Shown here: one piece after another, positions 1 through 18,789 of the stretch
How the letters are laid out: the number at the start of each line of letters is the position of its first letter
How positions within the stretch are numbered: position 1 is the first letter of the stretch
Source: Moorena sp. SIO3B2
GTDB lineage: Bacteria > Cyanobacteriota > Cyanobacteriia > Cyanobacteriales > Coleofasciculaceae
NCBI RefSeq assembly: GCF_010692525.1
Contig: NZ_JAAHHE010000120.1
Coordinates: forward strand, 1-18,789
Length of the DNA stretch: 18,789 nt
Direction of reading: 5' to 3'
Position numbers and translations under genes: made by a program
The notes under the pieces: generated by a model
Seen by the model: only the letters and a program-made list of their open reading frames with translations
What the model was told of the DNA's origin: nothing
Databases searched by the model: none

Positions 1-19
1 AAACCCCCAAGACCGTAAT

Positions 20-63
20 GGTGCGCTTTCCGTTGGCGAATTAAATTCGCCACGGGTCGCACC
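20..63. repeat. Copy of the ggtgcg...cgcacc hairpin repeat family; contains the palindrome ggcgaattaaattcgcc
   Basis: Shares gaattaaattcgccacgggtcgcacc with the copy at 14353-14397. Both ends are ggtgcg/cgcacc inverted termini. Confidence 0.5.
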
Positions 64-561
64 TCTGCATCGCTTACAAAGGGTGTGAGACTTTTGTCAT
101 GTCCTAACTGCCCTGGCGACTGCTATAGCAATAGAGTGGCGGGCTGCTGCTTTCGATATCGATTTTGTAGGAGTATGGCTGGTCAGCTCACTCCTGATCA
201 AAAATACTCTTGGCTTTTATATGTTGCAGATGCTGATCTTCGAGTTGGTCTGGCTAGTTACGGGAGTCGTGCTATTATACACCAATCCGGCTCAGAGTTT
301 AGGGTAGTGGGCTTTCGGTTATCTTGATTCTTGAGGTTAGATTCGTTACCCTTGCACCGGTTACTGACTCTAACTAAACTGGAGAGCATAGTTGGCTTCG
401 CTGCACTAAAGCGCGATGATGATTGGCTTGATTGGTCTAGCTAATCGCATTTCAAGGATACTACTGTGGGCTGCCCTTGTCAGTGACCAGATTGCCCTGC
501 ACGATGATGGTGCCAACAAGGCGTGAGGTTTTTCCCGAGACTTGAGCAATTTTGCATCTAC

Positions 562-591
562 TTGATAGACTGGGGCATCCCATGAGATAAT
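562..591 (+). promoter_or_regulatory. Candidate sigma70-type promoter for rpmG-rpsR: TTGATA, 18-nt spacer, extended -10 TGaGATAAT
   Basis: ttgata at 562-567 and tgagataat at 583-591, about 45 nt upstream of the rpmG ATG. Pattern match only. Confidence 0.35.
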
Positions 592-638
592 AGTAAATTG
601 TGTTTAATTGTAATATTTGAGTTCTTAGAAAAAAAACT

Positions 639-833
639 ATGGCAAGTAAGAAAGGTGTCCGAATCGTTATTACTCTAGAATGTACTGAATGTCGCAGTTA
701 CTCCAATAAGCGCTCGGCTGGTGTTTCCCGCTATACCACTAGGAAGAATCGCCGTAACACATCATCACGTCTGGAACTGAAGAAATTTTGCACCCATTGC
801 AACAAGCACATGATTCACAAAGAAATCAAATAG
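639..833 (+). CDS. rpmG: 50S ribosomal protein L33
   Basis: 64 aa, [18 protein letters not shown]...[12 protein letters not shown]...[13 protein letters not shown]. Classic L33 zinc-ribbon sequence. Confidence 0.95.
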
Positions 834-882
834 ATTTGGTCCTTGGTCATTTGTGAATTGAATTTGTTAATTGAAAATGGAC

Positions 883-1240
883 TATTGACAAAGAACAAGC
901 AACAAAGAACAAGTATTCAGCTTATGTGCTACGCACACGCGTGCGCGTTCAGCGGTCAGCTATCAGCGGTCAGCTCAAGTAACTCAGCTTAAACCAATGC
1001 TTACCTGTTTTATTGTAAGCATTCAGTGGTCAGCCGTGAACATTGGCCTTTGAGTCACGCTACGCGAATGGCTCACTCTACTTCAGGTGCCGTCAGAATA
1101 AAAGAAACCTAAGCAGCTTAAGTAGCGTGCTAATAGCCCATAAGCTGATAGCTGATAGCTGATAGCTGAATACTTACCAAAGAACAAATGACTATAATCA
1201 GTAACCAGTAACCTAAATAACCAATCACCAATCACAACCA
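883..1240. repeat. Intergenic block of short tandem repeats (STRR-like heptamers and 11-12-mers) and small palindromes
   Basis: caaagaacaag x2; cagcggtcagct x2; agctgat x4 (1141-1170); cagtaac x2; caatcac x2; palindrome acgcacacgcgtgcgcgt (927-944); hairpin aatgcttac-N11-gtaagcatt (1000-1028). Confidence 0.8.
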
Positions 1241-1243
1241 ATC

Positions 1244-1459
1244 ATGACTTACTTTCGTAAACGTCTCTCTCCGATCAAACCCGATGAACCGATCGACTAT
1301 AAAGATGTTGAGTTGCTGCGCAAGTTTATCACTGAACGGGGAAAAATCCTACCCCGCCGCATTACTAATCTAACGACTCAACAACAACGAAAGCTAACCA
1401 CAGCCATTAAGCGAGCAAGGTTCTTGGCTTTGCTACCCTATATTAATAAAGAAGGTTAA
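1244..1459 (+). CDS. rpsR: 30S ribosomal protein S18
   Basis: 71 aa, [38 protein letters not shown]...[13 protein letters not shown]. Canonical S18. Confidence 0.95.
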
Positions 1460-1520
1460 GGTGAACAATCACGGTCTTCCTCTGGGATATTTCCCGTGTG
1501 AAGAATCAAATATCAAATAA

Positions 1521-1551
1521 GAAGGATGAAGGATGAAGTATGAAGGATGAA
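1521..1551. repeat. Heptamer tandem repeat gaaggat (about 4 units)
   Basis: gaaggatgaaggatgaagtatgaaggatga is read directly from the sequence. Confidence 0.8.
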
Positions 1552-1681
1552 ATGGGGTGATCGATGGCTGAGGCGCGCGATGCAGTGGCCTCACGGGGAA
1601 TTCCCCCACTCGCGCTCTGCATCAAGACATGGTTAACTAAAAACTTGCGACCCAACCAGGAGTTACACTGACCACTGACAA

Positions 1682-1713
1682 CTTCAGACTTCAGACTTCA
1701 GACTTTAGACTTG
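1682..1713. repeat. Heptamer tandem repeat cttcaga (about 4.5 units)
   Basis: cttcagacttcagacttcagactttagactt is read directly from the sequence. It lies just upstream of the exoribonuclease gene. Confidence 0.8.
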
Positions 1714-1802
1714 ACCCCGTCTGCCGAGTTGGGTATCTCAACAACACAGGATAGACTGGGGGGAGGTGGATTTGGTAAACGCTACCCGGGTTATCAGAAC
1801 TG

Positions 1803-3860
1803 GTGGAAAAGGGAACACTAATCGAATTTCGCTTACAAGGAGAACGCCATCTCGCTGTTGTCGATCGTCCAGAGGGCAAGAACCACTTGATTGCTTTGGA
1901 TCAACGGGGGAAACTGCACAAGCTCCATCCTCGACAAGTCACCTACACAGTGGCAGATTCTACTTATGAGCCATCACAAATACCAGAGTTTATTGCTCGA
2001 GTACAACCCTATCTAGACCCAGATAGCTTAGAATTAGCTTGGGAATTACTGGTGGAAGAAGGAGAGGCGGTTACCTGTGCTGACATGGCACAGTTATTAT
2101 TTTCTGAGCAAAGTCCACCCCAGTGCTATGCGGCACACTGTATTCTGTTTGAAGACAAAATCTATTTTAAACAAAAAGCACAAACCTATGAACCCCGCTC
2201 CGCTAGCATGGTGGCTGAAATCAAGCATCAACTGGCAGCGGCTCAATCAAAGCACCAGGAACAAGAAGAATTTTTGAAGCGAGTACAGCAAAAGTTAGGG
2301 GGTGAGCAAGTAGAGTGGGTTGATAGCGATCGCACTCGCTTTGATGCTCTAGAACGGTTCGTTAGTGAACCAGATAAACCATCTCGTGCAGTTCAGGAAA
2401 CTCTGGAAGCACTAAAACGCCCTCAAAACCCAGAAAATGCCTTCGATTTATTGATAAATTTGGGTTTGTGGCGTCCTCACCAGAAGTACTTGCTGCGTCA
2501 TAAAATCCCAACTCAATTTCGTCGTGAGGTACTCGAATTGACCCAGCAATACCTGGCAAATCCTCCTACTGACCCAGATTCAGATCGCTTGGATTTAACT
2601 CATCTGAAACTCTACACCATAGATGATGAAAGTACCCAAGAAATAGATGATGGTTTGAGTATAGAAGATCTAGAGGATGGCACTCAGCGTCTGTGGATTC
2701 ACATCGCTGACCCAACCCGCTTGGTAATGCCAGGGGATAATCTTGACCTAGAAGCACGACGGCGTAGTACCACCATATATCTACCCACGGGCATGATTCC
2801 CATGTTCCCATCGGAACTGGCAACTGGTCCAATGAGTTTGGTTCAAGGTCAAGTCTGTGGCGCACTCAGTTTTGGCGTGATCTTGGATCAAGATGGTGCC
2901 ATCTATGACTATCAGATTCACCCCAGCCTGATTAAACCCACCTATCGCCTGACTTATGAAGATGTAGATGAAATGTTGCAGTTAGGGGTACAGGCAGAAA
3001 CAGAACTGTTTGCGATCGCTAACTTGGCTGTGCGTCGGCAAAAGTGGCGCAAGTCTCAGGGGGCGATTAGCATCCATATGCCAGAGTCGGTAATCAAGGT
3101 GGGAAATGATGACCAAATTACCATTGAGGTGTTAGAAGATTCACCATCACGGCAAATGGTGGCAGAAATGATGATTCTGGCAGGTGAAGTGGCTGGACGC
3201 TATGGTCAAGCGCACCAAATTCCACTACCATTCCGAGGACAACCCCAGCCAGAACTTCCATCCCAAGAAGAACTGCTGCTATTGCCAGCCGGTCCAGTGC
3301 GGTTCTGTGCCATGCGTCGGTGTATGCCTAGAAGCGAAATGAGCATTACCCCAACACGCCACGCTAGTTTGGCTTTGGAAACTTACACCCAGGTAACCTC
3401 TCCGATCCGCCGCTACACTGACTTAATGACTCATTTCCAGCTGAAAGCTCATCTACGGGGTGACCCCCTACCCTTTGAAGCTGAAGATTTGCTCGAAACG
3501 ATGCAGAGTGTAACCAGAACAGCTAAGGATGCTAGTGAAGTAGAACGTGATACCAACAAATATTGGGGATTGGAATATTTGCGGCGTAACCCGAATCAGG
3601 TTTGGCAAGTATTAGTACTCAGTTGGTGGCGAGAAAACGAGAATAAGGGCAACATTCTCCTAGAAGAGTTAGGTCTAGAATTGCCCATGCGTTTCCAGCG
3701 TTCGGTTCAATTAGGCGATCGCTTACACGTCAAAGTCAGTCATGCTGATCCCCGTAAAGAAGTTATTCATTTTCAAGAACTAGCGAACTCAGAGGCTCAG
3801 CTTCCTTTTAACTCAAAGCTAGAAGATGGCTCAGCTTCTGCTGTGAACAGATTCGCGTAA
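1803..3860 (+). CDS. rnb: RNB-family 3'-5' exoribonuclease (RNase II / RNase R-like), GTG start
   Basis: 685 aa. RNB catalytic-region motif YTIDDESTQEIDDGLSIE. A 2-kb uninterrupted ORF. Position downstream of rpmG-rpsR is typical in cyanobacteria. The track 'M' at 1803 is a GTG codon. Confidence 0.85.
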   Translation: MEKGTLIEFRLQGERHLAVVDRPEGKNHLIALDQRGKLHKLHPRQVTYTVADSTYEPSQIPEFIARVQPYLDPDSLELAWELLVEEGEAVTCADMAQLLFSEQSPPQCYAAHCILFEDKIYFKQKAQTYEPRSASMVAEIKHQLAAAQSKHQEQEEFLKRVQQKLGGEQVEWVDSDRTRFDALERFVSEPDKPSRAVQETLEALKRPQNPENAFDLLINLGLWRPHQKYLLRHKIPTQFRREVLELTQQYLANPPTDPDSDRLDLTHLKLYTIDDESTQEIDDGLSIEDLEDGTQRLWIHIADPTRLVMPGDNLDLEARRRSTTIYLPTGMIPMFPSELATGPMSLVQGQVCGALSFGVILDQDGAIYDYQIHPSLIKPTYRLTYEDVDEMLQLGVQAETELFAIANLAVRRQKWRKSQGAISIHMPESVIKVGNDDQITIEVLEDSPSRQMVAEMMILAGEVAGRYGQAHQIPLPFRGQPQPELPSQEELLLLPAGPVRFCAMRRCMPRSEMSITPTRHASLALETYTQVTSPIRRYTDLMTHFQLKAHLRGDPLPFEAEDLLETMQSVTRTAKDASEVERDTNKYWGLEYLRRNPNQVWQVLVLSWWRENENKGNILLEELGLELPMRFQRSVQLGDRLHVKVSHADPRKEVIHFQELANSEAQLPFNSKLEDGSASAVNRFA

Positions 3861-4022
3861 ATCTCTGTCCTTTTATAAAAATCCCCCAAAGCCGAAAACC
3901 CCGTGTCTAATGACCGGGGATGAAGGCTCACAGCGGCTTGACGCGCCTAGAAAAATATTTCAGGAAAATCCGGAATTTTAGTCTGGATGTTGTAAAATAA
4001 GGGAGTGAACAGTTTAGGTCCC

Positions 4023-4118
4023 AGACGAAACCTTAGAATAGGGTCGCCTTTATGGTTTGTCGGCTATGGAAAAAGGGTTAAAACTGTTGTTATAAGGCGA
4101 CCCTATTCTTACGGTAAC
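4023..4118. repeat. ~96-bp palindromic hairpin element (PATE/MITE-like), copy A. It has a perfect 14-bp stem agaatagggtcgcc/ggcgaccctattct around a ~47-nt loop
   Basis: The loop is near-identical to copy B at 4906-5003. It lies 13 nt upstream of the tnpB ATG. Confidence 0.8.
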
Positions 4119-4130
4119 TTTAAGAAGCTG

Positions 4131-5477
4131 ATGATCATTTTAGAGTTCAAGGCGAAAGGAAAAAAACATCAATACTCTGGGATCAACGAGGCTATCCGGA
4201 CAGTCCAGTTCATCCGTAATAGCTGCCTCAGGTATTGGATGGAAAATAAAGGGGTCAACAAATTTGACCTTAATAAGTACAGTGCAGTCCTTGCTAAAAA
4301 CTTTCCTTTTGCTAATGAATTAAACTCTACTGCTCGTCAGTCTAGTGCTGAAAGAGCATGGTCATCAATTGTTCGATTCTTTGATAACTGCAAGAAAAAA
4401 GTACCTGGAAAGAAAGGTTTTCCTAAGTTCCAGAAAAACTGCCGCTCAGTGGAGTATAAACAGTCTGGATGGAAGTTATCCCCTGACAAGAAGTCAATCA
4501 CCTTTAGTGATAAAAAGGGTATTGGGAAGCTTAAGCTTAAAGGTACATGGGACTTGTGGCGCTTGGATAAAAAGGAAATAAAGCGAGTCCGTATAGTTCG
4601 CCGGGCTGATGGTTATTATGTCCAGTTTTGTGTTTCAGTTGATATCAAAGAGGAACTAGAGCCAAGTGGGACAGCTATCGGCTTGGATGTTGGACTAAAA
4701 TATTTTTACACTGATTCCGCTGGAAAAACTGAACCAAATCCCTGCTTTTACAGAACGGTAGAAAAACGCCTTAAGTTCTACCAGCGTCGAGTTTCTCGCA
4801 AGAAGAAAGGCTCATCCAATCGAAATAAAGCAGTTAATAGACTAGGCAGACAGCACCTTAAGATAAGTAGGCAACGTGAAGAGAACGCCAAGAGACTGGG
4901 AACGAAGTTACCGTAAGAATAAAGAAGCCTTTATGGTTAGTCGGCTATGCATAAAAGGGTTAAATCTTTGTTATTAAGGCTTCTTTATTCTAAGGTTTCG
5001 TCTCCGGCGCGCTGCGTAATCTGTTCTAACGATCTGGTCGCCTAGGTCGACTTAAGAGCCAAGAACCTAGTAAAAAATCACTGCCTCGCTAAGTCTATTA
5101 ATGATGCAGGTTGGTATCAGTTTAGGAAATGGATGGAGCACTTTGGCACCAAGTTCGGAAAGGTAACAGTTGCAGTAAATCCTGCATATACCAGCCAAAA
5201 CTGTTCCAATTGTGGCGAAGAAGTTAAAAAGTCCCTATCAACTAGGACTCATACGTGCAAGTGTGGTTGTCAGTTAGATAGAGACCACAACGCCGCAATA
5301 AACATCCTTAAGAAAGCCTTGGGTACGGTGGGGCACACCGGAACCTGGATCTTAAAAGATCTAAACGCTTCAGGAGAATCGGCCTCTACTGTTCTTGGTT
5401 CCGGCCAGGTTCAGCAAGCTGGCTCGTTGAATGAAGAATCCCCGCGTATGCGCGACCGGGGAGTGTCAAAAAACTAG
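4131..5477 (+). pseudogene. tnpB: tnpB (IS200/IS605 OrfB, RuvC-like nuclease), disrupted
   Basis: N-part MIILEFKAKGKKHQYSGINEAIRTVQFIRNSCLRYWMEN...AIGLDVGLKYFYTDSAG (RuvC-I). C-part FGTKFGKVTVAVNPAYTSQNCSNCGE...CKCGCQLDRDHNAAINI (Zn finger plus RuvC-III). The reading frame is broken by the 96-nt hairpin insert (stop at 4914) and by an in-frame TAG at 5043. Confidence 0.85.
4906..5003. repeat. ~96-bp palindromic hairpin element, copy B, inserted inside tnpB. It has a perfect 14-bp stem agaataaagaagcc/ggcttctttattct
   Basis: Insert between codons KLP (4911) and ARCVI (5007). Its length is a multiple of 3 but it carries a stop. The loop is co-linear with copy A. Confidence 0.8.
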
Positions 5478-5490
5478 AAAGCTTGCTTTG

Positions 5491-7065
5491 ATGTCTCGAC
5501 ATAAGTACAAGAGATTAAAACACCAAATCATCCGGGTACCGAGCCGTTGGTACTTCTGCCTATCTTTGGCTATTACCATCCTGCTGGGATGGCTTGGTGT
5601 AGCAGTAGCACAAGATAGTAACACGAATAATTTCACTAACCTGTCTACTATCTGGTTGTTAGTTTCATCTTTTCTAGTCTTTTTTATGAATGCTGGCTTT
5701 GCCATGTTAGAAGCCGGGTTATGTAGACGGAGAAATGCGACTAATGTCTTGGCTAAAAATTTGATAGTTTTCTGTATATCAGCCTTAGCCTTTTGGCTAG
5801 TTGGCTTTGGCTTAATGTTTGGTGATGGCATCACTTACAGTTGTGTTCCAGGAGAAAATAATAGTTTAAGTTTAGTGGGTCAAAAGGGGTTGTTTTTTAA
5901 TCTTCCCTTTCCCCAATTTGGAAATCTTGGTTTTCCAGAATCAGGATTTAATTGTCTCAATCAAGATTGGTCTAATCGCTCCTTTGCGGCTCTATTTTTA
6001 TTTCAGTTAGTCTTTGCTGGAACTGCAGCCACTATTGTTTCAGGAGCTGTTGCTGAACGGGTAAAATTCTGGGCATTTCTCCTATTTAGTTTTTTCCTGG
6101 TTGGTTTTATCTATCCCGTAACCGGTCACTGGGTTTGGGGACACTATGGTTGGCTAGCCAAGGCGCTAAAATTTCATGATTTTGCGGGTTCAACTGTAGT
6201 CCATAGTGTTGGTGGTATGGCTGGCTTGGTAGGGGCTTGGCTACTAAAGCCACGACAAGGTCGTTTTGGCTACAATTTAAGAACAGATAGATATGAAGGT
6301 CTCGAAACTGAAAAGTTCTCTGCCGATAATCTGGGTTTAGCCACCTTAGGCTGCTTAATTCTTTGGCTGGGCTGGTTTGGTTTTAATGGTGGCTCAGCAA
6401 AGGATCTCGATTATGTAGCTAATACCATCACAACTACCATGATGGCAGCAGCAGCTGGTGGAATATCCAGCGTATTTTTTAGTCCAATTATCCTGGGAAA
6501 ACCCAGTCTAGCCTCAATTATCAATGGCATTTTAGGTGGGTTGGTGGGAATTACAGCCTCAGCTGCTTTTGTAGATATCAAAAGTGCATTTATAATTGGC
6601 TCTATCAGCGGTATTTTTGTCCTTTTAGGCGAATATTTTCTACAAGTTTGGAAAATTGACGACCCCGTAGGTTCGATTCCTGTTCACCTTTTCTGTGGAT
6701 TTTGGGGAACGATTGCCTTAGGAATCTTTAGTAGCAATAGTTCTCTGTTGTACTCGGAACTTGATGTATATGACGATCCATTATTACAAGTGTTGTGTCA
6801 GTTCTTAGGCTGGCTGATTATTATCATTGTAACAGCTCTATTGAGTTTATTAGGTTGGCTATTAGTTAGCCTAATTTTATATTATGCAAGCCATATCAAT
6901 GAGCGGATTAGCGGCAAACAACGCCATAGGAAACAATTACGTCAAACCCAATATTTTCAATTGGGAGAATTTATCTTAACTATTTTTGAAATTGCTCGTC
7001 GAGGAATTAGGGTATCTTTGGAAGAAGAAATCAGTGGTAGCGATGGAGTTTTTTATAATCCTTAG
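5491..7065 (+). CDS. amt: Ammonium transporter (Amt/MEP family)
   Basis: FFMNAGFAMLEAG, the signature GWFGFNGGS, VHLFCGFWGTIALGIF, about 11 TM segments and an N-terminal signal-like region. Start set at the ATG at 5491. The track ORF began at an upstream alternative codon, 5431. Confidence 0.9.
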   Translation: MSRHKYKRLKHQIIRVPSRWYFCLSLAITILLGWLGVAVAQDSNTNNFTNLSTIWLLVSSFLVFFMNAGFAMLEAGLCRRRNATNVLAKNLIVFCISALAFWLVGFGLMFGDGITYSCVPGENNSLSLVGQKGLFFNLPFPQFGNLGFPESGFNCLNQDWSNRSFAALFLFQLVFAGTAATIVSGAVAERVKFWAFLLFSFFLVGFIYPVTGHWVWGHYGWLAKALKFHDFAGSTVVHSVGGMAGLVGAWLLKPRQGRFGYNLRTDRYEGLETEKFSADNLGLATLGCLILWLGWFGFNGGSAKDLDYVANTITTTMMAAAAGGISSVFFSPIILGKPSLASIINGILGGLVGITASAAFVDIKSAFIIGSISGIFVLLGEYFLQVWKIDDPVGSIPVHLFCGFWGTIALGIFSSNSSLLYSELDVYDDPLLQVLCQFLGWLIIIIVTALLSLLGWLLVSLILYYASHINERISGKQRHRKQLRQTQYFQLGEFILTIFEIARRGIRVSLEEEISGSDGVFYNP

Positions 7066-7149
7066 AAGAATCTGGCTTATCAGTAAATAGCTAAGTCTTT
7101 AAAAGTAGGCAATAAAATAAATTTTTATTGACTAAAACCAGTCTATTAA

Positions 7150-7290
7150 GTTAGATTAATTAGTTAAATTAATTAGTTATTTAGTTAACTGTTTGCTAAA
7201 AATCCATGCATGAATTTCCTATTCCCTGTTCCCTGTTGCCACAACTACTGATTTAACAATTTAATTTAACAATTTAACAATTTAACAATT
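7150..7290. repeat. AT-rich tandem repeats: ttaattagtta-type units, ttccctg x2, and caatttaa x4-5
   Basis: Read directly from the sequence in the convergent intergenic region between amt and the 7293-8486 gene. Confidence 0.75.
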
Positions 7291-7292
7291 GA

Positions 7293-8486
7293 TTACCCCA
7301 AATATTTAGCAGCTGGACAATCTAATTTTATTAGATAGTTTCTCAACCAATTAGCATAATTCTCATTATTCCTATCCCATCGACGGAAAAAACGTGGAAG
7401 AGATTTTTGTTTAAACTGGTAGTAACGCTCTGATACTTGACAAAGATTTATAGTAGCTTGCTTGAATTCACCTTGACTAGCGAGCTCTTCTATAGCATAG
7501 GAAAACTGCAATTGATCTAACATTGACTGACATAGCTTGGGAAAAGCACTATTTTGACTCTTTATCTTTCTAAGTTGCTCTATTTGTTCTTTTCTGGTAG
7601 TAAATTGGCGTCTGCATATGTCCTCAGAAGCAAGGTTTTTTAGTTGATCGTCTGCTCTTCTAGCACTAGTACACTGAAATACACCAAAGGTAATGACTAG
7701 AAACAAGGCGATCAAGCCACCCCAAAAACTAATGGGTGATGGGATTCTGCTAGCTGATGAGGTAGCCAAGGTTGTGGCTTGGTCTGGCTCTAAAGGTACT
7801 ACAGTTGATTGGTTGGGCTCGTCAGTTGTTAGATCTGGGTGTTTGGGTTCATCAGTTGTCAGCTCTGAGTGTTTAGGCTGGTCAGTTGTGAGATCTTGGT
7901 CTTGAGTAACTGGGGTGATTGGTAGGTTAGGAAAAACCATGGCGATGGCTTGATCAGTAGCATCTGTCGTCAGCTCAGATGCCAACCAATAGTCTGTACT
8001 GGTCAACTGTGCTAACTCTTGAGCTACCCAGCTGTGATTAAAAACAACCTCATAAATACGGTTAGAAACTTTTAAATTTCCCCCCTGGTTAATCACCACA
8101 CCGGAGTTGAGCAACACTTTTTGTTCCCAACTGTCATTTGCCATCATGACTCCCTGCAAAATTTTCTGATATAGCCGCAGGAATTGTTCTTCGAGCAAGA
8201 AACTACGAATATCTTGCAGAAGTTCAGCGGCTTCCTGAGTTTCCCAATTTTCAACGAAGTGAGTTTTGACTAGTTCTTCGACTTTGAGAGCTTCCTCACC
8301 AACAGGGATGGGAGATTTAGAGTCAAGGATAACTTGACAAAGCTTCTGGGTCAAAAAAGGCTGAGAGCCAGTCCATGCCAGTACCTCGTCTAAGACAACA
8401 TCAGGGTTACTCAGATGCTCAGCCAATGCGAGTTTGAATGGTTCGAGGATTTTAGCCACCTCAGGTTTATCCTGCTTAGAGGTCAT
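7293..8486 (-). CDS. Hypothetical membrane protein: N-terminal ~190-aa soluble domain, T/D/E/P-rich tandem repeats, one TM helix, and a C-terminal ~130-aa domain
   Basis: 397-aa ORF. TM segment ISFWGGLIALFLVITFGVF. Repeats DLTTDQPKHSELTTDEPKHPDLTTDEP are encoded by three ~30-nt DNA repeats at 7815-7907. No family is confidently recognised. Confidence 0.6.
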   Translation of the reverse strand: MTSKQDKPEVAKILEPFKLALAEHLSNPDVVLDEVLAWTGSQPFLTQKLCQVILDSKSPIPVGEEALKVEELVKTHFVENWETQEAAELLQDIRSFLLEEQFLRLYQKILQGVMMANDSWEQKVLLNSGVVINQGGNLKVSNRIYEVVFNHSWVAQELAQLTSTDYWLASELTTDATDQAIAMVFPNLPITPVTQDQDLTTDQPKHSELTTDEPKHPDLTTDEPNQSTVVPLEPDQATTLATSSASRIPSPISFWGGLIALFLVITFGVFQCTSARRADDQLKNLASEDICRRQFTTRKEQIEQLRKIKSQNSAFPKLCQSMLDQLQFSYAIEELASQGEFKQATINLCQVSERYYQFKQKSLPRFFRRWDRNNENYANWLRNYLIKLDCPAAKYLG

Positions 8487-8628
8487 TTCATTCCTTGTGT
8501 ATTCCAGACTATTTTTCCTTCAAACATATTTTGTGATAGTCTTGAATTTTCGATCAAGATTAACAAGGAATTTCTATGATCTACAAGCCAGGTTATGGGT
8601 AAGATATGGGGTGTAAACTACATGTCCA

Positions 8629-8973
8629 CTACATGTCCATTACATCCAACCCCTCTGATGGCATAATCTTTCCCCCAAACGACTTAACTACATCTTCAAA
8701 CAAGGGCATATCATCCTGTGGGATTTCCACTACTACTACCATTTTGGCATATTCCTCTGCTCCTTCTTCCTTGTATTCTATTTGCTCGAAGGGCAGGTCT
8801 GTTGTCCAATCGTCTGAATTGCTATCAATCATAGGGACGTTGGGCAACAGTTCTTCAACTGGGATAGCGCGAGGTTTAAAAGGCAGATCGACGCAAAATC
8901 GAGGCAGTGCCTGATGAGAAAAATTAACGAAATCCACGGGATTGCTAAACACGACTGAAACTTGGACTTTCAT
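8629..8973 (-). CDS. Hypothetical protein (114 aa, acidic)
   Basis: ORF on the same strand, 142 nt upstream of the 7293-8486 gene. The overlapping plus-strand ORF is S/T-rich low complexity and less plausible. Confidence 0.45.
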   Translation of the reverse strand: MKVQVSVVFSNPVDFVNFSHQALPRFCVDLPFKPRAIPVEELLPNVPMIDSNSDDWTTDLPFEQIEYKEEGAEEYAKMVVVVEIPQDDMPLFEDVVKSFGGKIMPSEGLDVMDM

Positions 8974-9158
8974 AATCTATGCTATGGTATTAAATCTATT
9001 GAGACTAAGTTGAATTAATACATCATAGCAAAGATGAGCAGTGAGACAGCCTCTGACTTCCAGTCATGGCAAATCTGGGTCTAATACCCCCGTTAACCAA
9101 ACTGGTAATATGAACATTATATTGTATCGCAATGACTCAATTTAGGAATTGATGCCTG

Positions 9159-9554
9159 GTGAATAAAGACGTATCAAGGAGTTTGGTTTACGAGTTCCAG
9201 CCTCATCAGATTATTTGTTTAGAGCATGACAATACTCGTTTATACGCTGAAGTGATCGAATTTGTGTCATCGCGACAAATGTGTTGGGTGCGTTCTATGA
9301 TATTGGTCACCTTGCATAGTCAAGAGCCTGTGCCAGTGGAACTCCCTGAACAGCTTACTCTTTACGACCTACGCTCTGGACCGGATTTACTTTGGCCAGC
9401 GAGTTTATTACGACTAGCCTTAGACACTGAAGTAATTCCCCTCTTGGTTCGGTTAGATGACCCTGATGTCAATGTAGAAAGTGACCCTGATGCTCGCCAG
9501 CAACTAAGTTATTTTATCTGTGCAGTTTGGCAAGCTTATCCTGAAAAGTTTTAA
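9159..9554 (+). CDS. Hypothetical protein (131 aa)
   Basis: ORF divergent from the 8629-8973 gene. A weak hairpin acccct-N22-aggggtttt follows at about 9634-9672. No family is recognised. Confidence 0.45.
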   Translation: MNKDVSRSLVYEFQPHQIICLEHDNTRLYAEVIEFVSSRQMCWVRSMILVTLHSQEPVPVELPEQLTLYDLRSGPDLLWPASLLRLALDTEVIPLLVRLDDPDVNVESDPDARQQLSYFICAVWQAYPEKF

Positions 9555-9706
9555 GTTTTTTTAATGGTTAATCGGTAATAGGACTTTGCCAACTCAATGG
9601 TGATCTGATCACGACTCAAGCAGTAGCAAGTCAGACCCCTTAGGAGAGTAAACTAAAGTTGTAGGGGTTTTGCCACATGTAGCTGTCAGAGCTTGCCCCA
9701 ACCCTG

Positions 9707-9743
9707 AAAGTCATGGCTAAAAGTCATGGCTAAAAGTCATGGA
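9707..9743. repeat. 13-nt tandem repeat aaagtcatggcta, about 2.8 copies
   Basis: Read directly from the sequence. Confidence 0.8.
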
Positions 9744-9794
9744 GTAGTTACCAAGCCTCCGAGCTGGTCTAGCCTTAGTTTATAACCACTTTTT

Positions 9795-9989
9795 CTAGTG
9801 ACTCGGAACTAGCTGTACACGACCAGCATCCATCTCAGACATTAATAATTCCAGTGCTTCGTAATCCACATCAGAGATGTAACCAGTTTGAGTTAGTTCG
9901 TAGTTAATTGCATTTTCTATATCAGGAGTCAATTTCCTAATATAGAGGGCTTTTTCTACTAGTTGACGAATAACAAATGTAGTTTTCAC
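9795..9989 (-). CDS. Small hypothetical protein (64 aa)
   Basis: ORF only. No recognisable motif. It may be spurious. Confidence 0.3.
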   Translation of the reverse strand: MKTTFVIRQLVEKALYIRKLTPDIENAINYELTQTGYISDVDYEALELLMSEMDAGRVQLVPSH

Positions 9990-10214
9990 AATTACTTACC
10001 CACAATTCCATATAACTTTATTGTCTTCTGAAATTACTAGCCACTATAGTGATCTTTATCTTATTGGGATGTGATCTAAATCACTGATGAGGTGGATTGG
10101 TACTCTCTGACATATATATTACATATATATTATATGCCTTTTGGACTTAACTCAGAAAGCTTAACCTGAACGGAAGAAGCTATGCCGTTTCAAGGGTTAG
10201 AGGTATTGAAGTTT

Positions 10215-10336
10215 AGGTGCGACCCGTTCGCGTAGCGTTGGCAAAGCCAATAGGTGCGACCCAAGGGCGATTTATTCGCCCTTGGAGGCGCGCACCAATA
10301 GGTGCGAATTTAATTCTTAATGGGTCAAGCGCACCT
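10215..10336. repeat. Cluster of three (a)ggtgcga-type units. The third unit, 10301-10335, is the reverse complement of the copy at 14353-14397. The second unit contains the palindrome aagggcgatttattcgccctt
   Basis: The string ggtgcgaatttaattcttaatgggtcaagcgcacc reverse-complements to ggtgcgcttgacccattaagaattaaattcgcacc, which matches 14353-14397 apart from a 9-nt indel. Confidence 0.7.
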
Positions 10337-10681
10337 AAGGCAGTTATAAGGACATACTGCTTAGTACTACTTGCCTCTACACCCTAGTTAACGTTATACT
10401 TATCTAAGGCTAAACATTTGGCTCAAGCCTATAACAAAAAGTATTATATTTCTATGTCAGGGCAGCTCTATTTAGTTAACGTAACAAAAATTATTAAAAT
10501 TTAATCCCTACTTATAGGCATCAACTGAGCCATGCTCTTAGCAACTTAGACCATCGGAAATGAAAAATAAATTACTTAACTTGAAAAAAAGTAATATATG
10601 ATACATTTTGATGGTAAGTTTAATGAAGATTTCAAAAACCATTAGCAATCTGTAAAGATTCGGCAAAGTCTATCAGAAGTG

Positions 10682-10706
10682 GTATGGAATTAGCGAAATT
10701 CCATAC
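10682..10706. promoter_or_regulatory. Perfect 10-bp inverted repeat gtatggaatt-N5-aattccatac, a candidate operator upstream of the STAS gene
   Basis: The palindrome lies 60-85 nt upstream of ATG 10766. An SD-like gaggag sits 7 nt before the ATG. Confidence 0.4.
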
Positions 10707-10765
10707 TATCTTCAATATATTCTCTATAAAATTTTATTGGATTTGACCAAGTGAGGAGTCTACTC

Positions 10766-11098
10766 ATGACACAGGCGACCCTGAGTGCAAAATTAAGAAT
10801 TATTCAACCTTCCGGTCATATTAACGCTTCTAATGCAATTGAGTTTAAAAGTCAGTTGACAGAAGCTGTGGTGGCTGCTGAGGATTCGGCTTTGTTGGTT
10901 GATATGCATCAGTTAGAGTCTCTCGACAGTGCTGGCTTAATGGCCTTAATTCATGGTCTGAAGCTAGCAAGAAGTCTAGAGAGGCGCTTTGGTCTTTGCT
11001 CCGTAGCTCCTTCAATTCGAATTATGCTGGAGCTAACTAAATTAGATGGGGTGTTTGAGATTTTTGACAGCCATGAGGCTTTTGCTACAGCCCTCTAG
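10766..11098 (+). CDS. STAS-domain protein (SpoIIAA-like anti-sigma-factor antagonist)
   Basis: 110 aa from the ATG with a GAGGAG ribosome-binding site. Sequence ...LVDMHQLESLDSAGLMALIHGLKLARS... is typical of STAS. The track start at 10751 is a GTG upstream of the SD. Confidence 0.8.
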   Translation: MTQATLSAKLRIIQPSGHINASNAIEFKSQLTEAVVAAEDSALLVDMHQLESLDSAGLMALIHGLKLARSLERRFGLCSVAPSIRIMLELTKLDGVFEIFDSHEAFATAL

Positions 11099-11344
11099 GG
11101 GGTTGGAGTAGGTTGGGAAGCTAACTCAATGGCTCTGAGTGCAGCAAAATCATAGGAAATCTTGGGAAGATTAAGTGCTTACAGCGATGATGATGGGAGG
11201 AGATAGGGAAATACCAGTTAAGAAGTATGGTGGTTATTATCTCCCTCACTTCATCCACCTTCACCCCCTTATCTCTAGCCTGAGTACTGATAAAATCAAA
11301 GGTGGATCAGGGTTAACTGCATTGAAAGCAGTAATAAAGTTTCT

Positions 11345-14245
11345 ATGGCAATCACTGTAGAGGAAATATTAACACCAGACATCAACAGACCAGCCCGTTA
11401 CTTAGGTAACGAGTTGGGAGCAGTCCATAAACCTTGGGAAGAAGCTGAGGTACGCTGGGTATTGACTTATCCAGAAATCTATGAAGTGGGGGCTTCTAAC
11501 TTAGGCCATATCATCCTCTACAATATATTGAATTATCAACCTAGGCAATTATGCGATCGCGCCTATCTACCTGCCCCAGACTTGGCAGCTAAATTACGTT
11601 CCACTCAAACCCCTCTGTTTGCTGTCGAGAATCGGCGACCTCTGAAAGATTTTGATATTATTGGCTTTAGCCTTAGCTATGAATTAGGGGCAACCAACAT
11701 CTTGGAAATGTTGGATTTGGGAGGAATTCCCCTGACCTGGAAAGACCGTGCTCAGTTTGATATATCGGAAATACCCCTAATTTTTGCAGGTGGACAAACG
11801 GCGACATCGAATCCTGAACCCTATGCTGATTTCTTAGATTTTGTTGATCTTGGCGATGGGGAAGAATTGTTGCCAGAGATTGGCTTAGTAATCGAAGAAG
11901 GCAAAGCAGCTGGCTTAAGTCGAGAAGCGTTACTCCTGGATTTGGCTCAGATACCAGGGGTGTATGTCCCCCAATTCTATGATATGACTGAGGATGGCTC
12001 AGTTAAACCCAACCGCCCTGATGTGCCGAAGCGGATTTTGCGGCGTGTGGCTACACCGATGCCTGCCTATGCTATTGGACTAGTACCCTATATCCAAACG
12101 GTTCATGACCGACTCAAGATCGAAGTGCGACGGGGCTGTACTCGGGGTTGTCGCTTCTGCCAACCTGGGATGCTGACTCGACCAGCGCGGGATGTGGAAC
12201 CAGAAAAAGTGGTGGAAGCTATTGAACAAGGGATGCGTGCTACAGGGTATAACGAGTTTTCCCTTCTATCCCTGAGTTGTTCGGATTACCTGGCTCTACC
12301 AGCGGTGGGGATGGAAATCAAAAATCGTCTTAAGGATCAGAATATTTCCTTGTCCCTACCGAGTCAGCGGGTAGACCGCTTTGATGAGAATATTGCCAAT
12401 ATCCTAGGGGGCAATCGGCAGAGTGGCTTGACCTTTGCCCCAGAAGCAGGAACTCAGCGGATGCGGGATATTGTTAATAAGGGACTGACTAATGAAGAAC
12501 TGCTCAGGGGAGTAAAGACGGCATTTGAGCAAGGCTGGGAGAAAGTCAAGCTCTATTTTATGATTGGTTTGCCCGGTGAAACGGATATGGATGTGTTGGG
12601 GATTGCGGAAACGGTGCGTTGGTTGCAGCAGGAGTGCCGTGCTAAAGGCAGAAAAACCATTAAGTTTAACATAACTGTTTCTAATTTTACCCCAAAACCT
12701 CACACCCCATTCCAGTGGCATTCCGTATCGACTTCGGAGTTTGAACGCAAGCAGGAATTACTCAAACAAGTATTTGGTCAGATCAGGGGGGTGAAGGTTA
12801 ATTACACCGATGTTCGGATTTCGGCCATGGAAGATTTCGTGGGACGGGGTGACAGACGCTTAAGTGCGGTGGTGCGCCGTGCTTGGGAATTGGGGGCAGG
12901 GATGGACTCCTGGATGGAAAGCTTGGATCGGGCATTTGCTGCTTGGGAAAATGCGATCGCTTCATCAGGTCTGACCTGGAAATATCGCCAAGTAGAAAAT
13001 GGCGAATGGAACGTGATGGCGGGTGTAGAAGAGTTGCAAGTTGGAAGGTTGTTCGCGAAGCGTGGCCAAAAGGCCAAGGTTGAAAGTTCAGAGCAACCAG
13101 CTAACCTACAACCAGCTAACCTACAACCAACTAACCGACAACCAACTAACCGACAACCAACTAACCTTCAACCAGCTAACCTTCAACCAACTAACCTTCA
13201 ACCAACTAACCTTCAACCTTCTAACCTTCAACCTTCTAACCTTCAACCTTCTAACCTTCAACCTTCTAACCTTCAACCAGCTAACCTTCAACCAGCTAAC
13301 CTTCAACCGTCAACCCTTAACGCCCTTGATGCTCCCTTGCCTTGGGATCATATTGATACGGGAATTGATAAGAATTGGCTCAAGGAAGATTTACAACGGG
13401 CGTTAGATGCAGCAACGGTACCGGATTGTTCCTTTGATGGGTGTTCTCACTGTGGTGTGTGTGGGATTGATTTTGGTCATAATGTGGTGATTGACCCGCC
13501 ACAGATTCCGCAATTTGCTGGTCACTTTAAACCCAATACTAATAAGGATCAGCGGCTGCGGGTTTGGTTTGGAAAGTTGGGGGATATGACCTTGTTGGGT
13601 CATCTGGATTTGGCAAGTCTGTTTGAGAGAGCAGTAAGACGGGCGTCACTGCCAATTCGATATAGTGGGGGGTTTCGGGCTAATGCTCGGATTATGATTG
13701 CTAATGCGTTGCCCTTGGGAGCGTCTAGCAGTGGGGAGATTGTGGAGTTTGAGTTAACTGAGAAAATGCCAGTTGAGGAGTTTAGGGAAAGGCTGGTGTC
13801 TCAGTTGCCTGAAGAGATTCCGGTGTATGGGGTTGAAGCAGTGGATTTGAAGGAACCTGCGGGAACTCAGCTGTTGGAGAGAGCTGAGTATTTGATTCGA
13901 GTTGAGGTAATATCAGAAGCGTCTTGGGAAGAGTGGCAGGGTTGGATTGAAGCAATCAAAGGTAGTAAGGAAATTTGGTGGGAGCGGTTTACGAAGTCGG
14001 GGAAGAAGCAGTGGGTGAATTTATGCGATCGCTTATTTGACTTCGAGGTGATCGAACCCCAAAAATCCAAAGATGGTGAAGAGGAGGTTGCGGAGTCTGG
14101 GGTGGTTTTGCGGTATGTGGGGAGTTGTTTGAATGATGGCACGATGTTGCGACCAGAGCACATTATTTATATGTTGGAGCAGGTGGCGCAGCGGGAGTTT
14201 CGTTTGTTGCATGTTCATCGGCAACGGTTGATTCTGCGCAATTGA
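11345..14245 (+). CDS. Radical SAM protein (B12-binding-domain type, TIGR03960-like) fused to a C-terminal DUF2344-like domain, with a repeat-expanded linker
   Basis: 966 aa. It has the CxxxCxxC cluster RGCTRGCRFCQPGM. The N-terminus PARYLGNELGAVHKPW is typical of this rSAM family. The C-terminal ~270 aa after the repeats resemble DUF2344. Confidence 0.9.
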   Translation: MAITVEEILTPDINRPARYLGNELGAVHKPWEEAEVRWVLTYPEIYEVGASNLGHIILYNILNYQPRQLCDRAYLPAPDLAAKLRSTQTPLFAVENRRPLKDFDIIGFSLSYELGATNILEMLDLGGIPLTWKDRAQFDISEIPLIFAGGQTATSNPEPYADFLDFVDLGDGEELLPEIGLVIEEGKAAGLSREALLLDLAQIPGVYVPQFYDMTEDGSVKPNRPDVPKRILRRVATPMPAYAIGLVPYIQTVHDRLKIEVRRGCTRGCRFCQPGMLTRPARDVEPEKVVEAIEQGMRATGYNEFSLLSLSCSDYLALPAVGMEIKNRLKDQNISLSLPSQRVDRFDENIANILGGNRQSGLTFAPEAGTQRMRDIVNKGLTNEELLRGVKTAFEQGWEKVKLYFMIGLPGETDMDVLGIAETVRWLQQECRAKGRKTIKFNITVSNFTPKPHTPFQWHSVSTSEFERKQELLKQVFGQIRGVKVNYTDVRISAMEDFVGRGDRRLSAVVRRAWELGAGMDSWMESLDRAFAAWENAIASSGLTWKYRQVENGEWNVMAGVEELQVGRLFAKRGQKAKVESSEQPANLQPANLQPTNRQPTNRQPTNLQPANLQPTNLQPTNLQPSNLQPSNLQPSNLQPSNLQPANLQPANLQPSTLNALDAPLPWDHIDTGIDKNWLKEDLQRALDAATVPDCSFDGCSHCGVCGIDFGHNVVIDPPQIPQFAGHFKPNTNKDQRLRVWFGKLGDMTLLGHLDLASLFERAVRRASLPIRYSGGFRANARIMIANALPLGASSSGEIVEFELTEKMPVEEFRERLVSQLPEEIPVYGVEAVDLKEPAGTQLLERAEYLIRVEVISEASWEEWQGWIEAIKGSKEIWWERFTKSGKKQWVNLCDRLFDFEVIEPQKSKDGEEEVAESGVVLRYVGSCLNDGTMLRPEHIIYMLEQVAQREFRLLHVHRQRLILRN
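13094..13319 (+). repeat. 15 in-frame tandem copies of a 15-nt unit (caaccagctaacctt and variants), encoding (P[AST]N[LR]Q)x15 inside the rSAM gene
   Basis: Read directly. Unit variants are ..gct/act/tct.. and ..cta/cga/ctt... The repeat generates spurious ORFs on other frames (13041-13406 + and 13121-13306 -). Confidence 0.95.
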
Positions 14246-14352
14246 GAAATTTGGCGTTGCTGAATTAAGGTATGATTGGCTAAAAATGTGGCGTTGCTGA
14301 ATCAATCAATGAATATGAGTGGGGTGGACATCCTGCCTGCCCAAAAAGATCC

Positions 14353-14397
14353 GGTGCGCTTGACCCATTAAGAATTAAATTCGCCACGGGTCGCACC
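14353..14397. repeat. ggtgcg...cgcacc hairpin repeat copy, inverted relative to the 10301-10335 copy
   Basis: See 10215-10336. It shares its 3' half with the copy at 20-63. Confidence 0.7.
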
Positions 14398-14588
14398 GTC
14401 AGGAACGGGCAAGATGCCCATTCCACAAAACTATTCAAATCATTCCATTATTAAGCAACGCCTCAAAGAATGGTCTAAGGAAAAGAAAATCACTGCTTTG
14501 ATAAGGAAAGCCAATGGTACGGGAGTAATCAAAATTAGCCATTACCCATTACCAATAATTATCTTCTCACTGAGCTGGATTGATCTAG

Positions 14589-15458
14589 CTAACAATTATT
14601 ATTTTTAATCCTGCCATTAGGCATAATAGTGTTACAGAAAATAGCATCATTTAAGTCAGCCTTAGCTAATTTAGCCTTTTTAAGATTAGCATGGCTGAAA
14701 TTAGCCTCACTCAAATCAGCATCATGAAAGTCAACACCTTCTAAATTGGCATAACTTAGGTTGGCGGCTCTCAAGTCAGTATTATACAGTCTTGCACCAC
14801 TCAAATTAGCATGACTAAGGTTAGCGCCACACAGTTCTTCATAACCTAGGTTGACATTTTTCAAGTCTAAACCGCTTAAGTCAGCCTCGGCACAAATAAA
14901 GATTGCTCCGGCTTTTGATGGGTTAAATCCAGTCGGAAACTCAGTGTATGACGTATAGATAGCTTTGGTAAAATTTATACTACTCAGGTCAGCTTTTTTC
15001 CAGCCATCAACCCCTAGCATACGGGCATAACTGAGGTTAGCATTGCTCAGGTCAGAATCACCTACGTAAACCTCACATAAGGTAGCATAACTAAAATTGG
15101 CATCCCTGAGCTTACTAGTAGCTATATAGATTACAGATAAATCCGCATAACTCAGATCAGTACCACTAAAATCACAGTTTTCCAAGGTTGATTCAGAGGC
15201 TACTATATGACTCAAGTTAGCCTTAGTAAGGTTAGAATTTTCGATAGTGGTTTCGTATAGGTAAGCATTCCTCAAGTTAGCATGACTTAGATCTACATCA
15301 TCCCAAGTAGCTTCCTCTAAATCAGCATTACTCAAGTCCGCATTTTTTAGACAAACACCCTTGAAATTAGTACTTTTTAAGTTAGCCTTTTTCAAATTAA
15401 TACCAGAAAAATCTCTTTCACCGGCTTCGTAGCGTTTTAGGAAGTCATCACGATTCAT
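14589..15458 (-). CDS. Pentapeptide-repeat protein
   Basis: 289 aa. Continuous A(D/N)LSxANLxxA-type pentapeptide units run throughout. Confidence 0.9.
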   Translation of the reverse strand: MNRDDFLKRYEAGERDFSGINLKKANLKSTNFKGVCLKNADLSNADLEEATWDDVDLSHANLRNAYLYETTIENSNLTKANLSHIVASESTLENCDFSGTDLSYADLSVIYIATSKLRDANFSYATLCEVYVGDSDLSNANLSYARMLGVDGWKKADLSSINFTKAIYTSYTEFPTGFNPSKAGAIFICAEADLSGLDLKNVNLGYEELCGANLSHANLSGARLYNTDLRAANLSYANLEGVDFHDADLSEANFSHANLKKAKLAKADLNDAIFCNTIMPNGRIKNNNC

Positions 15459-16109
15459 AGTATGCCCCTTATTTGTTTAATATTAGATAGTAATCATCCT
15501 GATTATATCCTAAAAAAAAATATTAGTATTTTTAGAGGTTGGGTTAATGATTAATGGTTAATAGTTGTTAGTACTTAATGCTATCAAGCCTAATATAAGG
15601 TGGCCTCATACCTCATCGTTAATGTTCCGATCAGCAATCACATCTCCTATCCCAGGGGTTTGATGAAATTGCTCCCAACTCCATAAACTCAACGTAGTCA
15701 TAACGAGTTTGGGTTATTTTGGCAGAACAGAAAAAGAAAGGTTACTTTAGTTTTATAGCGAGTTCCTTTGCTGTCAGGTTACAAAATAGTTGATTGTTGA
15801 TTAGGCTTTAGGGATAAACCATGAACTATAGCAATCCTACATGAATCCTGATATTTCCTGATCCGAAGCTCCCTTGGTAAAACAATTTTGCTCACAACTG
15901 ACTTGGGATTTATATAGGCACAATACTGTATCTAAATACCTGAACATAAATGCTGTTAACTGTGTTGAAACCCTTAACGTTGTTCAACCCCTTTATGTTC
16001 TCGGTTCGCCGTTCCCTATTCCCTTATCTGATCAGTCAACTTTCATTGTGTATGACTACTTACGACCGATGAAGGCAACTTAGTAATCTAGTTCGATTAG
16101 ACCGAGACT

Positions 16110-16583
16110 ATGACTACAACTGAGCGTAAAACAGAGAAGAAAATGGAAGTGCCTAGAACAACTAGTGAAGTGATTCGCATCAAGCCCCAACAGTTTATTC
16201 ATGTGCTAGACAACAATACTGGTGTTACGCGACTGGAGGTTGGTCCTCAAACCATTACCCTTCGGGATCACGAGCGGCTGATCTTAAAACCTGAACCGAT
16301 GATTATTGTGCCGCCTCGATATTATTGTGTGGTGGCTAATCCATTACTCCGGGATGAAGACGGTCAACCCATTGCTGATCAGCATGGTCAAATTCGACTG
16401 CGCTACGGTGATCTGGAAATTCGTTTCGCGCAAGATCCGTTTCCCCTTTATCCAAACGAGAAACTGGTAGGGGATTTGACACTCCCCGTTCTTCTAGGAC
16501 GGGGAGTGTCAAAGGCAGAAAATATAGCCATTGAGTCTACAGGTCAGGCAACAGCAGAAGCAAGAGCTAAGGAATACTCTTAA
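16110..16583 (+). pseudogene. Major vault protein (MVP) homolog, N-terminal remnant (repeat domains 1-2) joined to a short cap-helix-like piece and then truncated
   Basis: IRIKPQQFIHVLDNNTGVTRLEVGP, VPPRYYCVVANP and [25 protein letters not shown] match the recalled MVP N-terminus ([25 protein letters not shown] / VPPRHYCTVANP / [25 protein letters not shown]). A full MVP is about 850 aa, so the middle is missing. Confidence 0.75.
16476..16512. repeat. Perfect palindrome ttgacactccccg-N11-cggggagtgtcaa with a 13-bp stem. It carries the same motif as the tnpB right-end hairpin at 5440-5470
   Basis: Read directly. It lies at the point where MVP N-terminal homology ends. Confidence 0.85.
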
Positions 16584-18271
16584 ACCGTCATCAATCGGGA
16601 TAAAACCGAATAAAACGGCCAAGGTGCATTTTATTGATGTCTGAGTGAGGAGCGGTCAAGTAGCAATTGGAGTCAAGCCTCCCGCTCATCTATCTAGACG
16701 TTCCTCACATCCCGGTGAGGAGTTCCTTAAAAGCTTGAGTTTTGGCATGCTTGCGGTCAAGCCATCCTAGCTTAACCGCGTCAGCTAAAGTCAAATCCAT
16801 ACCTTCTAAGAAACGCGCAGTACGACGCAACAATACTGCCTGCACTTCAACCCTAGTCATAAACCGGGAGATTCCTTGATCTGTACCACGAGCAAGGATA
16901 TTCTTCGCAGCATTGTGATCAGCCTGCAACACGACCCCATTAAATCTGATAAAACTGTCCCCAATCCTTGCTCCCAATAAGGTGCCAGAAAAGGAGTCAA
17001 TTTGCGACGTGTAGCTTGGCTGGACTTCTGTCACAACCGAACCAGTCCAATTAGCCCATTTCTGCAAGGAGTACCGCATTTCTCCTTTCATCCAGCTATT
17101 CAACTTGCGAGACATAGCCTTTGACTGGCGTTTATTTTTGATTGGTTGCGTTAAATCCTCAGCAAAAATTCTTAGAGATTCTCCTTTGAAGAGGGATTTA
17201 GAAGCAGCCCCTATAATCGCCCTCAACTCTGATTGATCTCTTCTGTAACGACTGTTTTCTGTTTTTCGACTCAGATTATTTTTCAGTATCCGAGCTGATT
17301 TAGCTGGATCTATTTTTTCTAGCTTCCTATGTATTGCCCAGAGTTTTCCTCTGTTCCGATTTTTGGCGCATATTCGATGGCCAAAAGGCCACGCTACGCG
17401 AACGGATTTTATGGTTGCTATTTTGCCCAGGTTCTTCCCGTGTGCCTGACCATCTGAATCATAAAAAGCCTCGGTGTATCCCTTGTCTACTCCTATCGCT
17501 CGACGTTCAGGAGGAATCTCAGCTGTCCCGTGATTAACCAAAAAATGAATCTCAAATCTTGCCAGTAGAGAGTTGTATATTAGTCTAATCTGTCCTTTAA
17601 TATTTCGATTAGACCTAACTATTAGTTTGTTTCTTTTTCCTCTTCTGATTCCAGCTAATTCCAATTGATAAGTATAACGAGACAATCGTTTACACGAGTA
17701 TCCTCCTTGTTGGTATACAACTTGATTCTTGACCCAATAATGTCCTCTCTGAAACTCTTTCCTTACAAGTCTGTGCAATAGTGGATTATCCAGAAAAGCT
17801 GAAGTTTTGAGTTGCTTAGAGATATCCTTTCTGATCTTCTGGTTTTCCTTTCCAGGAAACCTCTTATAGATCTTTTTTATGACTGCCTCAATGGAAGCCG
17901 CTTGTTGAGCTGTGATAGTTTTAGCTACATCACTGACAGTCCATTCCATTAACTTGGAAGGCAAGCCCAGGGACTCAGGCTTCCTGAAGTCCCTGACTTC
18001 TGGGTAGGCTTTTTTCCAGTCAAGTCCCCAATGACTTATACTACCCAGCTTGTTGTAAGACTCAGACCTGACGACGCCTAGTTTTTTCATCGTAGACAAC
18101 AGCTCAAGCTCAACCGACTTAGCTATCCCTACAACTGGGACGACCTGAGTCGATATCTTCTTTACTGCGCCTACTTTCTTTTGCATCATCAACGGTGTGT
18201 ACAGCTTTTGCTATATACTGCCATTATAGTCTAGCGCTATAAAATTGTCAATGTCCAGTTCGCACTATTAA
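16584..18271 (-). mobile_element. Insertion element carrying a TnpB-like gene, minus orientation. Ends are approximate
   Basis: MVP-like coding sequence stops at 16583 and resumes at 18272. The 3' flank contains the hairpin cctcacatcccggtgagg. Confidence 0.5.
16705..18192 (-). CDS. TnpB-like (IS200/IS605 OrfB-type) RuvC-fold nuclease/transposase-associated protein, 495 aa, without the usual CxxC..CxxC zinc finger
   Basis: RuvC-I AIGVDKGYTEAFYDSDGQ, RuvC-II IFAEDLTQPIKNKRQSKAMSRKLNSW, RuvC-III VVLQADHNAAKNILARG. There are no Cys residues between RuvC-II and RuvC-III. Confidence 0.75.
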   Translation of the reverse strand: MMMQKKVGAVKKISTQVVPVVGIAKSVELELLSTMKKLGVVRSESYNKLGSISHWGLDWKKAYPEVRDFRKPESLGLPSKLMEWTVSDVAKTITAQQAASIEAVIKKIYKRFPGKENQKIRKDISKQLKTSAFLDNPLLHRLVRKEFQRGHYWVKNQVVYQQGGYSCKRLSRYTYQLELAGIRRGKRNKLIVRSNRNIKGQIRLIYNSLLARFEIHFLVNHGTAEIPPERRAIGVDKGYTEAFYDSDGQAHGKNLGKIATIKSVRVAWPFGHRICAKNRNRGKLWAIHRKLEKIDPAKSARILKNNLSRKTENSRYRRDQSELRAIIGAASKSLFKGESLRIFAEDLTQPIKNKRQSKAMSRKLNSWMKGEMRYSLQKWANWTGSVVTEVQPSYTSQIDSFSGTLLGARIGDSFIRFNGVVLQADHNAAKNILARGTDQGISRFMTRVEVQAVLLRRTARFLEGMDLTLADAVKLGWLDRKHAKTQAFKELLTGM

Positions 18272-18516
18272 ATACAGTTTTGTCCTAATTTTTCGGGACT
18301 TGACTGCGAGGCTCACATTAAGAGTGAAGAATACCGACAGAAAGTAGAAGCAATTGGTCCTCAAACCATTCAAGCGATCGCACAAGCAGGTCCGGAAATG
18401 CAGGCAAGACTTCTAGAAGCACTTGGTATCCAGAGTGTTTTGATTACCGATGGCAAAAATCCCATCAATCTATTTGGTGCAGCTAATGGTCTGATTAGTC
18501 CGCCAACTTCTAACTA
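18272..18516 (+). pseudogene. MVP homolog, C-terminal remnant (cap-helix end and cap-ring)
   Basis: [55 protein letters not shown] matches the recalled MVP [55 protein letters not shown]. Confidence 0.7.
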
Positions 18517-18528
18517 AGTACATGTGTA

Positions 18529-18566
18529 TCTGCTGCGCGCAGCAGACACAGCGCGCAGCAGACACA
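18529..18566. repeat. 18-bp perfect palindrome tctgctgcgcgcagcaga overlapping a tandem 16-mer gcgcgcagcagacaca x2
   Basis: Read directly. It sits just downstream of the MVP stop. Confidence 0.85.
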
Positions 18567-18586
18567 GATAGACTGATAACCCAACG

Positions 18587-18612
18587 CTATCTTACCGGTC
18601 TATCTTACCGGT
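18587..18612. repeat. 13-nt tandem repeat ctatcttaccggt x2
   Basis: Read directly. It overlaps the stop codon of the minus-strand partial CDS. Confidence 0.8.
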
Positions 18613-18789
18613 CTATATGTGTCGAAGGTTGAGAGTTGAGGTGTTGCTCAACTCTGTTAATGACCCCTAGTACGAGAAACAGAGCAAATACTACAGCAAC
18701 ACCGATAGCAGTCCACTTGAAAAAAACTAACTTTGGCCGACCTTTAGCTGGATAACCACAACTGAGGCAAATTTCATCGTTGGTGCTGG
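18605..18789 (-). CDS. Partial CDS, 3' end only (the gene continues beyond the window). Its C-terminus has CxxC and a TM helix
   Basis: Open frame from the window edge to TAA at 18605-18607, translating ...STNDEICLSCGYPAKGRPKLVFFKWTAIGVAVVFALFLVLGVINRVEQHLNSQPSTHIDR*. It is absent from the ORF track because no start lies in the window. Confidence 0.4.
   Translation of the reverse strand, partial: STNDEICLSCGYPAKGRPKLVFFKWTAIGVAVVFALFLVLGVINRVEQHLNSQPSTHIDR

Follow-up and report, generated by a model that had tools for sequence, protein, structure and literature searches.

What are the two hairpin-forming sequences that lie within one insertion sequence (IS) of Moorena sp. SIO3B2, by what route do such sequences insert, and what keeps their two arms complementary? 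We consider it fairly probable that both are copies of a non-autonomous foldback mobile element of about 105 bp, confined to Moorena in our scans, that is moved in trans by a transposase of the IS607 family and whose arms are kept complementary at the DNA level. As a kind, such an element is not unprecedented: it is a non-autonomous, MITE-like piece of foldback parasitic DNA, comparable to other MITE- or REPIN-like foldback repeats. Throughout, the window means the whole 18,789-nt stretch of contig NZ_JAAHHE010000120.1 that was analysed, and the features located in it are collected in Table 1.

Two foldback copies in one insertion sequence

The original prediction that the window holds two copies of a hairpin is confirmed, and chance is no explanation for them. 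For an 18-mer (TATTCTAAGGTTTCGTCT) and a 17-mer (AAGTTACCGTAAGAATA) from the termini, the window has precisely two exact matches apiece, one in each orientation, where 0.03-0.07 would be expected, and the single-stranded DNA fold of each copy is better than the folds of its own shuffles (z -2.9 to -4.6). The loop motif also occurs twice, both times on the same strand, so that the loops are co-oriented while the termini are inverted; the predicted swap of the outer arms between the copies thus holds. Copy A lies between the left end of the IS and the tnpB ATG at 4131 and, read in element orientation, runs TTAAAGTTACCG...GGTTTCGTCTGG. Copy B is bounded by GG at 4898-4899 and at 5006-5007; its site is empty in L001 and L057 and filled in five paralogues (L026, L072, L069, L019, L054).

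Table 1. Coordinates of the element copies, their parts and related sites in the window
Feature	Position	Strand	Evidence
Copy A, entire insertion, 103 nt	4021..4123	-	Empty allele at L021; terminus matches; nhmmer E=3e-18
Copy A arm beside left terminus, AGAATAGGGTCGCCTT (element orientation), partner 4035-4050	4094..4109	-	Sequence; fold; stem table
Copy A arm beside right terminus, perfect 16-bp complement of 4094-4109	4035..4050	-	Sequence; fold; stem table
Copy A loop, 43 nt, 'flop' relative to termini	4051..4093	-	Orientation scoring
Copy B, entire insertion, 108 nt (GAACG + 99-nt core + CC + one GG)	4900..5007	+	Empty and filled alleles; translation
Copy B left stem arm, AGAATAAAGAAGCCTT	4916..4931	+	Sequence; inverted-repeat listing; fold; stem table
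Copy B right stem arm, AAGGCTTCTTTATTCT, perfect 16-bp complement of left arm	4976..4991	+	Sequence; inverted-repeat listing; fold; stem table
Copy B loop, 44 nt, 'flip' orientation	4932..4975	+	Orientation scoring
Host gene, IS200/IS605-type tnpB pseudogene broken by copy B	4131..5477	+	Pfam; translation; paralogue alignment
Host IS left-end hairpin ACCCCGTGTCTAATGACCGG|GGATGAAGG, empty example of the family's most-used target site	3898..3926	+	Filled paralogous loci
Empty site in TnpB-like gene; window reads TTCTTAGAAGG	16797..16818	-	Alignment with L067, L051; Pfam
Second empty site, GATGAGC GG GAGGC, just past that TnpB-like gene's stop codon (16705)	16669..16690	-	Filled in L047, L071, L051

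Several dimensions given in the original prediction had to be revised. The perfect stem has 16 bp instead of 14 and reads AGAATA + 6 nt + GCCT T in both copies; the six central nucleotides, GGGTCG and AAGAAG, differ at four positions and not at all six, each of the four being mirrored in the opposite arm. The loops measure 43-44 nt and not about 47. Copy B, put at exactly 96 nt, is an insertion of 108 nt including one GG, as follows from the empty alleles in L001 and L057, and copy A ends 7 nt ahead of the tnpB start codon rather than 13. The gttac/gtaac motif noted beside an arm in both copies belongs to the conserved left terminus of the element and is no part of the flanking target.

The effect of copy B on tnpB also reads differently from what had been proposed. 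The split was placed between KLP and ARCVI, but K-L-P is encoded by the element itself, and the real junction is ...AKRL|ARCVI..., inside an Ala codon. The repaired protein matches the Pfam families OrfB_IS605 and Cas12f1-like_TNB. Besides the interruption the gene carries further damage, a TAG at 5043-5045 and a change of E to V in the RuvC 'YEDL' motif. The "in-frame" insertion of copy B is an accident, because the copy contains three in-frame stops (4914, 4920 and 4938), its sisters at this site measure 107 nt, and the tnpB is a pseudogene that has lost its RuvC glutamate. An in-frame coding insert like the Rickettsia palindromic elements (RPEs) was considered and rejected given these 107-nt sisters and stops in nearly all frames. 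Copy B interrupts a tnpB that was already, or subsequently became, dead, and copy A sits in the 5' leader of the same IS.

A dispersed family in Moorena

Across its copies the element has the layout 5'-[GG]-T(C/T)AG (or GAACG, TTTG, TTA)-AAGTTACCG(T/C)A-[16-bp stem]-[~44-nt loop]-[16-bp stem']-AAGGTTTCGTCT-CC-[GG], with end sequences GGT(C/T)AGAAGTTACCG... and ...AAGGTTTCGTCTCC and the terminus motifs AAGTTACCG and GGTTTCGTCTCC. The conserved termini are asymmetric and the inverted repeat is imperfect on the outside and perfect on the inside; one hairpin spans the entire element.

A genome scan with the 18-mer terminus returned 76 loci, of which 71 are exact matches in five Moorena genomes and the other five are chance matches without the element. 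The examined DNA contains 67 distinct full copies at 43 site clusters, and nhmmer found about 110 copies in the 640 kb of Moorena DNA examined. In the genome scans the element was found in Moorena only, and scans of viral and plasmid collections gave no copies. The search for further copies that the original prediction had proposed thus revealed a dispersed family. A local duplication within one IS would account for the window's having only two copies, both in the same IS; this explanation, which has next to no probability left, is already refuted by the matches in five other Moorena genomes, by the 43 unrelated site clusters and by the empty alleles known for both window sites.

Exact protein look-ups for two window ORFs returned no record, and by megablast the window matched the examined Moorena loci only as paralogues (77-85%). 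Almost no copy contains an open frame, and the copies, at 103-108 nt and 43 sites, are small (MITEs being below about 600 bp), non-coding and dispersed in the manner of MITEs. Most are intergenic or lie within the genes of other mobile elements, and all intragenic insertions found are of the latter sort, disrupting an IS605-type tnpB, another TnpB gene, a group II intron reverse transcriptase and, at two sites, an IS607 tnpA. Copies of the element are also found within one another and within a second small repeat. The window, too, holds a second small repeat, which is palindromic.

Target sites and GG junctions

Ten target sites, reconstructed or inferred, point to insertion beside a target GG, with GG at both junctions on the same strand. 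Eight of the ten site groups have GG on both junctions and a ninth has it on the right only; at six of the eight, a single target GG is indicated by an empty allele, a restored reading frame or the host consensus. The sites are ACT[GG]CAC in tnpB (copy B), CCG[GG]GATG in the IS left-end hairpin, CTT[GG]TCA and GAT|[GG]AGA in IS607 tnpA (sites 1 and 2), AAT[GG]AGG in the group II intron reverse transcriptase, GAT[GG]AAA in the second TnpB gene and TAC[GG]AAA in the small repeat, with two more GG sites in or at the TnpB-like ORF 16705-18192. Removing both copies from the IS607 tnpA restores a 198-aa Resolvase+MerR protein. The left-end hairpin site is filled at ten loci (L001, L007, L018, L030, L049, L054, L057, L064, L069 and L070). 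For the first of the two empty sites in the TnpB-like gene, the filled paralogues L067 and L051 read TTCTT[GG]-element-[GG]AAGG; the window allele lacks the GG and has AG instead.

The 5' flanks (ACTGG, CCGGG, CTTGG, ATGAT, AATGG, GATGG, CTACGG, TCTTGG, GAGCGG and GCTTC) have only GG in common, and CCGG directly follows GTCT in 27 of the 43 site clusters. The left GG is missing in three clusters, namely tnpA site 2, window copy A and L062/L065. Copy A is an exception in other respects too: its empty allele at L021 has no GG at all, and the copy ends GTCT-GG and not GTCTCC-GG. The flanking repeat is GG throughout, one insertion (tnpA site 2) is clean and without duplication, and a 2-bp duplication specific to GG would leave the same pattern as a GG crossover. 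The variable stem bases were also considered as a target address; this idea was rejected, since the same stem haplotype occurs at unrelated targets and one target carries several haplotypes.

Complementary arms and inverted loops

The predicted complementarity of the arms is upheld across the family far beyond chance. In total 1025 of 1056 stem cells are complementary (97%), with 15 distinct perfectly paired stem haplotypes, and pairing holds even with 8 of the 16 positions differing from copy to copy. When arms were re-paired between copies they matched at 12.5±0.18 of 16 positions, against 15.5 observed. The formal count gave 95.8% of cells paired and double-sided changes in 8 of the 16 pairs; 83 cells were changed on both sides, compared with 24.9±3.3 in shuffles (0/500 reached the observed value), and slid controls were at most 54% paired.

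Other features of the stems bear on how this complementarity is kept. Deletions of 1 nt are mirrored across the arms (AAGATAGTGG/CCACTATCT), and at one orthologous site the change AATA->AAGA, mirrored as TATT->TCTT, sets L074 apart from L022 and L068. The copy at L002 is a symmetrised palindrome without a loop, and L046 and L048 form a pair of inversion isomers, the inner hairpin of one being the exact reverse complement of the other's. All four observations speak for the arm-to-arm homogenisation that the original prediction had named as its alternative. The loop has the flip orientation in 46 copies and the flop orientation in 20 (20/66, about 30% inverted relative to the termini), three stem haplotypes are seen in both, and loops normalised for orientation share only about 71% identity from copy to copy, against the 97% complementarity of the arms. 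Where diverged paralogous host elements carry the element at one and the same position, the copies are 99-100% identical within flanks of 66-88% identity, and IS607 copies that are about 83% identical overall share a block of about 320 nt at 100%.

Loops enclosed by short inverted repeats are recurrently inverted, and the copying of one arm from the other perfects imperfect palindromes. Such processes reportedly underlie minute hairpin-loop inversions in plastid non-coding DNA and quasipalindrome template-switch mutation in E. coli, and they match the flip and flop isomers, the mirrored indels and the symmetrised L002; those cases concern static sequences, whereas here the processes would operate in a mobile family, together with gene conversion among its copies. 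We suggest that the arms may be kept complementary by templated correction between them, that the same arm-arm recombination would flip the loop, and that gene conversion, perhaps triggered by breaks at the palindrome, would act between copies.

Selection on a structured RNA could likewise produce the strong covariation, with changes on both sides in 8 of 16 stem pairs. Such an RNA might be a small RNA or a hairpin for cis-regulation or processing, encoded by dispersed genes or by mobile RNA modules, and copy A does lie in the 5' leader of tnpB. This reading, which the original prediction had entertained, now has scarcely any probability. Rfam 15 has no match in the window at the gathering threshold and none for 3850-5550 even at E<=1; the 31 unpaired stem cells, counted in register, include no G.T wobble, which leaves no G.U intermediates; the loop is reverse-complemented in the 20 flop copies, the exact isomer pair included; the indels are mirrored; and copies stand in both orientations within genes of mobile elements. 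DNA-level arm homogenisation or gene conversion is therefore favoured over a structured RNA. The stem data fit selection on the hairpin and pure homogenisation alike, and a hairpin or cruciform that may be needed to join the ends of so short an element could be an added constraint.

Candidate routes of mobilisation

GG at both junctions is the signature of serine transposases of the IS607 family and not of the IS200/IS605 enzymes that move palindrome-associated elements (PATEs). Published IS607 insertions all lie at GG, with (G)GG preferred; nothing further is duplicated, and the transposon termini carry GG (PMC6188088). The Moorena element shows the same target and the same GG at both boundaries on one strand, without other duplication, except at window copy A. 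Its movement would thus be catalysed in trans by an IS607-family serine transposase, with GG as the putative crossover dinucleotide at both element ends and in the target. Moorena annotations include dozens of intact IS607 transposases of 195-199 aa, so candidate enzymes are present in the same genomes; one IS607 TnpA, of 195 aa, is encoded at L077 3501-4088.

Other observations fit this proposal less well. No autonomous or longer element with the same termini was found in the 71 Moorena loci (640 kb, a limited sample of the genomes), where solo termini turned out to belong to copies that were degenerate, variant or nested. In five Moorena IS607 copies the true ends do not resemble the element termini, with left ends GG-AAAAGGCTTGTAGC, GG-GGTTAGTAGAC and so on and right ends ...GGTAGCTAAAAAG(G/T)ATC-GG, and a comparison with the IS607 ends at L015, L039, L073, L077, L083, L084 and L087 gave no convincing match. 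The sole likenesses, noticed post hoc, are 14/15 positions to an internal tnpA segment (0/300 shuffles reach this score) and 13/14 to a subterminal stretch of the right end. A double-stranded circle of about 105 bp is also mechanically awkward, which counts against an IS607 mechanism. Compared with the members of the family (IS607, IS1535, ISC1926), the element lacks a transposase gene and is only about 105 bp long, and the published IS607 ends are unrelated to one another and carry subterminal direct repeats instead of inverted repeats, whereas the element is a long foldback.

Our literature search found no description of a non-autonomous IS607 derivative such as an IS607-derived MITE. The further claim that this is the first one described, a foldback mini-element moved by a serine transposase, is possible but doubtful. 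In that case the perfect hairpin would set the two GG crossover sites of the 105-bp element side by side and so would replace DNA looping, which would explain why the pairing of the stem and not its sequence is preserved. The palindrome would also provoke breaks, whose repair would invert the loop and carry copies from one paralogous host element to another, so that the element would spread as if by homing but with no homing enzyme.

Three other routes of mobilisation have to be weighed against an IS607-family transposase. [quoted passage not shown] PATEs, which derive from IS200/IS605, are likewise non-autonomous and hairpin-forming, and Moorena genomes are rich in IS200/IS605 elements and TnpB genes; the element folds as single-stranded DNA, keeps its arms complementary, shows no long target duplication apart from the 2-bp GG, and lies within IS200/IS605-type elements, often beside their end hairpins. 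Despite this we consider the reading distinctly unlikely, for the element forms one long hairpin without separate subterminal LE and RE hairpins, its ten 5' flanks reveal no tetra- or pentanucleotide target, its termini resemble neither the host IS's end hairpins (3898-3919 and 5440-5461; CCCCG...CGGGG) nor the ends of the resident IS200/IS605, and GG on both junctions fits a 2-bp crossover and not Y1 cleavage. An ordinary MITE moved by a DDE transposase, with imperfect terminal inverted repeats (T(C/T)AGAAGTTACCG... and ...CGAAACC.. in reverse complement) and a 2-bp duplication that prefers GG, is an unlikely alternative to which we grant some weight: imperfect outer inverted repeats are present, GG is apparently duplicated at most reconstructed sites, and 'type II' MITEs for which no parent IS can be identified are frequent in cyanobacteria (PMC3542288). 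Here, however, the flanking dinucleotide is always GG and not any 2 bp, at least one insertion (tnpA site 2) is clean, and no parent IS with matching terminal repeats was found in the 640 kb of Moorena DNA examined. No IS family is known to make GG-specific 2-bp duplications, which also counts against a DDE enzyme.

A REPIN-like origin, with a vertically inherited, inverted REP doublet copied by a single-copy RAYT for which the hairpin is kept, would suit the size, the foldback organisation and the restriction to one genus; REPINs are foldbacks of about 100 nt with compensatory changes on both sides of the hairpin and lineage-restricted populations (PMC3116915). We rate it very unlikely, because the arms are not short REP palindromes and lack the GTAG or CGTC tag as defined in PMC3733652, copies lie inside coding sequences and inside each other, and the junctions carry GG; no Y1 gene was noticed beside copies at the examined loci. 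A CGTC does occur at the right terminus; a CGTC-tagged REP was rejected, as no stem of 8-9 bp follows it and the architecture does not fit. Among bacterial MITEs more broadly (Correia/CREE, Nezha, MaeMITEs, the 'type II' elements of Anabaena sp. 90, RPEs), the element resembles the rest in being small, non-coding, multi-copy and able to form a hairpin; MITEs are also known to disrupt genes and make pseudogenes, and their parent IS is often unknown (PMC3542288, PMC2779907). It differs from them in its fixed GG junctions, where they have TA or another duplication defined by length, in its asymmetric outermost termini, in an inner stem that is hypervariable yet always complementary and in a loop found in both orientations; unlike RPEs, it is not kept as an in-frame coding insert. 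We found no paper on MITEs of Moorena (Moorea).

Implications for Moorena genomes and the IS607 family

The element and the second small palindromic repeat litter Moorena genomes and split transposase, TnpB and intron genes into short called ORFs; clusters of 162-aa "IS607 transposases", for instance, end inside the element. Since Moorena is heavily mined for natural-product gene clusters, it is useful to catalogue a repeat by which genes and assemblies are broken. The family is also a clean natural example of a foldback, with arms that co-evolve down to mirrored indels, flip and flop loops, and concerted evolution at paralogous sites. If the GG junctions do reflect mobilisation by a serine transposase, the repertoire of the IS607 family would extend to miniature passengers, and the element would offer a 105-bp substrate for studying how an IS607-family enzyme pairs its ends.

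A Moorena family of hairpin elements

Direct reading of window positions 3700-5600 revealed that copies A and B of the hairpin element, a ~105-bp foldback repeat, have the termini AAGTTACCGTAAGAATA ... TATTCTAAGGTTTCGTCT in common. In the 18.8-kb window each of the two termini has exactly two matches, oppositely oriented (expected 0.03-0.07), and two instances of the loop motif TATGGTTNGTCGGCTATG lie on one strand, bearing out the inverted termini and co-oriented loops of the original prediction. The compensated stems it described stood in that pairing is perfect and the differences are mirrored, but the stems are 16 bp rather than 14 bp long and their central hexamers differ at 4 positions rather than 6, with 4/4 mirrored in the opposite arm. 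As single-stranded DNA both copies fold better than shuffled sequences (z -2.9 to -4.6), and a family profile search of the window returned these two copies and no others. Copy A lies between an IS left-end hairpin and the tnpB start, while copy B splits the Ala codon of ...AKRL/ARCVI... in tnpB.

A search with the right-terminal 18-mer against 185,579 species-representative genomes returned 76 loci, 71 of which lie in five Moorena genomes (M. producens 3L, M. bouillonii PNG, SIO3I8, SIO3H5 and SS36440bin_2), so that we are dealing with a family rather than a local duplication; the remaining 5 are expected chance matches without the element. Allowing ≤3 mismatches per terminus, there are 67 distinct full copies in 43 site clusters. 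A profile search of 640 kb of Moorena DNA gave 227 matches, corresponding to ~110 copies because palindromic copies score on both strands. At the megablast level, the best matches of the window to Moorena loci are 77-85% paralogues. We found no hairpin element in viral contigs or plasmids and no description of the family in the literature searched.

Features of the window (L001, L021 and L057 are loci of other Moorena genomes)
Feature	Position	Strand	Remarks
Copy A	4021-4123	-	103-nt insertion relative to empty allele in L021
Copy A stem	4035-4050/4094-4109		perfect 16 bp
Copy B	4900-5007	+	108-nt insertion relative to paralogous insert-free tnpB in L001, L057
Copy B stem	4916-4931/4976-4991		perfect 16 bp
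IS left-end hairpin	3898-3919		
Host gene, IS200/IS605-type tnpB	4131-5477		matches Pfam OrfB_IS605 and Cas12f1-like_TNB with insert removed
In-frame stops in copy B	4914, 4920, 4938		after K-L-P
TAG in host tnpB	5043-5045		
TAG and altered RuvC YEDL motif	5043-5048		Val for glutamate
Empty target site	3898-3926		
Empty target site	16797-16818		intragenic in TnpB-like ORF
Empty target site	16669-16690		just 3' of stop codon of TnpB-like ORF
TnpB-like ORF	16705-18192	-	495 aa (PF07282)
Second small palindromic repeat	20-63, 10251-10337, 14353-14397		~45 nt
Heptamer tandem repeats	948-975, 1143-1170		CAGCGGT/CAGCTAT and AGCTGAT; long-range inverted pair
15-nt tandem array	13064-13348		~19 units
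ORF containing the array	11345-14245		966 aa

Stem covariation and loop isomers

The family consensus runs [GG] T(C/T)AG (variants GAACG, TTTG, TTA) - AAGTTACCG(T/C)A - AGAATA NNNNNN GCCTT, then a loop of ~44 nt, then AAGGC N'N'N'N'N'N' TATTCT - AAGGTTTCGTCT - CC [GG], and its outer termini are asymmetric and almost invariant. The inner palindromic stem is a perfect 16 bp in 52/66 copies when equal offsets are compared, and is perfect in 57/67 when 15-bp deletion variants are counted. Complementary bases fill 97% of stem cells (1025/1056), and the earlier reading of an element family with a conserved hairpin was right. Stem positions 7, 8, 10 and 11 each vary among three or four bases across the family, 15 distinct stem haplotypes are perfectly paired, and exchanging right arms among copies leaves 12.5±0.18 of 16 positions matched versus 15.5 observed. 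A formal count on a MAFFT alignment of 53 distinct sequences (A4), with identical rows removed and kinship otherwise ignored, found 95.8% of stem cells paired, double-sided changes in 8/16 stem pairs, and 83 cells changed on both sides versus 24.9±3.3 in shuffles (0/500); slid controls reached a maximum of 54% paired. The stem covariation claimed from two copies is therefore real and family-wide.

Relative to the asymmetric termini, the loop is in one orientation (flip, as in copy B) in 46 copies and reverse-complemented (flop, as in copy A) in 20, and the window thus holds one isomer of each kind. Three stem haplotypes are present in both loop states, and in two copies with identical termini, L046 and L048, the 75-nt inner hairpin of one is the exact reverse complement of the other's.

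A structured RNA with selection on its stem, which the original prediction had offered as one explanation of the compensated pairs, is not supported. Besides the flipped loops and the isomer pair, 1-base deletions in one arm recur as their mirror image in the other (AAGATAGTGG.../...CCACTATCT), and at one orthologous site AATA of L022 and L068 is replaced in L074 by AAGA on the left, and TATT by TCTT on the right. The 31 unpaired stem cells include no G.T wobble in either strand, orientation-normalised loops are only ~71% identical between copies, and no Rfam match was found even at E<=1. A few copies have chimeric arms (GGGTCG/CTCCAC in L034; GTGGAG/CGACCC in L069), as expected of gene-conversion tracts that end in the loop. 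Taken together, the mirrored indels and changes, chimeric arms, lack of wobbles, and divergent and flipped loops disfavour RNA selection, and we favour arm-to-arm templated correction with recombination between arms. Quasipalindromes and short inverted repeats are known to behave in both ways. One copy (L002, ~845-905) points in the same direction: between normal termini it has a perfect palindrome of two 22-nt arms and no loop, its left arm made symmetric to CCTTAGAATA including the normally asymmetric part, and it looks like a product of snap-back or template-switch copying. A hairpin requirement during transposition may act as well, and REPINs provide a precedent for compensatory changes in foldback mobile DNA (PMC3116915).

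Insertion sites

All intragenic insertions found are inside genes of other mobile elements, namely IS605-type tnpB, a second TnpB-like gene (L011/L066), a group II intron reverse transcriptase (L021, L029, L043, L074) and two sites of IS607 tnpA. The hairpin element is also inserted in its own copies (L016, L034, L041, L055). In L015 (4231-5040), and likewise in L039 and L073, two inverted copies split an IS607 tnpA; with both removed from L015, a 198-aa Resolvase+MerR protein is restored exactly. The truncated 162-aa product of the split gene is annotated in databases as 'IS607 family transposase' (P0047, P0062).

The insertion of copy B into tnpB had been described as in-frame. However, the K-L-P read there is encoded by copy B itself and is followed by three stops, and same-site sister copies in other tnpB paralogues are 107 nt long because TTAG replaces GAACG at their left end. 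The divisibility of the copy B length by three has no significance, and the host tnpB, with its own TAG and the RuvC glutamate lost, is a pseudogene regardless of the insertion.

Empty alleles, restored reading frames or a host consensus allowed ten target sites to be reconstructed or inferred. In 27/43 site clusters, GTCT is followed by CCGG. Paralogues of the TnpB-like ORF in other Moorena genomes carry the element at an intragenic site and just 3' of the stop codon, both empty in the window; at the former the window reads TTAGAA versus TT[GG]AA in filled alleles, a synonymous change, so the GG target is absent there.

Target sites of the hairpin element ([GG], dinucleotide found at element junctions)
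Site	Target	Remarks
tnpB	ACT[GG]CAC	
IS left-end hairpin	CCG[GG]GATG	
IS607 tnpA site 1	CTT[GG]TCA	
IS607 tnpA site 2	GAT/[GG]AGA	GG at right only
Group II intron reverse transcriptase	AAT[GG]AGG	
Second TnpB	GAT[GG]AAA	
Small repeat	TAC[GG]AAA	
TnpB-like ORF site 1	CTT[GG]AAG	
Site 2, just 3' of TnpB-like ORF	AGC[GG]CAG	
Window copy A		exception: empty allele without GG; element ends GTCT-GG

Where paralogous hosts carry the element at the same position, the copies are much more alike than the hosts themselves, as judged by element identity versus identity of the 250-nt flanks. Element identity is 100% between copy B and L026 (flanks 76% / 80%), between L019 and L054 (79% / 73%) and among four group II intron copies (76-88%). 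Of all pairs at the tnpB site, L026 and L019 are the closest in their flanks (85% / 87%), yet their elements are only 62% identical, differing in stem type and loop orientation. Three M. bouillonii IS607 copies (L015, L039, L073) are ~83% identical overall but share a 100% identical block of ~320 nt, consisting of the two inverted element copies and the intervening 88 nt of tnpA. The hairpin elements do not diverge together with their hosts, owing either to overwriting by gene conversion, perhaps after palindrome breaks, or to repeated insertion at the same sites.

Other repeats were observed alongside the family. The second small repeat has the form AGGTGCG..GGCGAATT(T/A)AATTCGCC..CGCACCT with variable arm segments CTTTCCGT/ACCCGTG, and its core has 45 matches in the Moorena DNA examined. 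It is inserted in hairpin-element loops in four loci (L008, L027, L040, L058), and the hairpin element is inserted into it in L034 (about 4682-4830). Heptameric repeats are common in filamentous cyanobacteria, and those of the window resemble them. The 15-nt tandem array encodes (Q-P-[A/T/S]-N-[L/R])n.

Mobilisation and classification

In published work, insertions by IS607 serine transposases are all at GG, with a preference for (G)GG and no duplication, and GG is present at the transposon termini, a pattern that fits exchange across a 2-bp overlap (PMC6188088). The hairpin element is similar: a single target GG becomes GG on both sides in the same strand, with G-runs preferred and no further duplication. 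IS607 TnpA paralogues number in the dozens in the Moorena genomes, and many are intact. However, the ends of five readable Moorena IS607 copies bear no resemblance to the hairpin-element termini, and no autonomous element with these termini was found in 640 kb of Moorena DNA. Two partial matches, both noticed after the fact, are no more than leads: an internal, conserved segment of tnpA, TCAGAACTTACCGCA (codons ESELTA; L084 ~3531, L087 ~3474), agrees with the left terminus TCAGAAGTTACCGCA at 14/15 positions, a score reached by 0/300 shuffles, and GGTTAGAATTTACC matches a right-end subterminal stretch of IS607 in L015 (~6365) at 13/14. On these sequence comparisons, IS607-type mobilisation would have about an even chance of being correct, the main alternative being a GG-preferring DDE transposase. 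The PATE-like mobilisation by IS200/IS605 TnpA suggested at first is not supported, as the sites have no 4-5-nt target in common, the element is without separate end hairpins, and its junctions carry GG.

The hairpin element works like a MITE or REPIN, that is, as a small, non-autonomous, hairpin-forming, self-propagating repeat. It lacks the defining features of PATEs and of REPINs and has only the generic ones of MITEs; of an IS607 passenger it has the insertion signature and the co-occurrence but not the similarity of ends. Its most interesting properties are that the loop exists as flip and flop isomers, that indels are mirrored, that copies at paralogous sites evolve in concert, and that insertion bears a GG signature. 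IS607 goes unmentioned in a 2024 review of prokaryotic MITEs, and if the link to a serine transposase holds, the hairpin element would be a kind of MITE absent from that review.

Follow-up and report, generated by a model that had tools for sequence, protein, structure and literature searches.

Very small hairpin repeats of Moorena are probably mobile and bracket a STAS-radical SAM gene pair by coincidence

Short repeats with GGTGCG...CGCACC termini stand in inverted orientation on either side of a gene pair encoding a STAS-domain protein and a B12-binding radical SAM (rSAM) protein in Moorena sp. SIO3B2. Does this arrangement mark the intervening 4 kb as a block able to move or invert as one, as a sequence-only reading had proposed, or did two copies of a dispersed repeat come to lie there separately? 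We addressed this question in the window, the whole 18,789-nt stretch of DNA analyzed here, and by comparison with other strains and related repeats.

Sequence reading of the window gave four units with these termini, at 20-63, 10253-10296, 10301-10335, and 14353-14397. On the two strands together, the hexamer GGTGCG appears 13 times, compared with 3.9 +/- 1.9 times in shuffled sequences (0 of 200 shuffles reached 13). A repeat search of the window recovered a 32-nt inverted repeat with 100% complementary arms (10304-10335 and 14353-14384) and a direct repeat identical at 26/26 positions (38-63 and 14372-14397). The inverted hairpin repeats around the gene pair are therefore real, their perfect match being 32 nt rather than the 23 contiguous bases originally noted, and the third copy reported at the window start is a complete unit. 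The upstream copy required revision. The segment 10301-10335 alone is incomplete, and 10304-10335 forms the 3' part of a split unit: 10216-10227 joined to 10304-10335 equals the reverse complement of 14353-14397 at 44/45 nt. The upstream outer unit, 10216-10335, is thus complete, inverted relative to 14353-14397, and split by 76 nt (10228-10303) that hold another whole unit (Table 1). The termini are as first described, but the internal palindrome attributed to every unit is full only in 20-63 and 10253-10296; the two bracketing copies, which belong to a sub-variant, keep only half of it.

Table 1. Features of the window, with positions counted from its first nucleotide
Feature	Position	Strand	Remarks
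Complete unit, sub-variant A1	20-63	-	Hairpin z = -5.4; R1 42.6 bits, E = 6e-10, at 14-67(-); canonical strand GGTGCGACCC-GT-GGCGAAT-TTA-ATTCGCC-AACGGAAAG-CGCACC
5' part (GGTGCGACCCGT) of interrupted outer unit, sub-variant A2	10216-10227	+	Uninterrupted in SIOASIH at the orthologous site
Copy of a separate 26-nt dispersed repeat (GTTCGCGTAGCGTTGGCAAAGCCAA)	10226-10250	+	First part of nested 76-nt insertion; related copies at 1039-1068, 13051-13076, and 17378-17403 and in loci L062 and L126
Complete unit, sub-variant B, nested in outer unit	10253-10296	+	z = -7.0; R1 30 bits, E = 4e-6; layout GGTGCGACCC-AAGGGCGA-TTTAT-TCGCCCTT-GGAGGCG-CGCACC; nearly identical B units in loci L035, L062, and L125
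3' part of interrupted outer A2 unit	10304-10335	+	Left arm of 32-nt inverted repeat
STAS-domain protein	10751-11098	+	Pfam; core gene
TIGR03960/DUF2344 B12-binding radical SAM protein	11345-14245	+	Pfam; core gene
Solo TIR-like sequence just 3' of rSAM stop codon	14247-14277	+	Conserved in all strains
MITE-like carrier, ~175 nt, TIRs GGCGTTGCTGAATCAATCAATGA / TCATTCCATTATTAAGCAACGCC	14289-14463		Window's clade only
Complete A2 unit with right arm of inverted repeat, embedded in MITE	14353-14397	-	z = -3.2; R1 11 bits, E = 1.8

To ask whether the gene pair behaves as cargo, we compared eight Moorena strains, with PAL as the outgroup. At the orthologous upstream site, PAL and L135 are empty, SIOASIH carries a simple uninterrupted unit, and the others, including JHB and the window, carry the nested composite, that of JHB in decayed form. 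The unit is thus an insertion polymorphism with clean empty sites between strains that are 97-98% identical. No clear target-site duplication was seen for the Moorena units at the empty and filled sites, where a 3-nt AGG ambiguity remains. The upstream copy arose by direct insertion, and a second, nested insertion later struck the same unit. A 13-nt direct repeat (CCAATAGGTGCGA) bounds the nested 76-nt block, so the block could instead stem from recombination between units rather than transposition. At 20-63, the equivalent PAL sequence shows no homology.

The downstream copy has a different background. The unit at 14353-14397 is confined to the window's clade and lies at a deletion junction within the MITE-like carrier, whose terminal inverted repeats (TIRs) span 23-25 nt. 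Homology between strains stops at the TIR-like sequence beside the rSAM stop codon and resumes near 14569, and the clade-specific MITE stands in place of 3-5 kb that other strains keep; the MITE at 14289-14463 is absent from JHB, PAL, SIOASIH, L132, and L135. Related MITE copies (L062, L079, and L002) carry units at another position and in the opposite orientation. This copy hitchhiked in the MITE to the deletion junction. The identity of both arms over 32 nt could stem from a recent insertion of one and the same sub-variant, or from gene conversion, by which the two inverted window copies may have exchanged sequence.

These comparisons bear directly on a mobile or invertible cassette, whether a composite transposon or a segment inverted by a recombinase or RecA. 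A perfect 32-nt inverted repeat does border the 4-kb block, and, from strain to strain, rearrangements cluster 3' of rSAM. The STAS-rSAM pair nevertheless has the same synteny and orientation in 8/8 strains, including those without a repeat at either site, and is neither missing nor inverted in any of them. Across cyanobacteria, rSAM belongs to the core genes, with thousands of orthologs (7978 homologues at E < 1e-100), and the two flanking copies differ in origin and age. Inside the block, Pfam searches detected STAS and radical SAM domains only, pentapeptide-repeat and hypothetical proteins being encoded beside it, and no recombinase, invertase, or transposase gene in or beside it. Moreover, 32 bp scarcely exceeds the minimal length for RecA recombination. 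Variable presence, relocation, and inversion were all lacking in the eight strains, and we regard the cassette as extremely improbable. The DNA between the repeats is ordinary, vertically inherited core DNA. Since the two flanking copies are separate events, their inverted arrangement is coincidental; we consider it very probable that the units are dispersed mobile hairpin repeats that bracket STAS-rSAM by chance.

Among the matches listed by a genome pattern scan, which include many chance ones from high-GC genomes, units of 44 to 51 nt occur in Moorena, Okeania, Dapis, Spirulina, Crocosphaera, and Pleurocapsales plasmids, and Moorena units lie in at least eight contigs from at least three genomes besides the window's. 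Identical 45-mers are found at unrelated loci of other Moorena genomes; 14353-14397, for example, matches L118:2008-2052 at 45/45 positions in an unrelated context. We estimate a density of about one unit per 20-40 kb. Moorena units are 44-46 nt long and the relatives outside the genus 51 nt, with the consensus GC-GGTGCG-AC-CCC-[variable stem-loop]-GGG-AACG-CGCACC-AAGA(C/G)A. A covariance model, R1, trained solely on 105 metagenomic 51-nt elements, found the window copies with the scores in Table 1, the copy at 14353-14397 scoring low because half of its inner stem is lost; over 228 kb, R1 gave no match beyond the units already found by pattern.

The fold itself is conserved. The complete units at 20-63, 10253-10296, and 14353-14397 folded better than shuffled controls (Table 1), whereas the piece 10301-10335 folded alone was no better than its controls (z = -1.5). 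Across 94 distinct sequences of the 51-nt element, 96.7% of cells are paired, and 238 cells show double changes, compared with 88 +/- 6 in shuffles (0 of 500 reached 238); every slid stem register gave at most 55.5% pairing. In the alignments the outer stem is invariant because the search patterns require it; outer-stem variants show compensatory changes. Folding, insertion polymorphism, nesting, dispersed 45-mers, and recovery by R1 bear out the earlier suggestion of a small structured repeat family. In Moorena the units are a family of very small, nonautonomous mobile hairpin repeats, probably the Moorena branch of a structured 51-nt element spread over many cyanobacteria. A literature search found no published description of these hairpin units.

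Conserved structure could also mean function. The units might be structured RNAs or cis-elements (small RNAs [sRNAs], terminators, mRNA stabilizers, or protein-binding sites) kept at each site rather than selfish DNA. The strong covariation and the conserved internal loop would fit, and the reverse strand of the 51-nt relatives resembles an intrinsic terminator, with a GC-rich hairpin, two bases, and a T-rich tract. The window copies, however, lack the T-tract. Terminator-like sites are not in excess in the region (4, compared with 5.0 +/- 2.6 in shuffles), and the sole one that touches window units, 10291-10306, arises by pairing between the ends of two neighbors. No Rfam family reached its gathering threshold, the sole subthreshold match being mir-5881, a generic hairpin (26 bits, where the cutoff is 87 bits). 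Of the two identities first suggested, MITE-like element or sRNA, mobile-element behavior is upheld by strain polymorphism and nesting, and the sRNA lacks Rfam support. Orientation relative to neighboring genes is mixed, sister strains lack copies at orthologous sites, old copies decay (as in JHB), and many relatives lie within open reading frames (ORFs). We therefore regard a retained function as improbable.

How might such units move? The 51-nt relatives inserted precisely, directly after an A and usually an A-run, without target-site duplication. In their 5' flanks (n = 105), GC occupies positions -2/-1 in 104/105 and A position -3 in 89/105, and A accounts for 63-67% at positions -4 to -7. 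The neighboring A-run varies and belongs to the target itself. Copies also sit precisely between heptamer repeat units, where a single A precedes them, or within other units at CAA^GGGAA. Unlike the window copies, all of which are intergenic, the relatives are often found in ORFs. At 17 codons, the relatives are in frame in genes for TnpB, an IS630-like transposase, an AMP-binding/acyl-CoA dehydrogenase protein, and an annotated plasmid methylase. Their association with IS605-family tnpB genes is strongly oriented (16:1 co-orientation).

That association raised the possibility that the TnpB omega-RNA carries the hairpin as its native 3' stem-loop, or IS605 as its right end, and that solo copies are IS remnants. 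Two of the first 12 non-Moorena copies lie 100-170 nt downstream of TnpB zinc-finger/RuvC motifs, and 20/121 metagenome copies are within or beside tnpB. However, the unit breaks sequence that is uninterrupted in related TnpB elements (L004 compared with L126), and the 3' ends of the window's own TnpB elements lack this hairpin. Positions in tnpB ORFs are scattered over amino acids 97-337, and excising exactly 51 nt restores the motif M(V/I)KN(R/H)KLAK in three diverged tnpB genes, which indicates that the units are insertions into IS elements and not parts of them. A native IS hairpin is thus very unlikely.

The units would move as single-stranded hairpins that a trans-acting enzyme recognizes by two conserved features, the outer stem and the internal loop. 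Our preferred candidate, held tentatively and at less than even confidence, is an IS200/IS605-RAYT-type Y1/HUH transposase. We favor it because insertion is precise, duplication free, and adjacent to a short motif, because pairing is selected over sequence, and because of the 16:1 tnpB co-orientation. Like IS200/IS605 ends, the 51-nt relatives insert 3' of an A or A-run without target duplication, and exact excision restores ORFs. However, IS200/IS605 TnpA normally requires two different end hairpins, and each unit has a single hairpin rather than the two distinct subterminal hairpins of IS200/IS605 ends. No tnpA, and no ORF with HUH and Y motifs, was found in the window and the cyanobacterial loci scanned, a scan to which the metagenome loci were external. 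Extending one mechanism to both groups is an extrapolation, because the conserved GC and AAGA(C/G)A ends of the 51-nt relatives, and their preference for A-runs, are missing from Moorena units.

Alternatively, the same hairpin family might spread through an RNA intermediate, in which a short terminator-like RNA (5'-UCUCUU-hairpin-GC-UUUU-3') is reverse transcribed from a primer at a nicked target A-run. Both ends are exact and the A-run is variable and target native, as priming by a U-tail would give. These cyanobacteria also abound in reverse transcriptases; Trichodesmium has group II introns and a diversity-generating retroelement (PMC4143802). Against this, the copies in heptamer repeats follow one A only, no reverse transcriptase is linked to the element, Moorena units have no A-run, and the model is purely inferential; we judge it to have only a slim chance of being correct. 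A broader reading, which we also doubt though less strongly, makes the Moorena units the local branch of a pan-cyanobacterial 51-nt element that is a distinct class of minimal mobile DNA, moving outside the MITE and REPIN models. Such a class may be defined by a single hairpin, its outer stem and internal loop conserved and its inner stem free to covary, and by nucleotide-exact insertion after A-runs, often in frame and almost always in the sense direction in IS605-family tnpB. Its mechanism may be hijacking of a Y1 transposase by a single hairpin, or the A-run-primed retroinsertion of a terminator-like RNA.

Among known small repeats, the SDRs of Nostocaceae, reportedly described by Elhai and coworkers (2008, Genome Res 18:1484), are said to be very small mobile repeats whose predicted hairpin is conserved and backed by compensatory changes. 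They are reportedly nested in one another, within heptamer tandem repeats, and within mini-transposons. The units described here are likewise tiny mobile hairpin repeats of filamentous cyanobacteria with compensatory changes, nested, and present in heptamer repeats and in mini-transposons or MITEs. They differ in length (44-51 nt) and in their wider taxonomic range; the window's 26-nt repeat (10226-10250 and its relatives) is nearer to SDRs in size. SDRs are given as 21-27 nt long and from Nostocaceae only in PMC5861425, and PMC3116915 also cites them.

REP and REPIN elements, mobilized by RAYT (Y1) transposases (PMC3116915, PMC3733652), are similarly short, dispersed, noncoding, imperfect palindromes with a selected hairpin shape and no autonomous coding capacity. 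One end of a REP bears an unpaired, conserved tag, GTAG or CGTC (PMC3733652). In the units here, which at 44-46 nt are slightly longer than typical REPs, there is no such tag, and an A or GC flank leads directly into GGTGCG. Neighboring units are direct rather than inverted doublets (window 10253/10301, L062 5685/5751, and L035 4228/4494), no RAYT gene was found in the loci scanned, and the 51-nt relatives are often in ORFs rather than extragenic. The Rickettsia palindromic elements (RPEs), which Ogata and coworkers reportedly described in 2000 as selfish palindromic DNA in frame in protein-coding genes, share that location with the 51-nt relatives. RPEs are 100-150 nt long, however, and unrelated in sequence and host, and the window copies are intergenic. 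Like MITEs, of which Nezha is a cyanobacterial example cited in PMC3733652, the units are nonautonomous, structured, and insertion polymorphic, and the carrier at 14289-14463 is itself MITE-like. Unlike MITEs (70-300 bp), each unit is one hairpin of 44-51 nt whose termini are its stem and not transposase-binding TIRs, and it has no detectable target-site duplication.

The inverted repeats flanking STAS-rSAM should not be taken as a mobile or phase-variable cassette, which removes a false lead. The units document a family of tiny mobile hairpins in natural-product-rich Moorena and its relatives, whose genomes are large and repeat rich, and they flag recent insertions and rearrangement junctions between strains just 2-3% diverged. 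They also make assembly and gene calling harder, since relatives are translated within annotated proteins. Their exact filled and empty sites, their nesting, and their covarying relatives, which number in the hundreds, provide a clean data set on how sub-100-nt repeats move in bacteria.

The sequence-only reading had proposed that inverted copies of a GGTGCG...CGCACC hairpin repeat bracket the STAS-rSAM gene pair and delimit a segment of about 4 kb able to move or invert as a unit. The flanking repeats are real. A repeat finder returned a perfect 32-nt inverted repeat (10304-10335 and 14353-14384) and a 26/26 direct repeat (38-63 and 14372-14397), and GGTGCG occurs 13 times in the window, compared with 3.9 +/- 1.9 times in shuffled sequence. 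Complete units, read on the strand that starts with GGTGCGACCC and ends with GCGCACC, lie at 63-20, 10253-10296, and 14397-14353. The organization of the upstream copy had been overlooked: 10216-10227 (GGTGCGACCCGT) joined to 10304-10335 matches 14353-14397, taken as its reverse complement, at 44 of 45 nt, indicating that this arm is a complete unit interrupted by 76 nt. The insert consists of one unrelated 26-nt repeat, the complete unit at 10253-10296, which belongs to another sub-variant, and a few linker bases. Hairpin folding of the units was far better than that of shuffled controls, except for the truncated 10301-10335 taken alone.

The unrelated repeat, GTTCGCGWAGCGTGGCCAAAAGGCCA, is a second small dispersed repeat of about 26 nt that forms a GGCC...GGCC mini-hairpin and is found in intergenic DNA, in the rSAM linker, and in the TnpB-like ORF. 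It is nearer in size to the published cyanobacterial small dispersed repeats (SDRs) than the hairpin units are. In the rSAM linker (13051-13348), an in-frame copy is read as FAKRGQKAK and is followed by a 15-nt tandem repeat, present in approximately 14 copies, that codes for (QPxNL)n; depending on the Moorena strain, the rSAM protein is 882 to 971 aa long.

Features of the window, with copies of the 26-nt repeat at other loci
Feature	Locus	Position	Strand	Basis
RNase II	window	1803-3860		Pfam
Split tnpB, OrfB_IS605 part	window	4005-4916		Pfam
Split tnpB, TNB-domain part	window	5133-5477		Pfam
Ammonium transporter (amt)	window	5431-7065		Pfam
STAS protein	window	10751-11098		Pfam
B12-binding radical SAM/DUF2344 protein (rSAM)	window	11345-14245		Pfam
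Pentapeptide-repeat protein	window	14589-15458	minus	Pfam
Major-vault-protein homologue, fragment	window	16110-16583		Pfam
TnpB-like gene	window	16705-18192	minus	Pfam
GTTCGCGWAGCGTGGCCAAAAGGCCA repeat	window	1039-1068, 10226-10250, 13051-13076, 17378-17403
GTTCGCGWAGCGTGGCCAAAAGGCCA repeat	L062	2187-2251
GTTCGCGWAGCGTGGCCAAAAGGCCA repeat	SIOASIH (L126)	11792-11817
Heptamer tandem repeats (AGCTGAT, GAAGGAT, ACTTCAG)	window	949-975, 1143-1169, 1521-1551, 1681-1712
Palindromic elements of about 98 nt	window	4023-4120, 4905-5003

If the STAS-rSAM segment were mobile or invertible, related strains might lack it or carry it in the opposite orientation. We compared eight Moorena strains (the window, L122, L123, JHB, PAL, SIOASIH, L132-L134, and L135), counting the metagenome-derived locus L132-L134 as one strain. 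All eight share one gene order, rpsR-RNase II-amt-three small ORFs-STAS-rSAM, in one orientation, and in none of them was the block inverted, moved, or missing. The rSAM gene belongs to the cyanobacterial core, with 7978 homologues at E<1e-100; the window protein is identical, residue for residue, to one on JAAHIE010000031.1 (assembly GCA_010671945.1), named unclassified Moorena at NCBI. The recorded gene calls for the STAS ORF (115 aa) and the 495-aa TnpB-like ORF begin at other codons.

The two arms also differ in their distribution among strains. The upstream site is empty in PAL and L135 (GAAGTTTAGGCAG in L135), holds one simple unit in SIOASIH, and holds that unit plus the nested 76 nt in JHB, where the copy is visibly decayed, and in the window. 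In a comparison of four strains over 5466 nt, PAL forms the outgroup (97.3% identity versus 98.0-98.2% among the rest), and the presence of empty, simple, and nested states among such close relatives indicates that the insertions are recent. Downstream, homology between strains ends at 14277 and restarts near 14569; in the window clade, the interval between these points is some 290 nt long and derives from repeats (a MITE with a unit), and in other strains it is 3-5 kb long and encodes an ABC transporter, TerB, an HNH protein, or a TnpB. The different patterns indicate that the two arms have separate histories. Together with the conserved synteny of a core gene, they show that the cassette interpretation is wrong.

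Several further features of the locus were observed. The ABC-transporter/TerB region between the rSAM and pentapeptide-repeat genes has been lost in the window clade (14278-14568 versus 8806-13680 in L135 and 12650-17000 in L125); the junction is filled by a MITE that lies beside a solitary copy of its terminal repeat, an arrangement suggestive of a deletion associated with the MITE. At the 3' end of the upstream unit (10322-10335), the window has GGGTCAAGCGCACC, and JHB and SIOASIH (L124 and L126) have GGTAAGAGCGCACC. This character conflicts with the nested insertion, common to the window and JHB only. The conflict is a hint that another copy, perhaps the inverted one at a distance of 4 kb, donated sequence by gene conversion, or that strains have recombined. 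The tnpB pseudogene between RNase II and amt (4005-5477) is missing from JHB, PAL, and SIOASIH, and its two palindromic elements belong to a family unrelated to the hairpin units. An intact 879-aa homologue of the eukaryotic-type major vault protein (Vault/MVP_shoulder) is present in a near-identical strain (L122, 14774-17413) and in SIOASIH (L126, 17653-20292). In the window (16110-18192), a 157-aa Vault_2 ORF is left, followed by the TnpB-like gene on the opposite strand, and the JHB gene is interrupted in a similar manner. Heptamer tandem repeats are typical of filamentous cyanobacteria; those of the window are located in expanded rpmG-rpsR-RNase II intergenic regions, and arrays of this kind are insertion places of hairpin elements elsewhere.

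A pattern scan of species-representative genomes gave at least 120 matches, mostly chance matches in high-GC genomes, and located units in at least eight contigs from at least three other Moorena genomes; the matches listed also included Okeania, Dapis, Spirulina, Crocosphaera, and other cyanobacteria. In Moorena, the units occur within a MITE of about 175 nt with terminal inverted repeats, at varying positions and in either orientation, or adjoin heptamer tandem repeats. A copy identical to 14353-14397 (45/45) is present in an unrelated context in Moorena sp. SIO3I8. In sequence unselected for them, comprising syntenic loci from the other strains and some 32 kb surrounding one orthologous TnpB locus from several assemblies, the units are sparse; the latter, sampled through the multi-copy TnpB, contained none. 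We estimate a density of roughly one unit per 20-40 kb, which would amount to some 100 or more copies in a genome of 8-9.6 Mb.

A metagenome scan (at least 120 matches) was performed for a sharply bounded 51-nt relative from other cyanobacteria, GC-GGTGCG-AC-CCC-[stem-loop]-GGG-AACG-CGCACC-AAGA(C/G)A. Using equal-length alignments and an explicit structure, we found that 96.7% of cells were paired in 94 distinct copies among the matches listed, versus at most 55.5% in slid registers. Double-change cells numbered 238, compared with 88 +/- 6 in column shuffles (0/500 as high), and the covariation includes a C-G/U-A switch at the base of the middle helix. Invariance of the outer stem is imposed by the search pattern; further copies in the same loci carry compensatory changes in this stem, for example, GGTCAG/CTGACC and GGGCAG/CTGCCC. 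When Moorena and canonical units were aligned together, MAFFT/RNAalifold recovered the outer stem alone, with the inner stems misaligned. A covariance model built from metagenomic copies alone scored the window units at 42.6, 30, and 11 bits, placing them within the wider 51-nt family, and found nothing beyond already-known units in 228 kb. The Moorena units are a derived branch of that family, in which the conserved GC and AAGA(C/G)A ends have been lost. The sequence-only suggestion of a small structured repeat family is thus borne out by the copies in other genomes, the hairpin folds, and the model.

The 51-nt relatives insert precisely, without target site duplication, after A or A-runs. 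Among the matches listed, 89 of 105 copies have A at position -3, the stretch from -7 to -4 is A-rich, and the flanks are random past -7 and +6. Copies lie exactly between heptamer array units, within other copies at CAA^GGGAA, and within ORFs. Seven of the 10 long host ORFs tested were tnpB, and the position of the element differed in each of these seven; among the matches listed 16 of 121 copies were tnpB-internal and sense and 1 was antisense. Many tnpB genes carry it in frame and sense at various positions (L216, L246, L254, L233, L234, L139, L158, L184, L191, L204, L206, and L172), which adds 17 residues to TnpB, e.g., RCDP...RERAPR. Exact deletion of 51 nt in silico restores M(V/I)KN(R/H)KLAK in three diverged tnpB genes, indicating that no target was duplicated. 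The RefSeq "DNA adenine methylase" coding sequence on a Stanieria plasmid (L256, NC_019749.1, 51141-52154) begins with a translated 51-nt copy that is itself interrupted, at the CAA^GGGAAC hot spot, by a further insert of 45 nt; the annotated N terminus may therefore be an artifact.

The first non-Moorena copies had suggested an origin as a TnpB omega-RNA or an IS right end. We rejected this possibility: the places where units break into TnpB elements are many and varied, and in silico excision of the units is clean. Duplication-free, precise insertion beside a short motif and co-orientation with IS605-family genes favor a route in which a trans-acting HUH/Y1 transposase would recognize the single-stranded hairpin; a motif search gave no RAYT/Y1 in the window and the cyanobacterial loci scanned with it. 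RNA-mediated spread, in which a terminator-like RNA would be primed on an A-run, is a weaker alternative to the transposase route.

A known RNA family, for which an Rfam search had been proposed, was also rejected: neither the window nor 12 related loci gave a match at gathering thresholds, and searching the units at E-value thresholds gave no meaningful hit. Searching the literature for the unit sequences returned nothing relevant, and a paper on the Trichodesmium transcriptome contains no description of the element. The units behave like the SDRs of Nostocaceae and like REP elements, and the in-ORF 51-nt relatives behave like Rickettsia palindromic elements, but the units fail defining features of each named family (size, tag, doublet organization, or taxon), the SDRs being compared by description. 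Insertion polymorphism, nesting, and selection for pairing are established. The units genuinely belong among the very small mobile hairpin repeats, and their family is apparently undescribed.

Follow-up and report, generated by a model that had tools for sequence, protein, structure and literature searches.

An in-frame 15-nt tandem array in a Moorena radical SAM fusion gene as a probable member of a dispersed, composite short-repeat family

Introduction

A long run of near-identical five-residue units within an enzyme-like fusion protein raises the question of whether the run is a feature of that protein, selected for what it does there, or a copy of something that belongs to the genome at large. 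The question is posed by an 18,789-nt stretch of DNA from Moorena sp. SIO3B2 (contig NZ_JAAHHE010000120.1; herein referred to as the window), in which a radical SAM gene carries a tandem array of 15-nt units. The original prediction, made from the letters of this DNA, described the array as an in-frame expansion placed exactly between a radical SAM core and a DUF2344-like domain, held such a segment to be unusual in an enzyme fusion and proposed a flexible linker that acts as a contingency or length-variable region among strains. The in-frame and length-variable character of the segment stands after the analysis reported here and its flexibility agrees with structure prediction, whereas its position at the domain junction, its supposed oddity as a property of this one gene and its role as a contingency region do not.

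Results and Discussion

The Array Interrupts the Radical SAM Region of Its Host Protein

The host protein (table 1), which is exactly P0001 from unclassified Moorena, has Pfam matches to Radical_SAM_N2, Radical_SAM and DUF2344 and passes the NCBIfam cut-offs for both TIGR03960 (597.6 bits, cut-off 462.3) and TIGR03936 (186.4 bits, cut-off 71.9). Its CX3CX2C radical SAM cluster motif reads RGC265TRGC269RFC272, and the three cysteines are invariant (61/61 orthologues), as are C695, C700, C703 and C706 of the Cys-rich tail across the 61 orthologues. The suggestion that the two domains might be encoded separately in other taxa holds for many distant relatives, in which DUF2344/TIGR03936 stands alone at ~210–250 aa; the fused form occurs too. 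Among solved structures, none was found for the host protein's family that would locate the loop in three dimensions, the sole match being a distant radical SAM core. The gene next to the radical SAM host encodes a true pentapeptide-repeat protein.

Table 1. Features of the radical SAM gene and its insert; positions are those of the window and residues those of the host protein
Feature	Positions	Strand	Basis
Host ORF, 966 aa; TIGR03960 B12-binding-type radical SAM and TIGR03936/DUF2344 fusion	11345..14245	+	ORF list, translation, Pfam, NCBIfam
TIGR03960 main body, residues 8-552 (profile positions 3-551/605)	11366..13000	+	NCBIfam match
Whole hypervariable insert, residues 558-660	13016..13324	+	Invariant or near-invariant flanks, 61 orthologues
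Left arm 1, reverse-complement copy of the unit, read ELQVGRL	13033..13051	+	Inverted-repeat pairs I1-I4
24-nt hairpin module, read FAKRGQKA, interrupting the left arm	13052..13075	-	Family match, presence/absence in orthologues
Left arm 2, inverted unit core (AAGGTTGAAAGTT, read KVES)	13076..13088	+	Pairs I13-I16
Right arm, 15 tandem 15-nt units (CAACCNNCTAACCTT), (QP[ATS]N[LR])14 + QPSTL	13094..13318	+	TRF, codon-aligned reading
Cys-rich C-terminal tail of the TIGR03960 region, residues 661-708 (profile 554-600)	13325..13468	+	Profile match
TIGR03936/DUF2344 domain, residues 737-962	13553..14230	+	Pfam and NCBIfam

TRF places the array at 13094–13308 (period 15, 14.3 copies, 95% matches, score 297), and reading by codons extends it to 14 clean units and one degenerate unit (QPSTL, ending at 13318), 75 aa in all and in frame with 11345–14245. 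Sites that match the unit with at most three mismatches number 15 in the window against 0.86 expected, and none of 200 shuffles reached 15, which bears out the predicted 15-unit expansion. From 13094 the codon order is QPANL x2, QPTNR x2, QPTNL, QPANL, QPTNL x2, QPSNL x4, QPANL x2, QPSTL. The variants are grouped in blocks, as had been noticed before (CTA x2, CGA x2, then CTT, with GCT, ACT and TCT likewise grouped), and the marks of slippage or unequal exchange read from such runs are supported. The 15-mer itself consists of two near-identical half-units of 7 and 8 nt (CAACCTT and CTAACCTT). An overlapping ORF in another frame (13041–13406, reading NxLTF) was rejected as a gene, being open solely because the repeat contains no stop codons.

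The array splits the TIGR03960 match at profile position ~551 | 554. Since residues 661–708 still match TIGR03960, the radical SAM family region is broken before its Cys-rich tail, and the true junction of that region with TIGR03936 lies further on, at residues ~709–736. The array is therefore inside the TIGR03960 match rather than between the radical SAM core and DUF2344, and its annotation belongs inside the TIGR03960 region.

The Array Is One Arm of a Composite Insert

The whole insert, flanked by ...YRQVENGEWNV and LDAPLPWDHI..., contains more than tandem units. Ahead of the array lie two inverted copies of unit sequence, the first 19 nt long, 84% complementary to the array units and paired with the array in the RNA fold, the second 13 nt long and 92% complementary to AACCTTCAACCTT. 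The 24-nt module between them reads TTCGCGAAGCGTGGCCAAAAGGCC on the + strand, with the family consensus GGCCAAAAGGCCACGCTACGCGAA on the opposite strand; its core agrees with the family at 12 of 13 positions and occurs four times in the window against 0.01 expected. Several TnpB-type ORFs are also present in the window, and a copy of the module lies within one of them. The flank ending in ...VGRLFAKRGQKAKVESSE, earlier taken for the end of the radical SAM core, is itself inserted DNA made of the inverted unit copies and the 24-nt hairpin module, and so is part of the repeat element. The window copy thus has all three components of the family discussed below: an inverted left arm, a 24-nt hairpin module and a tandem right arm.

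Copy Number Varies among Moorena Orthologues in an Otherwise Indel-Free Gene

Across 88 cyanobacterial orthologues the insert segment is 13–113 aa long (median 30). Moorena orthologues carry 2–16 units, numbers that may be imperfect where they come from short-read MAGs, and their linkers span 69–336 nt; the remaining 2580 nt of the gene show 0 indels among strains ~2.5% divergent. It follows that the length of the array varies, as had been foreseen, and is not uniform among strains. All 6 orthologous DNAs compared keep the reading frame across the array. Outside the linker, SIO1G6 departs from the window at 1 of 2580 nt, yet inside it the two differ by one unit in number and two shifted variants; strain PAL has just two units and no left arm. 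P0002 (M. producens 3L and others, 5 contigs) has the window's linker exactly with three substitutions elsewhere, and P0015 has it exactly with at least seven. Since strains 3–7 amino acids apart share the 15-unit allele, variation of the array is not extremely fast. An assembly artefact is an unlikely source of this allele, because independent assemblies carry it in identical form.

The 24-nt module differs among orthologues in both presence and insertion point. P0004, P0005 and P0007–P0013 lack it and read ...RLKVESS... there; SIO4A1 has it five times inside the right arm, read GQKATLRE, and SIOASIH has it inside the right arm, read WPKGHATRT. Beyond these strains, a lineage ~77% identical keeps QPxNL at the same site with other codons (CAACCTGCAAACCTG), and other genera have unrelated repeated peptides at the insert site (e.g. 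SGVRSQE, IQNPKSK and AAGSRQQ).

A Repeat Family Dispersed through Moorena Genomes

In a scan of one genome per species, two consecutive units of the family occur in at least 98 8-kb bins. Five Moorena genomes account for 91 of these, among them M. producens 3L with 30 and M. bouillonii PNG5-198 with 27. The counts are a lower bound because the radical SAM locus is absent from the 98 bins even though the pattern must be present at that locus in M. producens 3L. The recovered bins contain 166 arrays of 2–17 units each, in coding and non-coding DNA. With a gene taken as a long ORF rather than a curated gene call, and with orthologous loci of several strains being non-independent, 56 of the 166 arrays read QPxNL within ORFs whose non-repeat flank amounts to 200 aa or more; the other 110 lie elsewhere, one of them immediately ahead of an fmt-like start. 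When each array with 200 aa or more of flank is assigned the frame whose open flanks are longest, 53 read QPxNL, 5 NxLTF and 4 KVxxL. This preference, together with the retention of QPxNL under different codons, could mean that selection acts on the peptide itself.

The hosts are unrelated multidomain housekeeping proteins (SMC, RecJ, Mfd/TRCF, PutA, AcrB and CheA-like kinases), for which the arrays would offer a ready map of insertion-tolerant sites. In all of these except AcrB the arrays are located between Pfam matches; the AcrB array divides a Pfam match, much as the radical SAM array divides TIGR03960. Host arrays share a composite layout, in which ...LKVE/LQVG... and one of AWPKGQGS, GQKATLRE or LPYGNAKGE precede (QPxNL)n. 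By a rotation-tolerant identity measure, 21 of 100 arrays have an inverted unit in the 120 nt ahead of them, whereas none has one downstream and shuffles give 1; a stricter pattern finds it upstream of 9 and downstream of 5 of 99 arrays. Exact copies of the 24-nt module occur at 16 of the 104 loci examined, and depending on the site the module is read GQKATLRE, WPKGHATRT, FAKRGQKA, VREAWPKGQG or RVAWPFGH; on sequence comparison, its copies are alike at the DNA level rather than at the peptide level. Some arrays pass gradually into 8-nt CTAACCNT repeats, and some loci may have arisen independently, by slippage from AACCTT-rich seeds. No dedicated transposase was found for the family.

The repeat is thus a property of the genome and not of the radical SAM gene, because dozens of unrelated housekeeping genes and intergenic DNA carry the same family, and the presumed singularity of this fusion protein disappears. 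We consider it probable that the array represents the right arm, in expanded form, of a short-repeat element that is composite and partly palindromic, that this element belongs to a family dispersed in Moorena, and that the copy here sits in a surface loop, by nature hypervariable and tolerant of insertions, that links the TIGR03960 body to its Cys-rich tail. It is best read, by analogy with known elements, as a tolerated, slippage-prone selfish repeat that would encode a disordered spacer. Units would be gained and lost by replication slippage or by unequal recombination of near-identical copies, and none of these events would disturb the frame of the Cys-rich tail and DUF2344 domain that follow, since the unit is 15 nt long and its reading frame has no stop codon. 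The resulting (QPxNL)n would be a proline-punctuated disordered spacer that is tolerated and not selected for a function of its own. For the radical SAM gene, the repeat is best taken as a tolerated passenger; neither a functional linker nor a pentapeptide domain nor a phase-variation switch should be read into it.

More tentatively, and with a little less than even confidence, we hypothesize that Moorena and at least one related lineage harbor a self-propagating element (inverted arm, 24-nt hairpin module and 15-nt array) that has spread into loops between the domains of dozens of housekeeping proteins, where translation follows what is essentially a single frame and yields (QPxNL)n. In the searchable literature we found no description of a composite repeat element in Moorena, and nothing relevant on DUF2344, Moorea in-frame tandem repeats, Moorea STRR or repeat peptides.

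Alternative Explanations for the Array

Resemblance to the pentapeptide-repeat proteins (PF00805; Rfr fold) is real as far as the five-residue periodicity and the N-L at positions i-1 and i are concerned, and a genuine right-handed quadrilateral beta-helix of this type would make the array a rigid spacer or a DNA-mimic module separating the radical SAM body from its C-terminal parts. In the register x-N-L-Q-P, 14 of 15 units read [ATS]-N-[LR]-Q-P, fitting A(D/N)LXX; NCBIfam pentapeptide models give weak local matches at residues 585–662 (Alr5209, 28.7 bits, E 1e-6; HetL, 25.3 bits), Pfam Pentapeptide_4 gives 20.5 bits on the repeat segment, and proteins of this kind are abundant in cyanobacteria, down to the real one encoded next door. 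We nonetheless regard this fold as very unlikely. That neighbor, as a control, scores 194 bits, whereas the repeat segment alone remains under the Pfam gathering scores (PF13599, 20.5 against 38; PF00805, 11.8 against 20.2) and scores no better than with keratin or extensin low-complexity models, and the whole host protein has no Pfam pentapeptide match at E ≤ 0.01. Each unit has a proline at i+2, and the would-be inward position i-2, which is A, T or S in the window units, is unconstrained across the family: among the 278 units of sister ORF arrays, 78 have P (31), D (27) or N (20) there. A copy number of 2–16 within Moorena and the presence of the same repeat DNA in non-coding regions also argue against a beta-helix module. 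AlphaFold2 predicts no strands for the repeat with an alignment or alone, both weak negatives: in the full-length model the repeat is coil at pLDDT 24–31, in a model that is poor overall (mean pLDDT 50.6) because the alignment holds close relatives only and that consequently favors disorder only weakly, and the segment modeled alone as a single sequence, likewise a weak negative, has no secondary structure (pTM 0.12). The flexibility proposed at the outset is consistent with these predictions.

Selection might instead act on copy number itself, so that the array would be a length-tunable tether setting the reach of the radical SAM body to the Cys-rich tail and DUF2344 as a form of frame-preserving contingency. 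Strains do vary in copy number with the frame always preserved, genes strongly favor the QPxNL frame, and the second lineage has kept this peptide at the site with different codons. Such adaptive tuning is nevertheless improbable given that many unrelated proteins share the element, as does intergenic DNA, that orthologues function with segments of unrelated sequence from 13 to 113 aa, that PAL has so few units, and that an allele common to strains with 3–7 substitutions gives no sign of rapid switching. Copy-number variation among strains is what a contingency locus would display, but switching of expression by unit number is not found: a 15-nt unit cannot change the frame, which makes on/off phase variation impossible, so the array is not a classical contingency locus. 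Action at the nucleic-acid level, with arm, hairpin module and array forming an mRNA or ssDNA structure that modulates translation (e.g. by inter-domain pausing), mRNA stability or recombination, we hold to be extremely unlikely. The 306-nt region does fold at -52.4 kcal/mol against -36.1 ± 3.9 for shuffles (z = -4.2), with the left arm pairing with array units and a GGCC-AAAA-GGCC hairpin forming, and by the rotation-tolerant measure inverted arms stand only upstream of arrays; however, any palindromic repeat would pair in this way, the arm amounts to just 19 + 13 nt beside a 225-nt array, the PAL orthologue does without the left arm, and other orthologues have quite different inserts.

Relation to Known Repeat Systems

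The reading of the array as a tolerated selfish repeat finds a close parallel in the Rickettsia palindromic elements (RPEs), which are selfish repeats that have entered protein-coding genes without breaking the frame, as passages of two later sources recount (Ogata et al. 2000, via PMC10969869, PMC3184786). As portrayed in those passages, RPEs likewise form a dispersed family with in-frame translated copies in many unrelated metabolic and housekeeping genes, at positions compatible with the host fold, with palindromic character and with intergenic copies too (PMC10969869, PMC3184786). The Moorena repeat has the corresponding multi-copy dispersal over coding and non-coding DNA and the in-frame, domain-sparing insertion in unrelated genes; it may be palindromic as well, with inverted arms and a GGCC hairpin in the window copy but a clear upstream inverted unit in only about one in five arrays (21/100). 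In contrast, RPEs are described there as single elements of ~100–150 bp with a conserved peptide, whereas the Moorena element combines a variable 15-nt tandem array with a 24-nt module, is unrelated in sequence, belongs to a different phylum and is polymorphic in copy number among strains. The likeness is a functional analogy and not homology. If the hypothesis of a self-propagating element is true, it would be a cyanobacterial tandem-array counterpart of the RPEs and a natural generator of variable-length disordered linkers. More broadly, a single short repeat family occupies the loops of essential multidomain proteins in a marine filamentous cyanobacterium whose genome is 8–10 Mb. The Moorena repeats offer a test case for the co-evolution of selfish DNA and protein disorder outside Rickettsia.

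The array also resembles intragenic VNTRs or minisatellites (MIRU-type, linker-repeat polymorphisms) in its in-frame copy-number change by slippage, its clustered variants and its possible value as a strain marker, and such naturally variable arrays could serve in the typing of Moorena strains; unlike an intragenic VNTR, its unit family is common to dozens of genome loci and is not locus-specific. Among cyanobacterial repeats, the short tandemly repeated repetitive (STRR) sequences have 7-nt units and are mainly intergenic. Very small mobile repeated elements, the small dispersed repeats (SDRs), were reportedly described from cyanobacterial genomes by Elhai and colleagues in 2008; SDRs nest in repeats. 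The Moorena family resembles STRR in having short tandem units spread over the genome, with a 15-mer built from half-units, and its 24-nt hairpin mini-element within arrays recalls the nesting of SDRs, a likeness in arrangement. Identity with the STRR heptamers was rejected: the Moorena period of 15 nt is a multiple of three, and about one third of the arrays are translated within long ORFs. A further difference is that Moorena is a non-heterocystous genus of the Oscillatoriales. As a separate observation, classic heptamer arrays are also found in the window.

An in-frame array within the radical SAM family region

The predicted in-frame 15-nt repeat in the radical SAM gene is real: TRF assigns it a score of 297 (14.3 copies, 95% matches), and at ≤3 mismatches the unit occurs at 15 sites in the window, against 0.86 expected and with none of 200 shuffles reaching 15. 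Read in codons, the array runs QPANL x2, QPTNR x2, QPTNL, QPANL, QPTNL x2, QPSNL x4, QPANL x2 and a degenerate last unit, QPSTL. The host protein is identical to P0001, an orthologue from unclassified Moorena, and the same 15-unit linker recurs in the orthologues P0002 (Moorena producens 3L and others) and P0015 despite three and at least seven differing residues elsewhere, respectively, so that an assembly artefact appears an unlikely source of this allele.

The host carries the Pfam domains Radical_SAM_N2, Radical_SAM and DUF2344 and exceeds the curated cut-offs of TIGR03960 (597.6 vs 462.3 bits) and TIGR03936 (186.4 vs 71.9 bits). The original prediction put the array at the exact boundary of radical SAM core and DUF2344, a placement that the profile matches contradict. 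The body ahead of the array covers TIGR03960 positions 3–551 of 605, and the 48 residues past it (661–708, LPWDHIDTGIDKNWL...CSFDGCSHCGVCG) still cover positions 554–600, including a tail with four invariant cysteines (C695, C700, C703 and C706); the TIGR03936 match begins only at residue 737, and the junction with it lies further downstream. With TIGR03960 matched on both sides, the array interrupts the radical SAM family region immediately before its four-Cys tail. DUF2344/TIGR03936 is also encoded separately, a point the prediction had proposed to check: queried alone, the domain returned 6812 representatives at E≤0.001, among which many of the more distant matches start at residue 1–20 of 210–250-aa proteins and are thus stand-alone, and others lie at the C-terminus of 851–955-aa fusions.

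The segment holding the array is bounded by the invariant or nearly invariant flanks GEWNV and LDAPLPWDHI. Across 88 cyanobacterial orthologues it spans 13–113 aa (median 30), with a polar composition rich in Pro, Ser and Gln. The repeated peptides found there in other genera are of a quite different kind (for example SGVRSQE, IQNPKSKIQN and AAGSRQQ), marking the segment as a permissive, hypervariable loop.

Features of the window
Feature	Position	Strand	Reading or evidence
Host ORF	11345-14245	+	966 aa; array in frame
Array, 15 units	13094-13318
Period-15 array (TRF)	13094-13308
Left arm, first inverted copy	13033-13051		ELQVGRL; 84% complementary to unit
24-nt stretch	13052-13075		FAKRGQKA
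Left arm, second inverted copy	13076-13088		KVES; 92% complementary to unit
Module core	1056-1068	+	outside listed ORFs
Module core	10227-10239	-	outside listed ORFs
Module core	13052-13064	-	inside ORF
Module core	17390-17402	+	inside ORF
Exact module copy	17379-17402
TnpB/Cas12f-like ORF	16705-18192	-	Pfam Cas12f1-like_TNB
Pentapeptide-repeat protein	14589-15458	-	PF00805, 194 bits, 8 stretches
Vault_2 ORF	16110-16583	+	157 aa, 93.6 bits
TnpB-type half, OrfB_IS605	4005-4916	+
TnpB-type half, Cas12f1-like TNB	5133-5477	+
Ammonium transporter ORF	5431-7065
Second coding repeat	7813-7900		period 30 nt, 2.9 copies, 77% matches
ORF of second coding repeat	7293-8486	-	397 aa
Heptamer arrays	1143-1169, 1195-1235, 1521-1551, 1681-1712		AGCTGAT, TAACCAG, AATCACC, GAAGGAT, ACTTCAG
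S18-like ORF	1245-1458
RNase II gene	1803-3860

A composite repeat element

The upstream flank, previously taken as the end of the radical SAM core, belongs to the repeat element itself. Two inverted unit copies lie there, parted by 24 nt that correspond to a small hairpin module, GGCCAAAAGGCCACGCTACGCGAA, in reverse orientation and that are absent from many Moorena orthologues, which read ...RLKVESS.... The 13-nt module core, CACGCTACGCGAA (≤1 mismatch), has four sites in the 18.8-kb window, against 0.01 expected. An exact GGCCAAAAGGCCACGCTACGCGAA copy lies in frame within a TnpB/Cas12f-like ORF, where it is read as ...SVRVAWPFGHRI...; the same small module thus invades a transposon-associated gene as well.

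Length variation among strains

Six orthologous DNAs were compared for linker dynamics. SIO1G6 differs from the window at 1 nt in 2580 outside the linker, and its linker has gained one QPSNL unit relative to the window, with a pair of L/R variants displaced. JHB, SIO4A1, SIOASIH and PAL, each diverging from the window by ~2.5%, have no indels anywhere in the gene outside the linker, which measures 282, 336, 171 and 69 nt, respectively. In SIO4A1 the 24-nt module lies in the right arm (the array itself), amplified five times together with a unit and read GQKATLRE, and in SIOASIH it lies at a different point and in another frame, read WPKGHATRT. Moorena proteins hold from 2 (PAL) to 16 units, bearing out the predicted variation between strains and arguing against a fixed linker of uniform repeat number. 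Three observations speak against a classical contingency locus: an identical allele common to strains several substitutions apart, a unit length that is a multiple of three, and cytoplasmic housekeeping hosts. In a lineage only ~77% identical, this site is occupied by ELKVEKLKVESS-(NLQPx)3-4 in different codons (CAACCTGCAAACCTG), and the element there may therefore be old.

The PAL locus of M. producens PAL-8-15-08-1 (L099, gene 1501–4149) lacks the whole left arm, the module and most of the array, and the 9 nt between its two TTGCAA palindromes are CCTTCCAAC, the inverse of GTTGGAAGG in the window, which suggests hairpin-mediated inversion or deletion and not simple unit loss.

A genome-wide repeat family

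Scanning one genome per bacterial species with two consecutive units (CAACCNNCTAACCTT x2) yielded 98 8-kb bins, of which M. bouillonii PNG5-198 contributed 27, M. producens 3L 30, three Moorena MAGs together 34 and other cyanobacterial MAGs 7. This count is a lower bound, because the scan missed the M. producens 3L radical SAM locus, whose protein (P0002) has the same 15-unit array as the window. The bins resolve into 166 arrays of 2–17 units, the window's 15 being near the top of the range. About one third lie inside ORFs whose non-repeat flank amounts to 200 aa or more and, tallying per array the frame with the longest open flanks, 53 of these read QPxNL, 5 NxLTF and 4 KVxxL (reverse strand); the remaining three frames of the unit contain stop codons. 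Forty host ORFs are laid out like the window's, with a left arm (...LKVE/LQVG/LNVG...), optional modules (AWPKGQGS, GQKATLRE or LPYGNAKGE) and then (QPxNL)n.

Pfam scans of eight hosts showed seven to be ordinary multidomain proteins with arrays between domain matches: after the N-terminal head in SMC, after the OB domain in RecJ, between the UvrB-interaction and RID domains in Mfd, between the proline and aldehyde dehydrogenase domains in PutA, and between Hpt and kinase and between CheW and receiver in CheA-like hybrid kinases; in AcrB it falls midway through the family match and splits it. Non-coding arrays, one of which immediately precedes an fmt-like start codon, share this architecture, and in some the units give way gradually to 8-nt CTAACCNT repeats. 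A recognisable inverted unit occurs ≤120 nt upstream in 21 of 100 arrays, downstream in none and in shuffled controls once.

Spacer or folded repeat

In the register x-N-L-Q-P the array mimics the A(D/N)LXX motif of pentapeptide-repeat proteins, and NCBIfam pentapeptide models match it weakly (28.7 and 25.3 bits). We reject such a fold, since Pfam pentapeptide models stay under their gathering scores (20.5 vs 38 and 11.8 vs 20.2) and do no better than keratin/extensin low-complexity models, whereas a true pentapeptide gene, directly downstream of the radical SAM gene and convergent with it, served as internal positive control and scores 194 bits. Additionally, proline occupies i+2 in every unit, and sister arrays leave the would-be core position i-2 unconstrained, with P, D or N there in 78 of their 278 units. 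AlphaFold2 predicts coil for residues 542–659 (pLDDT 24–31, in a full-length model that is poor overall, mean pLDDT 50.6) and no secondary structure for the segment alone (pTM 0.12). The (QPxNL)n peptide is probably a disordered spacer.

Most likely, a composite, partly palindromic element of a Moorena-wide family has lodged in the radical SAM protein at a permissive loop. The tandem arm of this element would grow and shrink through slippage or unequal exchange, as suggested by identical variants lying in runs and by the differences between strains, and the 24-nt module, whose presence and insertion point vary among the orthologous DNAs, would insert secondarily. Only frame-preserving, stop-free and structurally harmless copies would survive, which would explain the dominance of QPxNL and the inter-domain sites.

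Relation to known repeats

Cyanobacteria have short tandem dispersed repeats (STRR) and very small mobile repeats. Rickettsia palindromic elements are dispersed palindromic repeats that colonise genes in frame, and published accounts note the same for some cyanobacterial MITEs (PMC10969869, PMC3184786). The Moorena family combines both kinds, with its 15-nt tandem array of 7 + 8-nt half-units, its nested 24-nt hairpin module and its frequent translation inside genes; no description of it was found in the searchable literature. Viewed in this family context, a variable linker repeat in a radical SAM enzyme is ordinary.

Other features of the window

A second in-frame coding repeat, read roughly (H)xELTTD(E/Q)PK x3, lies in a 397-aa ORF that has no Pfam match. 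Two adjacent ORFs encode the two halves of a TnpB-type protein and probably derive from a copy that has split or decayed; the second overlaps the predicted start of an ammonium transporter ORF. Classic heptamer tandem arrays flank a short S18-like ORF upstream of the RNase II gene, and a further ORF strongly matches the Major Vault Protein repeat domain, unexpected in a cyanobacterium.

What the first reader, a model, noticed from the sequence alone, without database searches (positions are those of the whole stretch)
16110..18516. Remnants of a eukaryote-type major vault protein gene in a cyanobacterium, split by an IS and an internal deletion
16110-16470 encodes roughly 120 aa with several long motif matches to the MVP N-terminal repeat domains. 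18272-18516 encodes the MVP cap-ring end (AGPEMQ..LL..LG..S.LITDG..PINLF). A weaker match at 16519-16583 (AIESTGQATAEA) fits the cap-helix. MVP is the shell protein of eukaryotic vault particles, and bacterial homologs are sporadic and probably acquired horizontally. Here about 650 aa of the middle are missing and a TnpB-like IS sits between the two pieces, so the gene is dead. It still documents an MVP lineage in this genome and may point to an intact paralog elsewhere.
Basis: partly seen in the sequence, partly recalled or inferred. Interest (0 to 1): 0.75.

Follow-up and report, generated by a model that had tools for sequence, protein, structure and literature searches.

The report
Dead major-vault-protein gene in Moorena
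This is the wreck of a cyanobacterial major vault protein gene, destroyed by two deletions that sit next to mobile DNA. It is an ordinary pseudogene of a gene already described in this genus and still intact at the same locus in sister strains.

Summary
Window 16110-16475 encodes MVP residues 1-122 (Pfam Vault_2 E=1e-26; rat and human MVP E~1e-36). 16515-16572 encodes 19 cap-helix residues. 18310-18517 encodes the last 68 residues (PDB MVP E~1e-17).

The window is a Moorena contig. A sister strain (Moorena sp. SIO3I8) has an intact 879-aa gene at the same syntenic position. Against it, the window lacks codons 123-734, replaced by a 39-nt perfect palindrome. It also lacks codons ~754-811, replaced by a complete 1.74-kb TnpB-only insertion sequence on the opposite strand.

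The palindrome arms equal the right-end terminus of a second, IS608-like element family. That family has hit the MVP gene independently in M. bouillonii and M. producens.

The same dead allele is in M. producens JHB and Moorena sp. SIO1G6. Its core differs ten-fold less between the window and JHB than the flanks do, so it was exchanged recently.

MVP homologues in Moorena (Lyngbya majuscula 3L) have been published since 2013, and they are widespread in filamentous cyanobacteria. I found no intact paralogue. Interest is low. The mobile-element details are the only mildly new part.

The parts
15893..16039 (.). 147-bp indel in the MVP upstream region. It ends 70 bp before the start codon. Present in this lineage, in JHB and in M. 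producens L084; absent from Moorena sp. SIO3I8 and M. bouillonii.
   Evidence: The blastn map shows a gap between L004 5932 and 5931. The same 147 bp occur in L001/L002 and L084. No other copy was found in any fetched locus.
16110..16475 (+). MVP codons 1-122 (repeat domains R1-R2), with the original start codon.
   Evidence: Pfam Vault_2 E=1e-26. PDB MVP residues 3-112, E~1e-36. 95.9% nt identity to L004 6001-6366. 121 of 122 aa identical to the intact ortholog.
16476..16514 (.). 39-nt filler at the junction of the 1836-bp deletion. It is a near-perfect palindrome (arms 16475-16492 and 16496-16513). Each arm equals the right-end terminus (...CGGGGAGTGTCAA) of an IS608-like 'family B' element.
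   Evidence: Inverted repeat I2. DNA hairpin -18.8 kcal/mol, z=-7.9. The same 13-mer ends a truncated tnpB at window 5458-5470. The same terminus is found in the MVP insertions of L003 and L084. Five solo palindromes of the same design occur in metagenome contigs.
16515..16572 (+). MVP codons 735-753 (a cap-helix piece, AENIAIESTGQATAEARAK), still in frame with the N-terminal piece.
   Evidence: blastn to L004 8203-8260, 96.6%. Translation.
16110..16583 (+). Chimeric 157-aa ORF annotated in public genomes: 122 aa MVP + 13 aa read from the palindrome + 19 aa cap helix + 3 aa (EYS) and a stop read from the IS end.
   Evidence: ORF list. Exact product on record in GCA_010671945.1. Near-identical products in SIO1G6 and M. 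producens JHB.
16573..18309 (-). Complete copy of a TnpB-only insertion sequence ('family A', IS200/IS605-type). It replaces 172 bp of MVP (L004 8261-8432). The ends are ambiguous by 2-3 nt (16571-16572 and 18310-18312 could belong to either the IS or MVP).
   Evidence: Homology to six other Moorena copies at unrelated loci stops at exactly these ends. Junctions compared with L004.
16705..18192 (-). tnpB-like ORF (495 aa from TTG; annotated as 493 aa). On my own reading of the translation it keeps GVDKG / AEDL / ADHNAA (RuvC-like D-E-D) motifs and has no cysteine pairs in the zinc-ribbon stretch.
   Evidence: Pfam Cas12f1-like_TNB 28.2 bits (cut-off 26.3). NCBIfam guided_TnpB E=2e-18, below its curated cut-off. 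Weak Cas12f matches in the PDB. 363 related clusters at E<=1e-20, nearly all of the listed ones from Moorena.
16573..16704 (-). Non-coding right end of the IS. It is conserved and structured, which fits a guide-RNA (omega RNA) scaffold or transposase-recognised hairpins.
   Evidence: Alignment of seven copies gave 41 predicted pairs, 8 of them with compensatory changes. There are zero differences between the window and JHB here.
18193..18309 (-). Left end of the IS, with a perfect sigma-70 consensus promoter (TTGACA-17-TATAAT, - strand 18251 to 18223) in front of tnpB.
   Evidence: Promoter scan 12/12. The block is conserved in the left-end alignment.
17379..17402 (.). 24-nt in-frame mini-insertion (GGCCAAAAGGCCACGCTACGCGAA) inside tnpB. 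It is absent from the orthologous IS copy in JHB.
   Evidence: Window versus JHB alignment. Related copies in the window and in L003, L004 and L073.
18310..18517 (+). MVP codons 812-879 plus the stop (end of the cap helix and the cap ring). No start codon or promoter of its own.
   Evidence: PDB MVP residues 788-850, E~1e-17. blastn to L004 8433 onward. 67 of 68 aa identical to the intact ortholog.
18517..18574 (.). GC-rich inverted repeat just after the MVP stop, probably the old terminator. It contains a 16-nt tandem duplication (18535-18566).
   Evidence: Repeats I1, I5 and D3. Hairpin -19.8 kcal/mol, z=-5.2. It is also palindromic in L004.

Best explanation
This is the orthologous MVP locus of a Moorena strain (the M. 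producens JHB-like clade). An 879-aa, eukaryote-like major vault protein gene was inactivated here by two mobile-element-associated deletions.

Shown:
- Codons 123-734 (1836 bp) are gone. A 39-nt palindrome made of two inverted copies of the right-end terminus of an IS608-like element sits at the joint.
- Codons ~754-811 (172 bp) are gone. A complete 1.74-kb TnpB-only IS lies in antisense orientation exactly flush with that deletion.
- What remains is a 157-aa chimeric ORF (R1-R2 + junk + 19 cap-helix residues + 3 IS-encoded residues) and an untranslatable C-terminal 68-codon piece.
- It lacks seven of nine repeats, the shoulder and almost all of the cap helix.
- The same null allele is present in at least three genomes.

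Inferred:
- Without those parts the product cannot build a vault shell.
- A family-B element first inserted 3' of the TTAC at codon 732-733 in the sense orientation. A deletion then removed everything from codon 123 to all but the last ~25 nt of that element. The inverted left arm arose by snap-back copying, or the stub is itself a small REP-like unit.
- The family-A IS inserted next to an AGCC motif. The 172 bp were lost between two AGCC motifs, either by transposase-mediated strand transfer or by microhomology.
- The null allele was passed between diverged Moorena backgrounds by homologous recombination not long ago.
For: - Family assignment. The intact ortholog has Vault, Vault_2/3/4 and MVP_shoulder domains and aligns end to end with solved MVPs at E~1e-299.
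- Synteny: a pentapeptide-repeat gene lies upstream and a Na/H exchanger downstream in the window, L002, L004, L084 and L085.
- Base-level map and junction sequences.
- The IS is complete. Homology to six other copies ends at the insert ends, and the 3' non-coding part is structured.
- The palindrome arm is the family-B right-end terminus.
- Family B inserts 3' of TTAC, shown by a filled site (L084) and an empty site (L004). The window's right arm abuts the sequence that follows a TTAC in the intact gene, with 1 mismatch.
- AGCC precedes both possible ends of the 172-bp deletion. Five of seven IS-A copies have GCC at the left-end boundary.
- The same allele is in JHB and SIO1G6.
- Retained codons carry 10 synonymous against 1 non-synonymous window-specific changes. 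Selection therefore acted until recently.
- Window versus JHB: 5 substitutions in 1726 nt across 16500-18249, against 1-8% per 250 bp in the flanks.
Against: - Nothing contradicts the pseudogene reading.
- The order of events is inferred, not observed.
- The expected flank after TTAC differs from the window by one base (AAGCAG versus AGGCAG).
- The left arm of the palindrome does not sit next to a TTAC, so a simple second insertion does not explain it.
- The target motif of family A rests on seven copies only, and one of them has GTC instead of GCC.
- The 1836-bp deletion plus 39-nt filler is in frame, and the 157-aa ORF keeps its start. Expression of a truncated R1-R2 protein is therefore not excluded.
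Confidence: 0.92

Rival explanations
1. The 157-aa ORF is a retained, functional mini-protein (MVP repeats R1-R2 with a short tail), not debris.
For: The start codon and upstream region are kept. The deletion plus filler is in frame. Window-specific changes are 10 synonymous to 1 non-synonymous. The same ORF is present in three genomes, including the complete JHB genome.
Against: The untranslatable C-terminal piece shows the same synonymous bias (5 synonymous, 1 non-synonymous against JHB). The bias therefore reflects past selection on the whole gene. Differences between carriers lie only in flanks that pre-date the shared tract, so there has been no time to test for constraint. An in-frame outcome has a 1-in-3 chance. 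The tail is read from a palindrome and an IS end. Other short MVP N-terminal products in the database are contig-end fragments or frameshifted genes.
Confidence: 0.05
2. The 39-nt palindrome is an independent REP-like mobile unit derived from the IS608-like right end. It inserted into MVP, and the 1836-bp deletion happened flush with it afterwards, or by recombination between two such units.
For: Five stand-alone palindromes of the same design (TTGACACTCCCCG-loop-CGGGGAGTGTCAA) lie in unrelated, mostly intergenic cyanobacterial contexts with no tnpB nearby. One of them (L080) follows a TTAC. In M. bouillonii, a deletion flush with a right-end terminus also occurred in this gene.
Against: Only one of ten flank orientations shows TTAC. 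No filled/empty pair was found for a solo palindrome. The element has no distinct left end, which the single-strand transposition mechanism of this family needs (own knowledge of IS608).
Confidence: 0.3
3. The arrangement is an assembly artefact (a chimeric contig or a collapsed repeat).
For: The window comes from a metagenome-assembled genome. IS copies are numerous in Moorena.
Against: The identical architecture appears in three independent assemblies, including the finished 9.65-Mb JHB chromosome. The junctions are base-identical.
Confidence: 0.01

Closest known systems
Cyanobacterial MVP homologue of Moorena (Moorea) producens 3L / Lyngbya majuscula 3L, UniProt F4Y3B4 / EGJ28590.1, 879 aa, annotated 'colicin uptake protein'
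   Same: Same gene family and same genus. The retained pieces are 96-99% identical in protein to the Moorena full-length proteins. The gene is described in PMC3762200 and bioRxiv 10.1101/872010.
   Different: The window copy lacks ~670 of 879 codons and is interrupted by an IS. It is a null allele of that gene.
Eukaryotic major vault protein (rat and human MVP; PDB 4V60, 4HL8, 7PKZ)
   Same: The N-terminal piece aligns to residues 3-112 and the C-terminal piece to residues 788-850. The intact Moorena ortholog aligns over residues 3-849 at E~1e-297.
   Different: Bacterial host. No evidence here of vault particles, vault RNA, TEP1 or vPARP partners. This copy lacks repeats R3-R9, the shoulder and most of the cap helix.
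IS200/IS605-family TnpB-only elements (IS1341 group; ISDra2 TnpB as the studied RNA-guided nuclease)
   Same: Single tnpB ORF. Multi-copy, with conserved non-inverted ends. Structured 3' non-coding end of the kind that encodes the guide RNA.
   Different: Very divergent. It is below NCBIfam's curated score and only weakly similar to solved relatives. The zinc-ribbon cysteines appear to be replaced (my reading of the alignment). No tnpA is present. The target motif is uncertain (AGCC or GCC).
IS608 of Helicobacter pylori (IS200/IS605 family; inserts 3' of TTAC, right end ends in TCAA; own knowledge)
   Same: The 'family B' element whose terminus forms the palindrome inserts 3' of TTAC without duplication and ends in ...GTGTCAA.
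   Different: Only a stub is left in the window, and it is duplicated in inverted form. The family-B tnpB in the window (5088-5474) is truncated.
REP / REPIN elements mobilised by RAYT transposases (Bertels and Rainey 2011, PMC3116915)
   Same: A short (~37-39 nt) palindrome related to an IS200/IS605-type end, found as solo copies in intergenic DNA.
   Different: No RAYT was identified. Copy number is unknown. No doublet organisation. Mobility is not shown.

Membership tests
Major vault protein (Pfam Vault / Vault_2-4 / MVP_shoulder) | N-terminal vault repeat domains recognisable by family models | tested here: met
   Vault_2 E=1e-26, above the cut-off. PDB MVP residues 3-112, E~1e-36. Only R1-R2 are present.
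Major vault protein (Pfam Vault / Vault_2-4 / MVP_shoulder) | Full repeat array R1-R9 and shoulder domain (PF11978) | tested here: not met
   Codons 123-734 are absent from the window. The intact ortholog L004 has Vault x4, Vault_3, Vault_4 and MVP_shoulder.
Major vault protein (Pfam Vault / Vault_2-4 / MVP_shoulder) | Long cap-helix coiled coil followed by the cap ring, in one reading frame with the body | tested here: not met
   Only 19 cap-helix codons are joined to the N-terminal piece. The last 68 codons match MVP 788-850 but are separated by the IS and have no start.
Major vault protein (Pfam Vault / Vault_2-4 / MVP_shoulder) | Assembly into 78-mer vault shells | not testable with these tools
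   Needs expression and electron microscopy. By inference it is impossible for this truncated product.
IS200/IS605 family, TnpB-only (IS1341-type) element | TnpB-type protein with a RuvC-like nuclease core | tested here: inconclusive
   Pfam Cas12f1-like_TNB is just above its cut-off (28.2 against 26.3). NCBIfam guided_TnpB E=2e-18 but 66.7 bits against a cut-off of 100. D/E/D motifs were seen by eye only (and the translation).
IS200/IS605 family, TnpB-only (IS1341-type) element | Multi-copy, with conserved ends that are not terminal inverted repeats | tested here: met
   Six other copies at unrelated loci share both ends. The left and right ends are unrelated in sequence.
IS200/IS605 family, TnpB-only (IS1341-type) element | Insertion 3' of a short target motif without target duplication | tested here: inconclusive
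   The left-end boundary carries GCC in 5 of 7 copies. No undisturbed filled/empty pair is available for this family, and in the window the site is altered by the 172-bp deletion.
IS200/IS605 family, TnpB-only (IS1341-type) element | Structured RNA encoded at the right end (omega RNA) | tested here: inconclusive
   41 predicted pairs, 8 with compensatory changes, in seven copies. No Rfam family matched. No expression data.
IS608-like element (source of the palindrome arms) | TTAC target on the left, right end ending in TCAA, no duplication | tested here: met
   Filled site in L084 against empty site in L004: CGCTTTAC|...GAGTGTCAA|AAGTATCTCC. In the window, the right arm abuts the sequence after a TTAC with one mismatch.
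REP/REPIN-like mobile palindrome | Many dispersed copies and evidence of movement (filled versus empty sites), with an associated RAYT | not tested
   Only five solo copies were found in a metagenome scan.

The most novel reading that the evidence does not exclude
The dead MVP allele may be more than passive debris. It could be spreading through Moorena as a ~1.95-kb unit driven by its resident TnpB element.

The tract shared by the window lineage and JHB hugs the IS and the deletion joints (0.3% divergence against ~3% in the flanks). Intact alleles carry the motif TCAGCC immediately followed by a 20-nt match to the sequence flanking the IS right end. That is what a TnpB guide RNA would target.

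On this reading, cutting of intact alleles and repair from the IS-bearing copy (homing, as shown experimentally for TnpB; own knowledge, Meers et al. 2023) would convert MVP+ chromosomes to the null allele. The deletions flush with right ends (seen three times in this gene) would be by-products of the same single-strand transposition chemistry.
Probability: 0.15. Interest if true: 0.5.

Novelty: already known. Interest (0 to 1): 0.18.

Why it matters
It matters little in itself. A eukaryote-like MVP gene in Moorena and other filamentous cyanobacteria has been in the literature since 2013, and a broken copy adds no new lineage.

What the analysis adds is context:
- The gene is intact and highly conserved (65-84% identity to the Moorena protein) in about 58 of 70 species-level genomes. 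These include Thiomargarita-, Beggiatoa-, Anaerolineae- and Chloroflexaceae-labelled assemblies, so 'sporadic' is the wrong word.
- The gene has nonetheless been knocked out repeatedly in IS-rich marine genera, so it is dispensable there.
- The locus offers natural MVP+ and MVP- strain pairs within one genus (3L, SIOASIH, SIO3I8 against JHB, SIO1G6). These could help anyone asking what bacterial vault proteins do.
- It also gives a compact example of how IS200/IS605-type elements erode a gene: deletions flush with right ends, a palindromic stub, and recent exchange of the null allele.

Tried and rejected
- Exact look-ups of the TnpB product from the TTG start and from the third Met both found nothing. 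The recorded protein differs slightly, so I used homologues instead.
- Rfam found nothing at gathering threshold. Only chance microRNA-like hits to the hairpins came up at E<=1.
- A literature search for the palindrome sequence returned only unrelated PCR primers.
- I considered that the short N-terminal MVP proteins in the database (120-210 aa) might be a real 'mini-MVP' family. I rejected this: most sit on short contigs or come from frameshifted or deleted genes.
- I considered a second, antisense family-B insertion as the origin of the left palindrome arm. I rejected this because the flank there reads GTGAC, not TTAC.
- I considered independent IS insertions in the window lineage and in JHB. 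I rejected this because the non-IS joint sequences (palindrome, cap-helix piece, last 93 nt of the N-terminal piece) are also identical.
- I looked for a conserved motif upstream of the family-A left end. Nothing was conserved beyond (A/C)GCC in seven copies.
- The Pfam hits of the C-terminal piece (PG_binding_3, PrpR_N, DUF4332; E 0.007-0.06, below cut-offs) are noise. Pfam has no model for the cap ring.
Full report
**Origin of the window.** The 157-aa product of ORF 16110-16583 is on record in contig JAAHIE010000031.1 of assembly GCA_010671945.1, an unclassified Moorena. A product that differs by one residue is in Moorena sp. SIO1G6. That contig is 99.9% identical to the window over 14401-18789. 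The neighbours are ordinary cyanobacterial genes: an ammonium transporter, a radical-SAM protein, a 289-aa pentapeptide-repeat protein upstream on the minus strand, and a Na/H exchanger followed by the ribosomal protein cluster downstream.

The N-terminal ORF hits Pfam Vault_2 at E=1e-26. It aligns to residues 3-112 of solved rat and human MVP at E=1e-33 to 7e-37. The frame ending at 18517 aligns to MVP residues 788-850 at E=1e-17 to 6e-16. Pfam has no significant hit for that piece, and its sub-threshold hits are noise.

**An intact ortholog exists at the same locus.** A scan of one genome per species found 70 loci encoding relatives of the N-terminal piece. In Moorena sp. SIO3I8 (L004), an 879-aa ORF lies between the same pentapeptide-repeat gene and the same Na/H exchanger. 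It carries Vault, Vault_2, Vault_3, Vault_4 and MVP_shoulder domains. It aligns over residues 3-849 of solved MVPs at E~1e-297 to 1e-299.

The blastn map of the window on L004 is as follows:

| Window | L004 | MVP codons |
|---|---|---|
| 16040-16475 | 5931-6366 | 1-122 |
| 16515-16572 | 8203-8260 | 735-753 |
| 18310-18789 | 8433-8912 | 812-879 plus downstream |

Two segments of the gene are therefore missing. L004 6367-8202 (1836 bp, 612 codons) is replaced by 39 nt. L004 8261-8432 (172 bp) is replaced by 1737 bp. The first replacement is in frame. This is why the annotated ORF reads MVP 1-122, then 13 residues from the filler, then AENIAIESTGQATAEARAK, then EYS and a stop from the insert.

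**The 1737-bp insert is a complete insertion sequence.**
- Its single ORF (16705-18192, minus strand) matches Pfam Cas12f1-like_TNB just above cut-off and NCBIfam guided_TnpB at E=2e-18, below the curated score. It is only weakly similar to solved Cas12f/TnpB chains.
- The family is hugely expanded in Moorena: 363 clusters at E<=1e-20, with the closest other copy 84% identical.
- Six other copies at unrelated loci align to the window insert from 18312-18317 down to 16570-16574, which is exactly the insert.
- The left end starts GCCTCGCAGTCAAGT and the right end finishes AAGAGTATTCC.
- The left end holds a perfect TTGACA-17-TATAAT promoter in front of tnpB.
- The 130-nt non-coding right end is conserved. 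It folds into a consensus structure with 8 compensatory pairs among seven copies. This fits a guide-RNA scaffold, but no Rfam family matches.
- No transposase gene is present, so the element depends on a TnpA supplied elsewhere (inference from knowledge of the IS200/IS605 family).

**The 172-bp deletion is flush with the IS.** Read on the IS strand, the intact gene has ...TGAGCC|ATACG at L004 8433 and ...TCAGCC|TTAGCTCTTGC at L004 8261. The window has TGAGCC|IS|TTAGCTCTTGC. Five of seven copies carry GCC at the left-end boundary, preceded by A or C.

Either of two events gives the observed joints:
- the element inserted after one AGCC, and the 172 bp up to the other AGCC were lost; or
- two same-orientation insertions recombined.

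I cannot tell these apart.

**The 39-nt filler is a near-perfect palindrome.** Its arms are 16475-16492 and 16496-16513. As single-stranded DNA it folds at -18.8 kcal/mol, z=-7.9. Its arm, TTTGACACTCCCC, occurs once more in the window at 5458-5470 on the minus strand. There, on the plus strand, the sequence ...CCGGGGAGTGTCAAA closes a truncated tnpB of a different family (129 C-terminal residues, 5088-5474). I call this family B.

The same terminus appears inside the MVP gene of two other Moorena genomes:
- In an M. producens assembly (L084), a 523-bp tnpB-less derivative sits between L004 7816 and 7817 with no loss of target. The empty site reads CGCTTTAC|AAGTATCTCC on the element's strand, and the filled site reads TTTAC|CAAAAGATTT...GAGTGTCAA|AAGTATCTCC. 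Family B therefore inserts 3' of TTAC and ends in TCAA, as IS608 does (own knowledge).
- In M. bouillonii PNG5-198 (L003), the same left junction is present, but the right-end terminus now abuts L004 7462. That is a 354-bp deletion flush with the right end.

In the window, the right arm of the palindrome is followed by AGGCAGAAAAT. The intact gene has TTAC|AAGCAGAAAAT at 8196-8199. A sense-oriented family-B element inserted at that TTAC would give this junction with one base change.

My reading is that such an element inserted at codon 732-733. A later deletion then took out everything from codon 123 to all but the last ~25 nt of the element. The inverted left arm is not explained by a second insertion, because its flank reads GTGAC rather than TTAC. 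It may be snap-back copying during repair.

Alternatively, the palindrome may be a small unit in its own right. A metagenome scan found five solo palindromes of the form TTGACACTCCCCG-loop-CGGGGAGTGTCAA. Their flanks are unrelated, they lie mostly just outside genes on cyanobacterium-like contigs, and they have no family-B tnpB nearby.

**Age and spread of the null allele.** Moorena producens JHB (complete genome, L085) has the same architecture: the same palindrome, the same joints and the same IS.

Divergence between the window lineage and JHB is uneven:

| Region | Divergence |
|---|---|
| Flanks, from 14.5 kb to 22.7 kb of the window's contig | 1-8% per 250 bp |
| 16500-18249 | 5 substitutions in 1726 nt, plus one 24-nt indel |
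| 16383-16850 | no differences |

The tract of near-identity covers the last 93 nt of the N-terminal piece, the palindrome, the cap-helix piece, the whole IS and at most 24 nt of the C-terminal piece. Other IS copies are at most 84% identical in protein to this one. Conversion from them therefore cannot explain the near-identity.

The core of the null allele thus coalesces much more recently than its flanks. It was moved between backgrounds by recombination.

The substitution pattern fits this:
- In the flanking retained codons, differences between the window and JHB are mostly synonymous (15 against 4).
- Window-specific changes relative to two other Moorena alleles are 10 synonymous against 1 non-synonymous.

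The pieces therefore still carry the signature of a gene that was under purifying selection until recently. They say nothing about present function.

**How common the gene is.** tblastn of the Moorena protein against the 70 loci shows an uninterrupted match across nearly the whole protein in about 58 of them, at 65-84% identity. These include assemblies labelled Thiomargarita, Parabeggiatoa, Anaerolineae and Chloroflexaceae. The missing middle part alone retrieves 3403 protein clusters at E<=1e-30. Most are named 'colicin uptake protein' by NCBI and 'major vault protein' by JGI.

Several other genomes carry broken copies with frameshifts or large internal deletions: Dapis, Okeania, Floridaenema, Phormidium, a Hormoscilla MAG and others.

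Within Moorena, the picture is as follows:
- Intact 879-aa proteins exist in 3L, SIOASIH, SIO3I8 and SIO4A1.
- Broken alleles exist in JHB / SIO1G6 / this window, in M. bouillonii, and in the M. producens assembly L084. L084 has two insertions but is a 7x long-read assembly, so caution is needed.
- SIO1F2 has two products, covering residues 1-264 and 275-879, which may reflect a further disruption.
- No JHB or SIO1G6 protein containing the middle part turned up. This argues against an intact paralogue, but it is not a full genome search.

**Comparison with the literature.** Daly et al. 2013 list the Lyngbya majuscula (now Moorena producens 3L) protein F4Y3B4 (879 aa, 54% identity to the reference) together with Oscillatoria and Microcoleus homologues. 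They discuss eukaryote-to-cyanobacterium transfer (PMC3762200). Sokolskyi 2019 uses the same Moorea protein and argues for the opposite direction (bioRxiv 10.1101/872010). The presence of an MVP lineage in this genus is therefore known. The truncated JHB product is already labelled as an MVP repeat protein in UniProt.

**Verdict.** This is a real, well-delimited pseudogene of a known gene, with a clear mechanism of inactivation. The finding is ordinary.

Three modestly new points came out of the analysis, none of them established:
- three deletions in this one gene lie flush with IS200/IS605-type right ends;
- a palindromic stub recurs as solo copies elsewhere;
- the null allele was exchanged recently, as a tract that hugs the IS.

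Noticed in passing
window 5088-5474 (+), terminus at 5458-5473: Truncated C-terminal 129 codons of a second tnpB family (IS608-like 'family B'), with its right end ...GACCGGGGAGTGTCAAA. It lies just upstream of the ammonium transporter gene, and its 5' part is missing.
   Followed up: partly
window 17379-17402; also 13051-13067 (-), 10226-10242 (-); L004 3216-3319; L003 7706-7731; L073 2284-2300: A ~24-nt hairpin-containing mini-repeat (GGCCAAAAGGCCACGCTACGCGAA) inserted in frame inside coding sequence. In the window's tnpB it splits a CGATCG site and adds 8 residues. It is absent from the orthologous IS in JHB, yet present at the same place in a paralogous IS copy. Three copies at 39-nt spacing lie in L004 3216-3319, inside the 960-aa ORF (1393-4275) that corresponds by position to the window's radical-SAM gene. 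It resembles the very small mobile repeats described for Nostocales (Elhai et al. 2008, own knowledge).
   Followed up: partly
L076 3222-3258, L077 804-840, L078 2407-2443, L079 112-148, L080 6013-6048: Solo 36-37-nt palindromes TTGACACTCCCCG-loop-CGGGGAGTGTCAA in metagenome contigs with cyanobacterium-like genes. They lie mostly within ~30 nt of ORF ends, have different loops, and have no tnpB nearby.
   Followed up: partly
L084 6817-7339 and 7778-8048; L003 7669-8121: The MVP genes of another M. producens assembly and of M. bouillonii carry a family-B derivative at the same TTAC (L004 7816/7817). M. bouillonii has in addition a 354-bp deletion flush with the right end. L084 has a second, unrelated 271-bp insertion at L004 8253/8254, only ~7 bp from the window's IS junction.
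   Followed up: partly
window 16383-18333 versus L085 (M. producens JHB): There is a trough of divergence (0.3% against ~3% background) that coincides with the deletion joints and the IS. The null allele core was exchanged recently between diverged strains. Intact alleles carry TCAGCC plus a 20-nt match to the flank of the IS right end.
   Followed up: partly
L053, L069, L070, L071, L072, L041, L059, L066: MVP genes with frameshifts or large internal deletions in other genera (Dapis, Floridaenema, Okeania, Phormidium, Hormoscilla and others). Most junctions appear clean in the tblastn coordinates, without filler. I did not inspect the sequences at these junctions.
   Followed up: no
L047, L050, L058, L063, L044, L048, L064, L046: Full-length MVP homologues (65-73% identity to the Moorena protein) in assemblies labelled Thiomargarita, Thiotrichaceae, Parabeggiatoa, Anaerolineae, Chloroflexaceae and Oscillochloris. 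These are large or filamentous bacteria outside the cyanobacteria.
   Followed up: no
window 15893-16039: A 147-bp indel in the MVP promoter region. It is shared with JHB-type and L084 alleles and absent from SIO3I8 and M. bouillonii. No other copy was found in the fetched loci, so its nature (insertion or deletion) is open.
   Followed up: partly
window 18535-18566 and 18587-18612: Two short tandem duplications (16 nt x2 and 13 nt x2) in and after the GC-rich hairpin downstream of the MVP stop. This stretch is also the most diverged segment between the window and JHB (8.4%).
   Followed up: no
L074 about 3094-3120: In one family-A IS copy of M. producens PAL-8-15-08-1, a second partial right-end motif (GGTTTAAGAGT) recurs ~15 nt after the right end. 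This suggests a tandem or abortive end.
   Followed up: no

What the first reader, a model, noticed from the sequence alone, without database searches (positions are those of the whole stretch)
16476..16512. Perfect 13-bp-stem palindrome at the MVP deletion junction shares the tnpB right-end motif
ttgacactccccg-ttcttctagga-cggggagtgtcaa is perfectly self-complementary. Its arm cggggagtgtcaa is identical to the terminal hairpin of the tnpB element (5457-5470), and a third ccccg-N11-cgggg occurs at 3899-3919. Two readings fit. It may be a solo right-end relic, like an omegaRNA-scaffold end, left after a deletion took out the IS body and about 570 codons of MVP. Or it may be the terminal hairpin of the neighbouring minus-strand TnpB-like element. 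The left arm may even derive from MVP codons (LTLPV), which would mean a palindrome created at a rearrangement junction.
Basis: seen in the sequence. Interest (0 to 1): 0.5.

Follow-up and report, generated by a model that had tools for sequence, protein, structure and literature searches.

The report
Palindromic scar of two transposon ends
The 37-bp perfect palindrome is a leftover of mobile DNA: two right ends of tnpB-type insertion sequences, facing opposite ways and fused at one shared hairpin, mark the spot where 1.8 kb of a cyanobacterial major-vault-protein gene was deleted; it is a neat but non-functional scar in a dead gene.

Summary
The palindrome at 16476-16512 is real: 13-bp perfect arms, an 11-nt spacer, fold z = -7.2. 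Its loop and right arm (16484-16512) match 29/29 the right end (RE) of an IS200/IS605-family tnpB element from Moorena sp. SIO3I8. This is a very large cyanobacterial IS/MITE family with IS608-like ends: ...GAAT-CCCCG-loop-CGGGG-AGTG-TCAA|flank.

Two intact Moorena MVP alleles show that the 37 bp replace exactly 1,834 bp of MVP (about 611 codons). The left arm is not MVP-derived; the native sequence there is GTCACG. The hairpin does not belong to the neighbouring minus-strand TnpB-like element, which is a separate insertion at 16573-18309 and lies beyond 60 bp of MVP.

Both palindrome edges sit on legitimate target sites of this family, on opposite strands. The right edge follows a top-strand TTAC and the left edge follows a bottom-strand TGAC. 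The joint chance of this is about 1.7e-4.

Best model (inferred, confidence about 0.65): two head-to-head insertions, then a deletion between the TCCCCG repeats of the two RE hairpins. This resembles Tn10 "nearly precise excision" and leaves RE'-hairpin-RE. Seven similar scars occur in other cyanobacterial sequences, and their arms always stop at the RE terminus. The result is ordinary biology in an apparently undescribed scar form.

The parts
16476..16512 (.). 37-bp palindromic scar (RE' - shared hairpin - RE). It replaces exactly 1,834 bp of native MVP.
   Evidence: Sequence. blastn against intact Moorena alleles stops at 16475 and resumes at 16513. Fold z = -7.2.
16484..16512 (+). RE hairpin (CCCCG-TTCTTCTAGGA-CGGGG) plus terminus AGTG-TCAA of a plus-strand IS200/IS605-family element. 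The loop is in canonical plus orientation.
   Evidence: 29/29 identical to the RE of a Moorena sp. SIO3I8 element, L022. The flank begins right after a TTAC in the intact alleles.
16476..16488 (-). Second RE terminus (TTGA-CACT-CCCCG on the top strand), as left by a minus-strand insertion 3' of a bottom-strand TGAC.
   Evidence: The native sequence continues gat|GTCA. A clean minus-strand insertion of the same family in M. producens MVP gives the same flank|TTGACACTCCCCG junction. TGAC is the target of CAAG-guide members.
16110..16475 (+). MVP codons 1-122 (N-terminal fragment).
   Evidence: Pfam Vault_2, E = 1e-26. 96% nucleotide identity to L130 up to the junction.
16513..16572 (+). MVP fragment B (about codons 734-753, AENIAIESTGQATAEARAK), read in frame through the palindrome.
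   Evidence: tblastn and blastn to L121, L128 and L130.
16573..18309 (-). Separate insertion carrying a divergent 495-aa TnpB-like gene (16705-18192). It replaces 172 bp of MVP and is not part of the palindrome.
   Evidence: Junctions. PF07282 and NF040570 hits are weak. It holds no copy of the 13-mer.
18310..18517 (+). MVP C-terminal fragment (about codons 811-879).
3877..5469 (+). Reference copy of the same IS family (tnpB-1, a pseudogene). Probable TTAT target 3873-3876, LE guide AAAA 3895-3898, LE hairpin 3899-3919, RE guide GAAT 5436-5439, RE hairpin 5440-5461, terminus AGTGTCAA 5462-5469.

Best explanation
The palindrome is a transposon scar made of two right-end (RE) termini of one IS200/IS605-family tnpB element family, in opposite orientation and sharing a single RE hairpin.

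Most likely history:
1. One element inserted in plus orientation 3' of the top-strand TTAC at MVP gene position 2197-2200.
2. A second element inserted in minus orientation 3' of the bottom-strand TGAC, which reads GTCA on the top strand at gene position 367-370. The two copies then sat head to head (LE facing LE) around 1.8 kb of MVP.
3. A deletion between the short direct repeats TCCCCG(T), which each RE hairpin provides at the outer ends of this large inverted repeat, removed both element bodies and the MVP segment between them. Replication slippage or copy-choice across the base of the snap-back structure is the probable route.

What remains is flank|TTGACAC-TCCCCG-loop-CGGGGA-GTGTCAA|flank. 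The scar has no LE and no GAAT guide, and it keeps only 29 nt of the guide-RNA scaffold region. It should therefore be inert for both TnpA and TnpB. It happens to keep the reading frame (net change -1797 nt), which produces a 157-aa chimeric ORF.

Shown: the identity of the arms, the exact deletion end points, the target sites at both edges, and the recurrence of such scars. Inferred: the existence of the second copy and the slippage step.
For: 1. Identity of the right arm. The loop plus right arm match 29/29 the RE of the Moorena sp. SIO3I8 element L022.
2. Nature of the 13-mer. It ends a huge cyanobacterial family. 108 of 122 genome hits have GAAT immediately 5' of the hairpin, and sequence becomes variable right after TCAA. 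52 of 122 have TnpB C-terminal homology ending at the motif. Others are short LE-RE MITEs.
3. Exact end points. The intact alleles L130 (879-aa MVP, Moorena sp. SIO3I6) and L128 (M. producens) align up to 16475 and from 16513. The 37 bp replace 1,834 bp, with no shared base at either junction.
4. Target sites at both edges. The right edge follows TTAC, and the left edge is followed by GTCA, which is a bottom-strand TGAC. In the intact gene only 1.4% (top strand) and 1.2% (bottom strand) of positions have a family target in the right place, so the joint chance is about 1.7e-4.
5. Target rules. TTAC, TTAT and TGAC are the family's targets, as shown by guide/target covariation: AAAG with TTAC, AAAA with TTAT, and CAAG with TGAC in 3 of 3 cases, including L022. 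This matches the IS608 pairing rule, in which guide base 1 pairs with target position -3.
6. A clean precedent. A minus-strand insertion of a 523-bp family member in M. producens MVP produces the same flank|TTGACACTCCCCG junction without target duplication.
7. Recurrence. Seven further palindromised REs (L006, L087, L123-L127) carry loops that match the variety of loops seen in ordinary REs. Their complementarity stops at TTGA/TCAA, with 0-1 extra bp, as chance predicts.
Against: No precursor allele was found, that is, MVP carrying one or both elements. The two junction targets differ (TTAC and TGAC). This requires two elements with different LE guides, or one off-target insertion. No head-to-head pair was seen among the 120 fetched loci. 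The deletion step is inferred by analogy and was not observed. Empty sites for the other seven scars could not be obtained, so the rule that both edges lie on targets was tested only once. Two metagenome scars (L124, L126) have identical 37-mers at different loci. The same IS subfamily could produce this, but it is also what a mobile unit would show.
Confidence: 0.65

Rival explanations
1. Single insertion followed by fold-back. Only the plus-strand IS at TTAC existed. A break or deletion then removed its body and the upstream MVP. Hairpin-primed (snap-back) synthesis, or a quasi-palindrome template switch at the RE hairpin, copied the RE tail AGTGTCAA to create the left arm.
For: It needs one insertion instead of two. 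RE hairpins are strong single-strand structures. Two of the eight scars (L006, L127) have fully symmetric hairpins without the usual bulge.
Against: Fold-back copying has no reason to stop at the RE terminus. Yet all 8 scars stop there, with 0-1 extra bp, as expected by chance. TnpA nicks only the top strand, so it provides no template 5' end at that point (mechanism). The left junction lies exactly beside a valid bottom-strand TGAC target, which has a 1.2% chance under this model. Most scars keep the asymmetric bulge of the parental hairpin.
Confidence: 0.12
2. The 37-mer is a small REP- or REPIN-like mobile palindrome derived from the RE. It inserted here, or was copied here, with the deletion as a side effect.
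For: The form recurs in at least 8 loci from several cyanobacterial genera. L124 and L126 carry the same 37-mer at different loci.
Against: There is no LE. The tetranucleotide 5' of the hairpin is CACT instead of the GAAT guide needed to present TCAA. The flanks share no target motif. Loops differ between scars and track local canonical REs. That argues against amplification.
Confidence: 0.07
3. The palindrome is the terminal hairpin (guide-RNA or RE end) of the neighbouring minus-strand 495-aa TnpB-like element.
For: It lies about 190 bp beyond the 3' end of that gene, and read on the minus strand it also ends in ...CGGGGAGTGTCAA.
Against: 60 bp of native MVP (16513-16572, 98% identical to intact alleles) separate them. 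That element's own junctions are at 16572/16573 and 18309/18310. The loop is in plus-strand RE orientation and identical to L022. The protein is a divergent TnpB, unlike the family that carries this RE.
Confidence: 0.01
4. The left arm is native MVP sequence (codons L-T-L-P) that happens to be complementary to the RE tail, or was selected for being so. The palindrome would then have been created by the junction itself.
For: The D-L-T reading resembles the orthologous D/E-V/I-T.
Against: Both intact Moorena alleles read gat|GTC ACG CAA CTG at this point, and homology ends at 16475. The same TTGACACT arm occurs in seven unrelated loci.
Confidence: 0.01

Closest known systems
IS608 and the IS200/IS605 family (single-strand 'peel-and-paste' elements; tnpB-only IS1341-type members and their MITE/PATE derivatives)
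   Same: Both have subterminal hairpins at LE and RE. The RE guide GAAT lies 5' of the hairpin foot and the cleavage site is TCAA, both identical to IS608. The target tetranucleotide lies about 17-22 nt 5' of the LE hairpin and covaries with the LE guide as in IS608. Insertion is 3' of the target without duplication. A TnpB gene ends at the RE.
   Different: The object itself is not an element but a 37-bp remnant with two RE termini and no LE. TCAA lies 4 nt from the hairpin rather than 10 nt as in IS608. No tnpA is present in the window.
Tn10 'nearly precise excision' remnant (Ross, Swan and Kleckner 1979; Foster et al. 1981). Mechanism recalled from memory; the references are listed.
   Same: In both, a deletion between short direct repeats near the outer ends of two inverted IS copies removes almost everything and leaves a small palindromic remnant. 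The process is independent of transposase and stimulated by the inverted repeats.
   Different: The transposon family is different (DDE IS10 versus HUH/Y1 IS200/IS605). Here the direct repeats exist only because each end carries a self-complementary hairpin. The repeat is 6-7 nt rather than 24 bp. The two copies are independent insertions around a host gene segment, not a composite transposon. The mechanism was not tested here.
REP/REPIN sequences mobilised by RAYT (TnpA-like) transposases
   Same: Both are short GC-rich extragenic-type palindromes evolutionarily linked to IS200/IS605-like ends.
   Different: There is no conserved 5' tetranucleotide tag, no multi-copy amplification, and no associated RAYT. 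Each scar has its own loop.
TnpB guide RNA (omegaRNA/reRNA) 3' scaffold end
   Same: The RE hairpin plus AGTGTCAA is the last part of the region that in TnpB elements encodes the scaffold, with the guide starting in the flank. This rests on established knowledge of TnpB elements. tnpB ends at the motif in 52 loci.
   Different: Only 29 nt of scaffold remain and no tnpB lies upstream. No Rfam family reaches its gathering score anywhere in the window. A functional guide RNA is not expected.

Membership tests
IS200/IS605 family end (IS608-like RE) | Subterminal hairpin followed by a conserved cleavage tetranucleotide at the element terminus | tested here: met
   The structure CCCCG-loop-CGGGG-AGTG-TCAA, with sequence becoming variable right after TCAA, is seen in 122 genome hits. 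IS608's cleavage site CR is TCAA.
IS200/IS605 family end (IS608-like RE) | Guide tetranucleotide (GAAT) immediately 5' of the hairpin foot | tested here: not met
   Canonical copies have GAAT in 108 of 122 cases. The palindrome has CACT instead. It is therefore a derivative of an RE, not an intact functional RE.
IS200/IS605 family element | Insertion 3' of a target tetranucleotide specified by the LE guide, without target duplication | tested here: met
   Guide/target covariation is AAAA with TTAT, AAAG with TTAC and CAAG with TGAC. A filled versus empty site comparison in MVP shows no duplication. The palindrome's right edge is 3' of TTAC and its left edge 3' of a bottom-strand TGAC.
IS200/IS605 family element | Presence of an LE and of tnpA and/or tnpB between the ends | tested here: not met
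   Nothing lies between the two arms except the 11-nt loop. The object is a remnant, not an element.
MITE/PATE of IS200/IS605 | Both an LE and an RE on the same strand flanking a short non-coding body | tested here: not met
   True MITEs of this family have an LE hairpin with guide plus an RE, spanning 277-523 bp. The palindrome has an RE-type terminus on each strand and no LE.
REP/REPIN | High copy number of near-identical palindromes within a genome and an associated RAYT gene | tested here: inconclusive
   There is only one copy in the window. The metagenome scan gave 5 hits with varied loops. A census of the whole source genome was not possible. No RAYT was looked for outside the window.
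Tn10-type nearly precise excision scar (mechanistic class) | Remnant consists of the outer ends of two inverted IS copies joined at a short direct repeat | tested here: met
   Both arms are RE termini that end exactly at legitimate insertion junctions. The TCCCCG(T) repeat is available in both hairpins.
Tn10-type nearly precise excision scar (mechanistic class) | A demonstrated precursor with two inverted copies, and transposase- and RecA-independent formation | not testable with these tools
   No precursor allele was present in the sequences reachable here. Confirmation needs more Moorena genomes or an experiment.
TnpB guide RNA (omegaRNA) | Full scaffold (about 100-150 nt overlapping the tnpB 3' end) upstream of the terminus | tested here: not met
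   Only 29 nt are shared with canonical copies. Upstream sequence is MVP. No Rfam family reaches its gathering score in the window.

The most novel reading that the evidence does not exclude
Palindromised right ends may be a regular, so far undescribed by-product of IS200/IS605 biology. One route would be local hopping of an excised copy onto the opposite strand, followed by rapid collapse. If so, such RE'-hairpin-RE units would be genomic fossils that date and map IS-mediated deletions. They could also be the raw material from which REP/REPIN-like palindromes arise.
Probability: 0.1. Interest if true: 0.55.

Novelty: new variant of a known kind. Interest (0 to 1): 0.33.

Why it matters
- **Annotation.** The 157-aa "hypothetical protein" annotated in several Moorena genomes is a chimeric pseudogene. 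It consists of MVP codons 1-122, 37 bp of transposon scar and 20 MVP codons.
- **Gene loss.** The locus shows to the nucleotide how tnpB-type insertion sequences can delete host DNA and leave a recognisable palindromic mark.
- **Target prediction.** Natural covariation between the left-end guide and the target (AAAA/TTAT, AAAG/TTAC, CAAG/TGAC) allows the target motif of cyanobacterial TnpB elements to be predicted from sequence alone.
- **Limits.** The palindrome does not reveal a new system and has no indicated function.

Tried and rejected
- **Rfam scan of the window at gathering thresholds.** It gave no hits.
- **First test of the two-insertion idea.** I used the ENA ortholog L121, which has GTAA (a bottom-strand TTAC) after the left junction. 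The true Moorena alleles have GTCA instead. That looked like a failed prediction until the CAAG-guide/TGAC-target subfamily turned up.
- **Search for precursor alleles.** I looked through protein clusters of the MVP N-terminus. Only the same 157-aa allele, partial fragments and one intact 879-aa allele were found.
- **Search for head-to-head pairs.** None was present among the 120 fetched loci.
- **Flanks of the other scars.** I checked whether they are two parts of one gene. Only L124, a porin gene region, was suggestive, and it is too complex to interpret.
- **Literature searches.** No prior description of RE-RE palindromic scars was found, but the library is incomplete.
- **Rejected models.** I rejected TnpA-mediated RE-RE joining, hairpin formation by the RE 3'-OH, and TnpB-cleavage-based models. 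None of them produces a bottom-strand RE terminus.

Full report
**Observation**

The sequence at 16476-16512 is TTGACACTCCCCG-TTCTTCTAGGA-CGGGGAGTGTCAA, with perfect 13-nt arms and an 11-nt spacer. The 13-mer occurs three times in the window: 5457-5469 (+), 16500-16512 (+) and 16476-16488 (-). Shuffled sequence gives 0.24 matches even when two mismatches are allowed, and none of 200 shuffles reaches three. As single-stranded DNA the region folds at -18.8 kcal/mol, with z = -7.2. The hairpin at 3899-3919 is also real.

**What the 13-mer is**

Nearly all hits are cyanobacterial, from Nostoc, Microcoleus, Anabaena, Moorena, Scytonema and others.

- In 108 of 122 hits the hairpin is preceded by GAAT.
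- Sequence conservation ends immediately after TCAA.
- In 52 hits a TnpB C-terminus homologous to the window's tnpB ends at the motif, and 35 of these also have the N-terminal part.
- Many other hits are short non-coding elements carrying both an LE and this RE, 277-523 bp long.

The motif is therefore the right-end (RE) terminus of a very abundant IS200/IS605-family tnpB element and its MITE derivatives.

The layout is that of IS608. Its RE guide is GAAT and its cleavage site is TCAA. Its LE target is TTAC, and a four-base guide 5' of the hairpin foot presents the cleavage site by base pairing.

The left ends show the same logic. The target lies about 17-22 nt 5' of the LE hairpin and covaries with the guide:

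| LE guide | Target | Loci |
|---|---|---|
| AAAA | TTAT | 13 |
| AAAG | TTAC | 9 |
| CAAG | TGAC | 3 of 3 (L022, L046, L112) |

The CAAG/TGAC pair is what the IS608 structure predicts, because guide base 1 pairs with target position -3.

The window's own plus-strand copy spans 3877-5469. Its LE guide is AAAA, and a probable TTAT target lies at 3873-3876.

**The MVP locus**

The 157-aa ORF (16110-16583) starts with a major vault protein N-terminus (Pfam Vault_2, E = 1e-26). The same ORF is annotated in Moorena sp. SIO1G6 and M. producens JHB. The SIO1G6 locus is 99.8% identical to window 6125-18789 and carries the identical palindrome.

Two syntenic alleles with the gene present were recovered. 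L130 (Moorena sp. SIO3I6) has an intact 879-aa MVP. L128 (M. producens) has MVP broken only by two small insertions.

Alignment to these alleles gives the following:

- Homology runs up to window 16475 and resumes at 16513.
- The 37-bp palindrome, and nothing else, replaces 1,834 bp of MVP (L130 3367-5200, about 611 codons).
- No base is shared at either junction.
- The net change of -1797 nt keeps the reading frame.
- A second, independent lesion follows. Window 16573-18309 carries the minus-strand 495-aa TnpB-like gene and replaces 172 bp of MVP. The MVP C-terminus then continues from 18310.

This settles three points. First, the left arm is not MVP sequence, because the native text after ...ggggat is GTCACGCAACTG. 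Second, the hairpin is not the end of the neighbouring minus-strand element. 60 bp of native MVP separate them, and that element has its own junctions and no copy of the motif. Third, loop plus right arm (16484-16512) match 29/29 the RE of a Moorena sp. SIO3I8 element (L022), in plus orientation.

**Both edges are insertion junctions**

In the intact alleles the base before the right flank ends a TTAC (ctagaaTTAC|aggcagaaaat). This is exactly where a plus-strand member of the family would place its RE.

The bases after the left flank are GTCA, which is TGAC on the bottom strand (gcgTGAC|atcccc). This is exactly where a minus-strand member with a CAAG guide would place its RE. L022, which shares the palindrome's RE, is itself a CAAG-guide element sitting 3' of a TGAC.

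In the intact gene only 1.4% of positions are preceded by a family target on the top strand, and 1.2% are followed by one on the bottom strand. The joint chance is about 1.7e-4.

A direct precedent exists in the same gene. M. producens carries a clean 523-bp minus-strand MITE of this family, inserted at a bottom-strand TTAC without target duplication. It gives gatactt|TTGACACTCCCCG...CGGGGATTC..., the same kind of left junction.

**Recurrence**

The palindromised form, with TTGACACT in place of ...GAAT before the hairpin, occurs in two other genome loci: L006 (Scytonema) and L087, which has one mismatch. It also occurs in five metagenome contigs, L123-L127.

The loops differ between examples and match the variety of loops seen in ordinary REs. 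In all eight cases complementarity stops at TTGA/TCAA, with three cases extending by 1 bp and five by 0 bp, as random flanks predict.

The form is rare. There were five exact hits in 241 million metagenome records. The flanks share no target motif.

**Mechanism**

The best account has three steps: a plus-strand insertion at TTAC(2200), a minus-strand insertion at TGAC(367), and then loss of everything between the two RE hairpins.

Each RE hairpin is self-complementary. Two inverted copies therefore carry short direct repeats, TCCCCG(T), at the very base of the large inverted repeat that they form. Slippage or copy-choice between these repeats gives exactly the observed flank|TTGACAC-TCCCCG-loop-CGGGGA-GTGTCAA|flank, with the loop of the plus copy retained.

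This is formally the same as Tn10 "nearly precise excision", a deletion between short direct repeats near the outer ends of inverted IS10 copies that leaves a small palindromic remnant. That mechanism is recalled from memory; the references are listed.

The junctions, targets, identities and recurrence are shown. The second copy and the slippage step are inferred.

The scar should be inert. It has no LE, CACT replaces the GAAT guide, and only 29 nt of the guide-RNA scaffold region remain.

**Rivals**

- **Single insertion with fold-back or template-switch copying of the RE tail.** This is simpler. It does not explain why all eight palindromes end at the RE terminus, nor why the left junction lies beside a valid target.
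- **A REP-like mobile palindrome.** This is disfavoured by the absence of a guide and an LE, by the varied loops, by rarity and by the lack of a common flank. The identical 37-mers at two loci (L124, L126) keep it alive at low probability.
- **The neighbouring-element reading and the MVP-codon reading.** Both are contradicted directly by the intact alleles.

**Comparison with known things, and novelty**

The parental element is an ordinary member of the IS200/IS605 family with IS608-like ends. The object itself fails the membership tests for an element, a MITE/PATE, a guide RNA or an intact RE. It is a remnant.

I found no description of RE'-hairpin-RE scars in the searchable literature, and that library is incomplete. 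I rate it a new variant of a known kind. It is of modest interest, mainly for annotation, for reconstructing IS-mediated deletions, and for reading target motifs from LE guides.

**Limits**

- No precursor allele was found.
- The test that both edges lie on targets could be made only for this locus.
- The two targets differ, which requires two guide variants or one off-target event.

Noticed in passing
window 4023-4120 and 4905-5003; stop codon at 5043-5045: The plus-strand tnpB (3877-5469) is a pseudogene. A roughly 98-bp MITE-like unit with inverted repeats splits the gene at 4905-5003, and a second copy in inverted orientation lies between the LE and the gene start. An in-frame TAG interrupts the RuvC region.
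   Followed up: partly
window 16573-18309 (gene 16705-18192, minus strand): This element carries a divergent 495-aa TnpB-like protein (NF040570 at 66.7 bits against a cut-off of 100; weak PF07282). It replaces 172 bp of MVP. Its ends do not resemble the CGGGGAGTGTCAA family, and its family and its guide RNA were not characterised.
   Followed up: partly
L130 3001-5640; L128 6907-10342; L121 599-3241: Some cyanobacteria carry full-length major vault protein genes. The one in Moorena sp. SIO3I6 is 879 aa and is annotated 'colicin uptake protein'. In Moorena the gene is repeatedly hit by mobile DNA. M. producens has a 523-bp MITE of the tnpB family and an unrelated 271-bp insert. The L121 gene has an in-frame stop.
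   Followed up: partly
L009, L022, L038, L046, L077, L082, L083, L112, L115, L128 (LE regions): There is natural covariation between the LE guide tetranucleotide and the flanking target: AAAG/TTAC, AAAA/TTAT and CAAG/TGAC. This allows the TnpB target-adjacent motif to be predicted from the LE alone. CAAG/TGAC members occur in at least three genomes.
   Followed up: yes
window 13064-13348: A 15-nt tandem repeat of about 19 units lies inside the radical-SAM ORF (11345-14245). It encodes an (N-L-Q-P-x)n tract.
   Followed up: no
window 38-63, 10304-10335, 14353-14397: A 26-32-nt dispersed repeat (GGTGCGCTTGACCCATTAAGAATTAAATTCGCC and related) occurs in direct and inverted copies in intergenic regions.
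   Followed up: no
L124 804-840 and L126 112-148: Two metagenome contigs carry the identical 37-bp palindromised RE at unrelated loci. In L124 it lies between a porin C-terminal fragment and about 560 bp of unrelated DNA that interrupts the porin gene.
   Followed up: partly

Follow-up and report, generated by a model that had tools for sequence, protein, structure and literature searches.

Is a TnpB-like protein without the cysteines of the zinc finger the product of a decaying gene, a member of some other lineage, or a protein of a mobile element whose family has given these residues up? The question is raised by an ORF at positions 16705–18192 of a contig from Moorena sp. SIO3B2, studied here as a window of 18,789 nucleotides (the whole stretch of DNA that was analysed), which an initial annotation had described as a divergent TnpB of 495 amino acids with an N-terminal extension and an adjoining omegaRNA. 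In our reading, to which we assign a probability of roughly 0.8, positions 16571–18311 hold an IS607-family element in a non-autonomous form that has lost tnpA; it encodes a TnpB nuclease and its omegaRNA and has multiplied in Moorena.

A full-length TnpB with an intact catalytic triad

The ORF is present on the minus strand, with 495 codons when read mechanically from a TTG at 18192. Translation from the conserved ATG start at 18186 yields a tnpB coding sequence at 16705–18186 (minus strand) of 493 amino acids plus stop, and residues are numbered on this 493-aa protein. As had been claimed, the RuvC D-E-D triad is intact: D234 of RuvC-I lies in GVDKGYTEAF (17485–17487, minus strand), E343 of RuvC-II in AEDL at its canonical position (17158–17160, minus strand), and D423 of RuvC-III in QADHNAAKNI (16918–16920, minus strand), and these motifs are invariant in 65 family members with identity down to 32%. 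In profile searches the curated TnpB model NF040570 aligned over positions 27–389 of 389, its 66.7 bits falling short of the cutoff (100), and NCBIfam IS607_TnpB gave no match. Residues 370–431 score 28.2 bits with Pfam PF07282 (formerly OrfB_Zn_ribbon, now Cas12f1-like TNB), above the gathering threshold of 26.3. A Pfam Y2_Tnp match at residues 105–180 (E = 0.031) lies below the cutoff and was taken as chance. Structurally, the AF2 model is confident (pLDDT 84.7) and shows the overall WED-REC-RuvC-TNB fold with a conserved helical C-terminal tail, and its best Foldseek matches are AsCas12f, TnpB and Fanzor2 (E down to 6e-11). The supposed N-terminal extension of about 230 residues is the normal WED/REC half of a TnpB. 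The gene codes for a complete protein of TnpB fold whose triad is intact, and which would be expected to act as a nuclease.

Among solved structures, AsCas12f (PDB 8dzj, 7wju, 8j12) is the best sequence match and shares the top fold match, and its RuvC-III ADYNAA matches ADHNAA of the Moorena protein, a motif that fits the "derived TnpB, NADXN" major clade (PMC10691335). Unlike the Moorena TnpB, however, Cas12f is CRISPR-associated, works as a dimer on crRNA-tracrRNA and keeps CxxC...CxxC intact.

One irregularity of this copy is a 24-nt in-frame insertion (17380–17403, minus strand) that encodes VRVAWPFG at residues 263–270. It derives from a short dispersed Moorena repeat, GTTCGCG[TA]AGCGTGGCC, with four matches in the window against 0.01 expected, and is missing in most paralogs and common to some other intact copies. 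In the AF2 model it forms a low-confidence surface loop (pLDDT <50).

Could the frame be a chance resemblance to TnpB, or a pseudogene whose cysteines were lost through decay? The other TnpB of the window (4005–5477), rightly cited for comparison as a protein with zinc-finger cysteines (CSNCG...CKCGC), is indeed broken. Evolutionarily, though, the median dN/dS among 38 intact Moorena copies is 0.09, so the family is under purifying selection; intact homologs of the ORF number in the hundreds, and the cysteine-free motif described below is itself strongly conserved. These conservation data refute the decay reading, which we give practically no weight.

Loss of the zinc finger across a TnpB clade

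Alignment to AsCas12f places the TNB ("zinc-ribbon") segment at residues 392–421 (YTSQIDSFSGTLLGARIGDSFIRFNGVVLQ; 16924–17013, minus strand), which contains no cysteine, and the segment quoted initially, SQIDSFSGTLLGARIGDSFIRFNGVV, is likewise present between RuvC-II and RuvC-III without one. A C4 zinc finger is therefore absent from the interval in which it is sought, and the phmmer alignment puts D, S/G, R and G at the positions of the Cas12f CxxC...CxxC. The clade shares a cysteine-free ribbon motif of its own, YTSQxDSxxGxLLGxRxGDxF..G.V.QAD, in which the D, G, LLG, R, GD and F are invariant or nearly so; of the four zinc-binding cysteines the first is replaced by Asp and the others by Gly, Arg or Thr. 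Although PF07282 matches, and the initial annotation had named a Zn-ribbon HMM hit as evidence against its own claim, the cysteine loss stands because the match reflects retained ribbon sequence without the ligands. HMM matches, fold and family alignment all support a divergent TnpB lineage that has no zinc finger.

CxxC is absent from the ribbon in 224 of 240 retrieved relatives; within the same set the full CSQCGC...HCxxGC motif is kept only in seven Thiotrichaceae-type sequences, and a lone stray CxxC survives in two cyanobacterial ones. The zinc finger is missing across the cyanobacterial and betaproteobacterial clade, whereas Thiotrichaceae relatives have it. In a library clustered at 50% identity the nearest representatives carry no cysteine and more distant ones carry CxxC..CxxC around the same GxRxGDxF spacer, and among relatives the loss is kept down to 32% identity. 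Judged from these alignments, zinc-finger loss is a trait of the clade.

This is not without precedent, as zinc-finger loss in TnpB branches was noted at census level in 2023 (Altae-Tran et al., PMC10691335). The RIIIr-4 major clade of that census also lost the C4 zinc finger as a conserved branch-level trait; RIIIr-4 is, however, defined by a rearranged RuvC-III residue, and RuvC-III of the Moorena TnpB is canonical (QADHNAA). The locus is thus a well-documented additional member of the zinc-finger-less TnpBs and no new kind of system.

Ends of the element and its transposase lineage

Similarity to about 40 Moorena copies begins and ends at 16571 and 18311, which delimits a mobile element of about 1.74 kb (minus strand, GG core at each junction included). 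It lies in a major-vault-protein-like host gene, of which an upstream remnant (16110–16570, plus strand; Pfam Vault_2, 93.6 bits) and a downstream, C-terminal remnant (18312–18516, plus strand; 93% identical to M. producens P0389) survive. An ORF at 16110–16583, considered as a Y1 TnpA, was rejected as a vault-protein fragment. The host gene is itself rearranged, with its central ~600 aa missing and about 165 bp missing beside the element, and a simple comparison of filled and empty sites is therefore impossible; both junctions could still be fixed at GG by comparison with the uninterrupted vault-protein gene of M. producens (L079). The right-end core dinucleotide (16571–16572; GG on the plus strand, CC on the gene strand) is the last sequence common with L079 and the left-end one (18310–18311; GG on the plus strand) the first, and L079 has GG at both corresponding sites. 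Left and right core dinucleotides are identical in 26 of 28 copies, and flank alignments of 36–39 copies showed neither terminal inverted repeats nor a target-site duplication, including the 2-bp TA or other duplication that had been considered. These features, together with the end repeats described next, match the hallmarks published for IS607: short direct repeats at the ends, a core dinucleotide (classically GG) and the absence of TIRs and TSDs (PMC6188088).

Candidate TnpA-binding sites can also be proposed from the sequence of the ends. The right end has two copies of the motif ATAAAAC[CG]G, the direct repeats ATAAAACCG and ATAAAACGG (16600–16618, plus strand), and the left end has one inverted copy, ACAAAACTG (18275–18283, minus strand); relatives carry three copies of CCGTTTTA at the corresponding right-end place.

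No tnpA is found in the element, in the rest of the window or in any Moorena copy of the subfamily, and a cognate tnpA for the subfamily was not found either; the only autonomous element of the family seen in Moorena, L080, encodes a MerR-resolvase and a TnpB. As a TnpA helper L080 is unconvincing, as it belongs to a different subfamily and its ends are unrelated. The evidence for lineage comes from autonomous relatives: in four loci (L049, L056, L068 and L077) an ORF of 193–211 aa lies directly upstream of tnpB on the same strand and scores 184–221 bits against NF033518 (cutoff 110), and upstream ORFs of matching size occur in six more (L051, L058, L060, L063, L065 and L078). By these profile matches, the tnpA upstream of tnpB in the autonomous relatives is a serine recombinase gene of the IS607 family. 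In alignments the left end of the Moorena elements corresponds to the sequence preceding tnpA in these relatives, all starting at a conserved G|CC boundary; sister subfamilies have a TC core against CC (gene strand) in the Moorena element. Zinc-finger-bearing Parabeggiatoa relatives had no resolvase upstream in the three loci examined. As read from these comparisons the lineage is of IS607 type, with tnpA lost in the Moorena copies.

The initial annotation had suggested instead that the protein may be of an IS891-type or Fanzor-like lineage. The first would make this a TnpB-only element of the IS200/IS605 (IS1341) group moved by a Y1 HUH transposase via single-stranded intermediates, the second a relative of the Fanzors. 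The Moorena copies do carry tnpB only, they have neither inverted repeats nor target duplications, and small hairpins lie near both ends. However, the tested upstream genes of autonomous relatives were IS607 serine recombinases in four of four cases, the six further ORFs are alike in size and position, and no Y1 gene was seen among the neighbouring ORFs of 36 loci. Moreover, IS200/IS605 elements insert 3′ of a tetra- or pentanucleotide and share no junction dinucleotide, whereas here either end and the target carry one and the same dinucleotide, GG, which is not a Y1 product. The group's reference, ISDra2 TnpB (PDB 8h1j, 8exa), has a Y1 partner, a C4 zinc finger, a DRDxN RuvC-III and 408 aa, against an IS607-type context, a cysteine-free ribbon, QADHN, 493 aa and the helical tail in Moorena. 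The Fanzor signatures are absent as well: Fanzor2 (mimivirus, PDB 9b0l) and pro-Fanzors have DPG at RuvC-I and a catalytic Glu that has moved to a site six residues ahead of the zinc finger, whereas the Moorena TnpB has DKG, a canonical Glu about 50 residues upstream of the ribbon and no zinc finger. Both variants are largely refuted and, in our estimate, extremely unlikely.

Among experimentally characterised IS607 TnpBs, the closest points of comparison are CboTnpB of the Clostridium botulinum IStron (bioRxiv 10.1101/2023.11.20.567912) and the Xylella ISXfa1 TnpB (PMC10711439). With these systems the family shares a serine-recombinase tnpA upstream of tnpB in its autonomous members, a 2-bp core (GG/CC) common to both junctions and the target, the lack of TIRs and TSDs, and, by prediction here, an RNA of about 150 nt running from the tnpB 3′ end across the right end. 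It differs from them in a protein so divergent that NCBIfam IS607_TnpB is silent, in the lack of a C4 zinc finger, in Moorena copies without tnpA, in sister subfamilies with a TC rather than a CC core, and in the absence of a group I intron.

A structured 3′ RNA and a possible mode of action

The omegaRNA had been expected at 16585–16704. A structured RNA downstream of the gene is supported, but its extent is 16571–16732 or longer, overlapping the last codons of the ORF. RNAalifold resolves a scaffold core of four covarying helices and a terminal conserved stem (16571–16732, minus strand), which ends at the right-end junction. A probable 5′ extension inside the last ~40 codons of tnpB (16733–16830, minus strand; helices 2–5 of alignment A3) shows some compensatory changes despite coding constraint, weaker than in the core, and suggests that the RNA probably reaches to about 16830. 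The hairpin noted earlier, cctcacatcccggtgagg, is real and covaries; in the RNA it is UCCUCAC-CGGGAU-GUGAGGA (16702–16721, minus strand), which lies over the stop codon and forms part of the omegaRNA, with compensatory changes at three of its seven pairs in 7–15 of 33 copies. Across the RNA alignment, 95–98% of cells are paired against 31–47% in slid controls; only the sense strand shows the structure, all helices are kept in this copy, and the covariance model R1 detects this same RNA 3′ of tnpB in distant relatives. Rfam searches (the window at gathering thresholds, the locus at E-value thresholds) returned no known RNA family, only chance miRNA or lncRNA matches. The covariation supports the view that this structured 3′ RNA corresponds to an omegaRNA scaffold.

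Upstream of the gene, in the left end of the element, lies a sigma-70-type promoter, TTGACA-N17-TATAAT (18223–18251, minus strand), which matches the consensus at 12 of 12 positions, is conserved in Moorena copies and holds the palindrome TAGCGCTA in its spacer (18232–18239).

The flanks suggest what the complex may recognise. The left flank adjoining the core reads GTGAG|CC on the gene strand (18312–18316, minus strand), and among 36 copies base −3 is G in 35, with an A/T/T bias further upstream (25, 18 and 17 copies); a TAM of about (TTA)G-YC may be proposed, derived from only these 36 old, diverged insertion flanks. The predicted guide template is the right flank, 5′-UUAGCUCUUGCUUCUGCUGU (16551–16570, minus strand), which is not conserved between copies and whose position is assigned by analogy with IS607 TnpB systems. 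As in CboTnpB and ISXfa1, the proposed TAM would include the core and would differ from the right end at −3, where the TAM has G and the element family C (T in this copy); the Cbo equivalents are TGGG and TCGG.

Functionally, we posit that TnpB would be transcribed from its own consensus promoter, while read-through from the omegaRNA into the right flank would supply the guide. If it moves as the characterised IS607 systems do, the element would be cut out and inserted by a serine-recombinase TnpA provided in trans, with strand exchange over a 2-bp core that is CC on its gene strand and TC in sister subfamilies. The emptied donor site, with its TAM and the guide match that follows, could then be cut by TnpB-omegaRNA and the element regained through recombination with a filled copy, while the C (here T) that replaces the TAM G at the right end would prevent self-cleavage.

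Selection on the family and the state of this copy

Purifying selection on the family as a whole does not extend visibly to its recent history: three near-identical orthologous pairs have dN/dS of about 0.85–1.3. A value near 1 in recent pairs is expected if selection acts through element propagation, consistent with the proposed transposon-retention role of TnpB. IS607 derivatives without tnpA have undergone a large expansion in Moorena, and an old one; a literature search on TnpB with Moorena found nothing.

Counting against our main reading in this copy are the 24-nt insertion and a T at position −3 of the right end, where the family has C. Given the neutral evolution of recent orthologous copies, the one studied here may itself be inert, a relic deprived of its cognate TnpA whose TnpB and RNA now idle. 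Such a state, compatible with the family-level explanation, would agree with the lack of a tnpA anywhere in the window, the element included, the neutral dN/dS of the orthologous pairs, the 24-nt repeat insertion, the host deletion of ~165 bp and decayed host gene that mark an old, neglected locus, and a closest paralog found already at dS 0.88. Against it, the 493 codons are uninterrupted with the triad intact, the promoter is a perfect consensus, every RNA helix is kept, and the insertion sits in a low-confidence surface loop and occurs in other intact copies. We consider an inert copy possible though doubtful.

Possible zinc independence and its implications

The reading of a tnpA-deleted IS607 copy leaves the question of what the cysteine-free TNB does. 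The clade keeps the ribbon, the G(K/R)RxGDxF spacer and the D-E-D site, and the AF2 model has confident beta-strands across the cysteine-free segment. From the retention of ribbon, spacer and catalytic site, we infer that the TNB domain folds without zinc. The stronger proposition, that this ribbon is a zinc-independent, fully active variant of the nuclease domain that arose step by step, given that Thiotrichaceae still hold intermediates with a zinc finger, we put forward tentatively and think unlikely as a whole.

Conversely, loss of the zinc finger might have disabled cleavage, making the clade RNA-guided DNA binders, regulators or roadblocks in the manner of TldR or Cas12m. The TNB/zinc-finger domain adjoins the RuvC site in TnpB and Cas12f, and exapted nuclease-dead TnpB relatives exist. 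On the other hand, Cas12a, Cas12b and other larger Cas12 nucleases cleave DNA without this zinc finger. TldR-like dead TnpBs, moreover, lose catalytic residues and transposon context, whereas here catalytic residues and motifs are invariant to 32% identity and the genes stay in mobile elements that are present in many copies, that have kept their ends and that in relatives include a transposase. While the function of the TnpB zinc finger has been called unclear (PMC10691335), which leaves some room for a binding role, we judge such a role very unlikely.

What the locus offers is a concrete, annotated case, with exact ends, core dinucleotide, promoter, covariation-supported omegaRNA, and a predicted TAM and self/non-self position, together with graded relatives that run from CxxC...CxxC to cysteine-free around a common spacer motif. 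It makes the dispensability of the zinc finger, and its replacement, directly testable with few constructs. If the TNB is zinc-independent and fully active, this might alter substrate-strand loading or the response of activity to metal availability, and an IS607-type clade with an omegaRNA of about 160 nt and a short TAM (~AG-YC) would provide a new metal-independent scaffold for compact editors, as well as a natural experiment on the purpose of the TnpB/Cas12f zinc finger.

A TnpB that keeps its catalytic site and ribbon without cysteines

The minus-strand ORF at 16705-18192 is real, and the segment quoted in the initial annotation was found in its translation; paralog alignments start at the second ATG (18186), giving a 493-aa protein. 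Its sole significant Pfam match was PF07282, the Cas12f1-like TNB domain formerly called OrfB_Zn_ribbon (aa 370-431, 28.2 bits vs. a gathering score of 26.3). The NCBIfam guided_TnpB model (389 positions) aligned at 27-389 with residues 53-434, scoring 66.7 bits, below its curated cutoff of 100, and the NCBIfam IS607_TnpB and IS200_TnpB models did not match the 493-aa protein. Catalytically, the triad is intact, with D234 in GVDKGYTEAF, E343 in AEDL, and D423 in QADHNAAKNI. The best sequence match among solved structures was AsCas12f (E ~0.007), and in the ribbon, the segment between RuvC-II and RuvC-III where TnpB and Cas12f carry a CxxC...CxxC zinc finger, YTSQIDSFSGTL.LGARIGDSFI..RFNGVVLQADHNAAKNI aligned with YTSQRCSECGNIdSGNRIGQAIFkcRACGYEANADYNAARNI of AsCas12f; since this alignment pairs the zinc-finger cysteines with other residues, all four are replaced in the Moorena protein.

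Structurally, an AlphaFold2 model built from a 50-sequence alignment (mean pLDDT 84.7) confidently folded the ribbon into short beta-strands, and the top Foldseek matches in the PDB were only TnpB, Cas12, and Fanzor structures (E-values of 6e-11 for AsCas12f, 4e-8 for ISFba1 TnpB, and 1.5e-7 for ISDra2 TnpB). The ~230 residues initially read as an N-terminal extension are the ordinary WED/REC half of TnpB, spanned by the HMM and structural alignments alike.

A dispersed repeat of ~24 nt, GTTCGCG[T/A]AGCGTGGCC, often trailed by the hairpin TGGCC-TTTT-GGCCA, is inserted in frame within coding sequences, with four matches in the window vs. 0.01 expected (17380-17403 and about 13051-13067 (+), 10226-10242 (+), and 1053-1069 (-)). 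In the window TnpB it adds VRVAWPFG (aa 263-270); near position 4006 in six other copies (loci L014, L017, L020, L021, L029, and L030), a similar insert, AVR[VE]AWPTA, takes the place of the RuvC-II Glu, and one near-copy sits within a radical-SAM gene. The TnpB at 4005-5477 (+), to which the protein had been compared, is canonical and zinc-finger-bearing, and is a disrupted copy, since stop codons separate its two ORFs (4005-4916 and 5133-5477) and ~50 profile positions are missing; its 3′ end and the called start of an ammonium-transporter ORF overlap. Elsewhere, a 397-aa ORF (7293-8486, -) had no match in Pfam or NCBIfam.

Cysteine loss across the family

Moorena sp. SIO1G6 has an annotated protein identical to this one, many paralogs of 70-85% identity occur across Moorena genomes, and scanning a single genome from each species recovered at least 264 related stretches, hosted by Moorena, Symploca, Scytonema, Iningainema, Stigonema, Crocosphaera, other cyanobacteria, and a few proteobacteria. 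In a 65-member family alignment, all three catalytic motifs stay unchanged even in members at 32% identity, and the ribbon is cysteine-free (YTSQxDSxxGxLLGxRxGDxF..F.G.V.QAD.NAA), except in a Thiotrichaceae subclade (Parabeggiatoa, Thiomargarita) that carries CSQCGC.GKRxGDxFHCxxGCG there. Among 1.84 billion cluster representatives scored, 634 matched at E <= 0.001, the nearest without cysteines and the more distant with CxxC...CxxC bracketing the same G(K/R)RxGDxF spacer; thus, the zinc finger was lost inside a lineage that kept the ribbon. Cysteine loss is a clade trait rather than decay. Because the zinc ligands were replaced while the catalytic site and ribbon persisted, the TNB domain may be zinc-independent.

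Evolutionarily, median dN/dS was 0.09 at dS ~1.3 among 38 intact Moorena copies vs. ~0.85-1.3 in three nearly identical orthologous pairs, for which counts are small, a contrast expected if the protein is selected only via propagation of the element. In Parabeggiatoa metagenomes, the zinc-finger-bearing relatives (loci L081-L083) all lie at one conserved locus, where their neighbors are a small HNH protein and an AAA_15/AAA_21 ATPase and no resolvase lies upstream; this subclade may stand outside a mobile context.

An IS607-type element in a vault-protein-like gene

Similarity to ~40 Moorena copies runs from ~120 bp upstream of the start codon to ~134 bp past the stop, and the copies have neither terminal inverted repeats nor a target duplication at their ends. 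On the gene strand, the left end starts G-(C/T)C-TCGCAA and the right end terminates ...CGGTTTAAGAGTATC-(C/T)C. The window junctions read ...gctaa-GG-[element]-GG-ctcacatt..., and comparison with the Moorena producens homolog, ...gctaa-GG-ctgaagcgg...(~165 bp)...gagcgtat-GG-ctcacatt..., places both exactly at GG (CC on the gene strand). The dinucleotide inside the left junction equals the final right-end dinucleotide in 26 of 28 copies (16 TC/TC, 10 CC/CC); the flanking base before it is G in 35/36 copies, and the matching right-end base is C in 38/39, being T in the window.

Immediately upstream of tnpB and on the same strand, 10 more distant family members carry an ORF of 193-211 aa, and all four of these that were tested matched the NCBIfam IS607 transposase model (184-221 bits, cutoff 110). 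Moorena sp. SIO2B7 also holds an element that is autonomous, pairing a MerR/HTH-resolvase gene with a TnpB of the family; it is of a different subfamily, and its ends are unlike those of the tnpB-only elements. When the tnpB-only elements of Moorena are aligned with autonomous relatives, their left end matches the sequence preceding tnpA; all begin G|CC, and similarity stops just before the tnpA start codon, so the Moorena elements are tnpA-deletion derivatives. The hallmarks of IS607 (GG at both termini and in the target, no terminal inverted repeats or target duplications, and short direct repeats in the ends; PMC6188088) are all present in the window element, which has ATAAAACCG and ATAAAACGG at its right end and one inverted copy at its left; relatives have three CCGTTTTA repeats. 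The family is IS607-type.

The insertion site is a vault-protein-like gene, a bacterial major-vault-protein homolog cut down to ~220 codons (16110-16570 and 18312-18516, +), in which N-terminal vault repeats are fused to the cap-helix/cap-ring C-terminus and ~600 central codons are absent; the M. producens ortholog (L079) is likewise broken, by several insertions. Relative to L079 (2665-3140), the ~165 bp of host DNA between the two GG sites is missing exactly at the junctions (16571-16572/18310-18311), which suggests a recombinase-type adjacent deletion, the alternative being loss by AGCC microhomology. At the point of the lost central portion, the remnant contains a near-perfect palindrome, gatttgacactccccgt...acggggagtgtcaaagg (16474-16514). 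Since the M. producens ortholog has a ~0.5-kb insertion bordered by the palindrome's terminal sequence, ttgacactcccc, the palindrome is probably formed by the ends of a small MITE-like element that has collapsed. Just past the vault-gene stop (18530-18625), short tandem duplications, gcgcgcagcagacaca x2 and ctatcttaccggt x2, were seen by eye only.

A covarying RNA at the 3′ end

RNAalifold, run on MAFFT alignments of the final 160-260 nt of 22-33 copies, returned a hairpin over the stop codon (16702-16721), a long-range stem around two inner stems, and a conserved terminal stem finishing at the right end, with many compensatory changes (e.g., UA:17/CG:16 and GC:18/CG:13 at single pairs). The hairpin is the one initially proposed as part of an omegaRNA, and it now sits within a covarying structure. 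In the MAFFT-only alignment, 97.8% of cells were paired vs. 33-47% in slid controls, with compensatory changes at 23 of 65 pairs; for covariance-model matches in relatives, an alignment fitted to the model, the values were 95%, 31-42%, and 29 of 33. The 97.8% on the tnpB sense strand compares with 86.4% antisense, and the 174 G-U cells tie the structure to the sense strand. The Moorena-built model found the same RNA directly 3′ of tnpB in other genera, among them Scytonema, Iningainema, Stigonema, and Iphinoe, only partially in Crocosphaera, and, despite a protein identity of only 34%, in a Xenococcaceae genome; no Rfam family matches it.

At the left end lies a perfect TTGACA-17-TATAAT promoter (18251-18223). 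Its -35/-10 spacer holds a palindrome, (C)TAGCGCTA(G) (18232-18239, -), kept in all copies, which may be an operator or structural element.

Predicted excision and cleavage

In the characterized IS607 systems (CboIStron, bioRxiv 10.1101/2023.11.20.567912; Xylella ISXfa1, PMC10711439), TnpA cuts the element out precisely at the core dinucleotide, and the rejoined donor site is then cleaved by TnpB-omegaRNA; the core dinucleotide lies in the TAM, the scaffold terminates with it, and in CboIStron the transposon's own right end is spared by a difference at -3 (TGGG vs. TCGG). This logic also suits the Moorena element, whose left flank and core read (T-T-A)-G-YC and whose right end reads ...AT-C-YC, with G vs. 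C once more at -3; the predicted guide of the window copy is the complement-sense of 16551-16570. The whole Moorena mechanism is inferred by analogy with these systems.

Placement and significance

The initial observation of a TnpB-like protein with an intact D-E-D triad and no zinc-finger cysteines was essentially correct; its interpretation was partly so, the protein being a divergent TnpB, but of IS607 type in place of the suggested Fanzor-like or IS891-type lineage and with a normal N-terminal half. Fanzor/pro-Fanzor was rejected on the DKG motif, rather than DPG, and the canonical Glu. The family shares the ADxN-type RuvC-III motif of Cas12f, and because its RuvC-III is canonical it does not belong to RIIIr-4, a major zinc-finger-less clade of the TnpB census (PMC10691335); it would be placed with those branches of the "derived" clade that are associated with serine recombinases.

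A literature search turned up nothing published on these Moorena elements. Zinc-finger-less TnpBs are not known to have been studied biochemically. The feature is real, conserved, and well delimited, and the system is of a known kind; it is chiefly valuable as a clean test of what the TnpB/Cas12f zinc finger does.
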